A stretch of DNA of 64,000 bases. Origin: Candidatus Bathyarchaeota archaeon (GTDB lineage Archaea; Thermoproteota; Bathyarchaeia; TCS64). A program made the translations under genes and the position numbers. The notes under the pieces were generated by a model. It was not told where the DNA came from and made no database searches. It saw nothing but the letters and a program-made list of their open reading frames with translations. Position 1 is the stretch's first letter; each line of letters opens with the position of its first letter. The stretch spans positions 10,330 to 74,329 of the forward strand of contig JADGNG010000070.1 of the NCBI GenBank assembly GCA_017883585.1. The letters are read 5' to 3'. Below are positions 1 to 64,000 of this stretch, piece after piece.

Positions 1-876
1 GGCCTTCTTAGCGCTATAGCCATCGACCCAATCGAGAAGAAGCCACTCGCCCACTTCTACCCAGGGAGCCTCAGCCTCAGCATAAGCAGCGTCGGCTGCA
101 GCTTCACCTGCCCATGGTGCCAGAACTGGCACCTCTCAACCGCCAAACCCGGGGGCGACCTCAAGAAGGTCCCGCCCGATTACGTCGTCGACATGGCCCA
201 CCGCCAGAACTGCACGAGCATCAGTTACACCTACAACGAGCCCCTTATCAACCTTGATTACGTCGAGGATGTGGCGAGGCTCGCGAGAAAGGAGGGGATA
301 AAGAACGTCCTCGTCACGAACGGCTACGTAAGCCTTGAAGCGCTTGGCAGGTTCGTCGACGTCATAGATGCCGCGAACGTGGACTGGAAGGGCTTTACTG
401 AGGAGTTCTACCGGAAGCACTGCGCAGCGGACCTACAGAGCGTCCTCGACGCTACCGTCGAGATGCACAGGAAGGGCGTACACGTCGAGATAACCTTCCT
501 CATCATTCCCGAGACAAACGACGGGGAGGACGAGGCGAGGAGGATGGCTAGGTACCTCGTTGACAAAATGGGGCCCGACGTGCCACTCCACCTGAGCAGG
601 TTCTACCCCCAGTACAAGTTTAGCGACTTACCGCCGACGCCCGTCGAGACCCTCCTCCGCGCGAGGGAGGTCGCGAAAGCAGAGGGGGTCAACTACGTCT
701 ACGTCGGGAACGTCCCGGGCAAGGGTTACGAGGACACCGTCTGCCCCAAGTGCAGTGAGACTGTCATCGCACGCGTCGGCTATGAGATAACTGACTGGAG
801 ACTCGACGACTCCAACCACTGCAAGCGCTGCGGAGAGCCTATCCCAGTCATAGGGCGCCACGAGAAGCACCTCTAA
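1..876 (+). CDS. amrS: AmmeMemoRadiSam system radical SAM enzyme, 5' end cut by the window edge
   Basis: Frame 1 is open from nt 1 and joins the tracked ORF 193..876. The upstream part translates to ...SSVGCSFTCPWCQNWHLS..., a CxxxCxxC radical-SAM cluster motif. The body resembles pyruvate-formate-lyase activase and ends in a CPKC...CKRC zinc-ribbon-like tail. Confidence 0.8.
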   Translation, partial: GLLSAIAIDPIEKKPLAHFYPGSLSLSISSVGCSFTCPWCQNWHLSTAKPGGDLKKVPPDYVVDMAHRQNCTSISYTYNEPLINLDYVEDVARLARKEGIKNVLVTNGYVSLEALGRFVDVIDAANVDWKGFTEEFYRKHCAADLQSVLDATVEMHRKGVHVEITFLIIPETNDGEDEARRMARYLVDKMGPDVPLHLSRFYPQYKFSDLPPTPVETLLRAREVAKAEGVNYVYVGNVPGKGYEDTVCPKCSETVIARVGYEITDWRLDDSNHCKRCGEPIPVIGRHEKHL

Positions 877-928
877 CCATTTATAATACCAGCCGCCAAT
901 CCTTCAACCGAGATTCTGTGATCCAAAA

Positions 929-1540
929 ATGAGCACTAGAAGAACCACGATCATATTCGAGAAAGGCGGCGAGGAGCACACAGTAGACACCCTCAGAATC
1001 GCCCTAGAAGGTGCGAAGGAGAGAAAGATAGACACGGTCCTCATCTCCACATCGACCGGCGAGACCGGGCTTCAGGCAGTCGAGGTCTTCAAGGGGAGCG
1101 GCATCAAGCTCATCTTCGTCAGGCACCAAACGGGCTACCCGTCGAGAGGAAAGCAGATGATGCCCGCTGAGGTTAGGGAGAAGCTGGAGAAGGCGGGTAA
1201 AATAGTTACCTGCACTGACGTCCTCACGGGAGGCGTCGAGGTGGGCGTCGGGCGCCAGAGGCCCGAGAAGGAGCAGCCGCTGGAGACTGGCCTTCCCTTT
1301 ATCGTTCCACCCGTCAACGTTGTCGTCGCCAACACCCTTCGCCTCTTCAGCCAAGGAACGAAGGTATGCGCGGAGATCGCAATGATGGCCGCGGACTGCG
1401 ACGCCGTGGACATAGACAAGCCCGTAGTCGCCGTAGCTGGAAGCCACGCAGGCGCCGACACGGCACTAGTCGTCACCCCAGCGGCCTCGAACAGGATCAG
1501 GGACCTGAAGCTACACGAGTTCCTCGCCAAACCCCTGTAG
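929..1540 (+). CDS. pyruvate kinase C-terminal alpha/beta-domain-like protein (stand-alone archaeal family)
   Basis: The 203 aa translation has the family hallmarks ...LISTSTGETGLQAVEVF..., ...TLRLFSQGTKVCAEIAMMAADC... and ...AGSHAGADTALVVTPA.... A TATA-like ATTTATAATA lies about 45 nt upstream. Confidence 0.7.
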   Translation: MSTRRTTIIFEKGGEEHTVDTLRIALEGAKERKIDTVLISTSTGETGLQAVEVFKGSGIKLIFVRHQTGYPSRGKQMMPAEVREKLEKAGKIVTCTDVLTGGVEVGVGRQRPEKEQPLETGLPFIVPPVNVVVANTLRLFSQGTKVCAEIAMMAADCDAVDIDKPVVAVAGSHAGADTALVVTPAASNRIRDLKLHEFLAKPL

Positions 1541-1744
1541 CCAAACCCTTTTCCCTTCGCCTCGCAGGCTTTCCTTAATGGCTGACGTCACCCCCTTTAT
1601 CATCGCTTTCATCCTGACTGCTGTCGTAGCGGTTGTTGCAAGGAACAGGCTTCCGAGGTGAACCAGATTCACACTAACAGCATTCTTAGCAGTCATCATC
1701 TTCTTCGCGATTGCAGTAACAGTGATCGGACGGGTTGGTAACAG

Positions 1745-2422
1745 ATGGAACGTAGAGCGATTCTAACTATAACCGGCGTCTCGGCCACTGCCCTCGTATC
1801 GGGGTACCTCCTGCTTCTCTTCTTCACAGACACATCTCGAGTCGAGGCTATGGGGCTCGGGGGTATCTTCGTAGTCACCCTCCTCAGCCACTCAACCATG
1901 GTCGCGAGGGACATATTCATCCCACTCTTCCTCGCCCTGACCCCATTCTATAACCCGATCCTACTGGGTTTGGCCGCCGGCGTCGGAGGGGCGATTGGTG
2001 ACATCGTGCCATACCTCCTTGGCCTAGGCGTCGCCGAGACGGTCGAAAAGCAGGGTGGCAAGGCGGAGGACCTTGTCGGCAAGTGGCTAAAGAAGTATGG
2101 CCTCTGGGCTGTGCTCGTAGTCGCGATGACACCGCTCCCCGATCTCCCGGTCGTGATGCTCGCGGGGACGAGGAGACTACCCCTTCAGAAACTACTCATG
2201 GTCGAGGTAGTGGGCAAGTCAGCACTCTACGTGTTGGCGGCCTGGGTGGGAGGAGGGATATTCAGCCTCCTAATTGGCGCCGTAGGCAGCGCGATCGCGA
2301 GCGTCGGCATGGTGGTGGCGAGCATCATATTCTCCATCGCCTTGACGTGGCCACCTAGCAGAGATTGGCTTTTCAGGCTATTGGATAGGATCATCCCCGG
2401 CGGAGCTTTACCAGTTCCTTAA
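1745..2422 (+). CDS. YqaA/DedA-type (VTT domain) integral membrane protein
   Basis: 225 aa with multiple hydrophobic spans and a glycine-rich GAIGDIVPYLLG motif typical of SNARE-associated/VTT membrane proteins. Confidence 0.55.
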   Translation: MERRAILTITGVSATALVSGYLLLLFFTDTSRVEAMGLGGIFVVTLLSHSTMVARDIFIPLFLALTPFYNPILLGLAAGVGGAIGDIVPYLLGLGVAETVEKQGGKAEDLVGKWLKKYGLWAVLVVAMTPLPDLPVVMLAGTRRLPLQKLLMVEVVGKSALYVLAAWVGGGIFSLLIGAVGSAIASVGMVVASIIFSIALTWPPSRDWLFRLLDRIIPGGALPVP

Positions 2423-4106
2423 CCGATCGCGTATTCACCACGTCCTTAGCGGTGAGCCACGCGCGCCTTGCTACCGAGACTCCAAGGGGGAGGAACTCCA
2501 TTTGGTTTAGGGCGTGGGCATCCGTCCCGATGGTCACCGTGACACCCGCCTCAATAGCCTTCCTGCTAGAAACGTCGTCTAAGTCGAGCCTCTCGGGGTA
2601 CGCGTTTATCTCCATCGAGACGCGCTGCTTCGCCGCCTCCTCGAGGACCCTGTCGAGGTTGATGGAGTAGGGCTTCCTCTTTTGTATGATACGCCCAGTC
2701 GGGTGGCCAATGGTGGAGACGTACTCGTTATGCATAGCAGCTATCATGCGGTTCGTCATCGTCTCCTCGTCATTCTTAAAACCGCTGTGAATGCTCGCGA
2801 CGACAAAGTCGAGGTCTCTAAGGCTCGAATCCGGGAGGTCCATGGAACCGTCAGCCTTGACGTCGCACTCAATCCCCTTGAGGAGGGTGACGCCCTTGAC
2901 CTCCCTGTTGACAGCTTCTATCTCCTTCGCCTGTTCGCTTAGGCGCTTCTCGTCTAGACCGTGTGCTATGCCAAGACTCTTCGAGTGGTCAGTTATTGCG
3001 ACGTATTCGAGGCCGAGGCCCAGTGCCTTCTCGGCGACTTCTCTTAAAGTCATGGTGCCCTCGCTCCACTTGCTGTGGCAGTGGAGGTCTCCCTTCATCT
3101 GATCCAGCTCGACGAGCTTCGGCAGCTTATGCTCCATCGCTGCTTCAATCTCCCCACGGTTTTCCCGCATCTCGGGGGGTATCCAGCTCATCCCCAGCTT
3201 CGCATATATCTCCTCCTCGGTCTCGGAGGCGACAAGGACGTCCCCCTCCCTCATGAATAGACCGTACTCGTTGAGCTTGTAGCCCAGCTTGACGCTTATA
3301 CCTCGCAGCTTGACATTGTGTTCCTTCGAGCCCGTGAAGTACTGTAGGGCAGCGCCATATGCCTCAGGAGGGACGACTCGGCAGTCGACCTGCATATGTC
3401 CCTTTAGGAAAACGGTACTCTTCGTCGCACCGTGGCTCACGACGCGGTCGACGGGTGGCATCTCGACGAAGCGTTGCGAGGCTGCGTCGGGATCGTTCGA
3501 TGCGACCAGAAGGTCGAGGTCGCCGATGGTCTCCCTCTTTCTACGATATGAGCCTGCGACCTCTGCCTTCAGGATCGCGGGGGAATCCTTGATCCAAGCG
3601 AGCATGTCGTCGACAACGGGCAGCACCGCTCCGAGGAGGAATCGCGTCTGCTTGTTCCGGTAATCCCCGATGCTCTGTAGAATGTTCTGCTCCTTCTTCT
3701 CGCCGAAGCCCTTGAGTTCCCGCAGTCTCCCCTCCTTCGCAGCCTTCTCGAGGTCATCGATAGAACCAATCTTGAGCTCCTCGACGAGCCGCATCGCGTT
3801 CTTCGGTCCTATACCTTCGAGCTCCATTAGCTGCCTGACACCCGGTGGGAGGGATTCGCGCAGCTCCTCGAGTACCTTCGACTCCCCAGTGTCGAGTATC
3901 TCAGTAATGGTGGCGGATATGCTCTTTCCCACGCCAGGTATCTTATCGAGTTCCCCCCGCTCCTTTACCTTGTGGATGTCCTCAGTGAGGCTCGTTATCC
4001 TCTGCGCGGCTAGTAAGTAGGCCCGGCTCCTGAACCGGTCGTCCTTGATAGTGAGTATCTCCCCTATCTCGTAGAGAACGGCGGCGACATCGGCGTTTGC
4101 GCTCAC
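2391..4106 (-). CDS. polX: DNA polymerase X family protein with C-terminal PHP phosphoesterase domain
   Basis: The 571 aa ORF has N-terminal helix-hairpin-helix repeats (IPGVGKSIS, LEGIGPK), a Pol-beta nucleotidyltransferase core (GSYRRKRETIGDLDLLV) and PHP motifs (GDLHCHSKWSEG, ITDHS, GTDAH). Confidence 0.9.
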   Translation of the reverse strand: MSANADVAAVLYEIGEILTIKDDRFRSRAYLLAAQRITSLTEDIHKVKERGELDKIPGVGKSISATITEILDTGESKVLEELRESLPPGVRQLMELEGIGPKNAMRLVEELKIGSIDDLEKAAKEGRLRELKGFGEKKEQNILQSIGDYRNKQTRFLLGAVLPVVDDMLAWIKDSPAILKAEVAGSYRRKRETIGDLDLLVASNDPDAASQRFVEMPPVDRVVSHGATKSTVFLKGHMQVDCRVVPPEAYGAALQYFTGSKEHNVKLRGISVKLGYKLNEYGLFMREGDVLVASETEEEIYAKLGMSWIPPEMRENRGEIEAAMEHKLPKLVELDQMKGDLHCHSKWSEGTMTLREVAEKALGLGLEYVAITDHSKSLGIAHGLDEKRLSEQAKEIEAVNREVKGVTLLKGIECDVKADGSMDLPDSSLRDLDFVVASIHSGFKNDEETMTNRMIAAMHNEYVSTIGHPTGRIIQKRKPYSINLDRVLEEAAKQRVSMEINAYPERLDLDDVSSRKAIEAGVTVTIGTDAHALNQMEFLPLGVSVARRAWLTAKDVVNTRSVKELVKLRRG

Positions 4107-4203
4107 GATTCAGATAACGTATCTTTGTCTTATAGCCTGAACGCCTATTCATCAGCCTCGGTCGAAAAGTAGCTTATTATACACCTGTCAGAGATTTGAA
4201 TTC

Positions 4204-4878
4204 ATGCCATTTTGTCCGTTCTGTGGTACGCCTGTGAAGGAACAGCACAAGTTCTGCCCAAGCTGCGGAAACCCCCTTGAACCGGTGTCCTCGAGGCAGG
4301 GGGCGGCACCCCTGCCTGCAGCTACCCCGCCAGTTCAACAGTATACCCCGCCCCCAGCGGCCTACGCGCCACCAACGTATGCGCAGACTCCGCCAACCGC
4401 TCACCAGCCAGCGTACCAGTCTATGCCACAGGAACCTATCAGAATCATCATACCAAATCTCGGCATCACGAAGTCACTCGGGAGAATAGACACATACAAC
4501 CTAATCGTAACCGATCGGAGGAGCATCTTCGCCAAACTCACGAACGAAATCATGCAGGAGGCGATCAAGCGGCGACGCGCCAAGGCGGAAGCCGAGGGCA
4601 AGGGCTTCTTCGGCAAGTGGAAGGCACAGATGCAGGGGTTCAACATGTACACCGACGCCTACACCGAGATGACACCCGACCAGATACTCGCAGAGACCCA
4701 GGGCAATTGGTCGATCGACAACTCATCCATACGAGGGATGAAGTTCAGCGCCGACATCGACGACGAAGGTGGCCAGACCTACTACTACACAGAGATCACA
4801 ACGATGACGGAGAAGCTCAAGTTCAAGTCGGATTATAACCCGAAAGACCTGTTCTCCAGGGCATACGGTTCTAAGTAA
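4204..4878 (+). CDS. zinc-ribbon protein with Pro/Gln-rich linker and uncharacterised C-terminal domain
   Basis: N-terminus MPFCPFCGTPVKEQHKFCPSCGNPL (double CxxC), then a low-complexity P/A/T/Q linker and a roughly 140 aa globular C-terminus. TATA-like CTTATTATA about 30 nt upstream of the ATG. Confidence 0.55.
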   Translation: MPFCPFCGTPVKEQHKFCPSCGNPLEPVSSRQGAAPLPAATPPVQQYTPPPAAYAPPTYAQTPPTAHQPAYQSMPQEPIRIIIPNLGITKSLGRIDTYNLIVTDRRSIFAKLTNEIMQEAIKRRRAKAEAEGKGFFGKWKAQMQGFNMYTDAYTEMTPDQILAETQGNWSIDNSSIRGMKFSADIDDEGGQTYYYTEITTMTEKLKFKSDYNPKDLFSRAYGSK

Positions 4879-4993
4879 GCGCGCGCGGCAGAGACGTCGG
4901 GGGTGCCTTACATACCTAGAGTAAGCCATTTCCTATAAATATTCACGATTTACGGGTAAAAGATATCTAGCCAACACATAAAATACTCTTGAT

Positions 4994-5431
4994 ATGAAAT
5001 CGAATCATTTGAAACCCGAATTGTATGTTACCGATTTCGAAAAAAGCATAGATTTTTACCACAATATTCTGGGCTTCAACATCGAATATAGAAGAGAAAA
5101 TCCCTCGTTTGCCTTTTTATCGTATCAAGGCAGTCACATTATGATTCAGGAAATCGATCCCAACGAGGATAAGGCGTTTATCACGGGGGATTTTGAATAC
5201 CCCTTTGGTCGAGGCATTAATTTTCAAATTGATACGAACGATATTCAACAAATAAATAACTCATTGAATGGCAGAAATTATCCATTGAGAAGAGCCATTC
5301 AAGATAGTTGGTATAAGGTTGGTAATGTTCTCCGCGGATGTCGACAAATCCTCGTACAAGATCCTGATGGTTATCTATTGAGATTTTCTCAAGACATTGG
5401 TGGAAAGCCAGTAGATACTTCTCACCTGTAA
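4994..5431 (+). CDS. VOC (glyoxalase/bleomycin-resistance/dioxygenase) family protein
   Basis: The 145 aa ORF begins ...PELYVTDFEKSIDFYHNILGF... and ends ...ILVQDPDGYLLRF..., typical of VOC beta-alpha-beta-beta-beta modules. The gene is visibly AT-rich compared with its neighbours. Confidence 0.8.
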   Translation: MKSNHLKPELYVTDFEKSIDFYHNILGFNIEYRRENPSFAFLSYQGSHIMIQEIDPNEDKAFITGDFEYPFGRGINFQIDTNDIQQINNSLNGRNYPLRRAIQDSWYKVGNVLRGCRQILVQDPDGYLLRFSQDIGGKPVDTSHL

Positions 5432-5481
5432 TTTAGACCTGTTTTAACCATTTTCTTACCCCGCCTTTTCTTAAAGCCTAA

Positions 5482-6735
5482 ATGCATGGGAGGGTGCCCC
5501 ATACTCCGATAGAATTGAACGTGCTTGACTTCCTGAAGAAGGAGGAGATAGTGAAGCTCGGTTGTGACCTGATTCGACAGCCAAGTTTGACGCGACAGGA
5601 GGGTCCCGCCGTAAAGTTCGCCAAGGACTGGTTCGAGGACAACGACTTTGACGAGGTCACCCTGCAGGAGGTTGAGCCGGGGAGGAACCAGGTCGTCGCC
5701 CGCCTCAAGGGGGATGGCAAGGGCAAGAGCATGATGTTCAACGGCCACCTTGATATCGACCCTATCACGGCATCGTGGGAGTGGGATCCTTACGAGCCAA
5801 AGGTGGAAGGCAACAGGCTGTGGGGCGCAGGCATACATAACATGAAGAGCGGCGACGCGGCGATGATGTGCGCCGCGCTGGCGATCAAGAGGAGCAAGGC
5901 GAAGCTGCACGGCGACCTCGTCGTGGAGTGCGTTGTTGGTGAGCTCCAGGGAGGTGTCGGCACCGTCCACGCCCTCAAGGAGGGAGTGTGGACCGACATG
6001 GCCATCGTCCCAGAGCCGTACAGCGTCGACAACATACTCACCAAGTGCGTCGGCGTCCACGACTTTGCTATACACACCATCGGGCGTAGCGAGCACATTA
6101 GCCGTATGGAGGAGAGTATAAACGCCATCACGAAGATGCGTGAGGTTCTCGACAGACTCGACAATATGAAATTCGATGTACGTGACCCCGACCTCCCCGG
6201 TGCTCCTCGCTGGGTAGCGGGTAGCATCATTGGGGGGAGGAACCGCGACTACGACCTCGCCGGTCCATACAACATCCCTGACTTCTGCACCATTATCGTC
6301 GACTTCCGCTACCCACCCGGCTACGAGATCGAGGAGATAAACGAGCGAATGGTGGAGATGCTTGAGGAGATAAAGAAGGAGGACCCCGAGTTCAAGTACG
6401 AATTCGAGTACCCCATCGATCCCAAGTGGCGCGTCGGAGGCATGGTAATGCCCCCCATGGGCGTAAGTATCAGCAGCGAGGTCGTCAAGCTCCTCAAGGA
6501 GAACCATAAGAAGGTCACCGGCAAGTACCCGGTAAAGATCGGCTCAGTCCCGCCGAGAAGCTACTGCGGCAACGACACTGCCCACCTAGCTAAGGCGGGG
6601 GTCGAGTGCTGCCTATACGGGCCGCGGGGCTACCCAGACGAGGTCGAGAAACACGTGCGCATCGACGAGATGGTCACCTGCTCGAAAGCCATTTGCCTTA
6701 CTGGGTATGAGGTCGTAACCAAGGCCAAGAAATGA
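5482..6735 (+). CDS. M20 family metallohydrolase (ArgE/DapE/ACY1-like)
   Basis: 417 aa with NQVVARLKGDGKGKSMMFNGHLDIDP (metal-binding His/Asp region), a dimerisation-domain-length insert and a C-terminal catalytic lobe. Confidence 0.85.
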   Translation: MHGRVPHTPIELNVLDFLKKEEIVKLGCDLIRQPSLTRQEGPAVKFAKDWFEDNDFDEVTLQEVEPGRNQVVARLKGDGKGKSMMFNGHLDIDPITASWEWDPYEPKVEGNRLWGAGIHNMKSGDAAMMCAALAIKRSKAKLHGDLVVECVVGELQGGVGTVHALKEGVWTDMAIVPEPYSVDNILTKCVGVHDFAIHTIGRSEHISRMEESINAITKMREVLDRLDNMKFDVRDPDLPGAPRWVAGSIIGGRNRDYDLAGPYNIPDFCTIIVDFRYPPGYEIEEINERMVEMLEEIKKEDPEFKYEFEYPIDPKWRVGGMVMPPMGVSISSEVVKLLKENHKKVTGKYPVKIGSVPPRSYCGNDTAHLAKAGVECCLYGPRGYPDEVEKHVRIDEMVTCSKAICLTGYEVVTKAKK

Positions 6736-6826
6736 GCCTAGTTTATTCTAGACCCTTTTCTAGGGTTTTCTGGCACCTGTGTTTGAGTGAAAACTTCTAT
6801 AGAAGATTAAGCTAGTTTCTAGATAG

Positions 6827-7696
6827 GTGTCTTGTTTGGAGAATCTGATCATCACGGCAGCCGTCACGGGTGGGGAATACGTCTCGAGGAAGGATACGCC
6901 GTACGTCCCTAAAACTGTCGACGAGGTTGTGGAGGAGGTAGTGAAGAGCGTCGAGGCGGGGGCGTCAATTGTGCATCTGCACGCTAAGAACCCAGAGACC
7001 GGGGAGGCGTACTCAGGGGACCCAAACCCTGTCCTCAAGGAGTACATCGAGAGGATCCGTGAGAAGATAGATGTTGTGATCAACGTCACGACTGGCGGGG
7101 GAAGGGTTGGGAACCCGCCTGAGGTTTGGGACCGTCTCGTGAAGGAGAAGTGCTGCCTTGGGGAGGAGATGATGAGCCTTAACATGGGGACGATCAACAG
7201 GTGGGCAGACCACCCAACAGGCGACGTTTTTCTGAACACTGTGCCGATGATCGAGCGGTGGTGCGGATACATGCGGGAGGCGGGTGTGAAGCCCGAGCAC
7301 GAGGTCTACGACACGGGCATGATCAACACCTGCAGGCAGATAGCTGAGAAGAAGATCGTCCCCGAGCCGTTGCACATCCAATTCGTGATGGTTGGGAGGA
7401 CGGGTTTCCTCCCGACGATGAAGAGCCTCGTATACAGCCTCGACCAGATACCCTCGACGTGGACCTGGAGCGTCTGCGCCCTCGGTAGAAACGAGATACC
7501 CATGTGCACAGCCGCGATGATACAGGGAGGCCATGTGCGAGTCGGGTTCGAGGATAACATCTTCCTCAGGAAAGGGGAGCTCGCGAAAAGCAACGTAGAT
7601 CTAGTCAGTAAGATGGCTAATATCTCGAAGGAGCTCGACAGACCTATCGCCGACCCGAGCGAGACGAGGAAGATCCTCGGCCTGAATAAGCGCTAG
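6827..7696 (+). CDS. beta-keto acid cleavage enzyme (BKACE / 3-keto-5-aminohexanoate cleavage enzyme family, DUF849)
   Basis: 289 aa. LIITAAVTGG...TPYVP.T.DE...GASIVHLHAKNPETGE and VINVTTGGG are the characteristic BKACE TIM-barrel motifs. Confidence 0.9.
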   Translation: MSCLENLIITAAVTGGEYVSRKDTPYVPKTVDEVVEEVVKSVEAGASIVHLHAKNPETGEAYSGDPNPVLKEYIERIREKIDVVINVTTGGGRVGNPPEVWDRLVKEKCCLGEEMMSLNMGTINRWADHPTGDVFLNTVPMIERWCGYMREAGVKPEHEVYDTGMINTCRQIAEKKIVPEPLHIQFVMVGRTGFLPTMKSLVYSLDQIPSTWTWSVCALGRNEIPMCTAAMIQGGHVRVGFEDNIFLRKGELAKSNVDLVSKMANISKELDRPIADPSETRKILGLNKR

Positions 7697-7708
7697 GTAT
7701 TCTCTGGG

Positions 7709-8677
7709 GTGTTCGTTCGGTTGATAGATGGAGTTAAGCGTGTCGTCTGTGTTGGTAGCGGGCTCGTCGGCCAGGGCTGGGCCAGCCTCTTCGCACTCGC
7801 AAGATATCAGGTCACCCTCGTCGATGTGAATCAGAAGATCCTTGATGGTGCCATTGGACGAGTTGAGGAACAGATGCGTTTCCTCGAGGAGGTAGGACTT
7901 GCAAAAGGTGCCGAGATAGCCTCCAAGCTACTAAGCACAACGACAAGTATTAGCGAGGCTGTTAGCAGAGCCGACTTTGTCCAGGAATCCGTATTTGAGA
8001 GTTACCCGGCGAAGAAAGAGGTCTACGGTAAGATGGACGAGGCCGCAGATGAGCACGTCATCCTGTCGAGCAGCTCTTCGGGCCTCATGATGTCGGAGAT
8101 ACAGAAGGCAGCTAAATGTCACCCTGAGCGGTGTATAGTCTCGCACCCGTGGAACCCATCCTACCTTGTACCCCTCGTGGAGCTATCTCCCGGTGATCAC
8201 ACATCCCAGGAGACCATCAAGAAGACCTACGAGCTTATGGAGGACATCGGTAAGGTACCCGTAGTGCTGAAGAGGGAGGTCCCCGGATTCATCGCTAACA
8301 GGTTATCCGCGGCTCTCTGGCGTGAGGCCCTCAACCTCGTTGACTCCGGCGTCGCGTCCGTTGAGGACGTTGATAAGGCAGTCGTCAACGGGCCCGGCCT
8401 CAGGTGGGCTATAATGGGCCCCTACCTCACATACCACCTTGGGGGCGGAAAGGGAGGCATCGAGTACCTGATGAGACACATCGATGTCTCTAAGGCGAAG
8501 TGGCTAGAGACGATGGCGAAGTGGACGGAGACCCCTGAGTCCGCGGTCGAGAAGGCCGTCAAGGGCGTGCATGAACTGGCGTCGGTGAGGAGCCACAGCT
8601 ACGATGAGCTCGAGGAGTGGCGGGACAGCCAACTAGTTGACATATTGAAGTCCCGTAAGGTCCACAGCGACTCGTGA
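7709..8677 (+). CDS. 3-hydroxyacyl-CoA dehydrogenase family protein (L-carnitine dehydrogenase / lambda-crystallin-like)
   Basis: Rossmann motif VVCVGSGLVGQGWA, a central SHPWNP..L.PLVEL and a C-terminal 3HCDH helical domain. It starts 13 nt after the BKACE stop. The start is GTG per the ORF track, so the exact start is uncertain. Confidence 0.8.
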   Translation: MFVRLIDGVKRVVCVGSGLVGQGWASLFALARYQVTLVDVNQKILDGAIGRVEEQMRFLEEVGLAKGAEIASKLLSTTTSISEAVSRADFVQESVFESYPAKKEVYGKMDEAADEHVILSSSSSGLMMSEIQKAAKCHPERCIVSHPWNPSYLVPLVELSPGDHTSQETIKKTYELMEDIGKVPVVLKREVPGFIANRLSAALWREALNLVDSGVASVEDVDKAVVNGPGLRWAIMGPYLTYHLGGGKGGIEYLMRHIDVSKAKWLETMAKWTETPESAVEKAVKGVHELASVRSHSYDELEEWRDSQLVDILKSRKVHSDS

Positions 8678-8688
8678 GCCGCAACTAC

Positions 8689-9603
8689 TTATGGTTCCAA
8701 CCATCCAGGATCTAGATAAGCCGGGTTTGGGTATGAGTAGAAACCCCGACTCGTTTTAACCCCGAGCTCGCCTCTCCCGATCTTATCCAATAGGAGCCTG
8801 GGCGGTAAGTCCCGGGGGTCACGGGATTCTCCGTAGTACACGTTCTCTATATCCCTGACAACGTCGAGTCCAACCCGATCCATCAACCCGAAGGGCCCGA
8901 TCTTTGTGCCATAGAAGCTCATCCAGGCTCGGTCTACGTCCTCGAACGAGGCCACGCCGTCATCCACGAGGTGGAGACACTCCTTCTTCACGGAGCGCCA
9001 CACCCTGTTTAGGATGAACCCAGTACTCTCCCTTTGCACTATCAGCGGGAGCACCCAAATGGACCTCATGAAGACCCCAACACTAGCCATCGTCTCGTCA
9101 GAGGTCATGCTCCCCCTCATTAGCTCGACTATACGGCTCTTCCATGGGTTCGAATAGAAGTGTGTATTCAGGACCCGATCCATCCGTTTTGTGACGCCCT
9201 CGATCAGGGAGACGCGGATCGATGAGCTGTTTGTGGATATGATCGTGTCGGCATCGCAAGTGGCGTCGAGTTCCTGGAAAACCGTTCTCTTCAGTTCCAG
9301 CTTCTCCGGCACGGCCTCGATCACTAGGTCAACACCCGCAACCGCCTTGATGGGGTCTGGTTCGAATTTCAATAATTGAAGAGTGGAGTTCTTCACTTCT
9401 GCTGAAAAGTTGCCTGCCTGCCCCCATGATTCGAGTTCGTTGGCGATATTTCGCTCGGCGTTTTTCAGGGCTTGGGGGAATAAGTCGTAGAGGTTCACGG
9501 GGTGTTCGTGGTTTGCGCACTGTAAGGCAATCTGCCAGCCGAGGGTGCCCGCTCCGAAGACGCAAACGCGTTCTATCTTACTCATGGTTAACTTGAGGTT
9601 CAA
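8689..9603 (-). CDS. 3-hydroxyacyl-CoA (3-hydroxybutyryl-CoA-like) dehydrogenase
   Basis: 304 aa with a VCVFGAGTLGWQIA Rossmann motif, the HFYSNPW/LVEL signature and a GFILNRV motif. The conserved start may be the internal MSKIERV. Confidence 0.85.
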   Translation of the reverse strand: MNLKLTMSKIERVCVFGAGTLGWQIALQCANHEHPVNLYDLFPQALKNAERNIANELESWGQAGNFSAEVKNSTLQLLKFEPDPIKAVAGVDLVIEAVPEKLELKRTVFQELDATCDADTIISTNSSSIRVSLIEGVTKRMDRVLNTHFYSNPWKSRIVELMRGSMTSDETMASVGVFMRSIWVLPLIVQRESTGFILNRVWRSVKKECLHLVDDGVASFEDVDRAWMSFYGTKIGPFGLMDRVGLDVVRDIENVYYGESRDPRDLPPRLLLDKIGRGELGVKTSRGFYSYPNPAYLDPGWLEP

Positions 9604-9907
9604 CTAAAGTAATAAGAGCGAGTATGCGCGCTCGCCCGAAAAGCCACTGTGCACCCAACAAAAAGGTGAGTTGTCTATTAGAGCCTTGAAAACAGCCCTG
9701 TCAGTTTAAAAAAGTCATGAGGAAAGCGTTATTGACGCCGAATTATTTACAAAAACGTGCAATTAATCCACATTTACGTGCTGCCATATTTAGATGTGGT
9801 ACCTAACCACCTTTGCAAACTTGTTAACCTTTTAAGAAGTCAAATGCGCCTTTTCTTAGGTTGATCCCGTATTCAAGGTAAGCCTTGAGGCATGCGAGGA
9901 AGTTGGC

Positions 9908-10279
9908 TCACCCCTCCGTGTTCCCCATGAACCACTTTAAACCCGCCTCGTTGTTCTCCCTGCTCTTTTCGGTGAGGGTCACAACCGTCCCGTCGCCCTC
10001 CCTGGGGGTGAGCGTCATCTCAACGAGCAGCTCCTTCCCGTCTACCTCCCAGTAATAGGAGATATACCTGTCCTCCTCAATCTTCCCGACGCGAATCGGA
10101 AACGCCATGTCGAACTCGGGGAAGCGCCACGTAATCTTTTTACGGTTCTCCATCCTCCCGCTGCCATTCGAGATGAAATAGTGAGACATTTTCTCAGGGT
10201 CAACTATAGCCTCGAAGACCTCGTGCGCAGACTTTTAGATCTGGAGCGCCACCTTGATCTCTAATGGTTAATTTTTCAT
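9908..10279 (-). pseudogene. SRPBCC (AHSA1/START-like) family gene disrupted by two in-frame TAA codons
   Basis: The tracked ORF 9908..10189 starts mid-domain at MSHYFIS. Extending 90 nt upstream in the same frame gives MKN*PLEIKVALQI*KSAHEVFEAIVDPEK-MSHYF, the canonical SRPBCC N-terminus. The stops are at 10268-10270 and 10235-10237 (minus strand TAA). Confidence 0.55.
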
Positions 10280-10455
10280 ATGTTCGGCCTCAGCTGATTT
10301 AATCTGGTTTATTGCTTGATATATTACTCGTGCCCAGTCCGGTGATCAAAACCGAGAGATTTGGCGTATGATCCCATCGTGGACTAGTATTTGTTGGGCA
10401 TCGGATACGTTTAGTTAAATCAGCCTTTTATTCTCGATGCGAGCATCAACGTCGA

Positions 10456-11694
10456 GTGAGCTCCTTGAATAAACAGAGACAAACAGGCCTCTTCATACTG
10501 GCCACAATCAGCGTCACGTACCTCATCGAGAACTTCCTAAGGAGTGCGGCTTCTGCACTAACCCCAGTCCTGATCAATGAACTTAGCATAACACGCGGAG
10601 CGATGGGCTTTCTCATCACAGGTTACTTCTTGATCTACGGTGTCATGCAGTTTCCAGCCGGGTTCCTAGCTAACATCCTGGGGCCGAGGAAATCCATCGT
10701 AGGGTTCACTGCTCTAACCTGCGTGGGCAGCATCCTATTTTGGGCTAGCTATAGGTATGAGCTCCTCTTCGCGGCCCAGTTCATCATGGGGGTGGGTACG
10801 AGCGTCTTCTACATCAACGCAGTGACTCTAATCAGCCGTTGGTTCCCCGTCAACAGGAGGGCTACGGCGATCGGCGTTTTGAGTGCGAGCAGCGGCGTAG
10901 GCGCCTTCGCAAGCTACATGGGGCTTCCACTCGCAGTTACCCTCTGGGGAGACTGGAGAACCCTCTACCTAGTGATGTTAGTAGTCCTAGTCGTGAACTG
11001 GGGGATGAACTTCTTCATACTCAAAGACGGCCCACAGAGCCTCGAAGTACCCCCAAGGACCGGGCTAAACATCAAGGGATCTATAAGCAAGGTCCTCCAC
11101 ACCCAAAACTTCTACCCGCCTCTCATCGGCTTCACTATGACGGGCTTCACCTTCGTGATCTACAACTGGATTAACCAGTTACTAATCGAGGATAAGGGAC
11201 TAACCTACATCGAGGCCGGGACTGTTAGCAGCCTCGGGACGGTTGCTGGTTTCATTGGGTGCCTCCTGATTGGGATAATCAGCGATAAGCTCAAGCGGAG
11301 GAAGCTGCCGGTCATCTTCTTCCTCAGCACCAACCTCCTACTCCTCTGCGGACTCATCTTCCTCCCCGCTAATCTATCAGTCGCAGTCTATACCGCGGTT
11401 TGGTTCGCTATGGGAATATGCGGCAGCATCTGGATACTCTTCTTCAGCATAGTCAGCGAGGTGCTACCACTCGAGGTGGCAGGGATAGGTTTAGGAGTAA
11501 TGAACGGACTAAGCACGATCCTCTCGAGCCTTGCGACCCCAATCTACGGCAGCCTAGTGGATATCCTAGGCAGTTATTTCATACCCAACCTAATCTGTCT
11601 AGGGCTCGGCATCCTCACGGTCATAACCCTGGTATTGATCATGAAGGAGACTTACGGGATATCAGCCACACGCTCACAACCATCACACAGATAA
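10456..11694 (+). CDS. MFS transporter
   Basis: 412 aa with about 12 hydrophobic spans and MFS loop motifs (ANILGPRKS, SRWFPVNRRATAIG). Confidence 0.85.
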   Translation: MSSLNKQRQTGLFILATISVTYLIENFLRSAASALTPVLINELSITRGAMGFLITGYFLIYGVMQFPAGFLANILGPRKSIVGFTALTCVGSILFWASYRYELLFAAQFIMGVGTSVFYINAVTLISRWFPVNRRATAIGVLSASSGVGAFASYMGLPLAVTLWGDWRTLYLVMLVVLVVNWGMNFFILKDGPQSLEVPPRTGLNIKGSISKVLHTQNFYPPLIGFTMTGFTFVIYNWINQLLIEDKGLTYIEAGTVSSLGTVAGFIGCLLIGIISDKLKRRKLPVIFFLSTNLLLLCGLIFLPANLSVAVYTAVWFAMGICGSIWILFFSIVSEVLPLEVAGIGLGVMNGLSTILSSLATPIYGSLVDILGSYFIPNLICLGLGILTVITLVLIMKETYGISATRSQPSHR

Positions 11695-11778
11695 TTACCA
11701 ACGGGTATCATCTAGTCTGTCATAGTTGATTCAAGCTATCTAGGCAATCTTCTAAAATAGGAGGGACCTTTAGTTGAG

Positions 11779-12753
11779 GTGAAACTCATGAATTCCTCAG
11801 AGATCAAAGCGTTAGTGGACGGAACGCCCGTCGAGGCGTACCTACAGGTTAGAACAAAGTCTCTAAGAGTCGTCGCAACTGGCAGGGGAGAGATATTCTC
11901 CGGTGACCTAGGTGACAACTCGAGTGAGATCAAGTTCGCAGCCTTTAGTGGCTCGACTATTAATTGTAAGGAGCTCGACGACTCGATCGCTCTCGGCTCA
12001 ATCGTTCAGGTGAAGGGAATAAAGAATACCCATCAGGGCTACCCCCAGATCGTAGTCAGCAGCAGGGACGGAGGCTCGATGCACACCGCCCTACCAGGGG
12101 AATACGACCTCTCAAACTTCGTACCCAAAACGAATCAGGACGTTGAAGCCATGTGGGGTTACGTCACAAGTCTACTCGCCACAATCAAGGACCCCTCGCT
12201 CAAGTCTCTCGTTGAATCGTTCATCTCGGACACCGCTTTCATGGGCAAGTTCAAGCTCTTCTACGGGGCCAGGATGTTCCACCACTCATGCGCCGGCGGG
12301 CTACTTGAGCACACGTGGGAAGTGCTTCAGTATTGTGAACTCGCCTGCAGGATCCACCCCTCACTCGACCGGGATCTCGTCTACGCCGGAGCCTTCCTAC
12401 ACGACGTCGGGGTTCTGAGGGAGAACTCCGAGCCACTCGGCATGTCAGAGAGTAAAGAGGGTTTCATGTTGGGACACGTCTACCTATCTTCGGAGACTGT
12501 CTCTAGCAGGATCTCATCTATCCCAGGGTTCCCAGAGGCGACCCGTGTGAAGCTGCTGAACCTTATCATGAGCCACCAAGAGAAGGAGAAGCAGGATTCA
12601 GATTTCTACCAGAGGACACCAGAAGCCGCGGCCGTGATGTGTGCCGACGCTTTCGGCTCCAGGGTTTCCCAGTACATCAGGGTGAAGAAGGACTCGGCAG
12701 GCGCAGACTGGAGGGCTCACAGGGCTCCAATCGGTGGAGTATACACGGAGTAA
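11779..12753 (+). CDS. OB-fold + HD-domain phosphohydrolase (YhaM-like 3'-5' exoribonuclease architecture)
   Basis: N-terminal OB-like segment (VQVKGIKNTHQGYPQIVV), then an HD domain (HHSCAGGLLEHTWEV...GAFLHDVG). Confidence 0.7.
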   Translation: MKLMNSSEIKALVDGTPVEAYLQVRTKSLRVVATGRGEIFSGDLGDNSSEIKFAAFSGSTINCKELDDSIALGSIVQVKGIKNTHQGYPQIVVSSRDGGSMHTALPGEYDLSNFVPKTNQDVEAMWGYVTSLLATIKDPSLKSLVESFISDTAFMGKFKLFYGARMFHHSCAGGLLEHTWEVLQYCELACRIHPSLDRDLVYAGAFLHDVGVLRENSEPLGMSESKEGFMLGHVYLSSETVSSRISSIPGFPEATRVKLLNLIMSHQEKEKQDSDFYQRTPEAAAVMCADAFGSRVSQYIRVKKDSAGADWRAHRAPIGGVYTE

Positions 12754-12862
12754 CCGTCCAAAGAAACGTGCGGGAATCTGTATTTTCATTAAGCCATTCT
12801 TCAAGTCCTCAATGACTTGGAAAATATATCTCGCGTCTAAGGAAAGAAAAAAAGAGCAGGTT

Positions 12863-13891
12863 CTACAACTCGTAGACCGTGCCGGGGACCTTGGGGAACG
12901 GCTGAGTCTCGCCGATGTGCTTCGCTCCGGTTATCCAGCCCACTATTCGCTCGATACCTATGCCTGCGCCCGCTGTGGGCTTAACCCGCCCCTCCTTCGC
13001 TAGCTTCAGTATAAGCGCGAAGTTCTCCTTCCTTACATTCTCCCGATCCATCTTCGCGAGCATCTTCTCGTATTCGCACTCCCTCCTGGAGCCTGAGAGC
13101 ACCTCGCCGTAGCCCGGCATCATGAGGTCGTAGTTGTCCCACCTACCCGAATCGAAGTCTTCGAAGTCGTAGAACTCCCTGGGGATGTTTATAACCCAGG
13201 TGGGTTCCTTGATCTCGCCAACGAGTTTCGCCTCCCAGTCGGAGCCGTACTCCTCCTCCAGCTTCGCCGCGTCGTATGTGGCGAAAGGCCTCTTTGTTAC
13301 TTTAAGAGCGTCGTACCTACCGAGGAGTCTAAGGTCCTCTCCTCCATCCTTCTTCAGGCTCTCGACGAGCCCACTGACGGCGTCTTCGACGAGTCTCATG
13401 ATGTCGGATGACGTGGCTCCTCTTGCCTCGAAGTCCAACTGGGTGAACTCGTAGACGTGTCTCCCCGTCCTCGCGCGCTCTGCCTTCTCGATCCTGATAT
13501 TCGGGGAAAGGATGAACAACTTAGGGTAGGCGAGGGATGAGGCTATGAGCTTGTGAACAATCATGCTCGAGGTCGTGCGGACCGTCTCGCCATAGATGTC
13601 AACCTCGATCCTTTTGTCTATAGACGCCCCCGGGTCTGGCCACAATGGGTCCGTCGACCTCGAGAGAGCTACGGGGAGTAGCCACTGGAAGCCGTTGACT
13701 GTGAAGTAATTGGTCATATTGCTGAGTGTGTAAGTCATGACCCTGCCGATGCAGGATTTTCTGTCAAGCTCTACATCTGAGAGCTGATCAAGTGGCTTCG
13801 GAATATCAAGTGCTATTGGGCTTTCGTTTGTTGTTTGCTCGGTCTTCAATTGTGCTTCCTCTCGTGTTCTGAGGGTTTGTCCCGTCCGCAA
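12863..13891 (-). CDS. asnA: archaeal asparagine synthetase A (class II aaRS catalytic-core paralog lacking an anticodon-binding domain)
   Basis: Class II motifs LFILSPNIRIE (motif 1 region), YEFTQLDFE (motif 2) and AGAGIGIERIV (motif 3). The length and order match AsnA-type AsnRS paralogs. The true start is probably downstream of the first Met. Confidence 0.8.
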   Translation of the reverse strand: MRTGQTLRTREEAQLKTEQTTNESPIALDIPKPLDQLSDVELDRKSCIGRVMTYTLSNMTNYFTVNGFQWLLPVALSRSTDPLWPDPGASIDKRIEVDIYGETVRTTSSMIVHKLIASSLAYPKLFILSPNIRIEKAERARTGRHVYEFTQLDFEARGATSSDIMRLVEDAVSGLVESLKKDGGEDLRLLGRYDALKVTKRPFATYDAAKLEEEYGSDWEAKLVGEIKEPTWVINIPREFYDFEDFDSGRWDNYDLMMPGYGEVLSGSRRECEYEKMLAKMDRENVRKENFALILKLAKEGRVKPTAGAGIGIERIVGWITGAKHIGETQPFPKVPGTVYEL

Positions 13892-14055
13892 TACGTTGTC
13901 GAGGCTAATAAATTTATTATGAAAATAATCATGAATATTACAAATAATCTACTAGATTAAGTTTTAAATTCGTAATTATTACCGATTATCTTAAAGAATC
14001 CTGTAACACTGTAGCATGACTTAAATGGTGGTTTCACCCAAAATTGACGTGTGCT

Positions 14056-15195
14056 TTATTTTGACTCCTCTTTGAGGAGTTCTTCTAGGTCATGGTACTC
14101 CATCTTCTGGCAAGCGGCTCCTTCCCTGTGGACGAAGTTTCCGTTGACAATGTTCAGTCCCGTCTTGAGCACCGCGTTCTCCTTAACCGCCTTCACCCAT
14201 CCCTTGTTGGCGACATCCTTCACGTAGGGTAGGATGGCGTTCGAGAGTGCCTGGGAGGCGGTTCTTGGCACCGCACCGGGGACGTTGGGTACGCAGTAGT
14301 GGATGACGCCGTCGCAGGTGAAGGTGGGGTGGTCATGGTGCGTCTCCTGGCAGGTCTCGATAGGGCCGTCTGGATCACAGCCTATGTCGACTATGACGGA
14401 ACCCGGCTTCATCTTGCCCACCATCTCCTTCGTGACGATCCTCTTCCTCGTCCTGAGGGGGTTGAAGAATACGCCGTTGATGACGAGGTCGGCCTTTTTA
14501 ATGCTCTCCTCTACGTTGTGCCTATCGGAGACGAGAGTAGTGACCTTACCCTCGAAGATGTCGTTCAGCTCGTTAAGGCGCTTGACATTGACGTCGAGGA
14601 TGGTGACGTTTGCACTAAGACCGACAGCCGCCTTCGCAGCGCCTGTGCCGACTGATCCTCCGCCTATGATAACGACCTCGGCTGGTCTGCACCCCGCCAT
14701 TCTACCGATCATTACGCCTTCCCCACCGAGATGCGACTGAAGGTGGTATGCGCCCATTATGACGCCGTTGTGGCCTGCTATCTCACTCATGGGAGCGAGG
14801 AGTGGGGTCAGTCCGTTTGCCTGAACAGTGTCATAACTGAAGGCGGTGACCTTTGCTTTGATGAGTGCCTCAGCGAACACGCGCTTCGAGCCGAGAAGAC
14901 CCTCGGTAAAGTGGAGGTAGGCCATAATCATCGTTCCCTCCTTGAGGAGGGTGTACTCCTTGGGGAGTATCTCCTTGACCTTGACGATGAGGTCTGACTC
15001 GAATATCTTCTCGTGGCTGCTCTCTATCTCAGCACCGGCCCGTTCGTACTCCTCGTTCGAGAAGCCGCTGGCGACCCCAGCGTCCTTCTCGACTATCACT
15101 CGGTGCCCGTTCTCCTTCAGTGCTTCAACTGCTTGGGGTGTGAGAGCCACCCGGTTCTCACCTGACTTGACCTCACTAGGGACTCCAATTATCAT
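14056..15195 (-). CDS. ald: alanine dehydrogenase
   Basis: MIIGVPSEVKSGENRVALTP... N-terminus and a VVIIGGGSVGTGAAK NAD-binding motif. The 379 aa length is typical of Ald. Confidence 0.9.
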   Translation of the reverse strand: MIIGVPSEVKSGENRVALTPQAVEALKENGHRVIVEKDAGVASGFSNEEYERAGAEIESSHEKIFESDLIVKVKEILPKEYTLLKEGTMIMAYLHFTEGLLGSKRVFAEALIKAKVTAFSYDTVQANGLTPLLAPMSEIAGHNGVIMGAYHLQSHLGGEGVMIGRMAGCRPAEVVIIGGGSVGTGAAKAAVGLSANVTILDVNVKRLNELNDIFEGKVTTLVSDRHNVEESIKKADLVINGVFFNPLRTRKRIVTKEMVGKMKPGSVIVDIGCDPDGPIETCQETHHDHPTFTCDGVIHYCVPNVPGAVPRTASQALSNAILPYVKDVANKGWVKAVKENAVLKTGLNIVNGNFVHREGAACQKMEYHDLEELLKEESK

Positions 15196-15301
15196 GAGTT
15201 GTCTGTACGGTCAGTTTCTCTATCTCATATATAGCGTGTATGTTTGTGGGCGCAGAAGTAATATCTTGATTCAAACGAACAACCAAAAACTCAGGTCCAA
15301 T

Positions 15302-16672
15302 TTACCGGATTGCCCTCATGAGGACGCCCACATCCTCCAATTTCTCCAGTCCCATTATCAATTTCATCGACTCCTCAGTATTATTCTTTGTTAAGCCACT
15401 CCACTCAGCACACTCTCTGTATTTTTCGATGAGCTCCTTCTCTGTCATCGGGTTTTCGGGCGTCCCCTTGGGTGGGAAGTAGACGGTGTCGAAAGATCGC
15501 CCGTTCCTCGTCTTCACGATTACCCTAACCTTTGAGGATGGGTACTCCATCTCTGGATCGGGGACAAGCATTACCCTCTTTACCAGTTCCCTGGATCTCG
15601 GGTCCCTGATCTTCTCCTCGGTGAACTGAGGCAGCCCCAGCCTGCGGTCGAGGATCGCTCTCGCCATCCAGTACTCCATACTAAACTTGGCCTCAAGCCC
15701 AGTAACTGGATCGTGGTACATTAGTAACTCTGAGTACTTCGGCCGGAGGTGACACTCGATAGACTCTACTACCTCGGGCTCCAGGTCGTGCTTCTCGACA
15801 AGAGATAATATTCCCTCGACGCCTCCCACACCTCCCCCGCATATGGGGTACATCTTCAGGTTGATTCCCCTCGCTACCGTGGGTTCCATGATCCCCCAAG
15901 GGTCCCCGAGGCCACTCACCTTTCCCAGATCATATCGGTCTGTGGAGACCTTCAGATACCCGAGCCTCCCGTCAAGGGCAGTCCTCGAGCTTGTTAACCC
16001 CTCCTCTGCGAGCAAGGCGGCGTTTATACCATTCTCATTAGCCCTGCCAGCGTGGAATGACTTGCAGTGAGTCCCGAACTGCTCCTGGAACCCACCCGCT
16101 TCCGAGGCCGCTATCCCCAGCGCGTTCGTCATCTGATCCACATCGAGGCCTAGCAGCTTCCCCGCGGCCGCCGTGGCCCCCAGGGTCCCAATCGTCCCCG
16201 TGGAGTGCCACCCCTTCGCGTAGTGGTTCCCAGACGTCACCAAAGCGTCGCCCAGCTTCCACTGGACTTCTGTCCCCACCATATACGCCGTCAACGCGTC
16301 CTCACCTGACAGCCCAGCGGCCTCACAAATGGCGAGTATAGCAGGCAGGATGACCACGGTGCCGTGTCCCACGAACATCTGGTTGGTGTCATCGTAGTCG
16401 AGGACGTGGCCGAACACACCATTAGCGAAGGCTGCCTGTGGCACCGAGGCCTTGACTCCGAGGCCGATCACCGTCGCATCATCCCTGCCAGGAACCCTCC
16501 TCAGGTACCCTGCGATAGGTTTCCTAATCGGCTCAGCTGAGCCTGCTATGGCTGCACCGAAGCAGTCAAGGATGCACTGCTTCGCCTTGGTTATCGCCTT
16601 CTCCGGAATGTCCCTGTACTCAACGTCGCAGACGAATCCAGCGAGCTTCTCTGTGAGAGTATTTTCCCCCAT
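15302..16672 (-). CDS. MmgE/PrpD family protein (2-methylcitrate dehydratase-like)
   Basis: 456 aa. DCFGAAIAGS, HVLDYDDT and GWHSTGTIGTLGA are signature PrpD-fold motifs. Confidence 0.9.
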   Translation of the reverse strand: MGENTLTEKLAGFVCDVEYRDIPEKAITKAKQCILDCFGAAIAGSAEPIRKPIAGYLRRVPGRDDATVIGLGVKASVPQAAFANGVFGHVLDYDDTNQMFVGHGTVVILPAILAICEAAGLSGEDALTAYMVGTEVQWKLGDALVTSGNHYAKGWHSTGTIGTLGATAAAGKLLGLDVDQMTNALGIAASEAGGFQEQFGTHCKSFHAGRANENGINAALLAEEGLTSSRTALDGRLGYLKVSTDRYDLGKVSGLGDPWGIMEPTVARGINLKMYPICGGGVGGVEGILSLVEKHDLEPEVVESIECHLRPKYSELLMYHDPVTGLEAKFSMEYWMARAILDRRLGLPQFTEEKIRDPRSRELVKRVMLVPDPEMEYPSSKVRVIVKTRNGRSFDTVYFPPKGTPENPMTEKELIEKYRECAEWSGLTKNNTEESMKLIMGLEKLEDVGVLMRAIR

Positions 16673-16749
16673 AATAGCACTCCGATGAATAAGAAATTGC
16701 GATTAGAAGGTAAAACCTTGCATCAAACGATTAGGGGGTAATGAAAGGG

Positions 16750-17586
16750 TTACCTGCCCTTGAATTCGGTCTTCTTACCATGGATCAAGTCTGACAGTCC
16801 CTGTTTGGCGTCGTCTGTTTCCCAGACTATGTTCGAGGCCTCTAACTCCTTTGCACGCGCCTCCGCGAGGTGGGAGTAGATGGTATTTCGGACACACTCT
16901 TTGAAGTACTTCGCTGCGATGGGGGCGGCGGTGGACATCTTCTTTGCGATGGCGAGGCCAATCTCGTCGACCTGGTCATCCGGCACGACCTTGCTGACGA
17001 GACCTAGCTCGTATGCCTGTTTTCCCGTGAAGCCCTCGTTGAGGAACATGTAGTCCATCACCTTGTTCCTGCCGATCCAGATCGGCAGTCGTAGGCTGCA
17101 CATCCCCCAAGATCCGACTATTCCGTAATAGATGTCGCCGTCGTGTATGTTGAAGGTCTCACCGACTATCCTGATGTCGAAGGCGCTGAAGACCGCGGAG
17201 GAGCCTCCGAATATGATTCCGCGTGCCGCGACGAGGGTCGGCTTCGGATAAGTATCGATCCGCTCTACGATCCTACCCCCGAGCTCTGAAAAAGGGGTAT
17301 CGGTGACACCACCCACTATGTCTTTGTCGAGGTCCTCGAAGCCAGCGCCCTGAGAGAAGTTCGGACCTGTGCTCTTCATCATGACCGCACGGATCCCGTC
17401 ATCCTTCTCGAATATGGCGAGGCAGTCGAGTACTTCCACGATCATCTTCTTGCTGAAGCCGTTCATCGGCGGGGCATCGATCGTGATGACGCCAACGCGC
17501 TCCTCTCTACTCACCTTTATCTGATTGTAATTCATAGTCGTACCCTTTCTCAATGGAGCGGAGGCCTTTAAAGAAGTTCGCATCAA
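16750..17586 (-). CDS. enoyl-CoA hydratase/isomerase (crotonase) family protein
   Basis: Crotonase fold: ERVGVITIDAPPMN, FSQGAGFEDL and PTLVAARGIIFGGS. The likely true start is the internal MNYNQIKV. Confidence 0.85.
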   Translation of the reverse strand: MMRTSLKASAPLRKGTTMNYNQIKVSREERVGVITIDAPPMNGFSKKMIVEVLDCLAIFEKDDGIRAVMMKSTGPNFSQGAGFEDLDKDIVGGVTDTPFSELGGRIVERIDTYPKPTLVAARGIIFGGSSAVFSAFDIRIVGETFNIHDGDIYYGIVGSWGMCSLRLPIWIGRNKVMDYMFLNEGFTGKQAYELGLVSKVVPDDQVDEIGLAIAKKMSTAAPIAAKYFKECVRNTIYSHLAEARAKELEASNIVWETDDAKQGLSDLIHGKKTEFKGR

Positions 17587-17715
17587 TCACCGAGCATGTA
17601 TGATGGAGAAATTTCTCGCAACCCTAAGAGGTGTCAACTTTTTTTCGTGGGCTACATCTTAGTTTGTTACAGCGAGGGCCAGTGACCCCCACAGAAAAAG
17701 GCTCGAATAAATGGG

Positions 17716-18033
17716 CTACTCGGTCTTCGCCTGGACTACCTCGAGCGCGAGGGTGCCCCCCTTCTCGAACCTCACAGTCAGCGTCTGGAAGAGGGTCTGG
17801 AATATTCTGATCTTCCCATAACGCTTCTCCCTGACGAGGCCGAGCTTCACGAGCTTCGTGAGGTGCCTCTCGACACTCGTGTAGTTAAGCCCGGTGCGGC
17901 GGCTCACCTCGCTTATATTGAGCTCACCACTCTCAGCGAGCACCTGGAGGGTCCTCACCCGCCCCCGGCTGCCGAGGAGCTCCTCCGCTTGGGCCCTACT
18001 TCTGCTCAAGGCCCCTGAGCACCTCCCTCTCAA
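17716..18033 (-). CDS. ArsR-like winged-helix transcriptional regulator
   Basis: RVRTLQVLAESGELNISEVSRRTGLNYTSVERHLTKLVKLGLVREKRYG is a classic HTH plus wing. The 5' end overlaps the orc1/cdc6 3' end by 38 nt, so the start is uncertain. Confidence 0.6.
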   Translation of the reverse strand: MRGRCSGALSRSRAQAEELLGSRGRVRTLQVLAESGELNISEVSRRTGLNYTSVERHLTKLVKLGLVREKRYGKIRIFQTLFQTLTVRFEKGGTLALEVVQAKTE

Positions 18034-19168
18034 GGTCCTCCGCCGAGACCTTCCCCAAGGTTATCAGCTGAGTGCGCCCCTGGCTCCCCGAGTCAACCTT
18101 CGACGTTATTATCCCCGTCGCCTTGAGACCCTCAAGATATTTCCAGAACTGGGTGTGAGCACGCGGCGTCTCCCCCCGCTCCTCGCAGGCGACCCTGTAT
18201 AGCTGCTCCACCTCCCCAGTCGTGGCGTGTGGGGACGTGCTGTTGCGGAAGAACCGTGCCACAGAGAGCAGGGTAAGCCTCTCGTGAAGGCTCAGGTGGT
18301 TCATCCCCTCCTTCTTCACCGGTGAGAGGACGTTGGACGAGACCTGGCGCACGTGCTCCGGCCTGACCTGCTGCGCCCCGTCCATCTCAGCCTTCTTCCC
18401 CGCCCCCCAGAGGAGGTCTATGGCGCAGCGGGCGTCCCCGTTCTCCGACGAGGCGAGCTCCGCTATAAAGTCCACGACCTCGAGTGGGATCGCTCCCTTC
18501 CTGAAAGCCGCCTCGGCACGCGCCGCCACGATGTCGGAGAGCTGTGGCGTCGAGTACTCGGGCATCTCTATGAGGTTTCTCTGGAGGCTGCTAAGTGTGC
18601 TCCTGTCGAGCTTCTCAAAGACCCCCCGGTCCTTCGTGATCATGAGGAGACTTAGCCTGCGTGGGGAGTCGGGCTGGGTTTCGTGTACGCGTGTGAGCTG
18701 ATAGAGGGCATCGCTCCCCTCAGTGTCTATTAGCGCGTCCACCTCGTCGAGGCAGAGGAGGAGCTGCCCGTTATCCTCCCCGAGTATCTGCATGAGTGTC
18801 TCCACCAGCTCATTCGGCGCGTAGCCCCTCTCGGGGAACTCGGGGCGCAGCGTCTTCACTACCCTGCGGAGGACCATGAAGAGGCTACCCCTGAGTTCCC
18901 TACAGTTAACGTGGACGTACTCGACCCTGAGCCGTTTCCTCTTCGCCTCGTCTCTAAGCCACTTGCCGAATAGGCGTGCGAGCGCCGTCTTCCCGGAGCC
19001 GACACCGCCCACGATGATGGCTCTCTGGCTCATCTCGTAGGGAGCTGAGAGTATGAAGTCGTAGGTGAGCCTGAGGGCGCGCATCTGCTCCTCCCTATGC
19101 AGCAGCCTAGGTGGGATGTAGTTGATGTCAAGTATGCCCTCGTCTACGATGAGTCTCTGGTCGCTCAA
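17996..19168 (-). CDS. cdc6: Orc1/Cdc6 family replication initiation protein
   Basis: TTG start. YIPPRLLHREEQ, Walker A GGVGSGKTA, Walker B LLLCLDEVD, and a C-terminal winged helix (HERLTLLSVARF...GIITSKV). Confidence 0.9.
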   Translation of the reverse strand: MSDQRLIVDEGILDINYIPPRLLHREEQMRALRLTYDFILSAPYEMSQRAIIVGGVGSGKTALARLFGKWLRDEAKRKRLRVEYVHVNCRELRGSLFMVLRRVVKTLRPEFPERGYAPNELVETLMQILGEDNGQLLLCLDEVDALIDTEGSDALYQLTRVHETQPDSPRRLSLLMITKDRGVFEKLDRSTLSSLQRNLIEMPEYSTPQLSDIVAARAEAAFRKGAIPLEVVDFIAELASSENGDARCAIDLLWGAGKKAEMDGAQQVRPEHVRQVSSNVLSPVKKEGMNHLSLHERLTLLSVARFFRNSTSPHATTGEVEQLYRVACEERGETPRAHTQFWKYLEGLKATGIITSKVDSGSQGRTQLITLGKVSAEDLEREVLRGLEQK

Positions 19169-19311
19169 GGATGGTCTCCCCCGTGAGGGGCTCCCCCGAT
19201 GCGGATTTATGCTTTACGTAGGTTCAAGCTGATCAACTGCGGAGAGGTGAGTGAAAGTGCCATCCTTGAAACCTTTAAACAGCTACCCACCAATAAAGAA
19301 ACGACCCGCCA

Positions 19312-20337
19312 ATGCCCCCAAATAGCAGACTCCGTACCGGAAAAGTGCCCAGCGACGTTCTCAAGCGATGTGTTCTCAACCGCCTCGGTGCGCAGTCCGA
19401 CAGGGTGATCAGGGGAGCCGCCATCGGTGAAGACGCCTCAATCATAGACATTGGAGCCAAGGTTCTCGTCGCGAAAGCCAACCCCATCACTGGGGCGGAG
19501 GTAAACATAGGTAGACTCGTAGTACACGTCAACGCCAACGACGTCGCCGCACGAGGCGCCAAGCCGCTCTGGTTCATGAACACCATCTTACTCCCCGAGG
19601 GCTGCACGGAGGGGAAACTCGCGGAGATAATGGATGAGATAAACCGAGCCTGCACAGAGCTCGGCGTTGAGATAATTGGCGGCCACACCGAGTGCGTCGC
19701 GGGTCTAGAGAAGCCGATAGTGTCAGGATTCATGATGGGGGAGGCCTCGAAGAGTAGGTACGTCACAACAGGAGGAGCGAAGCCAGGTGATAGGATCATA
19801 CTCACGAAGACTGCTGGGCTCGAGGGGACGAGCATACTCGCCTCGGACCTCGAGGAGAAGCTGAGGAGGAAGAAAGTCGATCCCAAGACCCTGCAGAGGG
19901 CGCGCAGTATGATCGACTCAATCAGCGTTGTCCCCGAGGCCCTCAAGGCTGTAGAGGCTGGTGGCGTCCACTCTATGCACACACCAACCGAGGGAGGGAT
20001 TATAAACGGGCTTTTCGAGATGGGCGCTGCCGCTGGAGTCGGCCTCAGCGTCGAGGAGAACCTTATACCAGTCGCCCCCGAAACGAGCATTATCTGCGAT
20101 ACACTCGATATTGACCCACTCAAGCTACTCAGTTCGGGCTCCCTGCTGATGGCGGTGAGCGACTCGAGCGTCGGCAAGGTCCTCGACACCTTAGAGAGCA
20201 TTGGGGTCCAAGCTACCATCATAGGAGAGGTAAAGGAGAGGTCCGAGGGGAGGGTCATAACCCGAACAAACGGGACCCAGAAGACTATAGACCCCGTCCG
20301 CCAAGACGAGCTATTCAGGCTCCTAGGCAAGGACTAG
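19312..20337 (+). CDS. AIR synthase-related (PurM-superfamily) protein
   Basis: GEDASIIDIG, VHVNANDVAARGAKPLW and GGHTE motifs of the PurM/HypE/ThiL fold. It lacks the HypE C-terminal PRxC. Confidence 0.75.
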   Translation: MPPNSRLRTGKVPSDVLKRCVLNRLGAQSDRVIRGAAIGEDASIIDIGAKVLVAKANPITGAEVNIGRLVVHVNANDVAARGAKPLWFMNTILLPEGCTEGKLAEIMDEINRACTELGVEIIGGHTECVAGLEKPIVSGFMMGEASKSRYVTTGGAKPGDRIILTKTAGLEGTSILASDLEEKLRRKKVDPKTLQRARSMIDSISVVPEALKAVEAGGVHSMHTPTEGGIINGLFEMGAAAGVGLSVEENLIPVAPETSIICDTLDIDPLKLLSSGSLLMAVSDSSVGKVLDTLESIGVQATIIGEVKERSEGRVITRTNGTQKTIDPVRQDELFRLLGKD

Positions 20338-21162
20338 TCACTTTTCGCAGGTTATCCCCATCACGCCGGTGTGGTACTTCATCCCACAGAAACCAGCGGC
20401 TCTGAGCCGCCTCTGAACCCCCCTCTGAAGGTCCACCCCCCTGTAGCGGGACCTCGGCTCCCCCGTGTAGTGGAAGAGCTTTCCACCACTGGCCATTATA
20501 CGGTACAACTTTCTGTAGAATTCCTCGCTATAGAGATGTCCCGCATGTGTGAGACGTGGCGGGTCATGTATTACCCAGTCGAAGAAACCTCCCGGAAAAG
20601 CATCCACAACGGAGAAGCTATCACCGAGCAAGAGGCGGATCTCACCCTCGAAAAGGCGACTAGACCAGGGATTCATCTGTGCCACCATGACAACCGGAGG
20701 CTCCCTCTCCACAGAGACGACGACCTCCGCCCCCCTGACAAGGGCACCGACCGCTGTGTAGCCTAGACCCATGCAGGTGTCGAGAACCCGACCTCCATTC
20801 ACCCCGAGGACACCGAGCTTCTCGTCTGTGTCTTTATCGGGAGTGGTCTCTTTGGTCCTGTGCATCCTGACCCCATCAATCTCGAGCGTCGGCGCACATT
20901 CAGTGGGGACGAGCTTGTAAAATCTTTCAGAGGAAATGGCAACCTGGTAGAAAGAACCGTTATCGGGAAAGAACACAGCATTCTCCTTCCGAGCGATTTC
21001 TCGAATGTCATCGAGTCTCACGTCATGACCCCTTAAGTTCACGGTTTCACGTGCCACGTTAATATAGGAGGTTGATAAACCGAGGTCAAGCGATACGTTT
21101 CTTACTCCGTCAAGTATCCTCCCCGCCACATCTGGGGTAATCATAGGTGGCAATATCCTCAA
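20338..21162 (-). CDS. class I SAM-dependent methyltransferase (predicted archaeal methyltransferase type, DPPR motif)
   Basis: SAM-binding VLDTCMGLGYTA and a catalytic-type VIHDPPR motif, preceded by an N-terminal domain of about 110 aa. Confidence 0.7.
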   Translation of the reverse strand: MRILPPMITPDVAGRILDGVRNVSLDLGLSTSYINVARETVNLRGHDVRLDDIREIARKENAVFFPDNGSFYQVAISSERFYKLVPTECAPTLEIDGVRMHRTKETTPDKDTDEKLGVLGVNGGRVLDTCMGLGYTAVGALVRGAEVVVSVEREPPVVMVAQMNPWSSRLFEGEIRLLLGDSFSVVDAFPGGFFDWVIHDPPRLTHAGHLYSEEFYRKLYRIMASGGKLFHYTGEPRSRYRGVDLQRGVQRRLRAAGFCGMKYHTGVMGITCEK

Positions 21163-21430
21163 ACTAGGTGACCCACAACGAGATGCATCCCTCCGATTAA
21201 ATACCCAGCGTCAAGTAAACAGAGGTTACTTAATGGAACTGTCACGCGCGCGGTTCGGGCTAAAAATGTTAGTTATGTTCGTCAGGATTGATGCCAGCAC
21301 AGATGGTCTCGATGTGTTTCCCAAACATTAGGCAGGATTTGGTCACTTTTGAATCCACTTGTAAGTTGGCGTGTAGCTTCACTAGTAGTGTATGACCCAG
21401 CAAGTGGCATGATAAGGGCAGTAACGGCTT

Positions 21431-22687
21431 CTATCCGAGCAGACCTTTTGGGTAACTCGCCTTGTCTCCTAGCCACTCCTCGATCCTGAGGAGCTGGTTA
21501 TACTTCGCCGTCCTCTCGCCGCGGGCTGGGGCGCCGCTCTTTATCTGTCCGCAACCGATGCCTACGGAGAGGTCAGCGACCCACGGGTCCTCCGTGTCAC
21601 CGCTGCGATGGGACGCCATAATACCATACTTGTTCTTCTTCGCGAGATTCGCCGCCTCCAAAGCTTCCGTAAGGGTTCCTATCTGGTTCACCTTCCACAG
21701 GAGTGCGTTGCAAGCCCCCATCTCTATGCCTTTTGCTAGCCTTTTTGGGTTGGTCACGAATAGGTCGTCACCAACGATCTGGGTGGGGAGGAGCTTCGTC
21801 GCCTTCGCGAAACCCTCGTAGTCCTCCTCCTGTATCGGGTCCTCGATGCTGATTATCGGGTATGCTGCTACCAGCTCCCGGTAAAGCTCAATCAATTCAT
21901 CGGTGTCGTAATTGACTCCTGCTACTGTGTAGGAGTTGTCCTTGTAGAAGGTACTTGAGGCTACATCTATTCCGATCTTGACTTCATCTACATAGCCAGC
22001 ATCCTGGATCGCGCCCCAGAGTGCTTCGAGCGCCTCCTCAGGTGTCTTCACCGGGGGGGCGAAGCCGCCCTCGTCCCCGACATTTATCGATGTCTTACCA
22101 TACGCCTTTTGGAGGCGACCCTTGAGGCTCTGGTAGACTTCGGTGCCCATGCGCAGGGCCTCTCGGAAGTTCTCCGCTCCAGTGGGGGCTATCATGAACT
22201 CTTGGAAGTCCAGTTGGTTACCGGCGTGCTTACCGCCATTGACGACGTTGAAGAACGGAACAGGAAGAAGAGACGAGTCCTTGTCGATGTATTCGTACAG
22301 ACGAAGGCCATCTGAGGCTGCTGCGGCTCGTGCGCAGGCTAGGCTTACTCCAAGCATCGCATTGCCACCTAGCTTGGACTTGTTCTCAGTGCCGTCGATT
22401 TCAATCATCAACCCATCGATGTTAGCCTGCTGTCTAACATCCATGCCAAGTAGCTTCGGTTGAAGGGTTTTGACAACGGCAGCGACCGCATTCGTAACTC
22501 CTTTGCCACCGTAACGTTTTCCGCCGTCTCGGAGTTCCACTGCCTCGTATATTCCGGTCGAGGCGCCGCTCGGGACCGCAGCGGAGACTATTATTTCACC
22601 CTCTGTGGCGACGTCGACCTCGATGGTTGGGTTGCCTCTACTATCCAGAATCTCCCTGGCTTTGACCGATTTTATTGAGTACCGCAT
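21431..22687 (-). CDS. eno: enolase (phosphopyruvate hydratase)
   Basis: VKAREILDSRGNPTIEVDV, SGASTGIYEA and SHRSGDTED are canonical enolase motifs. Confidence 0.95.
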   Translation of the reverse strand: MRYSIKSVKAREILDSRGNPTIEVDVATEGEIIVSAAVPSGASTGIYEAVELRDGGKRYGGKGVTNAVAAVVKTLQPKLLGMDVRQQANIDGLMIEIDGTENKSKLGGNAMLGVSLACARAAAASDGLRLYEYIDKDSSLLPVPFFNVVNGGKHAGNQLDFQEFMIAPTGAENFREALRMGTEVYQSLKGRLQKAYGKTSINVGDEGGFAPPVKTPEEALEALWGAIQDAGYVDEVKIGIDVASSTFYKDNSYTVAGVNYDTDELIELYRELVAAYPIISIEDPIQEEDYEGFAKATKLLPTQIVGDDLFVTNPKRLAKGIEMGACNALLWKVNQIGTLTEALEAANLAKKNKYGIMASHRSGDTEDPWVADLSVGIGCGQIKSGAPARGERTAKYNQLLRIEEWLGDKASYPKGLLG

Positions 22688-22748
22688 CCAATCGCACCTC
22701 TGGTTGGTGGGACTGAGGCTAGTGTTCGTAAAAATGTAGCGGTTGACT

Positions 22749-23012
22749 CTACTTCTTGCGGGCTTCCTCTATGCAGGCCACGAGGTCCCGCTCTTCGAAG
22801 GGCCAGCCGGTGATCTTCACGATTCCGTTAATAGCGATGGCGGGGACCGCCATGATGTTAAGCGACATTCCACGGGCGATGCCCTCGTCGGTGAATGTGT
22901 CGACGTCTACCAACTCAATGTCCTTGAGCCCTTGCAGAACCTTTGTGACGAGTGTCTTCGCCGCGGGACAGTAGGGGCATACAGGATTGTGGAAATACTC
23001 GATCTTGATCAA
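22749..23012 (-). CDS. small thioredoxin/glutaredoxin-like protein (CPYC active site)
   Basis: 87 aa with a redox motif NPVCPYCP and a thioredoxin-fold-sized body. It overlaps the trxB stop by 4 nt, which suggests an operon. Confidence 0.8.
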   Translation of the reverse strand: MIKIEYFHNPVCPYCPAAKTLVTKVLQGLKDIELVDVDTFTDEGIARGMSLNIMAVPAIAINGIVKITGWPFEERDLVACIEEARKK

Positions 23013-23929
23013 GTTGTTCCCTTCTGTTTCACATACTTCATTGCTGATAAGGCGGCCTTGGCGCCTTCACCCGCAGCCGTGACTACCTGCCAGGCGATGC
23101 AACAGCAGTCCCCTGCCGCGAAGAAGCCGGGTAGGTTAGTCTGCTGATTCCTGTCGACGATGATGCAACCGCCTTCGTCGGCGTCAATGCCCGCCTCTAC
23201 GAGAATATTGGAGGTCGAGATGTGCTCGAGGAGTATGAAGACGCCATCTGTAGCCAGTTTATTGACTCTACCCTCGGTGAGCTTCACCCCGGTTACAAAT
23301 TCATCGCCAACGATCTCGACGATTTCCTGCCCCTCTATGACCTCGACCTTGGGATTGTGGCGAAGAGTTGCTAACTCCGGGTAGTCTTCGCTGTATCCTT
23401 TCTTTCCGGGAATAGCTATGACTTTGGACGCTGTGTTGGTTAGGTGGATCGCATCCTGAACTGCTTCATGGCCCGAACCCACGACGGCCACTACTTTATC
23501 CTTGAAGAACGGGCCGTCGCAGATCGCGCAGTAGCTAACGCCTCTGCCCTTGAACTCCATCTCGCCGGGGACGCTGAGTTGTTTGCGCTGGATACCCGCC
23601 GCGATTATTACTGTCTTCCCCTGATGGTATCCGCCGCGCGTGGAGACTATCTTGTAGTCGCCAGCATCAGCGATCCCGATTACAGTCTCAGGCTTGAACT
23701 CAACGCCAAACCTCTTGGCCTGCCCTGTGAAGAGGTCCATCAATTCAGCGCCGGTGAGGCCCTGCGGGAAACCTGGGTAGTTCTCAATTCTATGGGCCTC
23801 AAGGGCGCGTCCCCCAACCTTCCCGCTATCAAGTAACAAGGTGCTGTGGCCTTGCCGCGCAGTGTAAATCCCCGCCGTTAACCCGGCGGGCCCCGCACCA
23901 ACGATGATGACGTCCCAGATCTTCTCCAT
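23009..23929 (-). CDS. trxB: thioredoxin-disulfide reductase
   Basis: FAD motif DVIIVGAGPAGLTAG, redox-active CAICDG, NAD(P) motif VVGSGHEA and a C-terminal GFFAAGD. Confidence 0.9.
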   Translation of the reverse strand: MEKIWDVIIVGAGPAGLTAGIYTARQGHSTLLLDSGKVGGRALEAHRIENYPGFPQGLTGAELMDLFTGQAKRFGVEFKPETVIGIADAGDYKIVSTRGGYHQGKTVIIAAGIQRKQLSVPGEMEFKGRGVSYCAICDGPFFKDKVVAVVGSGHEAVQDAIHLTNTASKVIAIPGKKGYSEDYPELATLRHNPKVEVIEGQEIVEIVGDEFVTGVKLTEGRVNKLATDGVFILLEHISTSNILVEAGIDADEGGCIIVDRNQQTNLPGFFAAGDCCCIAWQVVTAAGEGAKAALSAMKYVKQKGTT

Positions 23930-23986
23930 CCTAGACGCGCCAAGGATAGTGGACGTGAGGGTAAAAGAAAAAGGGTTTGCTGTCGC

Positions 23987-26398
23987 CTACTCTCTATACT
24001 CTTTGGACTTTTCCGCCATGTCGGCGAGGGTGTCTTGAACGAGGCGGTTTATCGTACCCACAGGATACTTCCCATCCTTACCCAGAACACCCGCTGGCAC
24101 TCCGGTCAATACCTCGATGCCCTCGTCGATCGTTGAGACGGGGTAGATATGGAACTTACCCGCCTTCATGGCGTCGATTACTTCCTGCTTTAGCATGAGG
24201 TGCTTAACGTTGCTAGCCGGGATGACAACACCGTGCTGCCCATCGAGTCCCCTCGCCTTGCATAGTTGGTAATAACCTTCGAGCTTCTCATTTACACCAC
24301 CAATGGCTTGGACCTCGCCCTTCTGATTGACTGATCCAGTGATGGCGAAGTGTTGCTTGATCGGTTTTCCGCTGAGTGCGCTGAGGATGCAGTAGAGCTC
24401 GGTACTGGAGGCGGAGTCCCCCTCGACACCGCTATAACTTTGCTCGAAGACGAGACGTGCTGTAAGGCTTAGTGGGAATTCCTTCGCGTAGCGATCATAG
24501 AGGAAACCGCTCAATATCTGGACACCCTTGGTGTGAATCGGGCCGCCCATCTGAGCCTCGCGCTCGATGTCGATGATGCCCTTCTTTCCGACTCCCGTGC
24601 TCACCGTGATCCTACTCGGCTTCCCGAAGGCGAAGTCTCCAAGGCTCATAACGCTGAGACCATTTATCTGTCCGACCTTCTCGCCGGTAGTGTCGACTAG
24701 TATAGTGCCCTCCTCGATCATCTTCTCCAGCTTCTGCTCGATTAGGTTGCTCCTATAGAGCCTCTCCTCGAGGGCCCTCTCGATGTGTTTGCCCGTGGTG
24801 AACTCGCTCTTGTCCTCGTCGGCATAGTGGGCTGCTTCCTTGATTATGTCGGAGACCTGCGAGAACCATGTGGAGAGCTTCTCCTGGTCCTCAGCTAGTC
24901 TGGAGCTATACTCAATTACAGCGGCGATGCCAGTGGTATCTAGGTGTTTTAAGTTATCCTTGTTGCATAGGGTGCACATGAAGGAGGCGTACATCTTGAT
25001 GTTCTCCTCGTTCCGCTCCATCGTCGTGTCGAAGTCGGCCTTGACCTTGAAGATCTCCTTGAAATCCCTGTCGTACTGGATGAGAAGGTAGTATATGTCA
25101 GGGCTGCCGACGATCACAATCTTGGCATTGAATGGAATAGGTTCGGGTGTCAGCGTCTTTGTTGCTATGTAACCGAGGCGCTGGGCTATATCCTCCACTT
25201 TGATCTGCTTGCTTGTTATAGTCTTCTTGAGGCTGTCCCACGCGACGGCGTCCATTAGCAAGTCCTCTACGGGTATGACTATGAAGCCGCCGTTCGCCTT
25301 GTGGATTGAACCTCCGCGGATCATCGTGTAGTCGGTCAGTAGGGCTCCGAACCGGGCTTCTTTCTGGACTATGCCGAATAGGTGTGGCTGGGTGGGGCTC
25401 ATCTCGGTGATGACAGGCGCCCCTTTGAGGTCGGAGTTGTCTACGATGAGGTTGACCTTGTAGCTGCTTGTTGGGTCTTCTGTTGCTCCAGGCATCAGGA
25501 AGGGTAGTGCGGGCTGCTGTTTCGGCTGACCGGCGGTTAGGAGGGTGTCGAGGTTATCGAGGATGTCGTTCTTGACCTCAGTGAGGAATTCCTTAACCTC
25601 ATCTATGTCTCCGTATTTTTCAAGGAGGGTCTCGAGGAGGTGGTCCATAGCGAAGGTGGCAACGTCTTTGTTGAACTTGTCGACAGCCTCCTCGGCGTTT
25701 TTATCGAGGTCTCTAAATTGTCGGAAGGCGCTCCTAAATTCGTCTTGTAGTTTCTCACGGCGCTCCCTGATCTGCTCCCTGATCTTTGGGGGTAGCGCTG
25801 TGAACTGCTCGTCTGCTATCGGTTGCCCGTTTATGACAGGGATTATCGCTATGCCTATCGGGCTGCGCTGGAGGAAGAAGCCTGCCTCGTTTGCCTTCTG
25901 GTTGATCTCCTGCCAGAGCTCGTTCTTATCGTCATCATACTTCTTCACTGTGCTACCCCGCTTTTGGGCGTAGTCTTCGCTCTCGAAGGCCTTCTGGAGC
26001 TCCTTCTTGACGTCCTCCGTGAACTTGTCCATGTCGTCGCGGAAGGTTTTACCCTTTCCCGCGGGGAGCTTTAGGGCGTTCGGCTGGTTCTGGTCCTTGA
26101 AGTTGTTGACATAGCACCAGTCCGGTGGGACCGGCATATCCTTCGCCTTCTCCTGGAGGAAACCGACGATCGCCGTTTTACGTCCCGTGCCCGACATGCC
26201 GGAGACGTATATATTGAAGCCCCCATCCTTCATCGATAGGCCGAATTGGAGTGCCTTCACGGCGCGATCCTGCCCGATTATCTGTGTGAGCGGCTGCAGC
26301 TCAGCCGTTGAGTTGCAGTTCGCGATCTCGTTCGTGCTCTTTTTCCTGGCTTTTTCGTAGCTAAGTTCGACTACCATCCGCTGTCGCCTTTTGATCAC
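23987..26398 (-). CDS. Lon-like protease with LonC-type helical insertion and atypical P-loop
   Basis: 803 aa. AAA-like N-terminal region with GMSGTGRKT (an extra Arg inside GxxGxGK[ST]), then a long charged helical insertion and a C-terminal S16 Lon proteolytic domain (GDSASSTELYCILSAL...GGVNEKLEG, a Ser-Lys dyad context). No transmembrane hairpin of the LonB type. Confidence 0.8.
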   Translation of the reverse strand: MIKRRQRMVVELSYEKARKKSTNEIANCNSTAELQPLTQIIGQDRAVKALQFGLSMKDGGFNIYVSGMSGTGRKTAIVGFLQEKAKDMPVPPDWCYVNNFKDQNQPNALKLPAGKGKTFRDDMDKFTEDVKKELQKAFESEDYAQKRGSTVKKYDDDKNELWQEINQKANEAGFFLQRSPIGIAIIPVINGQPIADEQFTALPPKIREQIRERREKLQDEFRSAFRQFRDLDKNAEEAVDKFNKDVATFAMDHLLETLLEKYGDIDEVKEFLTEVKNDILDNLDTLLTAGQPKQQPALPFLMPGATEDPTSSYKVNLIVDNSDLKGAPVITEMSPTQPHLFGIVQKEARFGALLTDYTMIRGGSIHKANGGFIVIPVEDLLMDAVAWDSLKKTITSKQIKVEDIAQRLGYIATKTLTPEPIPFNAKIVIVGSPDIYYLLIQYDRDFKEIFKVKADFDTTMERNEENIKMYASFMCTLCNKDNLKHLDTTGIAAVIEYSSRLAEDQEKLSTWFSQVSDIIKEAAHYADEDKSEFTTGKHIERALEERLYRSNLIEQKLEKMIEEGTILVDTTGEKVGQINGLSVMSLGDFAFGKPSRITVSTGVGKKGIIDIEREAQMGGPIHTKGVQILSGFLYDRYAKEFPLSLTARLVFEQSYSGVEGDSASSTELYCILSALSGKPIKQHFAITGSVNQKGEVQAIGGVNEKLEGYYQLCKARGLDGQHGVVIPASNVKHLMLKQEVIDAMKAGKFHIYPVSTIDEGIEVLTGVPAGVLGKDGKYPVGTINRLVQDTLADMAEKSKEYRE

Positions 26399-26428
26399 TG
26401 GATTAGAAGCTCGATATATAAACTCGGC

Positions 26429-26890
26429 TTAGGTTAGCCGGGTGATTAGTTCCATGAAGGTCAGTCCTTCGCCTGTTTTGAGGGTGTAGTCTCCTGGGCG
26501 TTCAGCGATGCTGAAGCACCAACCCTTGTACTTGAATTTACCCGCAAGTACGGCGTAGCGTCTGGGGTATATCTTGTGTATGTCTAAGAAGGCGTTGAGT
26601 TTGGCGACCTGGTCGGATTTGTAGTAGGAGTATTTTACCTGGCTCTTGACCTCAAAGGCGACGACCGTCGTCTTTTTAACGGCGAAGACATCGGGCAGAG
26701 GCTCAGTGCTGGGGGCACTGACTGGGACCCTGACAGCGTCGAAACCCTGTTCTCGCATCATCCCTACGAGTTCTCGTTCAGCATCGTAACCGCGTTTCTT
26801 CATAGCACGGACTTGTTTGCCGGTGAGGGTGCGTGTGAATCTCTCACGCCTCTTCTTCGGATTAGCTATGTCTCGGAGGGACACGGTCAC
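26429..26890 (-). CDS. hjc: Holliday junction resolvase Hjc
   Basis: GYDAERELVGMMREQGFDAVRVP...LPDVFAVKK..VVAFEVKS carries the Hjc catalytic E / D / E-x-K pattern. The GTG start overlaps the upstream gene stop (GTGA). The conserved core begins at internal Met30 (nt 26803), which is an alternative start. Confidence 0.8.
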   Translation of the reverse strand: MTVSLRDIANPKKRRERFTRTLTGKQVRAMKKRGYDAERELVGMMREQGFDAVRVPVSAPSTEPLPDVFAVKKTTVVAFEVKSQVKYSYYKSDQVAKLNAFLDIHKIYPRRYAVLAGKFKYKGWCFSIAERPGDYTLKTGEGLTFMELITRLT

Positions 26891-27255
26891 TCCTCTTCTT
26901 CCTTCTCTTCTGGGAGGGCTAGCTGCCCGTTCTCCAGGGGCTCGATGGCGAGTTTGAGAAGGTCGCGTAGCCAGCCACTATAAGTTGTGGCGTTGGGGTA
27001 CTTCTGATACATGCGCTTGTGGGGAACCTTTGCGACCAAGCGGAGCTGGACCATCTTGTTGACGTAGAACTTGGCGCTGCTCCGGCTTATGTCGCAGACT
27101 CGTGCAAGGTCTCCACTGGTGAAGACGGGTTTGAGATTCTTGTAGGCGAGGACAACCTTCGGAGGTAGTGGTAGGGCTGCCTTGAGTATCTCGATTAGCG
27201 ACTCCTCCCTCGACATCGTTGTCACCAGTTTGTGTTGAATTGGTTTGCCTGCCAT
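26887..27255 (-). CDS. winged-helix DNA-binding protein (uncharacterised), first gene of the hjc string
   Basis: 122 aa. FTSGDLARVCDISRSSAKFYVNKMVQLRLVAKV looks like an HTH plus wing, followed by an acidic tail. It overlaps hjc by 4 nt. Confidence 0.45.
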   Translation of the reverse strand: MAGKPIQHKLVTTMSREESLIEILKAALPLPPKVVLAYKNLKPVFTSGDLARVCDISRSSAKFYVNKMVQLRLVAKVPHKRMYQKYPNATTYSGWLRDLLKLAIEPLENGQLALPEEKEEEE

Positions 27256-27384
27256 ATAAGGCGCGATGGTTGTGACGTGATATTGTGTATAACTTTTTTA
27301 TTTTCTCCAGTGGGCTTAAATACCCCTTTATGCGCGCGCGTAAGGGCTGTAGATATTTGATGCGTGTCGAAAATAGGGCGCGCA

Positions 27385-27393
27385 TTTATAAAA
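27385..27393 (+). promoter_or_regulatory. TATA-box-like element for the 27415 gene (near-leaderless spacing)
   Basis: TTTATAAAA is centred about 26 nt upstream of the ATG at 27415. It sits in an AT-rich divergent spacer and is preceded by a GGGCGCGC tract. Confidence 0.4.
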
Positions 27394-27414
27394 TAGCATA
27401 TTGATGTTTCATTT

Positions 27415-28020
27415 ATGGCTTTGAGTAAGGACGATGGGACAAAGTCCGTAGCGCAGCTCGTGAGGGAGGCGATACAGATGAGGCCAAGCCTACTCGACTC
27501 ATTGAAGATGGGCATAGTCAACTACAGTGCGCTGGCTAGGATGCTCCAAGAGGAAATAGGAGAAGGGAGCACCGAGGCTATTAAGGCAGCTGTGATACGC
27601 ATCGCTGAGGACCTGTCGAAGGAACGCAGGCTGCAGGAGGATGAGGTCCGTGGCATACTCAAAGAGTCGAAGGTCCGTCTTCAGGACAAGATCGCCGTGC
27701 TCATCAGCCCCATTAAGCTTGACATCCCCTACCTCGTCACAGCCTACCTCACCGACAGTTATGTCTATATAGTAGACCAAACGGGGCTCGGCAAGGACTT
27801 GCCGAAACAAGTCCAGATGATGAGTAACCTAGTTGCCCTCGTCCTCCTCAGCCCGGACCGTGTAGAGACTACCCCCGGCTTCGTCGCTTTCATAACCCAG
27901 CTCATGGGGGGGCACGACATCAACATCATAGAGTTCATCAGTTGCTTCACGAACACTGTCATAGTCCTAGACACGAGGGATGCGTTGAAGGCTTTCAGCC
28001 TCCTACAGAACTACACTTAG
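27415..28020 (+). CDS. ACT-domain protein (predicted regulator of amino-acid metabolism type)
   Basis: N-terminal HTH-like segment (SVAQLVREAIQMRPS...YSALARML). The C-terminus LVALVLLSPDRVETTPGFVAFITQLMGGHDINIIEFISCFTNTVIVLD is typical of an ACT fold. Confidence 0.55.
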   Translation: MALSKDDGTKSVAQLVREAIQMRPSLLDSLKMGIVNYSALARMLQEEIGEGSTEAIKAAVIRIAEDLSKERRLQEDEVRGILKESKVRLQDKIAVLISPIKLDIPYLVTAYLTDSYVYIVDQTGLGKDLPKQVQMMSNLVALVLLSPDRVETTPGFVAFITQLMGGHDINIIEFISCFTNTVIVLDTRDALKAFSLLQNYT

Positions 28021-28274
28021 CGATTTATCGAGTATTTTTTACCCGGCCGTATTCTTTAAATTAAATCTAGCCAAATTAAACCAACTCTAGCCATCTTCAA
28101 TATACCAGCAAATTTCGATAACCCGATCCCTGCCTTCTTTGGTTGGAATCGCCTTTAAAACAGCCCGAAATATACAGTGGGGAGAGGGCTTGAAGAATGC
28201 CGCCTGCTACGCTTCAATTCTTGGGCCTTCCCTAAAAACAGCAAAGCTTTTAGTAGGAGGCTACTAACTCATGC

Positions 28275-28589
28275 TTGAGAATGGCGGAGATTTGTCCCGT
28301 CTGCGGACTCCCTAAGGACCTTTGCGTCTGCGAGGAGATGAGCCGGGAGCAGCAGCGGATAAGAATACGGTTAGAAAACCGCAAATGGAGCAAGACCTGG
28401 ACCATCATCGACGGTATCGACTCGAAGGGTGACCAGCTCAAGAAAATAGCCACGCAGCTCAAAAACAAGTGTGCATGCGGTGGAACGGCCAAGGATGAGC
28501 AGATAATGCTCATGGGCGATCACCGCGACACCGTCAAGGACATGCTGATTGAGCTTGGCTTCCCCGAGGAGAACATCGAAGTCCAGTAG
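28275..28589 (+). CDS. translation initiation factor aIF1 / SUI1
   Basis: MAEICPVCGLPKDLCVCEE zinc knuckle plus a SUI1 core (IRIRLENRKWSKTWTIIDGI...CACGGTAKD..IMLMGDHRD). The likely start is the MAEI Met at 28281. Confidence 0.9.
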   Translation: MRMAEICPVCGLPKDLCVCEEMSREQQRIRIRLENRKWSKTWTIIDGIDSKGDQLKKIATQLKNKCACGGTAKDEQIMLMGDHRDTVKDMLIELGFPEENIEVQ

Positions 28590-28751
28590 CAGTTCGGATA
28601 CCTCGACCCGTCGGCCCGTTATTAGATTCAACACCGCCTTCCTTTTTAAGAAAGGCATCCATACCACGCATTTTTGGGACGTCTTCGAATAATGGGGACA
28701 ACGTGCACGCGCCGACGCCCTTTTAACCCCGGTCCCTGAGACATAAACGGA

Positions 28752-29753
28752 ATGGCGGGCAAACCCAAAGACGCGGTCGAGCCAATGGACTCGGCTTACT
28801 ACAAGGCGAAGTACCAGACGATAGAGGACCTGCCATCAGTCGGCCCCGCCATGGCTGCGAAGCTTAAGGAAATAGGCTTCAAGACCGTCGAGTCTATAGC
28901 TATGGCGACGACTGCCGAGCTGATCACCGCCGGGATAGGCGAGGAGACGGCTGGGAAGGTCATCGAGGCTGCCCGTAAGAGCATCGCCATCACCTTCGTC
29001 CGCGGAGACGAACTCGTCGAGATCAGGAAACAGATCAAGCAGCTCACGACGGGGTGCCTGAGTCTCGACACCCTGCTAAAGGGCGGGCTAGAGACTCAGA
29101 GTCTCACTGAGTTCTACGGCGAGTTCGGCACGGGCAAGAGCCAGATATGCCACCAGCTCTGCGTCACCGTACAGCTCTCCGAGGAGCAGGGTGGGTTAAA
29201 CGGCGGAGCCCTATACGTGGACACCGAGAACACCTTCCGCCCCGAACGCATACAGCAGATAGCCCGGCGCTTCGGCCTAGATCCGGATGCGGTTCTCAAG
29301 CGTATAATATTCGCCGAGGCGTACACCAGCGACCACCAGATGGTCCTCCTCGACAACGCCGACGAGGTCATCAAGGAGAACAACATCCGCCTCATAATCG
29401 TCGACAGCCTTACCAGCCACTTCCGAAGCGAGTACCTCGGCAGGGAGATGCTCGTCAACCGCCAGCAATTACTCAACAAGCACATGCACAAGCTCATGAG
29501 GCTGAGCCGCGCCTTCAACACAGTCGCCGTCATCACCAACCAGGTGATGTCACAGCCCGACGCCTTCTTTACGAAGGGTGTCATGCCTGTCGGCGGCCAC
29601 ATAGTAGGCCACATGAGCCACACCAGAATCTTCCTCAGGAAGGGCAGAGATAATATACGCATAGCCAAACTAACTGTGAGCCCAAGCCTCCCAGAAGGGG
29701 AGGTACCCATCAGGATAACCGAGCAAGGAATAGAGAGCGATGAAGAGAGCTGA
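28752..29753 (+). CDS. radA: DNA repair and recombination protein RadA
   Basis: N-terminal HhH (LPSVGPAMAAKLKEIGF), Walker A GEFGTGKSQ, Walker B LIIVDSL and an L2 region. Confidence 0.95.
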   Translation: MAGKPKDAVEPMDSAYYKAKYQTIEDLPSVGPAMAAKLKEIGFKTVESIAMATTAELITAGIGEETAGKVIEAARKSIAITFVRGDELVEIRKQIKQLTTGCLSLDTLLKGGLETQSLTEFYGEFGTGKSQICHQLCVTVQLSEEQGGLNGGALYVDTENTFRPERIQQIARRFGLDPDAVLKRIIFAEAYTSDHQMVLLDNADEVIKENNIRLIIVDSLTSHFRSEYLGREMLVNRQQLLNKHMHKLMRLSRAFNTVAVITNQVMSQPDAFFTKGVMPVGGHIVGHMSHTRIFLRKGRDNIRIAKLTVSPSLPEGEVPIRITEQGIESDEES

Positions 29754-30138
29754 CAGACCCCGAGCCCTGACGGCGACGGGCAAGACCCGTGAAGCCGTCA
29801 TAGTGTTCTTCGACGCCGTCATAGAGAGGCGGTTCAGCGACGCCGACAAGGCTCTGGGGGAGGTGCGCAACAGGAAACTCTCAAACCCCGAATTCCAGGA
29901 CGGCTACATAAAAGCCCTCGAGGGCATACTCACATCCGCCCGGAGCGGCGACGAGCGGGACTACCTCAACAGGTCCAGCGACACCGAGGAGGACCTGGAG
30001 AAGCAAAGCAAGGACTTCAGGGAGATACTCATGAAGGGGAGGCCGAAACCATTCGACCTCGGATTCTTTAGCGCCTGGAGTGACCTAGTCCACTACAGAC
30101 TTGCCACGAACAAATTCTCTAAAGTGGCGCAACCCTAA
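29740..30138 (+). CDS. hypothetical protein overlapping the radA 3' end by 14 nt
   Basis: 132 aa ORF, predicted helical, with no motif I recognise. Its placement suggests translational coupling to radA. Confidence 0.4.
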   Translation: MKRADRPRALTATGKTREAVIVFFDAVIERRFSDADKALGEVRNRKLSNPEFQDGYIKALEGILTSARSGDERDYLNRSSDTEEDLEKQSKDFREILMKGRPKPFDLGFFSAWSDLVHYRLATNKFSKVAQP

Positions 30139-30391
30139 AGATCGTGTAGAGAAGCGTCCACGCCATTATCCAGATGAAGATGTAAGCGCCTACGCCCACC
30201 TTTAAGCCGTGGCCGCGGTCCATCTTGAGCCACCCAGAGAGCAGGTCGGAGGACGCTAGGTAGAGGAGCGTCCCAAGCATGAAGACGAGTGTGCCGTCGA
30301 TGTTCCCGAATCTCTGTAATGCGACGCAGAGCACTGCGGCGACGAGCGCTAGACCCACCTTGATCCAGTAGAGCTTCTCGGACGGCTTCAT
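30119..30391 (-). CDS. small integral membrane protein (3 predicted TM helices)
   Basis: 90 aa with three hydrophobic stretches (VGLALVAAVLCVAL, LVFMLGTLLYLA, VGAYIFIWIMAWTLLYTI). Confidence 0.4.
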   Translation of the reverse strand: MKPSEKLYWIKVGLALVAAVLCVALQRFGNIDGTLVFMLGTLLYLASSDLLSGWLKMDRGHGLKVGVGAYIFIWIMAWTLLYTIFRVAPL

Positions 30392-30463
30392 CGGGCGTTC
30401 ACCGCTCTTATCCGGCGTCGGGATATTTGGGTGTATCGCATTAACCGAACCTGATGAGTATCG

Positions 30464-30691
30464 TTATGTGGAAAGTCTTCCCTTTCCGACCTGCGACTCG
30501 AAGCTGATCTTACCACCCTGGGTCTCAACTGCTCGACTGCAGTAGGTGAGCCCAAGCCCCATTACCCCCGACTTCGTCGTTAAGAGGGGAAAAAATACCT
30601 TCCTACTCGATTCTCTCTGGATGCACACGCCTGTGTCGGAGACGGAAACCCTGACGGCAGGCTCTGGAGTCTGGGGGTCAGCGAGGGTCAC
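30464..30691 (-). pseudogene. remnant of a sensor histidine kinase (C-terminal HATPase_c G1/G2 boxes only)
   Basis: VSVSDTGVCI (G1 DxGxG), FFPLLTTKSGVMGLGL (F/G2 boxes) and GGKISFESQVGKG match the 3' end of HATPase_c. There is no HisKA or N-box, and only about 40 nt separates it from the next gene. Confidence 0.6.
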
Positions 30692-30732
30692 CGAATGGTG
30701 ATCTGAAAATATCCGCCGCTTATGATTCTTAT

Positions 30733-31506
30733 CTAACTGATGTATTCGGGCCTCTTGTCCGAGAGGGGGAGGAGGTCAGTTTCCTCCTCGAATACTTCGA
30801 GCCTTTTCCTTATTGAGGCGTCGAGACGCCTCGCCCTCTTCTCGAGGAGGGTTGTGTCGAGCTCGAGGTTGAGGATGGAGGCAAGCTTGATGAGTACGGC
30901 GCGTGAGGAGAGGTGCTGTGGTACGTTCGCGTACTTTATATCACCCATGAGGCAGGCGCCGGGTATGCCGCGGCTCTTCGCAACGCCGATGACAACGCCG
31001 TTGAGGCCGTTGACGACCCCCTCCTCGTCCACCACCTTGATCCCGTGCGAGCCGAGGAACTCCTTCATATCCTCCCCCGAGCAGACCCCGTAGACCTTGG
31101 GTTCGTCCGTGTACTCCGTCGGGTAGGCGGCCATCGTCCACATCCGCTTCACGCCGAAGTCGACGGCAAGCTCCACCACCTTTTCTGCGAGCCTAACCGA
31201 CTCCTCGGGGATCGAGGGCTGTGCGTCCCCCACGCAGATGATAAGGTTCCTCGACGGAGCGGCGTAGAACCTGTGCTTTATGGGCGAGAGCTCGCCGACA
31301 CCCTTGTTGTAGACGAGCATGTTGTGGAAGTACGTCACCTCGGCGAAGAGCCTCGCGTTAAGGCGTCTACGAAGGTAGTCGGCGGATATCTTGGCTATAT
31401 AGCCCATGCCGGGCCACGCCGCAATCATGTCGGGGTGGTCGAGCTCCGGCCTGCTGATGTAGTGGATGTCCAAAGGAGTCGCATAACCCAACCCGTGGTT
31501 TTCCAT
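30733..31506 (-). CDS. PAC2-family proteasome assembly chaperone
   Basis: 257 aa. LDHPDMIAAWPGMGYIAKISADYL is typical of the PAC2 N-terminus, with a coiled C-terminal tail ending ...RPEYIS. Confidence 0.7.
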   Translation of the reverse strand: MENHGLGYATPLDIHYISRPELDHPDMIAAWPGMGYIAKISADYLRRRLNARLFAEVTYFHNMLVYNKGVGELSPIKHRFYAAPSRNLIICVGDAQPSIPEESVRLAEKVVELAVDFGVKRMWTMAAYPTEYTDEPKVYGVCSGEDMKEFLGSHGIKVVDEEGVVNGLNGVVIGVAKSRGIPGACLMGDIKYANVPQHLSSRAVLIKLASILNLELDTTLLEKRARRLDASIRKRLEVFEEETDLLPLSDKRPEYIS

Positions 31507-31791
31507 TAAACCTTTCGTTTACCCTAATCGATCCTTCATCTAGTTGTGAATCGAAAAAAGATATTTAATCCGCTGTCAGCGGCAGTAGAAGAACTTCAGG
31601 GATAATGCCGGGCATAAGGTCAGGTGTGGGGAGGACTACCCCGTCTGCGTGGTGAAGAAATCCATTATAGCAGGTATAGATTCCACAAACACAAGCTGAC
31701 GATTCTGTGTGCCTCAAATGCAAGACGGTCTTCGAGAACCGCCCTAAGTAACTTCTAGACTAAATCCCCCGATTCCCCGGGTTCAACCATA

Positions 31792-32194
31792 ATGAGCCAG
31801 AAAAGTGCGGAGACGCGCTTACTACTTGTGGACGATGACGCCACCCAGCTCCAATTGCTTGACATTTCACTCGAGAGAATCGATGAGTCGTTTACGTTCG
31901 AACAGACCAGCTCCTGCGAGAAAGCGCTCGAAATTATATCCCGATGGCCATTCGACTGCATCGTCAGCAACTACACGATAGAACAGGATTAGCAGTATGG
32001 AGCTCTGCTAGAGACTGAGGGTCGACGGGTACGACACGCCCTTTATCCTTTGTACATGTCAGGACGACGAGAAGGTTATCAAGAATGCGCGTTAGGTAGG
32101 GGTCGATGACTGTATCCAGAAGGAGCCGAGCTTAGCCGTCCACATCGTGCTTGAGGAGAGGATCAAAAGCCTAATTCAGAAATGTGGGGTTTGA
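31792..32194 (+). pseudogene. response-regulator receiver domain gene, disrupted by a frameshift and in-frame TAG codons
   Basis: The first frame gives RLLLVDDDATQLQLL...EKALEIISRWPFDCIVSNY and stops at TAG 31990. The +1 frame continues ...SSMELC*RLRVDGYDTPFILCTCQDDEKVIKNAR*VGVDDCIQKEP...LEERIKSLIQK, which is the rest of a REC domain with two TAG stops. Confidence 0.65.
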
Positions 32195-32257
32195 CCCCTT
32201 TATATTGTCGTGATTTTTCCCGGATAAGTCAAATAAGCGACGGTGATCCATAATCGT

Positions 32258-32600
32258 TTCACGGCCCCGGGAAAACCGCTTTTGGTCTCAACGCCCCGTG
32301 ACAATATTTACTGCGATGCGACAAAGAGTGGATAACGTTTTCCACTCGCAATCTGCGCCGATGAACCATCCGCGCAACAGAGCTATCAAATACGATCCGG
32401 GTCGCCCACTCATCGTAGCGCGGGGAGTCCATGAGGCCGGAGGAGCCCAGCCATGCCGAGAAGCGAGGCACGGGAGGAACGAAGCCCTTAGGTAGGTCTG
32501 GGGAAACTCCAGTGGGTGGTGAAGGGGGTAAGCGAACCGGGAGACCGAAATCCATTACCTTCTCAGACTACGAACATAGACATCGCCCCGTGCTACGCTT
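32258..32600 (+). ncRNA. candidate structured ncRNA; RNase P RNA-like motifs, identity unconfirmed
   Basis: There is no credible ORF here, only short overlapping ORFs on both strands. Hairpins: 32259-64/32296-301; 32326-32/32341-47 (7 bp perfect, extended by 32317-19/32348-50); 32355-75 (8 bp with 1 mismatch); 32498-32512. Long-range helices: 32415-25 GUAGCGCGGGG with 32586-96 CCCCGUGCUAC (11 bp including one G-U), and 32458-63 GAGAAG with 32559-64 CUUCUC. Purine motifs on the plus strand appear in RNase P order: AGUCC right after the closing helix, CACGGGAGGAACGAAGCC, GGUGAAGGGGGUAAGCGAACC (like CR-II/CR-III GGUGAAA..GGUAAGAGC..ACC), and ACGAACAUAGACAUCGCCCC (like ACAGAAC..GGCUUAUCGCCCC). 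The canonical GAGGAAAGUCC and ACAGAA are not intact. Confidence 0.3.
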
Positions 32601-32621
32601 AACATCAGGGGTAGTTATGCA

Positions 32622-32954
32622 ATGATGAGACCGAGAGGATGGACCGAGCAGGAAGTCAACACTCTACGAAGACTGTACCCAACCATAGCTACGCTCACAG
32701 ATCTCCAGAACAGCATCCCCTCAAGGAGCCCGAACTCGATACGCATCATGGCGTCCCGGCTCGGCCTAAGGAGACCCGACCTGCTAACCGGTATAGAGAA
32801 GGCGGGTGAGATCAAGACCTCCGCTTCCGTTGGTGGCGGTGTCCTGGTCAGGTGCAGCAGGTGCGGAGGGTGGGTCGGCGTGGCATCCGCTAAGGCGAAT
32901 GGCAGCATAATCGTCTGCGAGAACTGCGGATGCATCAGCCACGTCCGTGCATAG
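32622..32954 (+). CDS. small protein with N-terminal SANT/Myb-like helix bundle and C-terminal zinc ribbon
   Basis: GWTEQEVNTLRRLYP...NSIRIMASRLGL resembles a Myb/SANT repeat. The C-terminus has CSRCGG...CENCGC (two CxxC pairs). Confidence 0.4.
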   Translation: MMRPRGWTEQEVNTLRRLYPTIATLTDLQNSIPSRSPNSIRIMASRLGLRRPDLLTGIEKAGEIKTSASVGGGVLVRCSRCGGWVGVASAKANGSIIVCENCGCISHVRA

Positions 32955-33034
32955 AGGCTTCATCAGTTACTACAGGCTACCACTTCATACCCTTTTTATA
33001 CCAAGAGTCCATTGTCAAAACGAGGAGTTAGGCG

Positions 33035-33598
33035 TTGAGTCTCGAGCTTGAACCCAAGATGATGGTCAGGGAGGCCATGTCGAGCCCCGTATTCTCCGTC
33101 AGCGAGGAGAGTGACATCACCGAGGTGGCCAAGTTAATGAGGGAGCACAAGCTCGGCGCCATCGTCGTGAACAATACCGAGGGGCAGCCTATCGGCATTG
33201 TTACCGAGAGGGACATCGTCCTCAGGGTCGTCGCCGACGGCATGTCCACACCCGGTGTGAACGCGGGCCAAGTCATGTCCAGCCCCCTCAGGGTCGTAAA
33301 GGCAGAGACCCCGATAGTCGACGCGATGAGGATGATGGACAAGCTCAACATACGGCGCCTCGGCGTCACCTACAAGGGGCAGCTAGTCGGCGTCATCAGC
33401 CACAAGGACATCATCAGGATCATCCCCACGATAATGGAGATCATGAGGGAAAACTCCAAGATCAACGGCGCAACGAACGGCTTCAGCCCCTCGACAGTCG
33501 GGTACTGCGACCGCTGCGAGACCTACTCGATGAACCTGCGCGCCGTCGACGGCGAGTTCCTCTGTGAGGACTGCAGGGCCGAGGAGAAGGAAGAATAA
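33035..33598 (+). CDS. CBS-domain pair protein with C-terminal zinc ribbon
   Basis: Two CBS repeats (VREAMSSPVFSV...GIVTERDIV and QVMSSPLRVV...GVISHKDII) plus CDRC...CEDC. Confidence 0.85.
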   Translation: MSLELEPKMMVREAMSSPVFSVSEESDITEVAKLMREHKLGAIVVNNTEGQPIGIVTERDIVLRVVADGMSTPGVNAGQVMSSPLRVVKAETPIVDAMRMMDKLNIRRLGVTYKGQLVGVISHKDIIRIIPTIMEIMRENSKINGATNGFSPSTVGYCDRCETYSMNLRAVDGEFLCEDCRAEEKEE

Positions 33599-33625
33599 AC
33601 GCCAGAGCACAATTCTAGCCCAGAC

Positions 33626-34090
33626 ATGAGGCCACGCTTCCTCCTAGATGGCATGCTCGGCAGCCTATCCCGGTGGCTTCGCATGGGTGGTTACAACACC
33701 GAATACCTGAAGGACACCCCAGACGACGATTTGATAGAGACAGCGAATAGGGAGAGTCGCATCCTGCTTACACGTGACGAGGCTCTTGTTCACAGGGCTC
33801 GTAAGCGTGGCATCGAGGTCATATACATAAAGAATGAGAGCGACGAAGACGCGCTACGACAGCTCAATACCCAGCTTGGACTAGAGTACGACCCGACCCA
33901 AGCGCGGTGCCCGAAGTGCAACAACACCGTTGATAAGGTGAGGAAGGAGGAGGTCGACGACAAGGTCCCGGATGGGACTTATAAGGTCATCGATGACTAC
34001 TGGGTCTGCCCCCACTGCGGCAGCATCTACTGGCGGGGTAGCCACTGGCCAAGAATAGTCGAGACCCTCAGCGGCGCTGGAAGGGGTTAG
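33626..34090 (+). CDS. Mut7-C RNase domain protein (PIN-like, DUF82)
   Basis: RFLLDGMLGSLSRWLRMGGYNT, ILLTRD, and a zinc ribbon CPKCN...CPHCGSIYWRGSHW. Confidence 0.85.
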   Translation: MRPRFLLDGMLGSLSRWLRMGGYNTEYLKDTPDDDLIETANRESRILLTRDEALVHRARKRGIEVIYIKNESDEDALRQLNTQLGLEYDPTQARCPKCNNTVDKVRKEEVDDKVPDGTYKVIDDYWVCPHCGSIYWRGSHWPRIVETLSGAGRG

Positions 34091-34150
34091 GCGCTTCTCC
34101 GGCAGGCTTTAAAAAGCGCCGAGCACCCGAATGATGGAAGAGGGAACGAA

Positions 34151-34771
34151 ATGACCTTCGACCTTACGCTTGAAGAAGGGACCTACCTCGTCAAGTTGGC
34201 GAGGAGAAGGATAGAAGCCGCGTTTACAAAGGCCGAGATCAGCCTCGAAGACGCCCCCACGAAGACAAGGGAGGAATGCGGTGTCTTCGTCACCCTCAAC
34301 AAGATAGTAGATGGTGAGACGCAGCTCAGGGGCTGCATAGGCTACCCATACCCCATCAAGCCCCTCGTCGAGGCAGTAGACGACATGGCCTACGCAGCTG
34401 CCTTCGAGGACCCCAGGTTCCCACATTTGAATAGTAAGGAGCTAGGCGAGATGGTCATCGAGGTGAGTGTACTCACGCCCCCGGAATCGATTGATATGAA
34501 GAAGCCGGAGGAGAGTCCATCCGTTGTCAAGGTCGGATGCGACGGCTTGATTGTGAAGCGCGGTGGGCGGAGCGGTCTCCTCCTGCCCCAAGTCGCGACG
34601 GAGTGGGGCTGGGACTCCGAGGAGTTCCTCTCCCAATGCTGTGTGAAGGCGGGTCTCTCCCCCGATACATGGCTCGTACCCGGCACACAGGTCTCCAAGT
34701 TTCAGGCTATCATCTTTGCCGAGGAGTCCCCGGGCGGGGACGTGAAGAGGCTGGAGATCAGGGGCGAGTGA
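34151..34771 (+). CDS. amrA: AMMECR1 domain protein (AmmeMemoRadiSam system protein A)
   Basis: CGVFVTL......LRGCIGYPYP, FEDPRFP, GLIV..GGRSGLLLPQV are the AMMECR1 signature. Confidence 0.9.
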   Translation: MTFDLTLEEGTYLVKLARRRIEAAFTKAEISLEDAPTKTREECGVFVTLNKIVDGETQLRGCIGYPYPIKPLVEAVDDMAYAAAFEDPRFPHLNSKELGEMVIEVSVLTPPESIDMKKPEESPSVVKVGCDGLIVKRGGRSGLLLPQVATEWGWDSEEFLSQCCVKAGLSPDTWLVPGTQVSKFQAIIFAEESPGGDVKRLEIRGE

Positions 34772-34778
34772 GGGCTCC

Positions 34779-35975
34779 TTGGGGGACTTCAGGGGTGCGA
34801 GGGTCTACTTCACCCCGAACGGCATAGGGCTCGGCCATGTTAGCCGGAATATGCCAATCGCCTACGAGCTGCGGAGACGCGGAGCAGACGTCCTCTTCTC
34901 CACCTACCTCGAAGGCATTGACTACGCTAAGAGTCAAGGCTTCAGCGCAATCGCTGTTCCACCCATCTCGATGGCAAACGACTCCTCGGGCAGCATCGAC
35001 CTCAAAATGTCCAGTGTGAGGCAAGGCGTCAAGGCACTCCCCACATTCATGAGGCAAGTCAACCAGGAGATCAAACACATCAAAGCTTACATGCCGGATG
35101 TCGTCGTCTCAGACTCCCGCCTCTCATCAATCTTCGCTGCGAAAATGCTCCACGTTCCCGTCCTCCTCATCCTCAACCAGTTCACCCCCCTCATCCCACG
35201 GCAGAGGGACATGTTCATGCTAGCTAAGGTCGCCGACGGCGTTATAATGACCCTCATCGGTAGGGGTTGGGGGTACGCCGACAAGATACTCATACCCGAC
35301 TTCCCAGCCCCCTACACCCTCAGCATCGACTGCCTCAGGATACCCGGCCCCTACCAGAGCAAGGTGGAGCTGATTGGCGCCATCCTCCCGAAGATGCCTA
35401 AGGAGGCGAGGAGCAGGGACGAGGTCAGGGCGGATCTGGGGGTAAGACCAGAGCAGAAGCTCGTCTACGCGGGGATAAGCGGCCCACGCGCCGAGAGGCT
35501 ACCACTCTTAAAGATACTCGCTCCTATCTTCGAAACTTTCCCCGACGAATATCGGGTAGTCATGTCGATGGGAAATCCTAACGGCAACACACAGCCCACC
35601 AGAAGAGGCTCTCTCATCGAGGTTGACTGGGTCAGCGACAGGTTTGACGTCCTCAACGCCTGCGACCTCGTCGTCTCCCGGGGAGGCCACGAAACGATGA
35701 TGCAGAGCATCTGCTACGGGAAGCCCTCGATAATCATCCCTGTCCCGAAGCACCCTGAGCAGTACGGCAATGCGAGGAGGGCACAAGAGCTTGGAGTCGC
35801 CCACGCTATACACCAGAGACACATAGAGAGGGACGGGCTACTTCTTCTAACGGAGGAGATTCTCGGCAACGACTCCTTCGGCAAGCGCCTCGCCGACCTA
35901 AACCGCAAGGGGATCGGGGGAGGTGTCGAGAGGAGCCTCATCGCCCTCGAGGGCGTAATACGCTGTCGACCGTAA
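34779..35975 (+). CDS. glycosyltransferase (MurG/GT28-GT1-like GT-B fold)
   Basis: N-terminal PNGIGLGHVSR. The C-terminal donor-binding region is LVVSRGGHETMMQSICYGKPSIIIPVPKHPEQYGNARR. Confidence 0.8.
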   Translation: MGDFRGARVYFTPNGIGLGHVSRNMPIAYELRRRGADVLFSTYLEGIDYAKSQGFSAIAVPPISMANDSSGSIDLKMSSVRQGVKALPTFMRQVNQEIKHIKAYMPDVVVSDSRLSSIFAAKMLHVPVLLILNQFTPLIPRQRDMFMLAKVADGVIMTLIGRGWGYADKILIPDFPAPYTLSIDCLRIPGPYQSKVELIGAILPKMPKEARSRDEVRADLGVRPEQKLVYAGISGPRAERLPLLKILAPIFETFPDEYRVVMSMGNPNGNTQPTRRGSLIEVDWVSDRFDVLNACDLVVSRGGHETMMQSICYGKPSIIIPVPKHPEQYGNARRAQELGVAHAIHQRHIERDGLLLLTEEILGNDSFGKRLADLNRKGIGGGVERSLIALEGVIRCRP

Positions 35976-36008
35976 GGCTTGAATACGGTCACACTGAGAC
36001 GGTAGGCT

Positions 36009-36353
36009 ATGGCATACTATTACGCCAAGAAGAGGAACAGGGAAGTCACAAAGTACTGGAACCAGAAGGTCCTCAAGGCCTTCAACGAGTTCGACGAGAA
36101 GGTCTTCGAGCCGGGCAAGCTCGACGTTAAGACGAAGGAGCTCTGCGCGGTGGCGGCCACCTACATCACTAGGTGCCCGTACTGTATCGAGGCACACGCG
36201 AAGAGGGCGATCGCCGCGGGCGCGACGAAGGAGGAGCTCGCGGAGGTCATCGCAGTCGCCGCCGCCCTGAACGCGGGTGCGAGCATGGCGCATATGAACT
36301 TCGCCCTCGAGGCAGGGGACGATGAGAGCGAGTACCTCAAAGACGACGAGTAA
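36009..36353 (+). CDS. carboxymuconolactone decarboxylase (AhpD-like) family protein
   Basis: KTKELCAVAATYITRCPYCIEAHAKRA (CxxC in the AhpD-like fold). The 114 aa length fits the family. Confidence 0.85.
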   Translation: MAYYYAKKRNREVTKYWNQKVLKAFNEFDEKVFEPGKLDVKTKELCAVAATYITRCPYCIEAHAKRAIAAGATKEELAEVIAVAAALNAGASMAHMNFALEAGDDESEYLKDDE

Positions 36354-36355
36354 GC

Positions 36356-39217
36356 TTACTTCTTTTTGTCATCCCAGTACTGCCGAGTGCGCATGTACTG
36401 GATTTTTGCCTTAAGCAGGTCCGAGTAGAAGTCCTTGTTCGTGGCGTGCATCCTGCTGAGGACCTGGTAGGCGGTGACTGGACCGACGCCGTGGACGGCG
36501 AGCGCCTCCAGAGCCTTATGCCCGTAGCTGAGGACCAGATCGGCGGTCTTGCGACCGTTTGTGACGGTGTCCATCTCCTCGGGGAGGAGCTGCACCCCTA
36601 CCTTCATGCGGTTGAAGAGGGACTGGAAGTGGAATGGGTCCTCGTATCGGCGGAGGACGGCGAGCAGGCCGGAGCCGCAGCGGGGGCAGGTGGGGCGTTC
36701 TGGGAGGTCACGTATCCTCACCTCCTCGTGCCACTCGTTGCAGTTCATGCAGCTCAGCTTCACCTCGCGGGCGAGGACACTTTTCTGCATGTACTCGAGC
36801 TGGTCGGGAATAGCCATGCTCGAGTCCATGAGATCCTCAAGGTCAGCGTACGCCTCAAGTATGTGACGGGCAAGTGGGCTCGGCTCCCTCGCCGAGACAT
36901 AGCTAAGCTTGACGGCACCAGAGGATATTCGGGTGGCAATTTCCTTCACGGACCATAGGTCGAGCTTCTCCCTGTAGACCTCACGGAGGGACTCCTTGTA
37001 GATGGGGCTGTTCCTGTACCTGCGGTAGAGCCGGTTAAGCTCCGAAGAGCCCATCGTTTTTCCCCGTGGGATGGCTCCGAAGCGCTCGGCAATGAACTTC
37101 ATGTTGTAGGCATAGGGAAAACGTGACTCCATGTACTCGGTGAGCCTCTTCTCCGCCTCCTCCGGGGTGAGGGCCTTCAGGACGTTCAGGATGTCGTCGA
37201 CGTCGTATTTCGTTGCCTTCTGGGGGGTCTCGATGAGGATGCGGTAGGCGTCGCTCCACCAGCCGAGTATGAGGTCGCGCTCGCTCAGGGCGGCGTCGAG
37301 GACGCAGCCGAGGGTCGTGTTGACCTTGCTCCCGTAGGCGGTGTGGATGACGATGTAGCGCTCGTATGCCTCGAGGAGTATGAGATCCTTCGTGGGGATT
37401 GGGAAGCCGTGCTTTAGCTGGTCGTCGACCTCCTTCGCCGCGATGCCTATGGTAGCTAATGGGACCTTGAGCTCCTTGGACAGCTCCTCGACTGTCGCAT
37501 CGAGGCCCTCCGCCTTGATGCTCTCGGCTATCCTCTCCCTGAGGCCCCCCACTTCTTCAGCGATGTCCTTGGTGACGCCGATGAGTTCCCCGTCCCAACC
37601 GGGGATGGCGCCGAGGGGGTCATCACTGGGGAGGACGAATAAGCGCCCCTCATCCTCATCGATCTGCAGAATCTTCCAAACCTTGCCCTTGAGTATGACG
37701 TTGAGACCTACACGTGCACGGAGCGTCCAGAACTCGTCGCCAACCGTGCCGATGACCTTGTCGGTGACGACGTTGATGAAGGGGTAGCGCCTCTCGTCGT
37801 TGATCATACCGAGGTTCTCGAAGTAGTATCTCTGACCCTTCTTCGTCTTCTCCCGTTTACCTCCTCTCCTGTTAACTATCCTGATGGCGTTTAGGAAGCC
37901 GACGACGTCGTCGAAGTCTTCATGGCTTAAGGTCTTGAAGCAACTTGCGCCACTATGGATAAGAGAAAAAATTTTTTCGGTGTCGACCTCGCCGTTGTCG
38001 AGTGTCATGCCGGTTATCTGGTGGGCGAGGACGTCGAGGGGGTTCTTGTGGGGGATAGTGGGCTCTATCTCGTTCACCTTCGCCTTCCGGGCTGTGACCA
38101 TCGACTCCAGCGCGTCCTCCCCGTAGGCGGTGATCAGGATTCCCTGTGAGAGTTTGCTTAGCTTATGGCCGGCTCGGCCCACACGCTGTATAAGTGTTGA
38201 GACCTGTCGAGGACTGTTGTACTGGATGGTGAGGTCGACGTTGCCAACATCTATGCCGAGCTGTAAGGTGGAGGTAGCGACTATCGCCTTCAGCTCTCCT
38301 GCCTTGAACTTGTCCTCGACTATGTGGCGCTGCTCCCGGCTAAGGCTCCCGTGGTGGACCTCTATGCCGGGGTCTAGCTTTCCCAGCTTATGGCCGAGGC
38401 TCTCCGCCTGACCCCTGCCTTGGACGAAGATGAGGGTCGAGTTGTGGGCACGGACGAGGTCTCTGATAGCGCGAAGGCGGGAGGCTGCGACGGGTGTCGT
38501 GTTCAGGTCGCTACCAATGTCGAAATCCTCGTCCCGTAGCTCGGGGAACTCGACGTCGTAAACGTAGTCCTTGTCGACGGTGACCTCGACGATCTTTATT
38601 GGGTTGGAGCCGGCTAAAAAGGCGGCTATTGTCTCAGGGTTGCCCACAGTAGCGGAGAGACCTATCCTCTGCGGGGGCCTAGCCGCGACCTCGTCTAAGC
38701 GCGCTAAGCCAACTGTGAGCTGCGCCCCCCGTTTCGAGGCGGCGAGATCGTGAATCTCGTCGATAATAACCCACTTGACGGAGGTGAGGTGCCTTCTCAT
38801 GTCCTTCGTAGGGAGGATCGCTTGAAGCGTCTCGGGGGTGGTGATAAGCATCTGCGGCGGCTTCCTGAGCTGACTCCGCCTCTGCTTCTGCGTCGTGTCG
38901 CTATGGCGCACCTGCACGTCTATCCCGAGATGCTCCGCCCACGCCATCATGCGCTTGTCGATGTCTCGGTTCAGCGCCCTGAGGGGGGTAATGTAGATGA
39001 TGTTGATCCCTGTCTTGTCCCCCTCGCGGAGGTAAGAGTCGAAGATGGGTAGTATCGCGGCCTCGGTCTTCCCGCTCGCCGTGGGTGCGATAAGGAGGAC
39101 GTTCTCCCCAGCCAGGATCAGGGGAATCACTTTTTCCTGAGGAGGCGTCGGTTTCAACATACTGAACTCGGCTAGAGCATCCCGCAGCCGGGAGTTGAGC
39201 AGGTCGAAGACCGACAT
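36356..39217 (-). CDS. lhr: Lhr-type large ATP-dependent DEAD/DEAH-box helicase
   Basis: 953 aa. Motif I APTASGKTEA, motif II IIDEIHD, SAT, helicase C QRVGRAGH, then the Lhr-like winged-helix/domain 4 region and a C-terminal CxxC...CPRC zinc ribbon. Confidence 0.9.
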   Translation of the reverse strand: MSVFDLLNSRLRDALAEFSMLKPTPPQEKVIPLILAGENVLLIAPTASGKTEAAILPIFDSYLREGDKTGINIIYITPLRALNRDIDKRMMAWAEHLGIDVQVRHSDTTQKQRRSQLRKPPQMLITTPETLQAILPTKDMRRHLTSVKWVIIDEIHDLAASKRGAQLTVGLARLDEVAARPPQRIGLSATVGNPETIAAFLAGSNPIKIVEVTVDKDYVYDVEFPELRDEDFDIGSDLNTTPVAASRLRAIRDLVRAHNSTLIFVQGRGQAESLGHKLGKLDPGIEVHHGSLSREQRHIVEDKFKAGELKAIVATSTLQLGIDVGNVDLTIQYNSPRQVSTLIQRVGRAGHKLSKLSQGILITAYGEDALESMVTARKAKVNEIEPTIPHKNPLDVLAHQITGMTLDNGEVDTEKIFSLIHSGASCFKTLSHEDFDDVVGFLNAIRIVNRRGGKREKTKKGQRYYFENLGMINDERRYPFINVVTDKVIGTVGDEFWTLRARVGLNVILKGKVWKILQIDEDEGRLFVLPSDDPLGAIPGWDGELIGVTKDIAEEVGGLRERIAESIKAEGLDATVEELSKELKVPLATIGIAAKEVDDQLKHGFPIPTKDLILLEAYERYIVIHTAYGSKVNTTLGCVLDAALSERDLILGWWSDAYRILIETPQKATKYDVDDILNVLKALTPEEAEKRLTEYMESRFPYAYNMKFIAERFGAIPRGKTMGSSELNRLYRRYRNSPIYKESLREVYREKLDLWSVKEIATRISSGAVKLSYVSAREPSPLARHILEAYADLEDLMDSSMAIPDQLEYMQKSVLAREVKLSCMNCNEWHEEVRIRDLPERPTCPRCGSGLLAVLRRYEDPFHFQSLFNRMKVGVQLLPEEMDTVTNGRKTADLVLSYGHKALEALAVHGVGPVTAYQVLSRMHATNKDFYSDLLKAKIQYMRTRQYWDDKKK

Positions 39218-39287
39218 CTAGAAGGAACTCGAAAAGGTCGCTTAAAACGTGTCCTAATGAAGAAAATGGGGGCTGGTGAAAGTGAGC

Positions 39288-41174
39288 TTAGCGGTACTTC
39301 GCAACCGACTTCTCTAGGAAGCCGAGGTCAAGCCTCTCGAGGGTCTCCTTCCTAGGGATGCCTCTCTCGTCCCAGCCGAGGGTCTCGAAGTACGTCTGCA
39401 TCCTCAGGTCCACCCTCTCCCTGTCAGTGGTCTTACCCTTGAATGGCCCAGAGGGTAGTGGCTCGTAGTACCTCGGCGGGTTAACATCGTCCTTGATCGG
39501 CTCCCACGTAAGGTCGGGTCCACCCATTAGGAGGAACGCCTTCTGCAATGTGGTTATCCTCGGGCCGTTGACCTTCCTCCAGCTCGTGACGGTGATGGGG
39601 AATCCCGTGACGGCTTTCGCGAAGTCGAACTGCAGGGCAAGGTTGGGCCCTCGGGCGGTGAAGCTGCAGTAGACCGCGCAGTCGAAGTAGAGGTTCCCTG
39701 TCATGTCGTTGTAGCCGTCGGTCACATTGGCGGTGTGGTCGCCGCCTTGAACACTCGCGGCGTAGGTCATATCATGGGTGTAGTCGGCGTCGCTCCGGGT
39801 CCCGTGGGCACCAATCTCGATGCCCTTGACGTGGACGACGTACTTGAGGACCTCATCTTTTGGGAGTCCCTTCATCTCCGCGATCTTGATCGCGGCGCGG
39901 TAGCTGCCTTCAGCGAGGATGTCACCGATACCCTGCCGGTAGGCCATCATGCGCGTCAGTTTGTCGAACGCCTCGACGTCACCCCATTCGAGCTTGAAGC
40001 CTATATCCTCCTTGGTCAGTATGCCGCGCTGGTAGAGTTCGGCGGCGAAGCCGACGGTGTTTGCTCCGTTGATGCCGCTGTGCCCCAGCTTGTCCATCAG
40101 GGTGCTGAGGTGGATGTTGTCACCGGCGTCGTATATTCCGAAGTTGGTGCCGCAGTAGGCCTGTAGCTCGTAGTCAGGGACGTCGGTGATGTCGCCTTTC
40201 CACTTCCCCGACTTTATGCAACTGACCTTCATGCAGTTGGTTGTGCAGTTGAAGTCAGCCCACTTGACCTTGACCCAGTATCGGTCCATGTAGCGGTTAA
40301 CGCCGAGCTGCTTCTCGTCGTGCCACTCCTCTTGCCAGTTCCTGATGGGCTCACTGCTAGTGCCTGCTCCTGCACCGTAGGCCATAGCGCCGGTTCCCCA
40401 CCTACGCATCGGGGATACGGCGATGAGATCAGCGTGGACCTTCCTCCATAGTACCTTGACGGCCTCAGGGGCGTCGACGGCTGGGAACTTACCCCTGCTC
40501 TTGACGGCGATGGCCTTGAGGTTCTTGCTGCCCATGAGAGCGCCGTAGCCGCCGTAGCCACAGGCGTGGCAGATCTTCGTGCAGACTGCCGAGTTGCGCA
40601 CCATGTTTTCCCCAGCGGGGCCGATGTACATCGAAGCGGGCTCCTTCCAGAGGCCGACGCTTGGCATCTTCTTCGCGAGTGTGTCTCTGACCTCCTTGTT
40701 GAGCTTGATGACAGTCTCCTCGGAGTCGAGGCCCCAGAGGTGCTTGGCGTCCACGAGCTCGACCGAATCGTCCGTGATTAGCAGGTAGGCGGGGGTCTCC
40801 GACTTGCCGGTGAAGATTATGCCATCGTAGCCCGCATCCTTCAGCTCCACAGCGGTCTCAGTCGCCGCGGTGCTGCCTATGACGCTGTTGTTCGCGGGGC
40901 TCTTGCCGCTCACGCAGATGCGTGCGCCGGGGTAGATTCCGGTCATTGGCCCAGTAGCCACTATGAGGGGGTTCTCGGGGGCGAGGGAGTCCAGTTCGCT
41001 CCACTTCTCGCCGACCCTGTCCCAGAGTATCTTCGCCGCCATCCCCCTGCCGCCTAGGTATTGCTCCAGCATGCTGCGCGGGAACGTGATCTTCTCGAAG
41101 CTGCGCTTGGTGAGGTCTATGTCGAGCCACTTGCCGGCGTATCCACCTGGGATGCTGTCGTTATTTCCGCTCAT
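39288..41174 (-). CDS. aor: aldehyde:ferredoxin oxidoreductase family tungstoenzyme
   Basis: 628 aa. N-terminal AOR_N (YAGKWLDIDLT...GGRGMAAKIL), plus pterin/4Fe-4S ligand regions (CxxxC...C context CHACGYGGYG) typical of the AOR family. Confidence 0.9.
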   Translation of the reverse strand: MSGNNDSIPGGYAGKWLDIDLTKRSFEKITFPRSMLEQYLGGRGMAAKILWDRVGEKWSELDSLAPENPLIVATGPMTGIYPGARICVSGKSPANNSVIGSTAATETAVELKDAGYDGIIFTGKSETPAYLLITDDSVELVDAKHLWGLDSEETVIKLNKEVRDTLAKKMPSVGLWKEPASMYIGPAGENMVRNSAVCTKICHACGYGGYGALMGSKNLKAIAVKSRGKFPAVDAPEAVKVLWRKVHADLIAVSPMRRWGTGAMAYGAGAGTSSEPIRNWQEEWHDEKQLGVNRYMDRYWVKVKWADFNCTTNCMKVSCIKSGKWKGDITDVPDYELQAYCGTNFGIYDAGDNIHLSTLMDKLGHSGINGANTVGFAAELYQRGILTKEDIGFKLEWGDVEAFDKLTRMMAYRQGIGDILAEGSYRAAIKIAEMKGLPKDEVLKYVVHVKGIEIGAHGTRSDADYTHDMTYAASVQGGDHTANVTDGYNDMTGNLYFDCAVYCSFTARGPNLALQFDFAKAVTGFPITVTSWRKVNGPRITTLQKAFLLMGGPDLTWEPIKDDVNPPRYYEPLPSGPFKGKTTDRERVDLRMQTYFETLGWDERGIPRKETLERLDLGFLEKSVAKYR

Positions 41175-41695
41175 TTGATTACCTCCTCGCCCTTCTCCCC
41201 GAACATCTTCACGGCAAGATCTTTCGCAGTGTCGTAGGGATTCCTACTGTATATCTTCCTGTGGACGTTGGGGGGCTCGTTGACAATTGTCAGGCAATTG
41301 TAGCCCGCTTCCGTGCAGACCTCGACGCACTTGGGATCACCGTTACATAGGTCGCAGATGGTGGCCTTTTTGTCCCCGGGGTGGAGGTAAGGCACCGTGC
41401 CGGGGCACGCCCTGATGCATGCCCCGCAGCTGATGCACTTTGCACGGTCGACTATGACCGCTTCTGTGTTAGGGTCCTTCGAGAGAGCCTGCACCGGGCA
41501 GGAGGCTATGCAGGGGTAGTCCATGCACTGTGCGCAGAGGTGTGGCACCTCGACGCTGGGGAACGGCATGAAGACGCGCACCCTCGAGGCGTCGGGCCAC
41601 ATCCACCCCTCATGTTCGATGCTACAGGCAAGCTCGCAACGCCTGCAGCCTGAACATTGGGAGGGGTCACGGGCGATCCATATCGGTTTCGGCAT
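41171..41695 (-). CDS. 4Fe-4S dicluster (polyferredoxin-like) protein coupled to AOR
   Basis: Cys clusters CSGCRRCELAC, CAQCMDYPC, CISCGACIRAC and CDLCNGDPKC. It overlaps the aor start by 4 nt. Confidence 0.85.
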   Translation of the reverse strand: MPKPIWIARDPSQCSGCRRCELACSIEHEGWMWPDASRVRVFMPFPSVEVPHLCAQCMDYPCIASCPVQALSKDPNTEAVIVDRAKCISCGACIRACPGTVPYLHPGDKKATICDLCNGDPKCVEVCTEAGYNCLTIVNEPPNVHRKIYSRNPYDTAKDLAVKMFGEKGEEVIK

Positions 41696-41755
41696 ACGGT
41701 TTCACCGGAATTACATGTACCGCGTGACCGCCCCGAATAAGATTGTTGGTCGGGG

Positions 41756-42727
41756 CTACATGTGTCGTGCCGTGAAGAAAGCGACGAGATCCAGCCCATT
41801 TCGGATCTTCTTTTCCTTGATGTAGTAGGTGAGGGCGGCAAGAGAAGCGCAGGAGGCGGGTAGGACCGCTAGACCCTCCTCGTAGGCGACCATCTCCGAA
41901 TACCTAACCATCTCACCGTCGGTGACATGGGCGGCCCAGCCTCCGCTCTCCCAGAGTGCGTCGAGGGCCTCCTGTCCGTCGAGGCTCATCCAGTTGACTA
42001 GTGGCTCATTTATCACCGTCTCGTCTATCCCGTCGGGTCGTAGGTTCTCGATCTGACTCTTCCCCGCGAGGAAGCTGGAGACGATCGGGTTCCCCCCACT
42101 TGTGCTCGCGGCTATGACGGCGGTATTCTTCTTCGTCTTACCGGTCTTTCTTAGGCTCTGGAAACCGAAGTTTATCCCGGCTAGGGTCGTGCCGTTGCTC
42201 GTTGGTACTGCCACTGCGTCGGGGGCTCGTCCCATCCGCTCCACAATCTCGTAAGCGATTGTCGCATACGACTCGATGGAGGCTGCCCTGTTCTCGGGTG
42301 TGCCCGGGTTGGCGTTGTACCAACCTCGACTATTCGCCTCGATGCCGGAAGACTTGACCACCTCCTCATAGGTGCCCGGAGCCCTGTGGATAACGCCACC
42401 CTGTCTTTCCATCTCAGCAATCCGTGACGTGTGGTACTTCTCCGGAATGTAGACGTGCGTGGTGATTCCGAAGATACGGGAGAGATGAACGAAGCTCGCC
42501 CCGAAGTTACCGCAGGAGGCTATCGCCAGCTCCTTGTAGCCCAGTTCCTTCGCCAACCTGAGACACGCGTAGGCGGCACGATCCTTCATGGTCCCTGTCG
42601 GGTTCCCCCCCTCAAATTTCAAGTAAACGTTGCTAAATCCAAGCAACTGTTCGAGATTGCGGGAACGTGTGAATATCGTGTCGCCAATCCCGTGGCTGAT
42701 TAATTCTCCTTGCAACATTGCCGTCAA
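41756..42727 (-). CDS. PLP-dependent enzyme, tryptophan synthase beta/threonine synthase-like fold (type II)
   Basis: The PLP-lysine context FEGGNPTGTMKDRAA followed by ASCGNFGAS is characteristic of the PALP family. 323 aa. Confidence 0.75.
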   Translation of the reverse strand: MTAMLQGELISHGIGDTIFTRSRNLEQLLGFSNVYLKFEGGNPTGTMKDRAAYACLRLAKELGYKELAIASCGNFGASFVHLSRIFGITTHVYIPEKYHTSRIAEMERQGGVIHRAPGTYEEVVKSSGIEANSRGWYNANPGTPENRAASIESYATIAYEIVERMGRAPDAVAVPTSNGTTLAGINFGFQSLRKTGKTKKNTAVIAASTSGGNPIVSSFLAGKSQIENLRPDGIDETVINEPLVNWMSLDGQEALDALWESGGWAAHVTDGEMVRYSEMVAYEEGLAVLPASCASLAALTYYIKEKKIRNGLDLVAFFTARHM

Positions 42728-42806
42728 GATCTGAGTCTAACCTGATAGTAAGCAATAATAAGTAGCATTAATGATTATCGACTCTGGATAGAAAGTCCAC
42801 GCAGGT

Positions 42807-44174
42807 ATGTGTATAGTGTCTAGCCTCTCTGTGGAAGCGAGACAGATCGAGACGGGTTATGAAATAAATCTCCGCGGGTCGCGGTATGTCGTAAAATATC
42901 CGAACGGCTTCTGGAAGAACTACCCCCAGGAGGCGAAGGATGTCCTCTTCGACAACCTCGTATACGCCGAGACCGTCCACCTCCCCCTGACCCTGAGGAA
43001 GAGCGAGCTGAGGTACAACACCTCCGCCCCCTTCTTCCAGACCCAGTTCTTCCAGAACCTACTGATGGACCTGCCGAGCTGCGCAGACGTAGACGGGACC
43101 AGAACATCGGAACTCATCAAGGAGTTCATGAACCTGAAGATCAAGTTCAACGACTACGATGTTAAGTTCCCGACCTACAAGCAGCCGAGCAGGGACGACA
43201 GCAGTGTCGTCGCCCTCAGCTTCGGTAAGGACAGCCTACTAACCTGGGCTGTCTGCCGTGAGCTCGGCCTCAATCCCCAGGCGGCCTACGTCGTTGAGCC
43301 CCTCCTCCTCTACGAAGAGAAGCACAAGGACGTGCTCGCCAAGGAGTTCGAGAGCGAGTTCAAGGTTAAGCTGAATAAGATAATCCACACGACTGGCCAT
43401 CTGCGCGACGGCATACGCCTCGGCGTGGGCAAGACGGAGATCGGCTGGGGCCTCCAGAACACCCAGTACGCCATGATGCTGCTCCCCATCGCCAACACGT
43501 TCCAGGCGAAGTACATACTCTTCGGCAACGAACAGAGCTGTAGCGAGTACTACTACGATAAGGAGGGCTTCATCTGCTACCCCGCCTTCGACCAGAGCCA
43601 TAAGTGGACCATAAATATCGACCTCATCACGCGCCTCCTAACAAATGGCGGCGTCCGAACGATGAGCGTCATCGAACCACTCAACGACATAGCTGTGGTT
43701 TACGCCCTATACAAGAGGTACCCTGAGGTCGCGAAGTACCACATGAGCTGCTTCGTAGAGACCGAGGCCGGTCGCGACACCAGGTGGTGCATGAGCTGCA
43801 GCGTCTGCAGCAAGATGTACCTCCTCATCAAGGCGTGCGGCTTCGACCCCAAGACGGTTGGGCTCACGAAGAACATGCTCACAGAGGACTGCAAGGAATA
43901 CTTCAGCCTCTTCGGTGGAAGCGACGTCAACACCTACGCCCTCACTGGCAGGGGCCGCGACGAGCAGCTATTCGCATTCTACCTCGCGTGGAAGAACGGT
44001 GACAGGAGTCCCCTCACGATGGAGTTTGAGCAGAGGTTCCTCGACGAGGCGAAGGGCAGGGAGGACGAGCTCTACAAGCTCTTCTTCGGCGTCCATGAGG
44101 CAATCACGATGCCGGAGAAGATCAAGAACGAGACCCTCAGCATATACAAGGAGGTCCTTTCGGACGTCCCCTAG
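42807..44174 (+). CDS. PP-loop (N-type ATP pyrophosphatase / adenine nucleotide alpha-hydrolase) superfamily protein with novel N-terminal domain
   Basis: 455 aa. VVALSFGKDSLL matches the SGGxDS PP-loop. A downstream Cys cluster is CFVETEAGRDTRWCMSCSVC. The first 130 aa or so have no motif I recognise. Confidence 0.6.
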   Translation: MCIVSSLSVEARQIETGYEINLRGSRYVVKYPNGFWKNYPQEAKDVLFDNLVYAETVHLPLTLRKSELRYNTSAPFFQTQFFQNLLMDLPSCADVDGTRTSELIKEFMNLKIKFNDYDVKFPTYKQPSRDDSSVVALSFGKDSLLTWAVCRELGLNPQAAYVVEPLLLYEEKHKDVLAKEFESEFKVKLNKIIHTTGHLRDGIRLGVGKTEIGWGLQNTQYAMMLLPIANTFQAKYILFGNEQSCSEYYYDKEGFICYPAFDQSHKWTINIDLITRLLTNGGVRTMSVIEPLNDIAVVYALYKRYPEVAKYHMSCFVETEAGRDTRWCMSCSVCSKMYLLIKACGFDPKTVGLTKNMLTEDCKEYFSLFGGSDVNTYALTGRGRDEQLFAFYLAWKNGDRSPLTMEFEQRFLDEAKGREDELYKLFFGVHEAITMPEKIKNETLSIYKEVLSDVP

Positions 44175-45183
44175 CCGCAGGAAGCTGAGAATCGCCTTTT
44201 GTTGTAACACTCGCCACGACAAGGGGGAGTTCCAGGTCGAGTACGAGCCGGAGCACACCATAGCGCTAGTTAAGCACGCCATCGAGGCTGCCGGCTGGGA
44301 GTACATCCAGATCGAGGCCGACGAGACATGCTTTGAGACACTCCGCCGGGAAAGGCCGGACCTCGTCCTAAACAGGGCAGAGGGCGTCCGTGGCGAGAGC
44401 AGGGAGAGCCAGATTCCCGCGTTCTGCGAGATGCTCGGCATCCCCTACTCGGGGGCGGGCATCATGGCGACTGCCATCTGCCTCGACAAGCCCACGACGA
44501 AGAAGGTGCTAGAGTGGCACGGCATCAAGACCGCACCATTCACCGTACTCTTCGAGAAGAGCGACCCCGTAGACCCCAAGCTCAGGTACCCGCTCATTCT
44601 CAAGCCGAGCCACGAGGGCAGCAGCATAGGTATAAATATCGACAATGTCGTCCACGGCGATAAGCAGCTCCGCCGGAAGCTCAAGGAGATGCTTGGAGTC
44701 TACAAGCAGGGCATACTCGCAGAGGAGTTCATCGACGGCCGCGAGTTCAGCGTCGGCGTCGTCGGCAACTTCATCGGCGAGGAGAAGCCACGCATCCTCT
44801 CCATCTTCGAGATGGACTTCAGTAAGTTCGCCACGGAGCTCGGCACCGTCCTCGGCCAGAAAGCCAAGACAATCTACGACTCCTCCGCCAACTATATCTG
44901 CCCAGCCAAGCTCCCAGCGAAGCTCAAGAGGGAGATCGAGGAGACGACACTGAAGGCGGTCAAAGTCCTGCAATGCTACGACTGGGGCCGCCTAGACTAC
45001 AGGTACAACAGCCGCGGCGAGCTCTACTTCCTAGAGATCAATCCACTACCTGGTATCGACTGCGACGCCTCGGTGGACGACTTCAGCTTCTACCCCTTCA
45101 TGTGGTTGCGGGGCGGCTGGAGCTTCGACGACATGATTCGCGAGGTCGTCGGTGCAGGTCTTAAGCGGTACGGAATCAAGTAG
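44095..45183 (+). CDS. D-alanine--D-alanine ligase-like ATP-grasp enzyme (start codon uncertain)
   Basis: The conserved N-terminus RIAFCCN...EYEPEHTIALVKHAIEAAGWEY begins at about 44188. ATP-grasp motifs: LDKPTTKKVL, YPLILKPSHEGSSIGI, AEEFIDGREFSV, YFLEINPLPG. The only canonical in-frame start is ATG 44095, inside the upstream gene. Confidence 0.75.
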   Translation: MRQSRCRRRSRTRPSAYTRRSFRTSPSRRKLRIAFCCNTRHDKGEFQVEYEPEHTIALVKHAIEAAGWEYIQIEADETCFETLRRERPDLVLNRAEGVRGESRESQIPAFCEMLGIPYSGAGIMATAICLDKPTTKKVLEWHGIKTAPFTVLFEKSDPVDPKLRYPLILKPSHEGSSIGINIDNVVHGDKQLRRKLKEMLGVYKQGILAEEFIDGREFSVGVVGNFIGEEKPRILSIFEMDFSKFATELGTVLGQKAKTIYDSSANYICPAKLPAKLKREIEETTLKAVKVLQCYDWGRLDYRYNSRGELYFLEINPLPGIDCDASVDDFSFYPFMWLRGGWSFDDMIREVVGAGLKRYGIK

Positions 45184-45190
45184 CTCCCCT

Positions 45191-45775
45191 ATGGGCGAGG
45201 AGCCACCCTTTTTCGAGGAGGCAGTCAGACGGGTTGAAGAGAGGCTGGGCGGCTTCCTCGGAGAAACCGTCAAAATAAGTATCCACTTGTCCATCGACAG
45301 AAAGCTGATCGATGACGTTCTGGGTATCGACTCACGCAAATTCAGGGAGGAACTATGGTACACCACATGGGACCTAATCAAGCGGGGGGAGAAGGAAGGG
45401 TTTACCCTCCTCCTCGTCCGCGCAGGCAAAGAGCCAATCGCCTTCTTCTTTGGCTACGAGGATGCTGACCTTCCCGGGGGCTACTATGGGGACTACATGG
45501 CGAGTCTTAACGAGGGGATGGGGGTTGGCAGTAGCCGCTTCACACTAGTCCACATCTACTGCTACGAGAACGGCTTCACACACTTCAGCTGCCACTCCGA
45601 GGAAGTGGACGAGAGCGGCCGGAAGCTAAGGGAGTGGTACAAGGCGAGGGGGATGGGCCTCGTCAAGACCACTCCCGAGGAGGGTGATCTACTCAGGGTC
45701 GAGTTGACCTCGGGGCACATGAATTGGATGTACCACCACTACATCCTCGGGGACAAGCAATACAAGCGCGTTTAG
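45191..45775 (+). CDS. GNAT-like acyltransferase-fold protein (tentative)
   Basis: ATG 7 nt after the ATP-grasp stop. GKEPIAFFFGYE...YMASLNEGMGVGSSRFTL...KLREWYKARGM resembles a GNAT beta4-alpha3 acyl-CoA-binding region. An alternative GTG start lies at 45152. Confidence 0.45.
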   Translation: MGEEPPFFEEAVRRVEERLGGFLGETVKISIHLSIDRKLIDDVLGIDSRKFREELWYTTWDLIKRGEKEGFTLLLVRAGKEPIAFFFGYEDADLPGGYYGDYMASLNEGMGVGSSRFTLVHIYCYENGFTHFSCHSEEVDESGRKLREWYKARGMGLVKTTPEEGDLLRVELTSGHMNWMYHHYILGDKQYKRV

Positions 45776-45828
45776 GCCAGTAAATTTAACCGAAACAAGG
45801 CTTTTAACCGGATCAGCCCCTCAGCCCC

Positions 45829-46272
45829 ATGCTGTACTTTTCATACGGTTCCTTCCTGGACTCGGAGATGCTTAGGAGGCACTGCCCCAAGGCAGTCTAC
45901 AAGGGTATGGCTATGCTCACAAACTGGGAAGTCCAGTTCAACATCATGAGCTGCACCTACAAGGGCGGCGTAACGGGGATCGAGCCCGCGGCGGCGAAGC
46001 TCGTCAGGCGGGTGCTCTACGAGGTGAACGATGATGAGATTCTTCACTTAGATTCTATCGAAGGCGTCCCCGATTGCATCTACTACAGGCAGACCATCTA
46101 CGTCGTCGACGAGTCGGGTAAGGCGGTGAAGGCGGCGACGTATTGGACGACGAACCCGAAGGGGCCATTCAAGCCCACGCAGTACCTTGGGCTCATGATC
46201 AGCGGAGCGAACGAGCACGGTCTTGACCCCGACTACGTCAAGGAGCTTGAGGTGGTCGAGACAATCGACTAG
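45829..46272 (+). CDS. gamma-glutamylcyclotransferase (GGCT/AIG2-like) family protein
   Basis: MLYFSYGSFLDSEMLRRHCP... and LYEVNDDEILHLDSIEG are typical of the GGCT fold (YGSxL motif). Confidence 0.75.
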   Translation: MLYFSYGSFLDSEMLRRHCPKAVYKGMAMLTNWEVQFNIMSCTYKGGVTGIEPAAAKLVRRVLYEVNDDEILHLDSIEGVPDCIYYRQTIYVVDESGKAVKAATYWTTNPKGPFKPTQYLGLMISGANEHGLDPDYVKELEVVETID

Positions 46273-46521
46273 CCCGTCTCGTTGTAATATCGGTTTTCTC
46301 GTTTCTTCGTCTCACGGGCGAGATATTTACTACCAAGTAACGGATAACCCGATAAATATGTGACAAATATCGTTCGCCCATTGTGCAAACATGGCAACCC
46401 GCAAGACGATGTTCATGGCGATCGCATACGCAGCAGGCGCCATAATTACAATCGTGATGATAATAGCAACATGCATACTGGGCGGTAGGCCTCCGGTAAT
46501 CTACCCGGGATAAGAAAAACC

Positions 46522-48123
46522 CTAAAGGCCCTTGTGATAAAGGATCTTCCCGTTCACGATCGTCATATAGACCTTCGCATCCCGGATGTTCTCCGGCTTT
46601 ATATCGGTCAGATCACGATCGATTACCGCCACGTCTGCGAGTTTCCCCGTCTCTATGCTCCCCTTGGTATCCTCTTCGAAGCTTGCGTAGGCACCGTTCA
46701 GAGTATAGCACCTGATTGCCTCGACCAGTTTGATCCGCGCGTCCTTTATACCGTGGTTCACTGCGCTCCATACACCGTAGATCGGGTGGAAGGGCATGCC
46801 GTCGCTTCCGAAGGCGATGGTTATCCCTTCGTCGATCATTATCCGGTAGGGGTTGTTGAGGCGGTTCCTCTCCTCTCCGAGGCGCTGCTCGTACATGCTC
46901 CCCGGCCCAGCCCACTCCCCGACGAAGTTCGGCTGCACCGCCGGGATGATCCCAAGCTCCTTGATGCGCTCGATCTGCCCCGCCGTAAGTATCTCGCAGT
47001 GTTCGATGCGATGGCGGTGATCCTTCCTCGGCGCGTCCTTTATCGCAGCCTGGATACTGTTGATGACGCACTCTATAGCATAGTCGCCGATAGCGTGGAT
47101 CGCGATCTGGTTACCGTGCCTATGCGCCGTCTTCGCCTTCTCGTCCAGCACCTCGGGCGGCATTATCAGCAGCCCCTTCGACGACGGCTCATCCGTGTAC
47201 GGCTCGAAGAGCGCCGCCGTCCTCGCACCGAGGCTCCCATCCATCATCAGCTTAGTCGGCCCGATCTTAATCATGTCGTTGCCGAAGCCGGTACGTATCC
47301 CGATCTCGTAGCTCTGCTCCTGGATGGTCTCGTTTAGGAAGAGGTAGGCGCGGACCTTCAAGTAGCCCTTGGCAAGAGCCGTCTGGTATGCCTTGAGGGC
47401 GTCCCCGCCGAGACCCGCGTCGCCGATGCTCGTGCAGCCGAGGCTCAGCGCGTACTCGGAGGCGATCTTCAGCCCCTCGACCGCCGTCTCCTCCGTGACT
47501 GTAGGAATGAAGGGCTCGATCAGGTGGCGACAATCCCTCAGGATGCCGGTAGGCTCTCCGTCAGAACCTATGTCGATCTTTCCCCCCTCGGGCTGTGGCG
47601 TCTCCCTAGTTATCCCCGCGATCTTGAGGGCTGGCGTGTTTAGAGTCAGAAGGTGGCCGCAGATACGCACGACCATTATAGGGTGCGTCTTGCTCACGGC
47701 GTCGAGGTCCTCCTTCGTCGGATACCGGTTCTCGGGCCACTTGGACTCGTCCCAGCCCTTACCGAGTATCCACTCCTCCTTCTTCGTCGTCTTCGCCTTC
47801 TCCTTCATCCGCGCCATTGCAGCTTCCAGTGTCGGCGGATCACGGAGCTGGACATCCCGAATCATCGAGATGCCCATCCCGTAGAAGTGGCAGTGGCTGT
47901 CGATGAACCCCGGCACGACCGTCATGCCGGTGACATCGTAGACCTCGGCTCCCATAGGGATCTCGATCTTCCCCTTCTTTCCCGCGGCTAGAATGTAGTC
48001 GCCTTGCATCAAAACGATGCTGTCTTTTATAGGTGGGCGGCCCGTTCCGTCGATTAGTGTGCCACCCGTCAAAACTCTTGGACAAGGTTCCAGGGACAAT
48101 ACTGTCGTTGGACTCCTATCCAT
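46522..48123 (-). CDS. amidohydrolase family protein (Amidohydro_3 type, D-aminoacylase/formamidase-like)
   Basis: 533 aa. GFIDSHCHF metal-binding motif, AIHAIGD, a HRIEHCE-type His, and a C-terminal GSIETGKLADVAVID. Confidence 0.85.
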   Translation of the reverse strand: MDRSPTTVLSLEPCPRVLTGGTLIDGTGRPPIKDSIVLMQGDYILAAGKKGKIEIPMGAEVYDVTGMTVVPGFIDSHCHFYGMGISMIRDVQLRDPPTLEAAMARMKEKAKTTKKEEWILGKGWDESKWPENRYPTKEDLDAVSKTHPIMVVRICGHLLTLNTPALKIAGITRETPQPEGGKIDIGSDGEPTGILRDCRHLIEPFIPTVTEETAVEGLKIASEYALSLGCTSIGDAGLGGDALKAYQTALAKGYLKVRAYLFLNETIQEQSYEIGIRTGFGNDMIKIGPTKLMMDGSLGARTAALFEPYTDEPSSKGLLIMPPEVLDEKAKTAHRHGNQIAIHAIGDYAIECVINSIQAAIKDAPRKDHRHRIEHCEILTAGQIERIKELGIIPAVQPNFVGEWAGPGSMYEQRLGEERNRLNNPYRIMIDEGITIAFGSDGMPFHPIYGVWSAVNHGIKDARIKLVEAIRCYTLNGAYASFEEDTKGSIETGKLADVAVIDRDLTDIKPENIRDAKVYMTIVNGKILYHKGL

Positions 48124-48137
48124 TAGCGCGCAGATCT

Positions 48138-48149
48138 TTAAATATAAAT
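48138..48149 (-). promoter_or_regulatory. TATA-box-like element for the amidohydrolase gene (near-leaderless)
   Basis: The minus strand reads GATTTATATTTAAAGATCTGCGCGCTA-ATG. The TTTATATTTAAA element is centred about 21 nt upstream of the start at 48123. Confidence 0.4.
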
Positions 48150-48196
48150 CATTGGAGGGAACCTCATTGATTTATCACTCGCGGAATATGGGATGT

Positions 48197-49075
48197 TTAC
48201 CTTGCACTCAGGTAGCCGCTCAGCATCAGGTTAAGTGTCTGCACGATCGCCACGATGACGAAGTCCTTCGAGAGCACCTTACCCAACTCAAGCAACCGAT
48301 TGATGTCCTGTGAACCCAGTATCTTCCTGCTCAACCAGAGGCGCAGGGAGACGAACGCAGCGAGCGCCAATAGAATGACATAGAAAACCATCGGGAGGTT
48401 GAACATTACACCAACTAGAAGCATCAGTGGGATGAGTGCGTAGCCTAGCACTATGGTCAGCAACATCCCTTTATGGGGTCCTAAGACTATGTGGACGGTC
48501 CTCGCGCCGCTCTTGAGATCGGGGACGTAGTCCGCCAGATCCTCCCAGAGGCTGTTCACTGCGGTAGTCGTCCCGATAACAGCGACAAGCACAAGAACAC
48601 TGGGGTAGGTTGCGCCGGCGAAGGCTGCGACGATGAACACCGGTACAGCGCCGACCGTGAAATTCACAACTGGTTTCAAGAGGGTCTGCCTGAGCCTGAA
48701 GGGCGGAGCGGAATAGAGCACACCGAAGAAGATGCCTACAACGACCCAGAAGACCACGTAGATCGACAATGAGAGTGCACCCAGCAGCGATGATAGGGCG
48801 CACAGCCCAAGAGCCACGGGTAAACCCAGCCCACCGAGCCTCCTCGTGAACTCCGCACGGGAGGGGTGGGAGACGACGTCGAGTTCTTTGTCGAAGACGT
48901 TGTTCAGGGCGTCGACACCGCTCCACCCGAGGAACACGATGACCCCTAGGTACGATGCCTGGTTCCACGCGCCCGAGTCAAGCATGAGGAAGGCAGCGCC
49001 GACGGCGATTGCGAAGACCATCACGCCCCGTTCCGCGGAAATGAAATTAGCGAACCCCCGCAATCCACGGAGCAT
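48197..49075 (-). CDS. UbiA family prenyltransferase
   Basis: 292 aa with about 8-9 TM segments. First Asp-rich motif NNVFDKELD (NxxxDxxxD) and a second acidic motif WEDLADYVPD. Confidence 0.85.
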   Translation of the reverse strand: MLRGLRGFANFISAERGVMVFAIAVGAAFLMLDSGAWNQASYLGVIVFLGWSGVDALNNVFDKELDVVSHPSRAEFTRRLGGLGLPVALGLCALSSLLGALSLSIYVVFWVVVGIFFGVLYSAPPFRLRQTLLKPVVNFTVGAVPVFIVAAFAGATYPSVLVLVAVIGTTTAVNSLWEDLADYVPDLKSGARTVHIVLGPHKGMLLTIVLGYALIPLMLLVGVMFNLPMVFYVILLALAAFVSLRLWLSRKILGSQDINRLLELGKVLSKDFVIVAIVQTLNLMLSGYLSAR

Positions 49076-49140
49076 ACAATCTGAACTTACCCTGCTGATT
49101 TAAAAACCATAGCAGGGGAACGATCCCGGCTGAGGGTATC

Positions 49141-50307
49141 TTAGCCGACTGTGACGATCCCCGTCGTGTACTTCTTTATCGCGGCCTCATTGAGCTCGAA
49201 CCCGAGACCCGGCCCCTTTGGTGCCTCAATGTAGCCCTTCTCGAGCTTCACCGGCTCCTTGATGATGTCCTCGTTGAACCACTCGGGGAATCCTGAGAGC
49301 TCGCACTTCTGGGTTATCGACTTGCTGCACCCTGCTATGATGTGGGAGGCGGCGGAGAGGCTAACGCCCATCTCGAGGTCGTCGTGCATGAGGGTGGGGA
49401 TGTTCATCACCCTCGCCATGTCGAGTATTCTCCTCACGTTGGTGATGCCGCCGGCGGGGCGGTAGGTCTTCAGCCCAAGGACCCCTATGGCGCCCATATC
49501 TATGAGGGTCTTCACGTCGGCCATGGAGAAGAGGGACTCGTGTGGCATAATGGGGGTGTCAACGGAACCCGCCACCTTTGCGAGGGTGGCGAAGTCCCAC
49601 CAGACGGTGGGCTGTTCAACAAGCTCAACGTCGAACTGTTCGATCTCCCTGATCATCTTGATTACATCTGTGGCGCCGTAGCCCTGGTTGCAGTCGACGC
49701 GTAGGGTCACGTCCTCGCCGATGGCCTCCCTCATCGCCTTGACGCAGGAGACGTCTCTTTTCGGCCCAATCTTGAGGCGAATACCAGTGTAACCCTCCTT
49801 GACGAGGCGCTTGCCCTCGGTAGCTACTTTCGCGGGAGTGTCGATGCCTATGAGGGCGACATTGGGTATCTTCGAGGCGTTTGAGCCTCCCCCGAGGAGC
49901 TTGAAGACGGGAACGTTCAGGCTCCTGCCCATGATGTCCCAGAGAGCCATGTCGATCGCGGCCTTCGCCATTGGGTAGGTCGGGGCCCAGTAGTCCATTT
50001 TCTCCCAGACGCCTTCGAGATCGAAAGGGTCCAAGCCCATGATGTTCGGGGCAATCCAACGCTTGATCATCTCCGTGACCACCGCCTGATTCTCAGGCGA
50101 GAGTGGGGGTAGCGGCGGGCACTCGCCCACACCTGAGATGCCGTCGTCCGTGTGGACACGGGCGAGGATGAACTCGAATGGCATCCCCTCACCCAGCTTT
50201 CCGTATCGAGAGAGGGCGAGAACCTTCTTCTTCTGCAGATTAATCGGTATAACCTCAATCTTCGTAATCTTCAAGCAGGAACACGACCGTATCCAATTCG
50301 GCTCCAC
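49141..50307 (-). CDS. enolase-superfamily enzyme, mandelate racemase/muconate lactonising (dipeptide epimerase-like)
   Basis: Capping domain ...HTDDGISGVGE. Barrel metal ligands in RVDCNQGY, VELVEQP and MHDD. The conserved N-terminus LKITKIEVIPI suggests a TTG start at about 50274. Confidence 0.85.
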   Translation of the reverse strand: MEPNWIRSCSCLKITKIEVIPINLQKKKVLALSRYGKLGEGMPFEFILARVHTDDGISGVGECPPLPPLSPENQAVVTEMIKRWIAPNIMGLDPFDLEGVWEKMDYWAPTYPMAKAAIDMALWDIMGRSLNVPVFKLLGGGSNASKIPNVALIGIDTPAKVATEGKRLVKEGYTGIRLKIGPKRDVSCVKAMREAIGEDVTLRVDCNQGYGATDVIKMIREIEQFDVELVEQPTVWWDFATLAKVAGSVDTPIMPHESLFSMADVKTLIDMGAIGVLGLKTYRPAGGITNVRRILDMARVMNIPTLMHDDLEMGVSLSAASHIIAGCSKSITQKCELSGFPEWFNEDIIKEPVKLEKGYIEAPKGPGLGFELNEAAIKKYTTGIVTVG

Positions 50308-50323
50308 CTATTGAAGAGGTTTT

Positions 50324-51028
50324 TCAGTTGGTAAGGTCGAGGAAGTTCTCTACGAGCAATTCTGCTAGGCACCTCATCTCGGGCTCCCGCTCCCTACACT
50401 CATCGAGAACCTGCCCACGAGTCTTTCCGACGGCTACAAGCTCCTCGGGGTATGCAGAGGCCCACCTTCCCGCCTCGACGTTGTTGATCTCTAGGTGAAA
50501 GATGACTCCTCTCACGTTCCTCCAGACGTATGCTTGAATGGGGCATGGGTCGCCTCGGGCGAGGAGCTTGCCCCCAGTCGGGACCTTGAACATGTCGCTG
50601 TGCCAGTGGAATACGGGCACCTCCCGGGGGAAGCCCCTAAAGACTGGGTCGGCGACGCCCTCATCAGTGAGCATGATATTGTAGAATCCGACCTCTTTCC
50701 TCGGGCTCCTCACCACCTCAGCTCCGAGCAGCCGAGCGAGCATCTGCCCGCCGCAGCACACCCCCAGCACAGGCTTGCCGCTTCCAACAATCCTTGAGAG
50801 GTATTCCCACTCCCTCGTCAGGAACCTGTGCTTGTTTACGTCGTTGGCGGAGATGGGTGTGGGGCCCACGACGAACGCCGAGTACGTCTCGGTCCCGGGG
50901 AAAGCCTCCTTGCCCATCGAGTAGGCGTGCACCACATCCACCTCTGTCCGCTCTCTGAGGAACTCCTCGTAGAGGCCGAGGTTCTCTGTGTTGTCGTTCT
51001 GGATGATGAGCACCCTACGGGGCTCCAT
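50324..51028 (-). CDS. class I glutamine amidotransferase-like protein
   Basis: Nucleophile elbow VLGVCCGGQML and a His in FHWHSD. 234 aa. Confidence 0.8.
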   Translation of the reverse strand: MEPRRVLIIQNDNTENLGLYEEFLRERTEVDVVHAYSMGKEAFPGTETYSAFVVGPTPISANDVNKHRFLTREWEYLSRIVGSGKPVLGVCCGGQMLARLLGAEVVRSPRKEVGFYNIMLTDEGVADPVFRGFPREVPVFHWHSDMFKVPTGGKLLARGDPCPIQAYVWRNVRGVIFHLEINNVEAGRWASAYPEELVAVGKTRGQVLDECREREPEMRCLAELLVENFLDLTN

Positions 51029-51108
51029 GTGGGTTTATCGCCGCCAAGGCTTAAAACGGGTTCGAAGGAAGGCAACCGATATGGGGAGGAGCCGCAGGAA
51101 ACTCAGCC

Positions 51109-52275
51109 ATGGATGCCCGCACCAAGATGTCCACATGGGCTGAGGTTGACCTCGACGCCCTCGCCCACAACATACGTGAGGTAAGACGCCTGACCGCCAA
51201 GGAGTCGTTGATCTTGGCGGCTGTGAAGGCGGACGCCTACGGCCACGGGGCGGTTGCATCCTCAAAGACATTCCTAGAGAACGGGGCGGATAGGCTCGGG
51301 GTCGCCAGGCTCAGGGAGGTTGTGGAGCCGAGGGACGCGGGTATCGAGGCGCCGATACTCAACCTGGGCTATACACCTGAGGCCCAGTTCGCGATACTCA
51401 TCGGGAGAGGCATCGCTGCGACCATATACACCCTCGATCAGGCTCAGACACTCGATGACGCCGCGGCGAGGCTCAACGCCAAAGCCGTCATTCACATCAA
51501 GATAGATACAGGGATGAACCGCCTCGGGTTCCAGCCCAACGAGGAGACCCTGAGGGCGTTAGCCAAGATCAGCGCCCTACCCAACGTGGAACTCGAGGGT
51601 ATCTACACCCACTTCACCGTCTCTGACATCGCCGACAAGACGTACACACGCCGACAGTTCGAGCTTTTCATGTTGGTCCTGAAGGAACTCGGGGCTAGGG
51701 GCATTGGGCCACCGATTAAGCATGTCTCTAACAGCGCTGCGATAATCGACCTCACAGAGTACGATCTCGACATGGTCCGTCCCGGAATCATGTTATACGG
51801 CTACGAGCCGGGCAGAGGGGTTGACCTCGGTCGGGTGAGTCTGAAACCCGCGATGGCGCTCAAGACGCGGATATCGAACGTGAAGGCTGTGCCTCGGGGG
51901 GCAGGGATCAGCTATGGCCTCACATACACTACGAAGCACCCGAGCATCATCGGCACACTCCCCGTCGGCTATGCGGACGGATACCGGAGGGGTCTATCAA
52001 ACAGGGGCTGGGCTGACTACCATGGCGAGAGGGCGCCCATCGTGGGGCGTGTCTGCATGGACCAGTGCATGATAGACTTGACAGACGCAGCCGGTGCTGA
52101 GATTGGCGACGAGGTCACTCTGTTTGGAAGCGGGTGCGCCCCGAGCGTCGAGGAGATCGCGAGGATGCTTGACACAATACCCCATGAGGTGACATGCGAT
52201 GTCGCCCGCCGCGTCCCACGTGTGTATCTCAAATCCAGCAGGGTCGTAGAAATACGCGATTACCTAGATGCATAA
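51109..52275 (+). CDS. alr: alanine racemase
   Basis: PLP-lysine motif AAVKADAYGHGA, a RPGIMLYGY region, and a C-terminal GRVCMDQCMIDL. Confidence 0.9.
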   Translation: MDARTKMSTWAEVDLDALAHNIREVRRLTAKESLILAAVKADAYGHGAVASSKTFLENGADRLGVARLREVVEPRDAGIEAPILNLGYTPEAQFAILIGRGIAATIYTLDQAQTLDDAAARLNAKAVIHIKIDTGMNRLGFQPNEETLRALAKISALPNVELEGIYTHFTVSDIADKTYTRRQFELFMLVLKELGARGIGPPIKHVSNSAAIIDLTEYDLDMVRPGIMLYGYEPGRGVDLGRVSLKPAMALKTRISNVKAVPRGAGISYGLTYTTKHPSIIGTLPVGYADGYRRGLSNRGWADYHGERAPIVGRVCMDQCMIDLTDAAGAEIGDEVTLFGSGCAPSVEEIARMLDTIPHEVTCDVARRVPRVYLKSSRVVEIRDYLDA

Positions 52276-52285
52276 GACACTCGTT

Positions 52286-52558
52286 TTAGCGTCTTCTTTC
52301 CCTAAGCCTCTCCTCGATGAAGAGCTCGACCCCGACGAATGGGGCTGGGTCGCTATGGGGCTTCACGGCGATGTACGGCGCCCTGACCGGGCCGAAGAAG
52401 TCGAAGACCACACCGACGCGCTTCCGCTTAGAGTCGTAGACGAAGTTGCCGATGCTCGCCTCCTCCCTCGCCCTGACAATCATCAGGCCCGTGCTCTTGG
52501 AGACGTGCATCACGGTGCCTATGCTGTGCGGCTTCTGGCGTTCCTCTTTAGGGGGCAC
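52286..52558 (-). CDS. gar1: H/ACA ribonucleoprotein complex subunit Gar1
   Basis: 90 aa. IGTVMHVSKSTGLMIVRA and VGVVFDFFGPVRAPYIAVKP match the archaeal Gar1 barrel. Confidence 0.8.
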   Translation of the reverse strand: MPPKEERQKPHSIGTVMHVSKSTGLMIVRAREEASIGNFVYDSKRKRVGVVFDFFGPVRAPYIAVKPHSDPAPFVGVELFIEERLRERRR

Positions 52559-52599
52559 GCGTTAAGCGTCGTGCGGGAGGCTTATAATCGTTAGGTGGC

Positions 52600-52866
52600 T
52601 CAACCGCCGCGTGGCAGCTTGGAGGCGATGAGCTTGAGAACCTTTGCCTTGGGCTCCTTTGCCTCAACTAGAACATATCCCGTCTTGATCCAGGGGTAAC
52701 GCGGGTGGGCTACTGAGGGTTGCAGCTCAGCCTTGAGCCCGACTGAGACCGCAGCCTTGACTATGTCCTCCGTCTTTGGCGCCCTGATCGCCATGGCCTT
52801 TGGTACGCGACGTCCCTCTCCCCAAGTAAGGGCAGAGTCAAAGTAGACGGGCCAGAGAACGATCAT
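52600..52866 (-). CDS. srp19: signal recognition particle protein SRP19
   Basis: MIVLWPVYFDSALTWGEGRRVPK is the conserved SRP19 N-terminus. I prefer internal Met33 of the tracked ORF (52600..52962) as the start. Confidence 0.85.
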   Translation of the reverse strand: MIVLWPVYFDSALTWGEGRRVPKAMAIRAPKTEDIVKAAVSVGLKAELQPSVAHPRYPWIKTGYVLVEAKEPKAKVLKLIASKLPRGG

Positions 52867-52973
52867 GCCCTTTGATCTCAAGTGGAGCACACCATAGCCC
52901 CCTTGGGGCGGTGTGGGTGAAAAAGGTTTACCCCCCACACACATCGACAAACGTGGTAACACCTTGTCACTGC

Positions 52974-52995
52974 GTGGTGTTCAAATGAACACCAC
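52974..52995. repeat. perfect 9-bp inverted repeat with 4-nt loop (hairpin)
   Basis: GTGGTGTTC-AAAT-GAACACCAC. It lies about 75 nt downstream of the PLD gene stop (minus strand) at the edge of the low-GC islet, so it could be a terminator or boundary element. Confidence 0.6.
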
Positions 52996-53070
52996 CGATG
53001 ATAAATCCGGTTGTTACACCTGAATTATTGGAAGGTGCCTCGCCGTGAGTGTGATTCTTGCGCGCGCGCA

Positions 53071-53811
53071 TCATTTAAAGTCCTGTATATATTTTGTAGC
53101 CGAGTCCACCACGCTCTCATCTATCGAGACAATGCCGGCTTCATGAGAAGCCCCGGCAGAAGAACCAGGGTAGAAGTTCATTGAAGAGACAACCGCGACC
53201 TTATCATCAACGATAATGATTTTGGAGTGTATTCGACTATTTATAAGGACGTTTATACCTGCTCCCTTCAGCTCTTTCTGGCAGTCCGTTCTCTTATTGC
53301 TCCCGGATTCGGGGCGTAACACAATTTTAATTTCTATTCCGTCCCCTGCACGCTTTACAAGGTTATCGGTCAAGGAGCAGTGTTCAACATATGGATTTGT
53401 GAGAAGAATCGTTTTTTCAGCGGCGTTGATTATGCCGTTAGTGAAATCTTCTAAATCGTTTCCTTTCAGGAAGAAGTGCCTATTCACGTAAGAGAGTTCA
53501 AGTCCTTTTCTAGACTTCCTCCAATCATCAATCCACCTGTTGAAGTCCTTTTCCCCAGTTATTGATCTCTCTTTGACCCTCTTAGAGACCCCCTTCAATA
53601 CCTTATGAGCCCCAGAGATAACATCTTGAATGTTTAATTCTTCTTCAGTTTCCTCTGATCTAGGAGAAACGCCATGAGCCGCTTTGATGCTGTGCGATAC
53701 ATTAGCGCTCTTCTGGCAGGTCCTACAGAGTGGTCGGCCATAGTACTTTTTAGAATATTCTAATTCCGCTTGTGTAATTGACCGATTACACTCATTACAA
53801 TAGTATCCCAT
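53071..53811 (-). CDS. zinc-ribbon + phospholipase D-like (single HKD, Nuc-type) nuclease-family protein
   Basis: N-terminal CNEC...CRTC zinc ribbon. C-terminal HKD motif RIHSKIIIVDDKVAVVSSMNF. Visibly AT-rich codon usage. Confidence 0.75.
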   Translation of the reverse strand: MGYYCNECNRSITQAELEYSKKYYGRPLCRTCQKSANVSHSIKAAHGVSPRSEETEEELNIQDVISGAHKVLKGVSKRVKERSITGEKDFNRWIDDWRKSRKGLELSYVNRHFFLKGNDLEDFTNGIINAAEKTILLTNPYVEHCSLTDNLVKRAGDGIEIKIVLRPESGSNKRTDCQKELKGAGINVLINSRIHSKIIIVDDKVAVVSSMNFYPGSSAGASHEAGIVSIDESVVDSATKYIQDFK

Positions 53812-54194
53812 ACTTTCAAGTTTTACACTCTATACAATATAAGTTCTCAGTATTGTTAATTCATCGTGCGCATGGGCATTCACCCCTTTGGTCCAAGCTG
53901 CTCCTGAATATGGCGCGCCTCCTATACTTAGATGGAGTTTCACGGTTCTCCTAGCAATTATAGCACGCATAAATGTCGTGGGGCCTCACAGCCTCATCCC
54001 CGCTCCGCCCCCGACCTTATGCGCCAATATCACCGCCCTTACATCAAGGAGCTCAGGGTGAGAGTAAACCCAACCTCAAGGCTTCAAAGCTAATTTCAGT
54101 CTCTTAAAACCTAGGCACATCAAAGGAGGCAGTTGAGTGAATGTCTCGCTATACTGTAAATTATGTATAAGCCCTCCATTTTCCTTTTATTTAA

Positions 54195-54398
54195 TTGCGA
54201 ACCCTTTCAAATGTTTCCAATATGGGCGCACCCACACAAATAAGAAAATGCCCAAGATGCAGAAACGAGGTAGTTGAAGATGATAAATACTGTCTTAAAT
54301 GTGGATATAATCTATCTGCAAGGAAAGAAAGATTACAAAGAGCGCGCGCAACTCTCAACACCTTACATCTGCTGAGAATCGGCTTACAAGATATATAA
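54195..54398 (+). CDS. small zinc-ribbon protein (hypothetical)
   Basis: KCPRCRNEVVEDDKYCLKCGYNL (two CxxC pairs). The likely start is ATG 54221 (MGAPTQIRK). It lies in the low-GC islet. Confidence 0.35.
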   Translation: MRTLSNVSNMGAPTQIRKCPRCRNEVVEDDKYCLKCGYNLSARKERLQRARATLNTLHLLRIGLQDI

Positions 54399-54763
54399 TA
54401 TTTATATACTGTTGAAAATATTGTTTTAGGAGTGCGCACGCACACGCGAATTACTTAAAGAGACTGACACCCGCACTAATATAAAACTGTGGAGTATAAT
54501 AACACAAGTCGATGAATTCAAAATACATATTAAAGTATCACCCTGTCGATAAACGATTACAGAACCATTCTTCTTGATTAAATCAATGAAATTATCCAAC
54601 GTATCTACATTGATACTATTATTAGGCTGAGGCACGCGCAAAATTTGAGAGTACAGTGCGGGGTGTGGTCGTGTGTAGGGAGAGAGAGTGGGGGGTAGGG
54701 GAAAGTAGCGAGATAGACCTAGTTAGTTGGAGGGTAGACGGATTTGGGTTGGGTGAAAAAGAT

Positions 54764-55147
54764 TTACTCCTTGTGGACGACGGCGCTTAGCGCGCCGCTC
54801 TGCCCGGGGCGAGAGATTATCCTGGCGAGACCCTTCTCGGTCCTCACTATTGTGCCCTTCGTGATCACGCCGCGGCGATTGTAGTCGGCGTTGGCGGGGT
54901 TGCTTATGACGTCAAGGATCTCCAGCTTCTCCGTCTTCCCGCTCTTGGGGTCGGAGACGTTTACCACATTCGCTCGGACGATCTTGATCTTCTCGATCCC
55001 CGCGCGACCGCTGACCTTCTTGAGCTTCTGCTCACCCTCGATGGTCTCGACGGGGTGTCTACCGACGTCGAATATCCTGTGAGCCCTATAGGCCCTCTTC
55101 TTTCCGCCCGTCGGCTTCCGCTTACTAAGTGTGTCGTTCCAGACCAT
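54764..55147 (-). CDS. rps8e: 30S ribosomal protein S8e
   Basis: SKRKPTGGKKRAYR... and the C-terminal ...RPGQSGALSAVV... are canonical S8e. Confidence 0.92.
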   Translation of the reverse strand: MVWNDTLSKRKPTGGKKRAYRAHRIFDVGRHPVETIEGEQKLKKVSGRAGIEKIKIVRANVVNVSDPKSGKTEKLEILDVISNPANADYNRRGVITKGTIVRTEKGLARIISRPGQSGALSAVVHKE

Positions 55148-55316
55148 TACTTGCCCCTCCTATGGAGCGAGTTGCTATAGCCGTAGAAGAGGACGGGGTA
55201 TAAAAAAGGTGTGGTTTTCGCCCGCTCTGCGCCTCGTTTTCTCCGCCTTTTTGGATAGATATATCTCTCGAAGCTCCACATATGGCTGGGATCGTGTTTT
55301 GGCTGGCGACGAATAT

Positions 55317-56324
55317 GTGAAGCTCTCCCACGGCGCGGGTGGGACGGCGATGGACGCCATAATCAAGGAGCTATTCCTCGGGGGGTTCACCAAGAGGCAG
55401 GCTCTCGGTGGCGTCGGCCTCGACGCCCTCGACGACGGGGCATCCATCAGGGTTGGGGACAGAGAGGTCGTGCTCACAATGGACGGCCACACAGTCGACC
55501 CATTATTCTTCCCCGGCGGAGACCTCGGAAAGCTAGCAGTCTGCGGAGCCGTTAATGACACGGTGGTAATGGGTGCAGACCCCGTTGCGATCCTCGACTC
55601 GATAATCGTCGAGGAGGGCTTCCCCATCGCCGACCTGAAGCGGCTCGTCGCCTCCATGAACGGGGCTGCCGAGGAGGCGGGGGTCGCTATAATCAGCGGC
55701 GACTTCAAGGTCATGCCCGCGGGCTCCCTGGACGGCATCGTCATATCCACCGCAGGCGTCGGTGTGCTGCGAGGCCTGAGGGTGCTCGACAGCCTCGCCA
55801 AGCCCGGCGACAAGGTCATAGTCACCGGCACAGTGGGTGACCACGGCATCGCCCTAATGAGCGTCCGAGAGGGGCTCAGCTTCAAGACGGAGCTGGTCTC
55901 AGACGTCTCACCCATCGTCAAGACAGTGATAGCTGCATTGAAAGTAGGGGGAGTACACGCCATGAAGGACGCAACGAGGGGCGGACTCACATCCGCTCTA
56001 AACGAATTCGCCGAAAAGTCCCACGTCAGCATCTGGCTCGAGGACGGGAAGGTTCCAGTCAAGAGGGCAGTACGGTCAGCGTCAGATATGCTCGGCCTCG
56101 ACCCCTACGAGGTCACCTGCGAGGGGAAGGCGGTCATCTGTGTGTCACATGAGACAGCGGACGCTGCATTGGCGGCAATAAAGGCTACAAAGTACGGAGT
56201 TGAAGCAGAGATAATCGGCGAGGTGAAGGCAGACCACCCCGGCATGGTCCTGATGAAGACCCTAATCGGCGGTACGAGGATACTGAGAAAGCCGATAGGG
56301 GAACCCATCCCTCGCGTCTGCTAA
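55317..56324 (+). CDS. hypE: hydrogenase expression/formation protein HypE
   Basis: GTG start in frame with the tracked ORF 55131..56324. KLSHGAGG, DGHTVDPLFFPGGD, and a C-terminal ...PIPRVC (the HypE PRxC carbamoyl/cyano carrier Cys). Confidence 0.88.
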   Translation: MKLSHGAGGTAMDAIIKELFLGGFTKRQALGGVGLDALDDGASIRVGDREVVLTMDGHTVDPLFFPGGDLGKLAVCGAVNDTVVMGADPVAILDSIIVEEGFPIADLKRLVASMNGAAEEAGVAIISGDFKVMPAGSLDGIVISTAGVGVLRGLRVLDSLAKPGDKVIVTGTVGDHGIALMSVREGLSFKTELVSDVSPIVKTVIAALKVGGVHAMKDATRGGLTSALNEFAEKSHVSIWLEDGKVPVKRAVRSASDMLGLDPYEVTCEGKAVICVSHETADAALAAIKATKYGVEAEIIGEVKADHPGMVLMKTLIGGTRILRKPIGEPIPRVC

Positions 56325-56875
56325 CCTCTGGCGACGAGCTCCGGGTGCAGACTGCTGAACAACTGGATAATCTGCTGCCTGCTCTTCTCCGGGTCCTGGC
56401 TTAGCTCGAAGTAATCGGAGAAGAAGGGCGTCGTCTTTATAATCACACCCCTCTCCATCCTCTCCCTGCTAATTAGAGCCATGTCCTCCAGCAGCCTGAG
56501 CTGACTGTAGATGTGGACACCGCGGTAGTCGAGGACCTGCGCCTGCTCGATAGGTTGGTTGTATGCGATGTAGCCCAGGGTCTTGAGGGGGCCGACTGTG
56601 AGGAGCGGCCTGTTCGTGATCTGACGCACCATTCTGCCGTACTCGGGCCGGAGCTGCATCGCCACTCTGTTCCCGGGCAGCGTCTTGACCTCAAGCGCCC
56701 TGCCGCGCGCATTAAGCTTGTCGGCCAGTTCCTCGACATAGCGAAGCACAATCCTCTCAGACCTGCTACCCAGCGCCTGCATGAGCTCCTCCATGTCCAG
56801 CGGGTGCCCCGCAGAGTAGAGCGCCGCCTCAAGCTCCGTCAGCTTGACCTGCCTCTTATCCGATATGGTCATCAA
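56321..56875 (-). CDS. scpB: segregation and condensation protein B
   Basis: Two winged-helix halves (LEAALYSAGHPLDMEEL...; GPLKTLGYIAYNQPIEQAQV..YRG). It overlaps scpA by 4 nt. Confidence 0.85.
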   Translation of the reverse strand: MMTISDKRQVKLTELEAALYSAGHPLDMEELMQALGSRSERIVLRYVEELADKLNARGRALEVKTLPGNRVAMQLRPEYGRMVRQITNRPLLTVGPLKTLGYIAYNQPIEQAQVLDYRGVHIYSQLRLLEDMALISRERMERGVIIKTTPFFSDYFELSQDPEKSRQQIIQLFSSLHPELVARG

Positions 56876-57534
56876 AGATTCTTCGCCCTCACCTTGATCG
56901 TTACATCCATCTCCTCCTCGTCCTGGTCGAGGTCGATCTCCATCCTCTGCGCGAGGAAGAGGAGCATCATGAATAGCCTCACGGCGTCGAGCCAGCCCAG
57001 ACCTGCTATCATCTTGCTGAGTCTAAGCTCTGAGTCAGCTGTCACCCTCATCTTCTCCAGCAGCTCGTCGCTCCGCGCCTCCACCTCTAGGAGGTACGTC
57101 TCGAAGTCGAGGAAGTTGGGGACCGGGATGGGTAACGTCGGGAGCCTGGGCACCTCACCGTGGCCACTCTCCTCCTGAAGAGCGCGCTCTAGGGCGTTAA
57201 TCAGGTCCTGAACAGAGGTGGTCGTGAACTCGAACCTGAATGGGAGCGGCACAGGTGGTGGCAAGTAGACCTCCCTGCGCTCCTCCGGTGGCACCGGGGG
57301 CTCCTCCATCGCAAGAAGGAGCTCCGCCTTCTTCAAGTAGATGTAGACTGAACTGTTCACCGCCGTGCCAGCTATTCTGTAGTCGATACCGACGCGCTCC
57401 ATCTCCACAAGCAAGCTTGTGAGAAGCTGGACGAGGTTGATGTCCCAGGGGCTCACCTTCTCCAACTTGTTCTCCTTGAAGAGAATGTCCCATGGCTGGC
57501 GGAGGTAGTATGGCTTCTCCTTCCTCTCGGTCAT
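56872..57534 (-). CDS. scpA: segregation and condensation protein A (kleisin)
   Basis: 220 aa. The N-terminal WDINLVQLLTSLL region and C-terminal winged helix (AVRLFMMLLFLAQ) are typical of ScpA. It overlaps the smc stop by 4 nt. Confidence 0.8.
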   Translation of the reverse strand: MTERKEKPYYLRQPWDILFKENKLEKVSPWDINLVQLLTSLLVEMERVGIDYRIAGTAVNSSVYIYLKKAELLLAMEEPPVPPEERREVYLPPPVPLPFRFEFTTTSVQDLINALERALQEESGHGEVPRLPTLPIPVPNFLDFETYLLEVEARSDELLEKMRVTADSELRLSKMIAGLGWLDAVRLFMMLLFLAQRMEIDLDQDEEEMDVTIKVRAKNL

Positions 57535-60500
57535 GGAGTCGTCTCCTCAACCTTCTGCGGCCCTCTCATGGGGAGGGCGAGGACGCGGCTCCTGCCGCCC
57601 TGCGCGAAGACGCCATATATCCGGTCCGCCTTGTGGACCATCACGTCCTTGAGGCTTACCATGAGGAACTGGGCCTCGTTGCTGTTGTCCTTGAGTACCT
57701 CGGCGAGCCTGCTTGTGTTGATGTCATCGAGGTGGGCGTCTATCTCGTCGAAGAGGTAGAACGGGGCCTTGAGGAACTTCTGAATAGCGAGCAGATAGGC
57801 GATGGCGGCTACAGACCTCTCGCCACCCGAGGCGCCGCTCCCGAGCCTCATCGGCTTACCCGGGAACTGGAGGTAGAGGTCGACGCCCCCACTGAAGGGA
57901 TCCTCGGGCTTCTGCAGCTCTAGCCTGCCGTCGCCGCCACCCGTGACGCGGCTGAAGAGGTGACTGAAGTTCTCGCACACCTCGTTGAAGGCCGCCATGA
58001 AGTGCTCGGTCTTGTCCTTCTCCACCCGCTCGATGAACTTGAGGATACCCGCTTTCTCTTCCTCGAGCTCGTTGATCCTCGTACTCTGGCTCTTGTAGTT
58101 GTTCATGTACTCGTCGTAGTGGTCGAGGGCGAGCTGGTTGACTGCGCCGAGACCATTCTTCTCCTGGCGGACGAGCTGGAGGCGCCCGTCGACGCGCTCG
58201 AGCTCCACACCGACGATATCTACTTTATCTTCGTACCCGTTGGCGGCGAGCTCGTCGAGGCGCTGCTCACTTTGCAGCTTGAGGCGCTCGATGTCGAGGC
58301 TGAGCTGGTTCATTCTCTTGTCCTCGGCTTCACGCCTTCTCTCCAGGTCCTCCATCCTCTGGTTGATCATGCGGAGAGTCTTCTGATGCTGGTCGAGGAC
58401 CTTACTTGTCGCCTCAACCTCGGTGGACACCGCGTCGAGGTCCCGTCCGACGGACTCTATCTCCCTGTTGACCTCTAGGATGCGTTGGTTGGAACGGATC
58501 TGCTCGTCCTCCAGCGATTTTAGCTCCTCCAGCATCCTCCGCTTCTGCTCGGAGGCCTCGGACATGCGGAGAGTCAGGATTCGCTCGATGTAGCTCCTCT
58601 GGACGGCGATCTCGTTCTGGATCTTGTTAACCTGCTCCTGCTGCTCGGAGATGAACTTGGAAAGTGAGGCGTTCTTGATCTCCAGGTCCGTGACATCACT
58701 AGGCTTGAATTCCTTGAGACGGGCGATCTCTGTCTTCGCGCCCTCGATCTGCTTGAGGATGCGTTGCTTCCTCTCCACGAGTGCTGTGATGATCCCCTGC
58801 TCGCGCTCCGCCTCAGCCCGGTACTTCGCTATAGTCTCGTCGGCCTGGGCGAGGGTCTTTTGGAAGCGCTCGATCCTCTCATTCGTGTCGACGACCTCGA
58901 TGTCGATCTTTGACATTGTCTCCTTGGAGCCATCCATGAAGGAGTTGAAGCCCCGGAGGTTGCCACCGCTCGACTTGAGCTCCGACATGCGCGTCTTGAG
59001 CTTCTGGCGGAGGTCCTTGATCGTCTTGGAGAGGCTGTCTATAGACTCCTCGGTGGGGATGAGCTTAGAGTAGTCGGGGGGCCTCCTGTAGAACCCTCCC
59101 TTGATGCCCCCGCCCGACTCGTAGACGTCACCCGTGATCGTCACGGCCCTGTGACCGGCAGCTACGACCTTGAGCGCTGCTGAGTCGTCCTTTACGAGGT
59201 AGGTGTCCCCCCAGATGAGGTGGACGACGGGGCTGTAGGTCTCATCACACCTGATGAGCTCGCTGAGTGCTCCGACGACGCCGTCCTCGACGATCTCGGG
59301 TAACGGCTCGGGTTTATCAAGCTGGTCGAGCGGAATGAACTTGGTCATCCCGAGCTTGGTCTTCTTGAGCCTGTCGACGCAATTCAGGGCGGTGACGACA
59401 TCGTCAACTACAACGGCGTTTATCCAGCCCTCGGCCACCGAGTAGACGGCGCGCTGGTTGAGGAGGTCTACCTTTATGAGGCTGCGTAGCGGGCCGTGGT
59501 AGCCGGTGAGGGCCCCTGCCTCACCGATCTCCCTGATCCTCTCGAGAGCCCGCTCCTCGACGACCATGCGCCTCCAGAGGTCGCGCTTCGCCGAGAACTC
59601 GGTGATTGTGCTCTCGGCCTCCTTGGCGAGGTCGTTCGCGCTCTCGATTGTGTTTCTGAGGTCCCTCTGGTGCTTTATCTGGTCCTCGATGTTGCCGAGC
59701 ATCTCCTCGAGGCGAACCGCCTCCTGGGACTTGAGGGAGGCGTACTCCGAGAGCTTCGTCTGGAGACTCTCGATCGTCTTGCCGTACTCGAGCTTGCGGC
59801 CCTCGATGTCGGCCGCCTTGTCGACGCTTGTGGTGATGCCCGTCCGGTGGTTGTTGATCTCGATTTCTATGCCGCTGAGGCTCTCCTGCATGGGGACGAG
59901 GCTCTCGGTGAGCTCCTCGTTCCGTCTCTGGTTCACCCCCGCGGACTCGCGGGAACTGGTGATCGTCTGAGAGTAGCCCTCAAGTTCATATCTGTTTGCT
60001 GCGAGCTGCTCCACGAGCTGCCCTTCGGATGCCTGGAGGGATTCAAGTGATTTCCTCCGCTCGGATATCTCGCCCTCGGTTGCCTTTGCCTCCTGCTCCT
60101 TCTCGGCGATGAGGTTGTCGAGCTGGCCACGGCGGGTCTCTATCTCCCTGAGGCGGTTGGTGAGTCCATTGGCCAGGGTCTGCCTACTGACCAGGTCGGA
60201 CTTGAGCATGGGTAGGCGGGTGTTACCGCGCTCGGCAGCCTCGCGGTTGAACTCCTCTATCCTGTTGCGGGCGGCTTCTCTCTCCTCCCTGAGTTGGGTC
60301 TTCTCCTCCTCGAGCTTCGCAGCCTCGGCCTCGCGCCCCCTCATCTGGGTCATGAGGACGCCAAGCTTCTCCTCGAGCTGATTGATCTGGAAGCTAAGCT
60401 TCACGGCTGTGAGGCGTTTCTCCTCCCGGCTGAGGTGGTTGAATCTGAGGGCGTCGTTCCTCTGCCGCTCAAGCTCTGTGACTCGTTTCCTTACCTCGTC

Positions 60501-61094
60501 GATGCGGGCGGCGGATATCTCTATCTTCCTCTCCGCCTCGGTGAGGCGCCCCTTTGCCTCGGACTTCTTCTCGTCATATTCCTTTATGCCGATGAGGTCC
60601 TCGAGGGCATCCATACGCTCGCTGGGAGTCAGGTCACTCAGCCGAGTCGCCGTGCCTTGTAGGACGATGTTATAACCGCCGGGGGTGATACCCGCAAGGT
60701 GGAGGAGGTCGAGCACCGCCTTCCTGCTCGTGCGCTTCCCGTTGAGGTAGTAGTCACTCTTCCCTTCCCTGTCGACCTTTCGCCCGATGCTGACCTGTGT
60801 CCTATCGGAGGCGAGGCCGCGGTCGGTGTTGTCGAAGTAGATGGTGACCTGGGAGATCTGGGGCTTGTTCTTGTCCTCCTCGCCAGCGCCGTCGTAGATG
60901 AGTCCAGAGAAGTCGGGGACCCTCATCCTCTTCGAGGCGAGCTCACCGAGGACGAACTGGACCGCGTCAATGATATTGCTCTTCCCGCTTCCGTTGGGGC
61001 CAGTTATAACGTTGAATCCCTGTTGAAAATTTAGCTTGATCTGGCCGCCGAACGACTTGAAGTTCTTGACCAGTATCTTGCTTATGTATACCGT
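57531..61094 (-). CDS. smc: chromosome segregation protein SMC (true 5' end upstream of the tracked ORF)
   Basis: The tracked ORF 57531..60926 carries the coiled coils, hinge (GYHGPL...), signature LSGGE-type region (GASGGERSV) and Walker B (FYLFDEIDAHLD). The same frame stays open upstream and encodes TVYISKILVKNFKSFGG...NVITGPNGSGKSNIIDAV (Walker A), with no ATG/GTG/TTG before 60926. Confidence 0.9.
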   Translation of the reverse strand, partial: TVYISKILVKNFKSFGGQIKLNFQQGFNVITGPNGSGKSNIIDAVQFVLGELASKRMRVPDFSGLIYDGAGEEDKNKPQISQVTIYFDNTDRGLASDRTQVSIGRKVDREGKSDYYLNGKRTSRKAVLDLLHLAGITPGGYNIVLQGTATRLSDLTPSERMDALEDLIGIKEYDEKKSEAKGRLTEAERKIEISAARIDEVRKRVTELERQRNDALRFNHLSREEKRLTAVKLSFQINQLEEKLGVLMTQMRGREAEAAKLEEEKTQLREEREAARNRIEEFNREAAERGNTRLPMLKSDLVSRQTLANGLTNRLREIETRRGQLDNLIAEKEQEAKATEGEISERRKSLESLQASEGQLVEQLAANRYELEGYSQTITSSRESAGVNQRRNEELTESLVPMQESLSGIEIEINNHRTGITTSVDKAADIEGRKLEYGKTIESLQTKLSEYASLKSQEAVRLEEMLGNIEDQIKHQRDLRNTIESANDLAKEAESTITEFSAKRDLWRRMVVEERALERIREIGEAGALTGYHGPLRSLIKVDLLNQRAVYSVAEGWINAVVVDDVVTALNCVDRLKKTKLGMTKFIPLDQLDKPEPLPEIVEDGVVGALSELIRCDETYSPVVHLIWGDTYLVKDDSAALKVVAAGHRAVTITGDVYESGGGIKGGFYRRPPDYSKLIPTEESIDSLSKTIKDLRQKLKTRMSELKSSGGNLRGFNSFMDGSKETMSKIDIEVVDTNERIERFQKTLAQADETIAKYRAEAEREQGIITALVERKQRILKQIEGAKTEIARLKEFKPSDVTDLEIKNASLSKFISEQQEQVNKIQNEIAVQRSYIERILTLRMSEASEQKRRMLEELKSLEDEQIRSNQRILEVNREIESVGRDLDAVSTEVEATSKVLDQHQKTLRMINQRMEDLERRREAEDKRMNQLSLDIERLKLQSEQRLDELAANGYEDKVDIVGVELERVDGRLQLVRQEKNGLGAVNQLALDHYDEYMNNYKSQSTRINELEEEKAGILKFIERVEKDKTEHFMAAFNEVCENFSHLFSRVTGGGDGRLELQKPEDPFSGGVDLYLQFPGKPMRLGSGASGGERSVAAIAYLLAIQKFLKAPFYLFDEIDAHLDDINTSRLAEVLKDNSNEAQFLMVSLKDVMVHKADRIYGVFAQGGRSRVLALPMRGPQKVEETTP

Positions 61095-61346
61095 TTTCCG
61101 TCCCCTCGATTGCGGGCTGTCCCCTCATCTGACTAGGCAATTACCCTCGGGCGATCGCTTTAATTACCATAATCCTGTAAATGATTCAAGTCTGATGTTC
61201 GGGATGGGCATGTTTATGCCAGTATTACTACGTATTATTGTTGGATTATGGTTGATGTTCATCGTCTCCCGTGGGGGTTGCTCTCATCAGCTGAGAACAT
61301 CATAAGCTTCGTCGCTTTTTTAAACCTTCCCCACCAGGATTAACCA

Positions 61347-62417
61347 ATGCCCAACAGGATAACCAAACTCGCAGATAAAGCAGCCGAGCGCGGACTAGAC
61401 GCATACATAGTCGCGAGGCCCCAGAACATCCGGTATTATACCGGTAGTATTGGGGGAAGCTTCCTAATCGTAGCACCCGACTCATATCCCCTTCTCCAAG
61501 TCACGGTACTCGACGAAAACGTCACCAGAGACCAAGCCAGGGGCTGCCGCGTAGAGACCTACTCCCCCACAGGTCTCATGAATCGGCTGGCCGATGAGCT
61601 CAGGGGGAAACGATGCCGCTCGGTGGGGTTTGACGAGCTTCCCCTATCATTTATCGACCGCGTGGGGAAAAGGCTCCCCGAAGTCGCCTTCAGACAGGAT
61701 CAGGACGTCGTCTGGTCTCAGAGGATCGTGAAAGACGCGGGTGAGGTGAAGGTGATGGGTGAAGCGGGTAGGCTCGCTGATGCAGCGATGGAGGCGCTCT
61801 GGGAGAAGCTGGTGGTGGGTGTCACCGAGCATCAGCTCGCCGCGGAGGCGTCGTACGCAATGATAAGGGAGGGGGCGGAGGCGCACGCCTTTGAGTTCAC
61901 GGTAGGCTCGGGGCCAAGATCGGCGTACCCCCACGCATCCAGCACAGTGAGGAAGATCGAGAAAGGCGATCTAATAGTCGTTGACATCGGTTCTACGTAC
62001 CAAGGGTACTGCTCGGACATCACGAGGACATTTATCGCCGGGAAGCCAGACGCAAAAAGAAGAGATTTATACGAGACAGTTCTACGATCCCACGACGCCA
62101 CGTATGCTGTGATGAGACCGGGCGCTGTATGCAGAGACGTAGACTCGGTCTCCCGGAGGGTAATCGAGGACGCGGGGTACGGCCCCAACTACATCCACTC
62201 CCTCGGTCACGGCGTCGGCCTTGAGATACACGAGCCACCGGCAGTAAGCCAGAGGAGCAACGAGACACTAATGGCGGGCAATGTCGTCTCCGATGAACCC
62301 GGCATCTACATCCACGGCTTCGGAGGAGTCAGGATCGAGGACACCGTTTTAATAACAAGGAACGGTGCAAGGAGACTCACGGACTTCCCGAGGGACTTCG
62401 AGAAGGCTATCTTCTAG
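61347..62417 (+). CDS. M24 family Xaa-Pro (di/amino)peptidase
   Basis: Creatinase-like N-domain and the pita-bread metal ligands in VVDIGSTYQGYCSDITRT, HSLGHGVGLEIHEPP and VVSDEPGIY...GGVRIED. Confidence 0.88.
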   Translation: MPNRITKLADKAAERGLDAYIVARPQNIRYYTGSIGGSFLIVAPDSYPLLQVTVLDENVTRDQARGCRVETYSPTGLMNRLADELRGKRCRSVGFDELPLSFIDRVGKRLPEVAFRQDQDVVWSQRIVKDAGEVKVMGEAGRLADAAMEALWEKLVVGVTEHQLAAEASYAMIREGAEAHAFEFTVGSGPRSAYPHASSTVRKIEKGDLIVVDIGSTYQGYCSDITRTFIAGKPDAKRRDLYETVLRSHDATYAVMRPGAVCRDVDSVSRRVIEDAGYGPNYIHSLGHGVGLEIHEPPAVSQRSNETLMAGNVVSDEPGIYIHGFGGVRIEDTVLITRNGARRLTDFPRDFEKAIF

Positions 62418-63200
62418 CTACCTTCCGTATCGCCTGTTTCTCTGCTGGTAATTCCTTATTACCCTCTGCAGGTCTATTTCCCTGAAGTCGGGCCAGTAGA
62501 CATCGACTATGAAGAGCTCGCTGTAGGCCGCCTGCCAGAGGAGGAAGTTGCTCAGTCGGGACTCGTTACCCGTCCTGATTATTAGGTCGGGGTCCTGTTG
62601 GGGGAGGTCCTTTGTGTAGAGGTGCTCCGCAATGAGGTCTTCGTTTATCTGTTGGGGCTCGAGTTTCCCCTCCTTCACGAGCTCCGCAAGCTCCCGCGTG
62701 GCGTCAACTATCTCGGCTCGGCCACCATAGGCGAGGGCGATGTTGAGGTAGAACTTGTTATAATCCTTTGTCTCCTGCTCGACCTCCGCGATGAGTTTCT
62801 GCAGGTTCTCTGGCAGGAGGTTTCTACGTCCAATCGCCATAACGTGGACGCCGTCCTTCTCTATCACATCCGATGCGAGGACGTCTCGGAGCGCTTTCTC
62901 ATAGATCTTCATCAGCTCCGCGACCTCCTTCTCGTTTCGTTTGAAGTTTTCAGTCGAGAAGGCGTAGAGTGTTAGGGTAGTTATGTTGAGGTTGAGGCAC
63001 CACTCGAGGAACTCCTTGACGTGCTCACCACCAACCCAGTGCCCCTCCCACGGCTCCAGGTTCTGCCCCCTCGCCCAGCGCCGGTTACCGTCGAGGATAA
63101 TGCCGATGTGGCGGGGCATCTCGCTGCTTTTCACCTGGCTCTTCAACCAGCGCCCGTAAACCTTGTAGACGCCGAGCGCAGTGAGGAGGTCTTTGAGCAT
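62418..63200 (-). CDS. uppS: cis-prenyltransferase, undecaprenyl diphosphate synthase family
   Basis: PRHIGIILDGNRRWA, LTLYAFSTENFKR, and a C-terminal RTGNESRLSNFLLWQAAYSEL. Confidence 0.92.
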   Translation of the reverse strand: MLKDLLTALGVYKVYGRWLKSQVKSSEMPRHIGIILDGNRRWARGQNLEPWEGHWVGGEHVKEFLEWCLNLNITTLTLYAFSTENFKRNEKEVAELMKIYEKALRDVLASDVIEKDGVHVMAIGRRNLLPENLQKLIAEVEQETKDYNKFYLNIALAYGGRAEIVDATRELAELVKEGKLEPQQINEDLIAEHLYTKDLPQQDPDLIIRTGNESRLSNFLLWQAAYSELFIVDVYWPDFREIDLQRVIRNYQQRNRRYGR

Positions 63201-63256
63201 CGCTCTTCAAGGTAGGGGCGTGGTCCGCCGGATAAAACCTTGACTAATGGCATCGA

Positions 63257-64000
63257 CTATGTGAAGGGTAGGCGTTTGTATCTCCTGTAGGTTAGGAAGA
63301 CTATGATTATCGTCGTTAGAATGCTGGCGACTGTGTAGAAGATGATGGGGGAGAAGACGCTCAGCGGTGCCTCTGGGTTCTGCAGGATCTGGGCGGACTC
63401 CATGAGGATGAACCTGATCCAGATGGCGAGGTTCAGGCTAACTATACTCTGGCCGAGGCGCTCATCCTTCCTGAGGTAGTGGGATACTCCTCCGCCCGTC
63501 AAGGCTACCATTACGCCCAGTATAATGAGGTCTAAGCCCTTCAGAAGGAATACAGAGACGAAGACGGGGAGGACACCCACCCACCAGGCCCAGTTCCAGA
63601 GGGGCTCAATCGGCGTCGGTACAAGGAGCGCCGCGGAGCTAGCCCCCTGGTAACCACCGATTAATGCGACCAAGACACCTATGACCCTGCACACGAAGAT
63701 TATCTGCTCCTCAGGTGGGGGTAACCTGGGCTTGATGGTCGTTATCCTGTCGTAAATGCCGAAGCCCTTTAGGAAGAGTACGAATCCAACAACGAAGACG
63801 ACTGCGAGTCCCGCGTTCTGTAGCTGGTTAGAGGCGATTAGGAACCCGAAGATGAGGAGGAGGACTCCGGGTACACCGAGGGCGAACCGGGAGTAGTACG
63901 GATCGTCGACTATCATCCTCAAGTACTTGCCGAAGACGGCGTAAGTCTCCTCGATCCTCTCGCTGTGCTTCACAACGACGTGATGGACGCTTGTTATCGG
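63257..64000 (-). CDS. polytopic membrane protein (possibly DUF373-like), 5' end beyond the window
   Basis: The frame stays open to nt 64000 (..PITSVHHVVVKHSERIEE..). The C-terminal 200 aa or so hold 6-7 hydrophobic helices. Confidence 0.5.
   Translation of the reverse strand, partial: PITSVHHVVVKHSERIEETYAVFGKYLRMIVDDPYYSRFALGVPGVLLLIFGFLIASNQLQNAGLAVVFVVGFVLFLKGFGIYDRITTIKPRLPPPEEQIIFVCRVIGVLVALIGGYQGASSAALLVPTPIEPLWNWAWWVGVLPVFVSVFLLKGLDLIILGVMVALTGGGVSHYLRKDERLGQSIVSLNLAIWIRFILMESAQILQNPEAPLSVFSPIIFYTVASILTTIIIVFLTYRRYKRLPFT

Follow-up and report, generated by a model that had tools for sequence, protein, structure and literature searches.

A conserved non-coding element upstream of a Myb/GcrA-like zinc-ribbon protein gene in Bathyarchaeia, a candidate leader RNA with a covarying 3' domain

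Introduction

Very few cis-regulatory leader RNAs are known in archaea, examples being the TPP and fluoride riboswitches. Orphan candidate structured RNAs of the Weinberg/Breaker type come from comparative genomics, and few of these motifs are archaeal. The canonical RNase P proteins of archaea go together with a standard RNase P RNA. Among the uncultured archaea of sediments and peat, Bathyarchaeia are one of the most abundant groups. The literature that we searched contains no report of a cis-regulatory or orphan structured RNA from this group, and to our knowledge no regulatory RNA of this kind has been described there before; the one proposed below, if real, would be the first in Bathyarchaeia and among very few in archaea.

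Here we describe a conserved non-coding element of about 390 nt that lies in the gap at 32196-32621 (plus strand) of a 64-kb stretch of Bathyarchaeia DNA (the window), 5' of a gene for a 110-aa protein. The element has two parts, a 5' half (about 32228-32413) made up of near-invariant sequence blocks and a folded 3' half (32414-32597) closed by a single helix. The original prediction, made from this one sequence, had offered two readings: an RNase P RNA in divergent or reduced form, and a structured RNA of another kind.

Like riboswitches and protein-responsive leaders, the element lies directly upstream of a gene on the same strand, contains a conserved folded domain with one closing helix beside the ribosome-binding site, and has a GNRA-type loop and perhaps a pseudoknot; its pair of mutually exclusive, covarying hairpins recalls the expression-platform anatomy of riboswitch-type leaders. 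Unlike the latter, it precedes a gene for a putative transcription factor rather than a metabolic or transport gene, half of it is conserved in sequence but not in fold, comparison across lineages gave no conserved sequestration of the ribosome-binding site, it is far longer than most riboswitches, and it falls outside every Rfam family. With archaeal RNase P RNA (RNaseP_arch, RF00373; RNaseP-T, RF02357) it shares purine-rich joining regions, a GNRA-type loop, a terminal closing helix, and a 3' domain of similar size (about 184 nt, compared with about 200 nt for type T); the segment directly after the helix bears a resemblance to CR-I. It yields no covariance-model match at any of the thresholds tried, lacks conserved CR-IV, CR-V and P4, and is found in a few close lineages, apparently as an mRNA leader. 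As with orphan structured RNA motifs, it is recognised by conservation and covariation only, in intergenic DNA of uncultured organisms, and has a consistent gene association with a putative function; unlike those motifs, this bathyarchaeal element is not in Rfam 15.

Results

Conservation and gene linkage

Comparison with relatives, not the single sequence, carries the case that the conserved element is real. The whole gap is kept 5' of the orthologous 110-aa gene in 11 lineages (individual lineages carry labels of the form L016), and can be aligned in three groups of relatives at 89% identity over 426 nt, 80% over 327 nt and 78% over 133 nt; alignment also places the element at three more distant loci. 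Linkage to the gene is strict (11/11 lineages), with an upstream neighbour that varies between PAC2, DUF4349 and a response-regulator pseudogene, the last found in the window's lineage only. Against the three most distant relatives, identity is 71-84% for the conserved blocks and 64-83% for the flanking genes, compared with 43-65% for the unconstrained spacer between PAC2 and the TATA box. There is one copy per locus, and neither a second copy nor a regulon motif is present elsewhere in the window. A search with the pattern of invariant blocks, which misses diverged copies and so gives a lower bound on the spread, matched 2 of 185,579 species genomes (GTDB) and 3 metagenome contigs. A viral or plasmid origin was rejected: the pattern had no match in IMG/VR, and phage and plasmid collections gave none either.

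The gene that follows the element is preceded by a ribosome-binding site:

32607 to 32612, plus strand: Shine-Dalgarno-like AGGGGT (GAGGT in most relatives), 9 nt 5' of the ATG, kept in 14/14 sequences
32622 to 32954, plus strand: gene for the 110-aa protein, with an N-terminal three-helix Myb/SANT/GcrA-like domain and a C-terminal C4 zinc ribbon

The N-terminal domain superimposes on the GcrA DNA-binding domain with a TM score of 0.79-0.85 (rmsd 1.4 A over 45 residues), and Pfam Myb and GcrA domains were found on relatives of the protein. The Myb/GcrA-like zinc-ribbon family is widespread in the phylum, with at least 204 protein clusters.

The element itself contains no credible ORF, as predicted: Pfam gave no match for the 98-aa ORF of the minus strand or the 64/65-aa ORFs of the plus strand, and in relatives these are interrupted by stops or lack their starts. 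The only small ORF that recurs, MNHP... (from 32361), was also rejected, as its ATG is lost in L014, it ends after 10 codons in L026 and after 12 in L016, and its variable sites, in our reading of the alignment, are spread over the three codon positions without bias (4/4/5).

Decayed two-component genes are present in the neighbourhood. Their presence, together with a window-only fold that barely beats shuffled sequence, would suit an origin of the hairpins by chance in decaying DNA, for example in output-domain remains of the response-regulator pseudogene. The comparative data have already refuted this reading, leaving it a negligible probability: the receiver domain (profile positions 2-100 of 111) has reached its full length ahead of 32196, relatives without any trace of a response regulator carry the element as well, no reading frame stays open from lineage to lineage, and the element is conserved to the same degree as coding genes and shows compensatory changes.

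A covarying 3' domain

Seen in the window sequence alone, folding is weakly above chance. The MFE z-score is -2.65 for the plus strand and -1.21 for the minus strand, and 11% of dinucleotide shuffles of the 343 nt contain an uninterrupted stem of at least 12 bp, G-U pairs included. The unusually dense complementarity that had been described is partly right, as the listed helices are where they had been placed, but in the single sequence they barely exceed chance; the argument from hairpins would not have sufficed on its own. The three 5' hairpins (32259-32301, 32317-32350 and 32355-32375) do exist, but the alignment shows them kept in the closest relatives only. A direct repeat of CGCCCCGUG was likewise recovered, as a 12-nt repeat of 92% identity (32289-32300 and 32581-32592), but relatives do not retain the first copy. 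In the window, both copies serve as 3' strands of helices, and we do not regard the repeat as a feature.

The relatives support the following elements of the 3' domain:

32414 to 32425, plus strand: 5' strand of helix P1, CGTAGCGCGGGG, which closes the domain and pairs with 32586-32597
32485 to 32504, plus strand: hairpin PA, CCCTTAGG, loop TAGG, TCTGGGGA, with 90.3% of alignment cells paired
32497 to 32513, plus strand: hairpin PB, TCTGGGG-AAA-CTCCAGT, with 90.8% of cells paired
32524 to 32562, plus strand: helix GGGGGTAA/TTACCTTC enclosing a small hairpin, CGG-GAGA-CCG (32538-32547), with a GNRA-type tetraloop, identified by eye on alignments
32568 to 32579, plus strand: small hairpin Ps, CTAC-GAAC-ATAG, which contains ACGAAC, with 76.9% of cells paired
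32586 to 32597, plus strand: 3' strand of P1, CCCCGTGCTACG, which pairs with 32414-32425

The closing helix had been predicted as GUAGCGCGGGG (32415-25) with CCCCGUGCUAC (32586-96). It is present with 11 bp, one of them G-U, or 12 bp if C32414-G32597 is counted, and relatives carry compensatory changes in it. Across 14 sequences, 84% of P1 cells are paired, 5 of the 12 pairs show two-sided changes, and the duplex is more stable than shuffled strands (mean z -2.45). PA has two-sided changes in 5/8 pairs and a mean z of -2.3. PB (mean z -2.25) had been anticipated as the CUGGGG-AAA-CUCCAG hairpin (32498-32512), which is confirmed by its pairing in relatives and by one pair that alternates between G-C and A-U; at that pair (columns 345-353), A-U is found in 6, G-C in 5 and G-U in 2 sequences. 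The 3' strand of PA is the 5' strand of PB, so that the two hairpins are mutually exclusive, each with double changes of its own; both are absent from L026. In Ps, the pair at columns 423-430 is A-U in the window and G-C, G-U or U-G in relatives.

Taken together, P1, PA and Ps contain 11 double-change pairs, compared with 5.5+-1.5 in shuffles, a value reached by 0/500 of them, and 84.9% of their cells are paired, compared with 39-50% when the partners are slid. Among the 317 cells of these helices, 40 are G-U pairs, which on the minus strand would read as A-C mismatches. These results establish P1, PA, PB and Ps as well as the strand. The covariation rests on few independent events because the family is narrow (11 lineages).

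Support is more uneven elsewhere in the domain. The tetraloop of the enclosed hairpin is GAGA, GGGA, GAAA or GUAA in 8/11 lineages, and L025 reads GGGCGUC-GAGA-GGCGCCC by eye; the outer helix GGGGGTAA/TTACCTTC has poor column-by-column support. The internal long-range helix GAGAAG (32459-64) with CUUCUC (32560-65) that had been proposed can be formed, but the partner of CUUCUC is ambiguous, with GAGAAG and GGGGAG fitting about equally well in relatives. Many helices consist of a G-rich strand and a C/U-rich strand, and pairing is promiscuous.

Invariant blocks of the 5' half

The 5' half contains four conserved blocks, with a TATA box ahead of them and one variable hairpin between the third and the fourth:

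32199 to 32206, plus strand: TATA box TTTATATT, putative promoter of the element, kept in every lineage whose sequence reaches this far
32226 to 32234, plus strand: block B1, AAGTCAAAT (consensus GAGTCAAGT), about 25 nt 3' of the TATA box in the alignments
32276 to 32290, plus strand: block B2, CCGCTTTTGGTCTCA, nearly invariant, which may be the 5' strand of a long-range pairing (pseudoknot) with segment T
32300 to 32325, plus strand: block B3, GACAATATTTACTGCGATGCGACAAA, nearly invariant, containing a second TATA-like sequence, AATATTTA
32326 to 32347, plus strand: variable hairpin GAGTGGA-TAACGTTT-TCCACTC, seen in the window, the second of the three 5' hairpins
32360 to 32396, plus strand: block B4, GATGAACCATCCGCGCAACAGAGCTATCAAATACGAT, nearly invariant in the alignment
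32432 to 32443, plus strand: segment T of the 3' domain, TGAGGCCGGAGG, candidate partner of B2, with 12 contiguous pairs in the window

The TATA box keeps a fixed spacing to the next conserved block and stays with the element while the upstream neighbour changes. B1 probably marks the transcription start region; the promoter of the next gene, which encodes a CBS protein, has a similar GAGTCC-TTGTCAA after its TATA box. B2 is unique in the window, other matches at up to 2 mismatches being at chance level, B3 has one match (0.00 expected), and the core of B4, GCAACAGAACYATCAWATA, also has one (0.01 expected). B4 is 73-95% identical to its relatives, comparable to the flanking coding genes (64-86%). 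The variable hairpin has one U-A to G-C change in L016 and is degenerate or absent in L017, L018 and L024-L026.

No conserved fold of the 5' half is demonstrable in these alignments (mean MFE z-score -1.2). Among the candidates that we rejected, a helix closing the 5' half, GGUGAUCC/GGGUCGCC, appeared compensated by eye, but its duplex energy equals that of shuffles (mean z -0.11), and strands from the same lineage pair no better than strands from different lineages. An RNAalifold helix between B2 and B3 is broken without compensation in L024-L026. In the window, B2 can form 12 bp with the opening codons of the gene, probably by coincidence: this pairing is lost in L014, L024 and L026, where B2 is unchanged (L014 and L024) or nearly so (L026).

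The pairing of B2 with segment T fared better. Complementarity of 8-12 bp is kept in 10/10 lineages compared (mean z -1.65 relative to shuffles), with one U-A to C-G double change in L026 and three changes in L018 that remain wobble-compatible, both according to our manual re-reading of rows misaligned by MAFFT. This is suggestive, at this stage no more, of a B2:T pseudoknot.

High sequence conservation without a conserved fold is also what one would expect if the 5' half acted at the DNA level, as a second promoter (AATATTTA, 32303-32310) with operators, possibly for the Myb/GcrA-like protein itself, such that the structured 5' UTR would span only about 32330-32621. The TATA-like sequence in B3 is invariant (AATATTTA or ATTATTTA), the downstream protein has a GcrA-like DNA-binding fold, and promoter-containing spacers are fairly conserved in this clade, the one between the 110-aa gene and the CBS gene being 60-75% identical; part of the 5' half could thus be a DNA-level signal. 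As an account of the entire 5' half, we find this unlikely. About 120 nt are near-invariant, far beyond the needs of a TATA box and operators, the first TATA box and B1, about 100 nt further upstream and equally conserved, are left unexplained, and the complementarity of B2 to the 3' domain in 10 lineages matters only if B2 is transcribed. In addition, AATATTTA lacks the C-rich and T-run context of the two clear promoters in this region.

Position of the element as an mRNA leader

Within 90 nt 5' of the ATG at 32622, there is no TATA-like element; where a TATA box can be recognised for another gene of the window, it lies 19-49 nt before the start codon, with one at 77 nt. Because the gene has a Shine-Dalgarno site and no promoter-like element of its own in this interval, it is probably transcribed through the element. 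Neither the window nor the alignment contains a T-rich terminator between P1 and the gene. On the other side, the gene is followed by a T5 run and then by the TATA box of the next gene (32993-33000), and it is therefore probably transcribed alone with its leader. The element is on the gene's strand and in conserved linkage with it, with a 5' UTR position predicted from sequence; covariation was found in the 3' domain (P1, PA, PB and Ps) and was not found in the 5' half. A comparison of lineages for conserved pairing that hides the Shine-Dalgarno site or the start codon gave no common partner.

The best reading of these data is a new clade-restricted family of cis-acting leader RNAs with a putative mechanism. 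Specifically, we tentatively propose, with a probability of roughly 45%, that the element is the untranslated 5' leader, about 390 nt long, of the mRNA for a Myb/GcrA-like zinc-ribbon regulator in one group of Bathyarchaeia. The absence of conserved pairing that would tie the fold to translation of the gene is compatible, too, with a free-standing non-coding RNA gene that has its own promoter and acts in trans or in an RNA-protein particle, its RNA being processed from a co-transcript or reading through into the gene. The conserved TATA box, the long near-invariant single-stranded blocks, as expected for sites that base-pair with or bind partners, and the compact P1-closed domain with its GNRA-type loop would all suit such an RNA. 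It would have to lack a terminator before a gene that appears to depend on transcription through the element and to remain attached to that same gene in all 11 lineages, and the B2-B4 motifs occur nowhere else in the 64 kb, so that no local target is evident. We consider a free-standing RNA improbable for these reasons.

Relationship to RNase P RNA and other families

Covariance-model searches gave no match to known families. Rfam 15 cmscan (4227 families, RNase P and SRP included) returned 0 matches at the gathering score across the 64 kb. RNase P, RNase MRP and SRP models, among them RNaseP_arch, RNaseP-T and the bacterial and nuclear RNase P models, gave no match at E<=10 with permissive filters in 32000-32800, nor at E<=5 in the homologous loci L017, L018, L024, L025 and L026; Archaea_SRP had no match in either the window or the homologous loci.

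The resemblance to RNase P RNA was attractive for several reasons: the closing helix and the sequence directly 3' of its 5' strand, the purine-rich stretches, the GNRA-type loop, and the possible pseudoknot. After P1, the consensus in most lineages is GGGRAGUCC (GGGAAACUC in L024 and GGGGGGUGU in L026), which can be compared with CR-I (GAGGAAAGUCC, the 5' strand of P4) as a resemblance only. The motifs that had been noted in the order of RNase P conserved regions are not conserved as motifs in relatives. ACGAAC, taken as the analogue of CR-V (ACAGAA), is the 3' end of a stem strand plus the loop of the covarying hairpin Ps rather than a conserved single-stranded motif; its A belongs to the stem pair that varies, and relatives read GCGAAU, UCAAAC, CCGAUC or GGGGAC in its place. 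No P4-type pairing is conserved. As a universal and essential RNA, RNase P RNA would be expected throughout the phylum, whereas the invariant-block pattern, as a lower bound, is confined to the 2 species genomes and 3 metagenome contigs given above, and the element is placed like a gene leader. Genes for all five canonical RNase P proteins are known from Bathyarchaeota (PMC4919917). We take the RNase P reading to be wrong, and what little probability we leave it is close to nil. The second option of the original prediction, a different structured RNA, stands: the element is conserved, non-coding and of plus-strand sense, and compensatory changes are found in several of its helices. Of the findings that the original prediction had named as fatal, the missing covariance-model hit applies to RNase P, whereas the compensatory changes spare the structured-RNA reading.

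A box C/D sRNA was considered and rejected: the best match, sR39, scores 12.5 bits (E=2) with a gathering score of 50 and needs a 20-nt insertion, the boxes (CGAUGA and CAGA) are degenerate and vary among relatives, and the would-be D' region is the least conserved part. No tRNA or tmRNA was found in the 64 kb.

Discussion

A mechanism can be sketched for the leader reading. Transcription would start about 25 nt 3' of the TATA box (32199-32206). It would meet neither a terminator nor another recognisable promoter near the gene and would run on to the Shine-Dalgarno site and the ATG at 32622. Blocks B2-B4, apparently single-stranded, could be recognised by a trans-acting factor, for which the putative DNA- or RNA-binding product of the gene itself is the simplest candidate. 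The 3' half would fold into the P1-closed domain (about 184 nt), with 9 nt between the end of the 3' strand of P1 and the Shine-Dalgarno site; the domain would hold the GNRA-capped hairpin and the alternative hairpins PA and PB, with their separate sets of compensatory changes. B2 may pair with the segment just inside P1 to form a pseudoknot. Binding of a factor or ligand might then change the conformation of the domain and thereby set how well the mRNA is translated or how long it lasts. In this sketch, the start of transcription, the regulatory role in cis, the switch and its effector are all inferred. The most far-reaching version, a new class of archaeal regulatory RNA in which a pseudoknotted leader of about 390 nt switches conformation on sensing a metabolite, or the Myb/GcrA-like zinc-ribbon product of its own gene, and so controls that regulator, is a speculative one that we would not bet on at present.

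The genome otherwise uses leaderless or short-leader mRNAs, which makes a long, conserved and partly folded leader an outlier. Such a leader would point to RNA-level control of a putative transcription regulator. If confirmed, it would provide a concrete target for the study of gene regulation in organisms that have not yet been cultured.

Genomic setting and conservation of the element

The source organism is an uncultured archaeon of the Bathyarchaeia; the named relatives nearest to its proteins and DNA are MAGs that carry the label Candidatus Bathyarchaeia or Bathyarchaeota archaeon. The element, a conserved non-coding stretch, fills a gap between a decayed gene and a 110-aa ORF; neither tRNA nor tmRNA genes were detected in the whole 64 kb.

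Features of the locus
Further left: RadA, two small ORFs, PAC2
31792-32195, plus strand: decayed CheY-type receiver gene, left of the gap
32196-32621 (425 nt): gap holding the element, between receiver pseudogene and 110-aa ORF
32199-32206: conserved TATA box, 5' edge of the element
32226-32234: conserved GAGTCAAGT-like block, about 25 nt past the TATA box
32276-32290: block B2, CCGCTTTTGGTCTCA, near-invariant, 5' half
32300-32325: block B3, GACAATATTTACTGCGATGCGACAAA, near-invariant, 5' half
32360-32396: block B4, GATGAACCATCC..GCAACAGAACCATCAAATACGAT, near-invariant, 5' half
32414-32425 / 32586-32597: helix P1
32485-32504: hairpin PA
32497-32513: hairpin PB
32568-32579: hairpin Ps
32622-32954, plus strand: 110-aa ORF, right of the gap
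Further right: CBS-domain protein, Mut7-C RNase, AMMECR1, glycosyltransferase

All the helices listed in the original prediction, which was made from this sequence alone, were found in place. For the 343 nt, the MFE z-score is -2.65 (plus strand) or -1.21 (minus strand), and unbroken stems of at least 12 bp, G-U pairs included, turn up in 11% of dinucleotide shuffles. The single-sequence argument is thus weak, and the case rests on relatives.

Close relatives of the 110-aa protein (78-99% identity) were found on metagenome contigs and MAGs, and on each contig extending far enough upstream, the DNA 5' of the gene aligns to the gap, with identities of 89% (426 nt), 80% (327 nt) and 78% (133 nt). 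The upstream neighbour varies, being PAC2 directly in loci L005, L006 and L014, DUF4349 in L009-L013, and a response-regulator pseudogene in the window's lineage only; hence the element travels with the 110-aa gene. Its persistence next to PAC2 or DUF4349 rules out a remnant of the response regulator. Three loci with a more distant protein (L024, L025 and L026; 56-60% identical for two by alignment, about 48%, by inference, for the third) keep both the gene order and the element. Each locus carries a single copy, and the 64-kb window has no second one. A pattern of invariant blocks matched only 2 of 185,579 species genomes and three metagenome contigs, and nothing among viral contigs; the element had no match in phage and plasmid collections.

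The receiver pseudogene, joined over one frameshift and one in-frame stop, covers positions 2-100 of the 111 of Pfam Response_reg (E=1e-9) and is confined to the lineage of the window itself (L001, L002). Because L005, L006, L014, L024 and L025 have no receiver gene separating PAC2 from the element, it represents an insertion specific to this lineage that later decayed. In the enlarged gap on the far side of PAC2, a 75-aa ORF (30464-30691, minus strand) matches the C-terminal part of HATPase_c, the histidine-kinase ATPase domain (profile positions 37-100 of 111, E=1.8e-8). Together, this ORF and the receiver pseudogene suggest that a two-component system once inserted around PAC2 was later broken up.

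Anatomy and putative promoter signals

Anatomy and base pairing were analyzed on an alignment of 14 sequences from 11 lineages (A5). In the 5' half, blocks B2, B3 and B4 are set apart by variable spacers. Identity to the most distant loci is 71-84% for the blocks, 64-83% for the flanking genes and 43-65% for the unconstrained PAC2-to-TATA spacer. The sequence of the 3' half (32414-32597) is far less conserved (35-51% to distant loci), and this half is closed by P1 in all cases.

We take the GAGTCAAGT-like block as the start region. A conserved Shine-Dalgarno-like GAGGT/GGGGT lies 3' of P1, 9 nt before the ATG of the 110-aa gene, and no TATA-like element was found within 90 nt of that ATG; elsewhere in the window, the distance from a recognisable TATA box to the start codon is 19-49 nt, and 77 nt in one case. 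Past the gene, a T5 run overlaps the CBS gene's own conserved TATA box. Most simply, this would be a transcription unit of one gene preceded by a leader of about 390 nt, exceptional for this genome.

The 80 nt (32955-33034) that separate the 110-aa gene from the CBS gene are 60-75% conserved in the same lineages and carry CTTCATACCCTTTTTATACC (a T5 terminator overlapping the TATA box), then GAGTCC-TTGTCAA and GGAG. As a motif resembling this GAGTC...GTCAA also follows the TATA box of the element, such motifs may represent an initiator signature specific to the clade.

Base pairing in the two halves

Across A5, 84.9% of the cells of P1, PA and Ps are paired, compared with 39-50% when partners are slid by 1-3 columns. 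Double-sided changes occur in 11 of the 24 pairs, against 5.5±1.5 in shuffles, a value reached by none of 500; in the test's own trials, relatedness alone seldom surpasses this measure. P1, originally proposed as the closing helix of a 182-nt domain, is thereby borne out, and so is the CUGGGG/CUCCAG hairpin, PB: substituted for PA, it yields 84.7% paired cells, and one of its pairs is A-U in six sequences, G-C in five and G-U in two. PA and PB share a strand and are therefore mutually exclusive, with separate double changes for each (PA, columns 334-341 and 328-348; PB, columns 345-353). Compared with shuffled partners, duplex energies have mean z values of -2.45 (P1), -2.3 (PA) and -2.25 (PB). 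G-U pairs make up 40 of 317 cells, which would be mismatches on the minus strand, so the RNA is read from the plus strand. A small hairpin with a GNRA-type tetraloop (GAGA, GGGA, GAAA or GUAA) is, by eye, present in 8 of the 11 lineages. The complementarity of the predicted GAGAAG/CUUCUC helix is present but inseparable from an alternative, GGGGAG/CUUCUC.

In the 5' half, no conserved fold was found (mean MFE z-score -1.2), and the three hairpins predicted there are present in the window and close relatives but not beyond. A long-range closing helix, apparently compensated on visual inspection, failed the shuffle test, and an RNAalifold helix between B2 and B3 is disrupted in distant loci. On a rival reading, the 5' half could be a DNA-level promoter and operator using a second TATA-like box in B3. 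B2 is also complementary to 32432-32443, just inside P1 (mean z -1.65): the window has 12 contiguous pairs and the remaining compared lineages 8-12. One U-A to C-G double change appeared in L026 on re-reading MAFFT-misaligned rows. By sequence complementarity, this contact would be a candidate pseudoknot, not an established one. Separately, CUUUUGGUCUCA of B2 (32279-32290) is complementary, two G-U pairs included, to codons 2-5 of the 110-aa gene, UGAGACCGAGAG (32626-32637); this probably incidental match is kept in several close relatives and L025 and absent from L014, L024 and L026.

Coding potential and known RNA families

A protein-coding reading is rejected: stops interrupt all six frames, and in the sole recurring small ORF the variable sites are not enriched at third positions, the ATG is missing from L014, and a stop comes after 10 codons in L026 and 12 in L016.

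With Rfam 15 at the gathering score, no match was obtained in the whole 64 kb. Relaxing the search to E<=10 and permissive filters over the 800 nt surrounding the element brought up just three matches at noise level, to two snoRNA models and one frameshift element (12-15 bits; gathering scores 43-64). Five homologous loci gave only two more of this kind. RNase P RNA, SRP RNA and all other curated families are accordingly unsupported. Of the original proposal, a structured feature at this site stands, but its RNase P identity does not; the ACGAAC motif cited for it belongs to Ps, where it forms the end of the stem and the loop. A set of five RNase P proteins generally accompanies a standard RNase P RNA. 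All five proteins are present in Bathyarchaeota according to an archaeal-genome survey (PMC4919917). The RNase P reading is effectively excluded.

The downstream protein

The AlphaFold model of the 110-aa protein (mean pLDDT 66.5, about 80 in the N-terminal domain) predicts a bundle of three helices joined by a disordered linker to a beta zinc ribbon. This bundle superposes on the Caulobacter GcrA DNA-binding domain (target-normalised TM 0.79-0.85, rmsd 1.4 A, 45 residues) and on Myb repeats, with weak E-values for both. Judging from the model, the protein is most likely a nucleic-acid-binding regulator. A profile search retrieved 1198 representatives at E<=0.001, including full-length homologues of 107-116 aa and many large proteins with 5-14 copies of the N-terminal domain; a second search gave at least 204 clusters, several source-named Bathyarchaeota or Bathyarchaeia and some with Pfam Myb or GcrA. 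This domain of about 50 aa (consensus W-T-x-x-E...L...Y...S-I-R...A-S-R-L-G-L) occurs in 3 to 14 tandem copies in hundreds of larger proteins (150 to more than 1000 aa); these make up a so far unexplored family of repeat proteins, related to Myb/SANT/GcrA domains.

Interpretation

The evidence best supports a leader RNA that acts in cis and is restricted to this clade. Its folded 3' domain, containing the two competing hairpins, lies beside the ribosome-binding site, and the sequence-conserved 5' half would present a surface recognised by some factor, perhaps the product of the 110-aa gene itself. We infer that the leader has a regulatory role, that it switches and that an effector acts on it; a conserved pairing occluding the ribosome-binding site was sought and none was found. 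A rival possibility is a free-standing RNA whose transcription simply runs on into the 110-aa gene. That the feature is real is shown by comparison with relatives rather than by single-sequence hairpins; it falls outside all known families and is of moderate interest.

Follow-up and report, generated by a model that had tools for sequence, protein, structure and literature searches.

A conserved archaeal four-gene module pairs a Ddl-type ATP-grasp ligase with a predicted QueC-fold, MurL-related PP-loop enzyme

Gene organization of the locus

Five genes are packed into positions 41756–46272 of the window, by which we mean the whole 64,000-nt stretch of Candidatus Bathyarchaeota archaeon contig JADGNG010000070.1 that was analyzed. 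A fold-type II PLP enzyme of 323 aa is encoded on the minus strand (41756–42727), and an AT-rich, unstranded spacer of 79 nt (42728–42806) separates its gene from the divergent plus-strand gene of the 455-aa lead protein, here termed X (42807–44174). Three further plus-strand genes follow, encoding a Ddl-type ATP-grasp ligase (~332 aa; 44185–45183), a GNAT N-acyltransferase (194 aa; 45191–45775) and a gamma-glutamyl(amine) cyclotransferase-fold protein (GGCT; 147 aa; 45829–46272). Inspection of the open reading frames bore out the layout given in the initial annotation, including the divergent spacer, the stops at 44174 and 45183, the GNAT ATG at 45191, the 53-nt gap between the GNAT and GGCT genes and the location of the motifs. 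The spacer presumably holds the promoters of both the PLP gene and X, a role that we infer.

The conserved N-terminus of the ligase had been placed at about 44188, and this position holds (about 44185–44191), but the start codon had to be corrected: none of ATG, GTG or TTG occurs there in the window, where CTG is found at 44185. Close relatives have ATG or TTG at this position, and judging from the sequence the ligase is probably initiated at CTG 44185.

X is predicted to be an adenylating PP-loop enzyme

X, the signature protein of the locus, comprises an N-terminal domain (residues 1 to ~125), a QueC-like PP-loop ATP pyrophosphatase core (~125–345) and a helical C-terminal domain. The PP-loop SFGKDS (residues 138–143; 43218–43235, plus strand), recognized from the outset, is well supported, as S138, G140, K141, D142 and S143 are invariant among 20 family members (alignment A1) and the stretch aligns to the PP-loop of TtuA. 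The four cysteines of the cluster C315-x12-C328-x2-C331-x2-C334 (43749–43808, plus strand) are likewise invariant in the 20 members and persist in the wider family at identities as low as 22%. In QueC, SGGxDS is the PP-loop hallmark and C(x)8CxxCxxC the zinc motif (PMC13329287), and the cluster of X is predicted to form a zinc site of the QueC type.

No Pfam family matches X, and in NCBIfam the MurL model NF041275 matches 19 of the 20 family members (best 2.3e-10; window copy 8.7e-6), with no other family rivaling it. The similarity is remote (24.5 bits, where the family cutoff is 700 bits) and is collinear over residues 111–361 of X and positions 118–359 of the 447 in the model; MurL is the sole sequence relative of X with a known function. 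Foldseek searches with the AF2 model (pLDDT 91.8) returned QatC (9y01_B, 5e-5) and QueC (3bl5, TMt 0.69), followed by Cap9, YcfA, TtuA and LarE, the structural match to QatC being weak (TM 0.36–0.38). The initial annotation had recognized neither the N-terminal domain nor the cysteine cluster; the cluster matches the zinc motif of the QueC type, and the N-terminal domain alone (~125 aa) has no significant match among solved PDB structures. On the strength of model and profile, X is a QueC-fold, MurL-related PP-loop enzyme with predicted adenylating activity.

Partner enzymes of X

The enzyme classes initially assigned to the other four genes were all upheld. The ligase matches Dala_Dala_lig_C (1.6e-33), and its closest PDB matches are Ddl enzymes (97 bits). 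It lies below every NCBIfam Ddl cutoff, with 173 bits against 243 for the Ddl subfamily model. In comparison to E. coli DdlB, K97, K144, S150, E180, E187, K215, R255, D257, E270, N272 and S281 are retained; Y216, L282 and H63 are replaced by T, F and E, the N-terminal D-Ala1-site motif GGxSxExEVS is changed to CNTR....EFxVEYD, and two insertions lie near the active site. Judged by this alignment, the catalytic residues of Ddl are preserved in the ligase, whereas its site for the first substrate has been remodeled.

The PLP enzyme matches PALP (2.2e-54) and carries the lysine motif NPTGxxKDR, with K48 as the PLP lysine. Among solved structures, threonine synthases are nearest to it (2zsj, 83 bits), and it exceeds the cutoff of the NCBIfam model PRK06381 ("threonine synthase"; 342 bits, cutoff 266) but not that of thrC TIGR00260 (74 bits, cutoff 167). 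Residues T88, S155 and R160 of the Thermus enzyme, which we take to be phosphate-binding, align with F75, P141 and S150. In addition, 76 orthologs share a signature of their own, (S/T)CGNFG and W(Y/F)(N/D)ANPG, in which an invariant Cys precedes the Gly-Asn of the substrate loop, and on both counts we rejected a canonical threonine synthase.

The GNAT of the window, which has an N-terminal extension of ~50 aa, matches Acetyltransf_6 only weakly (0.0037); Acetyltransf_1 is matched by 23 of 28 orthologs (best 1.5e-11), and the motifs FRxELxY, LDTxA..EGKGIG and TEE.DEKG..L..FYE..GF are conserved. By these family matches, the fourth core gene encodes a true GNAT acyltransferase. The GGCT protein is supported by AIG2_2 (1.2e-14; 54.9 bits, cutoff 27) and GGACT (1.8e-7), and sequence reading locates YFSYGS and LDSIEG..Y.R, presumably the substrate and catalytic-Glu motifs.

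A four-gene core is conserved across archaeal phyla

Synteny was analyzed in 86 loci from several archaeal phyla, with taxa that include Bathyarchaeia, Aigarchaeota/Nitrososphaeria and Thor-, Heimdall-, Hod-, Hermod-, Borr- and Promethearchaeota. X is present in 82–83 of the loci, the Ddl-type ligase in 79, the PLP enzyme near X in 75 and the GNAT, 3′ of the ligase, in 66; only these families are conserved in all lineage groups, and every other family occurs in at most 21 loci. The conserved unit consists of the PLP enzyme, X, the Ddl-type ligase and the GNAT. Thus, of the five-gene string described initially, a four-gene core recurs across phyla, while the GGCT gene is an accessory confined to loci with X at least 82% identical, i.e., to the clade of the window.

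The four families stay together in lineages where X is only 42–60% identical, so that homologs are not scattered but strongly syntenic, and since they co-occur in 66–83 of the 86 loci the arrangement is not due to chance. Intergenic gaps inside the archaeal module span 7–79 nt, and in locus L091 the four core genes overlap by 4 nt each. The orientation of the PLP gene varies, being divergent in the window and co-directional upstream or convergent downstream in other lineages. Housekeeping genes surround the module, which is single-copy across phyla. Its hosts are sediment and soil archaea according to record titles. MFS transporters lie near the module in 11 loci of three lineage groups, and one locus has ABC-type transporters nearby. 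PADLOC matched none of the five proteins, and a search for phage or plasmid homologs found none.

Clade-specific neighbors

Downstream of the GGCT gene, Pfam and NCBIfam models delimit an unstranded, clade-specific neighborhood (46522–52275) comprising Amidohydro_3 (46522–48123, minus strand), UbiA (48197–49075, minus), an enolase-superfamily MR_MLE enzyme (49141–50307, minus), a stand-alone class-I glutamine amidotransferase (50324–51028, minus) and an alanine racemase (51109–52275, plus; Alr TIGR00492, 366.8 bits, cutoff 168). These genes may be functionally linked to the module; because their conservation is limited to group A loci, the clade of the window, the linkage may merely mirror close relatedness, and the alr, MR_MLE and amidohydrolase neighbors could reflect shared ancestry instead of function. 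Other lineages have neighbors of their own: Heimdall and Promethearchaeota loci hold an NSAR/OSBS-type enolase (TIGR01928, 286 bits, cutoff 200; NSAR-type in Heimdall loci) and a PF00144 D-aminopeptidase-like enzyme, and the L091 operon is headed by an M20D N-acyl-amino-acid amidohydrolase. Hence, stereochemistry-related neighbors recur in independent lineages, and hydrolases of three families (Amidohydro_3, PF00144 and M20D) adjoin the module in different lineages, none of them within the conserved core.

Comparison with known systems

HMM, structure and literature searches assigned the gene set to no characterized operon and found no published description of it. MurD2/MurL of Xanthomonas oryzae, an alternative D-Glu route in peptidoglycan synthesis, resembles the module in that the gene of an ADP-forming amino-acid ligase lies beside that of a ~450-aa ATP-dependent enzyme of MurL lineage, with similar lengths. 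MurL is ATP/Mg-dependent and AMP-forming and acts from L to D only, its gene adjoins that of its partner ligase MurD2, and it adenylates a C-terminal residue that was N-acylated in the prior ligase step (PMC5808125, PMC8788868). In contrast, the ligase of the module is a Ddl-type ATP-grasp enzyme and not a Mur ligase, and the archaeal module has a GNAT and a PLP enzyme in addition. Genes of the UDP-MurNAc pathway were not seen near the module, and we know of no murein synthesis in its host archaea.

With the QueC family (PF06508; Cap9, QatC), X has in common the Rossmann-type PP-loop fold, SxGxDS, a Cys(x)nCxxCxxC zinc-type motif and, as predicted, carboxylate adenylation, which in the first half-reaction of QueC leads to an amide (PMC13329287). 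X differs by the missing PF06508 match, a Cys spacing of x12 instead of x8 and its additional N- and C-domains, and the module lacks 7-deazaguanine gene context, a PADLOC match and QatA/B/D or CBASS partners. The ligase shares the Dala_Dala_lig_C domain and the ATP, Mg and catalytic residues of Ddl/Van ligases but is always paired with X and not with mur genes. Similarly, the PLP enzyme has the fold, NPTGxxKDR and PRK06381 match of threonine synthases, but F, P and S at Thermus T88, S155 and R160 and a signature of its own.

In Geobacillus kaustophilus, a GNAT, a racemase and an M20 hydrolase form an amino-acid stereo-inversion pathway (GNAT-NSAR-M20) for irreversible D-to-L conversion (bioRxiv 10.1101/2022.03.03.481873). 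Here, too, a GNAT lies beside a candidate stereo-inverting enzyme, and NSAR/OSBS-type enolases and M20D or other amidohydrolases recur nearby in several lineages. However, the inverting candidate that is conserved belongs to the ATP-dependent PP-loop enzymes and not to the enolase-superfamily racemases, ligase and PLP enzyme belong to the core, and the hydrolase is variable.

A possible pathway and its alternatives

We tentatively favor a pathway in which the ligase and an adenylating epimerase yield a product, either N-acylated or a dipeptide, whose C-terminal residue is stereo-inverted; by analogy, the logic of the module could parallel that of MurD2/MurL, in which the ligase acts first and an ATP-driven epimerase second. 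The threonine-synthase-like enzyme would supply or modify a free amino acid. The ligase would then convert one carboxylate to an acyl-phosphate and couple this to an amino acid at its amine, leaving the alpha-carboxylate of that amino acid free, a step strongly suggested because the catalytic and second-site residues are conserved; its first substrate should not be D-Ala-like. The GNAT would acylate the free amine from acyl-CoA, and X would act on the N-acylated or peptidyl product by adenylating its C-terminal carboxylate (ATP to AMP + PPi), which would acidify the C-alpha proton and allow MurL-like release of the inverted residue. The order of these steps is our guess. In the window's clade, GGCT, the amidohydrolase, the enolase-superfamily racemase-like enzyme and alanine racemase would add deacylation and D-amino-acid supply. 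Against this pathway stand the remoteness of the MurL similarity and the PLP enzyme, whose role it leaves unexplained; moreover, adenylation by X need not mean epimerization, as other reactions, namely amidation by QueC and amine conjugation by Cap9 and QatC, are also carried out by QueC-fold enzymes.

X might instead capture ammonia or another amine on the adenylated C-terminal carboxylate without epimerization, yielding an N-acyl-dipeptide amide, although we consider this rather unlikely. The bacterial osmolyte NAGGN is made in such a way: a GNAT and the ATP-grasp enzyme Ngg produce an N-acetyl dipeptide, and the PP-loop amidotransferase AsnO amidates its C-terminus. The enzyme classes of the module agree with this route, the nearest folds of X (QueC, Cap9, QatC) form C–N bonds from adenylated carboxylates (PMC13329287, PMC13279940), the class-I glutamine amidotransferase of the window's clade could supply ammonia, and MFS transporters recur. 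Yet at the sequence level the only named protein related to X is MurL, an epimerase, rather than QueC or asparagine synthetase; a glutaminase is neither fused to X nor conserved as its partner, the amidotransferase being clade-specific; and the PLP enzyme and recurrent racemase and amidohydrolase neighbors would go unexplained. Salvage or detoxification of environmental D-amino acids or D-containing peptides appears unlikely as well; as an ATP-driven counterpart of GNAT-NSAR-M20, it would have the ligase and/or GNAT capture D-residues from necromass, X invert them irreversibly from D to L and a hydrolase release them. The host archaea are described as heterotrophs living on necromass, and their sediment and soil habitats, the adjoining hydrolases, the NSAR-type enolase of Heimdall loci, the known GNAT, racemase and M20 pathway and the nearby transporters all fit. 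But catabolism with two activating enzymes that consume ATP is costly, MurL works in the opposite direction, an alanine racemase beside a Ddl-type ligase suggests D-amino-acid supply for synthesis, and the hydrolases lie outside the core.

It is very improbable that the target of X is the terminus of a protein or ribosomal peptide, modified by QatC/Cap9-type conjugation or at its C-terminus in a RiPP-like manner, perhaps in a defense or toxin system. QatC (of the QatBC complex) is the top Foldseek match, and distant bacterial homologs of X have an unannotated ORF of 89–106 aa directly upstream, sometimes with an MFS gene downstream, and no ligase; however, that match is weak, the 7–79 nt gaps of the archaeal module leave no space for a conserved small ORF, and the PADLOC and phage/plasmid results as well as the housekeeping surroundings and single-copy occurrence across phyla argue against it. 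Strongly disfavored, finally, is a chance assembly of unrelated threonine synthase, D-Ala-D-Ala ligase and acetyltransferase housekeeping genes: PRK06381 is above cutoff and the ligase matches Ddl models, but the families persist together at 42–60% identity of X despite rearranged PLP gene orientation and with stop and start codons that overlap, the phosphate-site residues are missing from the PLP enzyme, and the ligase falls below all Ddl cutoffs with an altered first site.

No published pathway that we found accounts for the module. A toolkit for tailoring amino acids or peptides outside any named archaeal pathway, as the initial annotation had suggested, would be the best-supported reading. 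The module is probably an operon for a small amino-acid conjugate, which possibly contains a D-amino acid, and passage of this compound across the membrane is suggested by the MFS transporters that adjoin the module in several lineages.

Organization of the locus and start of the ligase gene

The PLP enzyme gene (41756–42727, minus strand) is separated by a 79-nt AT-rich divergent spacer from the gene of X, the 455-aa lead protein (42807–44174, plus strand), which is followed on the same strand by the genes of a Ddl-type ATP-grasp ligase (N-terminus at about 44185, end at 45183), a GNAT (45191–45775, with its ATG at 45191) and, as the last of the string, a GGCT (45829–46272). The intervals measure 10 nt between X and the ligase, if the latter starts at a CTG at 44185, 7 nt between ligase and GNAT, and 53 nt between GNAT and GGCT. 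ORF listing and direct reading of the junctions reproduced all gene coordinates of the initial annotation, and its PLP, ATP-grasp and GGCT domain assignments were upheld by profile searches. The upstream neighbors, encoded on the minus strand between 36356 and 41695, are an Lhr-type helicase (953 aa), an aldehyde:ferredoxin oxidoreductase (628 aa), and a 4Fe-4S ferredoxin-type protein (174 aa).

At the conserved N-terminus of the window ligase gene (44185–44193), ATG, GTG, and TTG are all absent. Position 44185 instead carries a CTG, at a site occupied in close relatives by ATG (loci L012, L016, and L037, each encoding an X relative) or TTG (L007, L008, L010, and L011), which suggests non-canonical initiation or re-initiation of the ligase 10 nt past the X stop codon. 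Gene callers will truncate or over-extend the gene; in locus L006 the start called for it lies 15 codons past the conserved N-terminus. Read-through across the TAG stop or fusion of X and the ligase was rejected, since the two genes lie in different reading frames.

The convergent gap after GGCT contains a hydrophobic 40-aa ORF (46391–46513, plus strand; MATRKTMFMAIAYAAGAIITIVMIIATCILGGRPPVIYPG) with weak conservation in L011 and L008 (E about 2e-5 to 4e-5), which may encode a small membrane protein. A riboswitch or other RNA element was rejected, as no Rfam family reached the gathering score on either strand of the 64-kb window.

Conservation of a four-gene core in archaea

Conservation was analyzed in 80 genome loci with X relatives and several metagenome contigs, onto which the window proteins were mapped; family counts are based on clustering of all ORFs from 86 loci. 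The families of X (82–83 of 86 loci), the Ddl-like ligase (79/86), and the PLP enzyme (75/86) are found in every lineage group, and the GNAT family (66/86) in six of the seven groups tallied, being undetected in Aigarchaeota-type loci. Of the five genes in the initial annotation, these four form the conserved unit; GGCT is restricted to close relatives of the window, i.e., loci with an X at least 82% identical (13/86). The same restriction applies to an Amidohydro_3 protein (12/86) and an alanine racemase (10/86), while an enolase-superfamily MR_MLE protein (13/86) occurs in close relatives and in three Heimdall-type loci. The Lhr helicase (18–21 of 86 loci) is found only in Bathyarchaeia and two Borrarchaeum loci, and an MFS transporter (11/86) in three lineage groups.

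The lineages carrying the module comprise Bathyarchaeia, Aigarchaeota/Nitrososphaeria, and Thor-, Heimdall-, Hod-, Hermod-, Borr-, and Promethearchaeota, across which X identity drops to 42%. Locus L007, from a Candidatus Bathyarchaeota MAG, is near-identical to the window, with an X of 99% identity (tblastn) and a shared gene order, from which the window is taken to derive from a bathyarchaeon. The orientation of the PLP gene varies by lineage (divergent upstream, co-directional upstream, or convergent downstream), but the gene remains no more than a few kb away from X. Locus L091 lies on a 4.3-Mb contig, where eight co-directional genes (706–8908) encode an M20D amidohydrolase, a DUF5058 protein, two unknown proteins, and the PLP enzyme, X, ligase, and GNAT in this order, with consecutive genes of the PLP-X-ligase-GNAT series overlapping by 4 nt. 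Co-occurrence across lineages despite reorientation of the PLP gene, together with the 4-nt overlaps in L091, argues for a functional operon, as chance adjacency would not produce such a pattern.

X belongs to a large family without a Pfam domain

A HMMER scan of 1.84 billion representatives retrieved 556 X-family clusters at E values up to 1e-3, mostly of 440–460 aa, which retain the PP-loop and a C..WCxxCxxC motif even at 22–30% identity. All of the ∼300 close clusters are annotated as hypothetical and lack a Pfam domain, and X itself matches no Pfam domain at E up to 0.1, including PF06508 (QueC). A profile-based homologue search again recovered this close family without any named relative, searches of plasmid and phage collections found no homologues, and PDB searches with the single sequence or a profile gave only marginal matches to the PP-loop of TtuA. 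Invariant in the close family are SFGKDS (residues 138–143), YEEKHK, GWGLQ, GNEQS, and YDQSHxW, as well as IEPLxD, MSCF..E..G...WCxxCxxCxKM, and RDEQLF.

The AlphaFold2 model of X (pLDDT 91.8, pTM 0.91) was used for Foldseek searches, in which the central domain groups with QueC-type PP-loop enzymes (QatC, E 5e-5; QueC 3bl5, TMt 0.68–0.69; Cap9 9nto_B, TMt 0.71); YcfA, TtuA, and LarE ranked lower. The model of X shows a QueC-like three-dimensional fold of the PP-loop adenylating type. QueC enzymes are characterized by SGGxDS and a C(x)8CxxCxxC zinc motif (PMC13329287), whereas in X both are present in altered, invariant form, as SFGKDS and as C(x)12CxxCxxC, a predicted zinc site. The N-terminal domain (∼125 residues), modeled alone with a pLDDT of 86.9, gave no significant match in a fold search against the PDB, where RNase H and ribosomal protein S11-like folds ranked best with an E value of 0.012 and a TM of about 0.36.

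X paralogues stand in tandem in L089 (1327–3989), where the upstream copy is 41% identical to the window X, and a second paralogue (33%) adjoins the module in L037 (7556–8998). In two proteins of 777–791 aa, P0355 and P0356, an X-like region is joined to a C-terminal creatininase domain (PF02633). Distant bacterial homologues from Desulfobacterota, Spirochaetota, and Pseudomonadota (24–27% identical) are found without ligase, GNAT, or PLP partners; in the two loci examined (L087, 7492–9359; L088, 7703–9335) an unannotated ORF of 89–106 aa lies directly upstream of the X homologue, and in L087 an MFS transporter lies downstream. The bacterial homologues represent a different use of the enzyme family, which may be directed at peptides or proteins.

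X is a distant relative of MurL by sequence comparison

The sole named relative of X by sequence is MurL. The window X matches the NCBIfam model NF041275 (MurL) with 24.5 bits (E 8.7e-6), far below the family cutoff of 700 bits, which points to a distant relationship. The match is collinear, residues 111–361 of X aligning with positions 118–359 of the 447-position model, and 19 of 20 X-family members matched the model independently (best 2.3e-10) with no competing family. Distant representatives of the X family also match it weakly; the top 150 representatives in the X-family search did not include MurL itself.

In Xanthomonas oryzae, MurL requires ATP and Mg2+, releases AMP, and epimerizes the C-terminal residue in the L to D direction only; it acts after MurD2, a ligase encoded by the neighboring gene, and has been described as a protein without known domains (PMC5808125, PMC8788868). 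By analogy, we infer that X epimerizes its substrate. In contrast to the MurD2/MurL pair, the neighbor of X is a Ddl-type ATP-grasp enzyme and not a MurD2-type Mur ligase, and neither mur genes nor a murein pathway context were detected in the 86 loci. A survey of QueC-family enzymes published in 2026 (PMC13329287) mentions neither MurL nor epimerases.

Active-site changes in the partner enzymes

The window ligase matches Dala_Dala_lig_C (1.6e-33), and its nearest relatives are true Ddl enzymes (best PDB match 97 bits). Its best NCBIfam Ddl score is 173 bits compared to a cutoff of 243 (PRK01372), and it also stays below the cutoffs of the other Ddl models. In an alignment with E. coli DdlB, K97, K144, S150, E180, E187, K215, R255, D257, E270, N272, and S281 are invariant, a set that covers the ATP, Mg, and catalytic residues as well as those holding the carboxylate of the second substrate. 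The region of the first substrate is rebuilt: GGxSxExEVS is replaced by CNTR....EFxVEYD, H63 by E, Y216 by T, and L282 by F, and two insertions flank the active site. The D-Ala1 site, formed by Y216 and by E15 within the N-terminal GGxSxE motif, is not kept. This pattern suggests an active ligase that would use as nucleophile an amino acid whose alpha-carboxylate is free, and an acyl donor unlike D-Ala, which may be a larger, an acidic, or an N-blocked compound.

The PLP enzyme matches PALP (2.2e-54) and exceeds the cutoff of the NCBIfam 'threonine synthase' model PRK06381 (342 vs 266). It stays below the cutoffs of thrC TIGR00260 (74 vs 167) and of four other threonine synthase models; threonine synthases are its nearest solved structures. 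When aligned with the Thermus enzyme, K61 corresponds to K48, and T88, S155, and R160, the substrate phosphate-binding residues of threonine synthase, are replaced by F75, P141, and S150. Of 76 orthologues, 70 have Phe at the F75 position, and a conserved Arg is absent. Characteristic of the family is a signature of its own, (S/T)CGNFG and W(Y/F)(N/D)ANPG, in which an invariant Cys72 immediately precedes the Gly-Asn of the substrate loop and occupies the site of the second catalytic Ser of fold-type II serine racemases. Replacement of the phosphate-site residues and this Cys-containing signature led us to conclude that the predicted protein is not a canonical threonine synthase.

Acetyltransf_1 was matched by 23 of the 28 GNAT orthologues (best 1.5e-11), and the window copy alone gave a weak Acetyltransf_6 match below threshold. 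The acyl-CoA loop EGKGIG is conserved in the alignment (EGMGVG in the window copy) and a FYE..GF motif is present; the window GNAT is a divergent family member. GGCT lies above the cutoffs of both AIG2_2 (54.9 vs 27; 1.2e-14) and GGACT (32.2 vs 22.8; 1.8e-7) and contains YFSYGS and LDSIEG, which correspond to the YGS motif and the site of the catalytic Glu, respectively.

Accessory neighbors

In the clade of the window, the module is accompanied by Amidohydro_3 (46522–48123), MR_MLE (49141–50307), a class-I glutamine amidotransferase (50324–51028), and an alanine racemase (51109–52275, plus strand). The last, at a distance of ∼6 kb from the Ddl-type ligase, has Ala_racemase_N and _C domains, scores 366.8 bits with TIGR00492 (cutoff 168), and is a bona fide alanine racemase. 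MR_MLE reaches none of the model cutoffs, with muconate-cycloisomerase-type models as best matches and additional matches to L-Ala-D/L-Glu epimerase and N-acetyl-D-Glu racemase models. Loci of Heimdall- and Promethearchaeota encode an NSAR/OSBS-type enolase, of which the Heimdall copy was scored and lies above the cutoff, the only loci where this is the case, as well as a PF00144 enzyme resembling D-aminopeptidase or AmpH. The L091 operon, the only one with an M20D protein, is headed by this N-acyl-amino-acid amidohydrolase. A GNAT, a racemase, and an M20 hydrolase together form a known pathway of amino-acid stereo-inversion (bioRxiv 10.1101/2022.03.03.481873).

Overall, three unrelated hydrolase and two racemase families adjoin the module in independent lineages and point to N-acylated amino-acid chemistry and D/L stereochemistry, with moderate strength, since the accessory neighbors are not conserved. 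In L006 (11106–17172), the module is followed by formylmethanofuran dehydrogenase-like genes (Molydop_binding, Molybdopterin, Amidohydro_3), Ftr, and a RimK-type ATP-grasp gene. The families downstream of the L006 module were absent from those common to at least two lineage groups in the 86-locus clustering; as this adjacency is limited to one Bathyarchaeia subgroup and does not recur in other groups, a link to methanofuran or formylmethanofuran dehydrogenase was treated as coincidental.

Proposed function and alternative explanations

Our tentative model, which we favor while rating it somewhat below even, is that the module encodes a ligase and adenylating-epimerase pathway analogous to MurD2/MurL. 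The PLP enzyme would provide a building block, and the ligase and/or acyltransferase would produce an N-acylated amino acid or dipeptide. X would then adenylate the C-terminal carboxylate of this product, which would be released with inverted configuration, as with MurD2/MurL. In the clade of the window, GGCT, the amidohydrolase, and Alr would add trimming and D-Ala supply.

If X instead used its predicted adenylating activity for C-terminal amidation or a second amide ligation, the module would follow a NAGGN-like logic and X would resemble QueC, Cap9, and QatC in activity; the nearby GATase also fits such a scheme, which we nevertheless consider rather unlikely. A pathway that salvages D-amino acids from the environment, using ATP to invert them from D to L, also seems unlikely, MurL being known to epimerize from L to D only. 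It is very improbable that the terminus of a protein or peptide is modified, or that the module acts in defence: the small upstream ORF beside distant bacterial X homologues would fit the former, but the archaeal module offers no support. A QatABCD or type IV CBASS defence system was rejected, as PADLOC gave no match for any of the five proteins, and QatA/B/D or CdnD/Cap10 neighbors were found in no locus. That housekeeping genes came to be adjacent by chance is barely conceivable.

The ligase and adenylating-epimerase model can be extended to a wider and more doubtful proposal, in which Bathyarchaeia, Aigarchaeota, and Asgard archaea would possess an ATP-driven pathway for D-amino-acid dipeptides or N-acyl peptides, and X would stand as founding archaeal member of a large adenylating family without a Pfam model (>550 representative clusters). 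The Ddl-type ligase, a MurL-type unidirectional epimerase, GNAT, and the novel PLP enzyme would cooperate, fed by alanine racemase in some lineages, and murein-stem-peptide chemistry would serve to build an envelope, signaling, or protective compound. The archaea hosting the module are not known to make murein. Searches of the literature on the module, on MurL homologues, on archaeal QueC-like proteins with ATP-grasp enzymes, and on Asgard or Bathyarchaeota Ddl found no description of the module in the library searched. In our model the module would be a ligase-epimerase couple of the MurD2/MurL type whose ligase is Ddl-like and to which a GNAT and a novel PLP enzyme have been added, in archaea of this kind; it could prove to be more distinct should X lack epimerase activity.

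Annotation pipelines will call the product of the PLP gene a 'threonine synthase' and that of the ligase gene a 'D-alanine--D-alanine ligase', and will mis-start the latter gene; if our model holds, these labels could be over-read as threonine biosynthesis or murein-like synthesis in these genomes. With only four soluble enzymes, the module is suited for in-vitro reconstitution. If true, our model would add a second biological setting for ATP-dependent peptide epimerization beyond Xanthomonas-type peptidoglycan synthesis and give a first functional handle on a family of >550 clusters in archaea and bacteria. As far as we are aware, the envelopes and small metabolites of Asgard archaea and Bathyarchaeia are largely uncharacterized, and the module would provide a concrete, testable lead to D-amino-acid peptide chemistry in these uncultured organisms.
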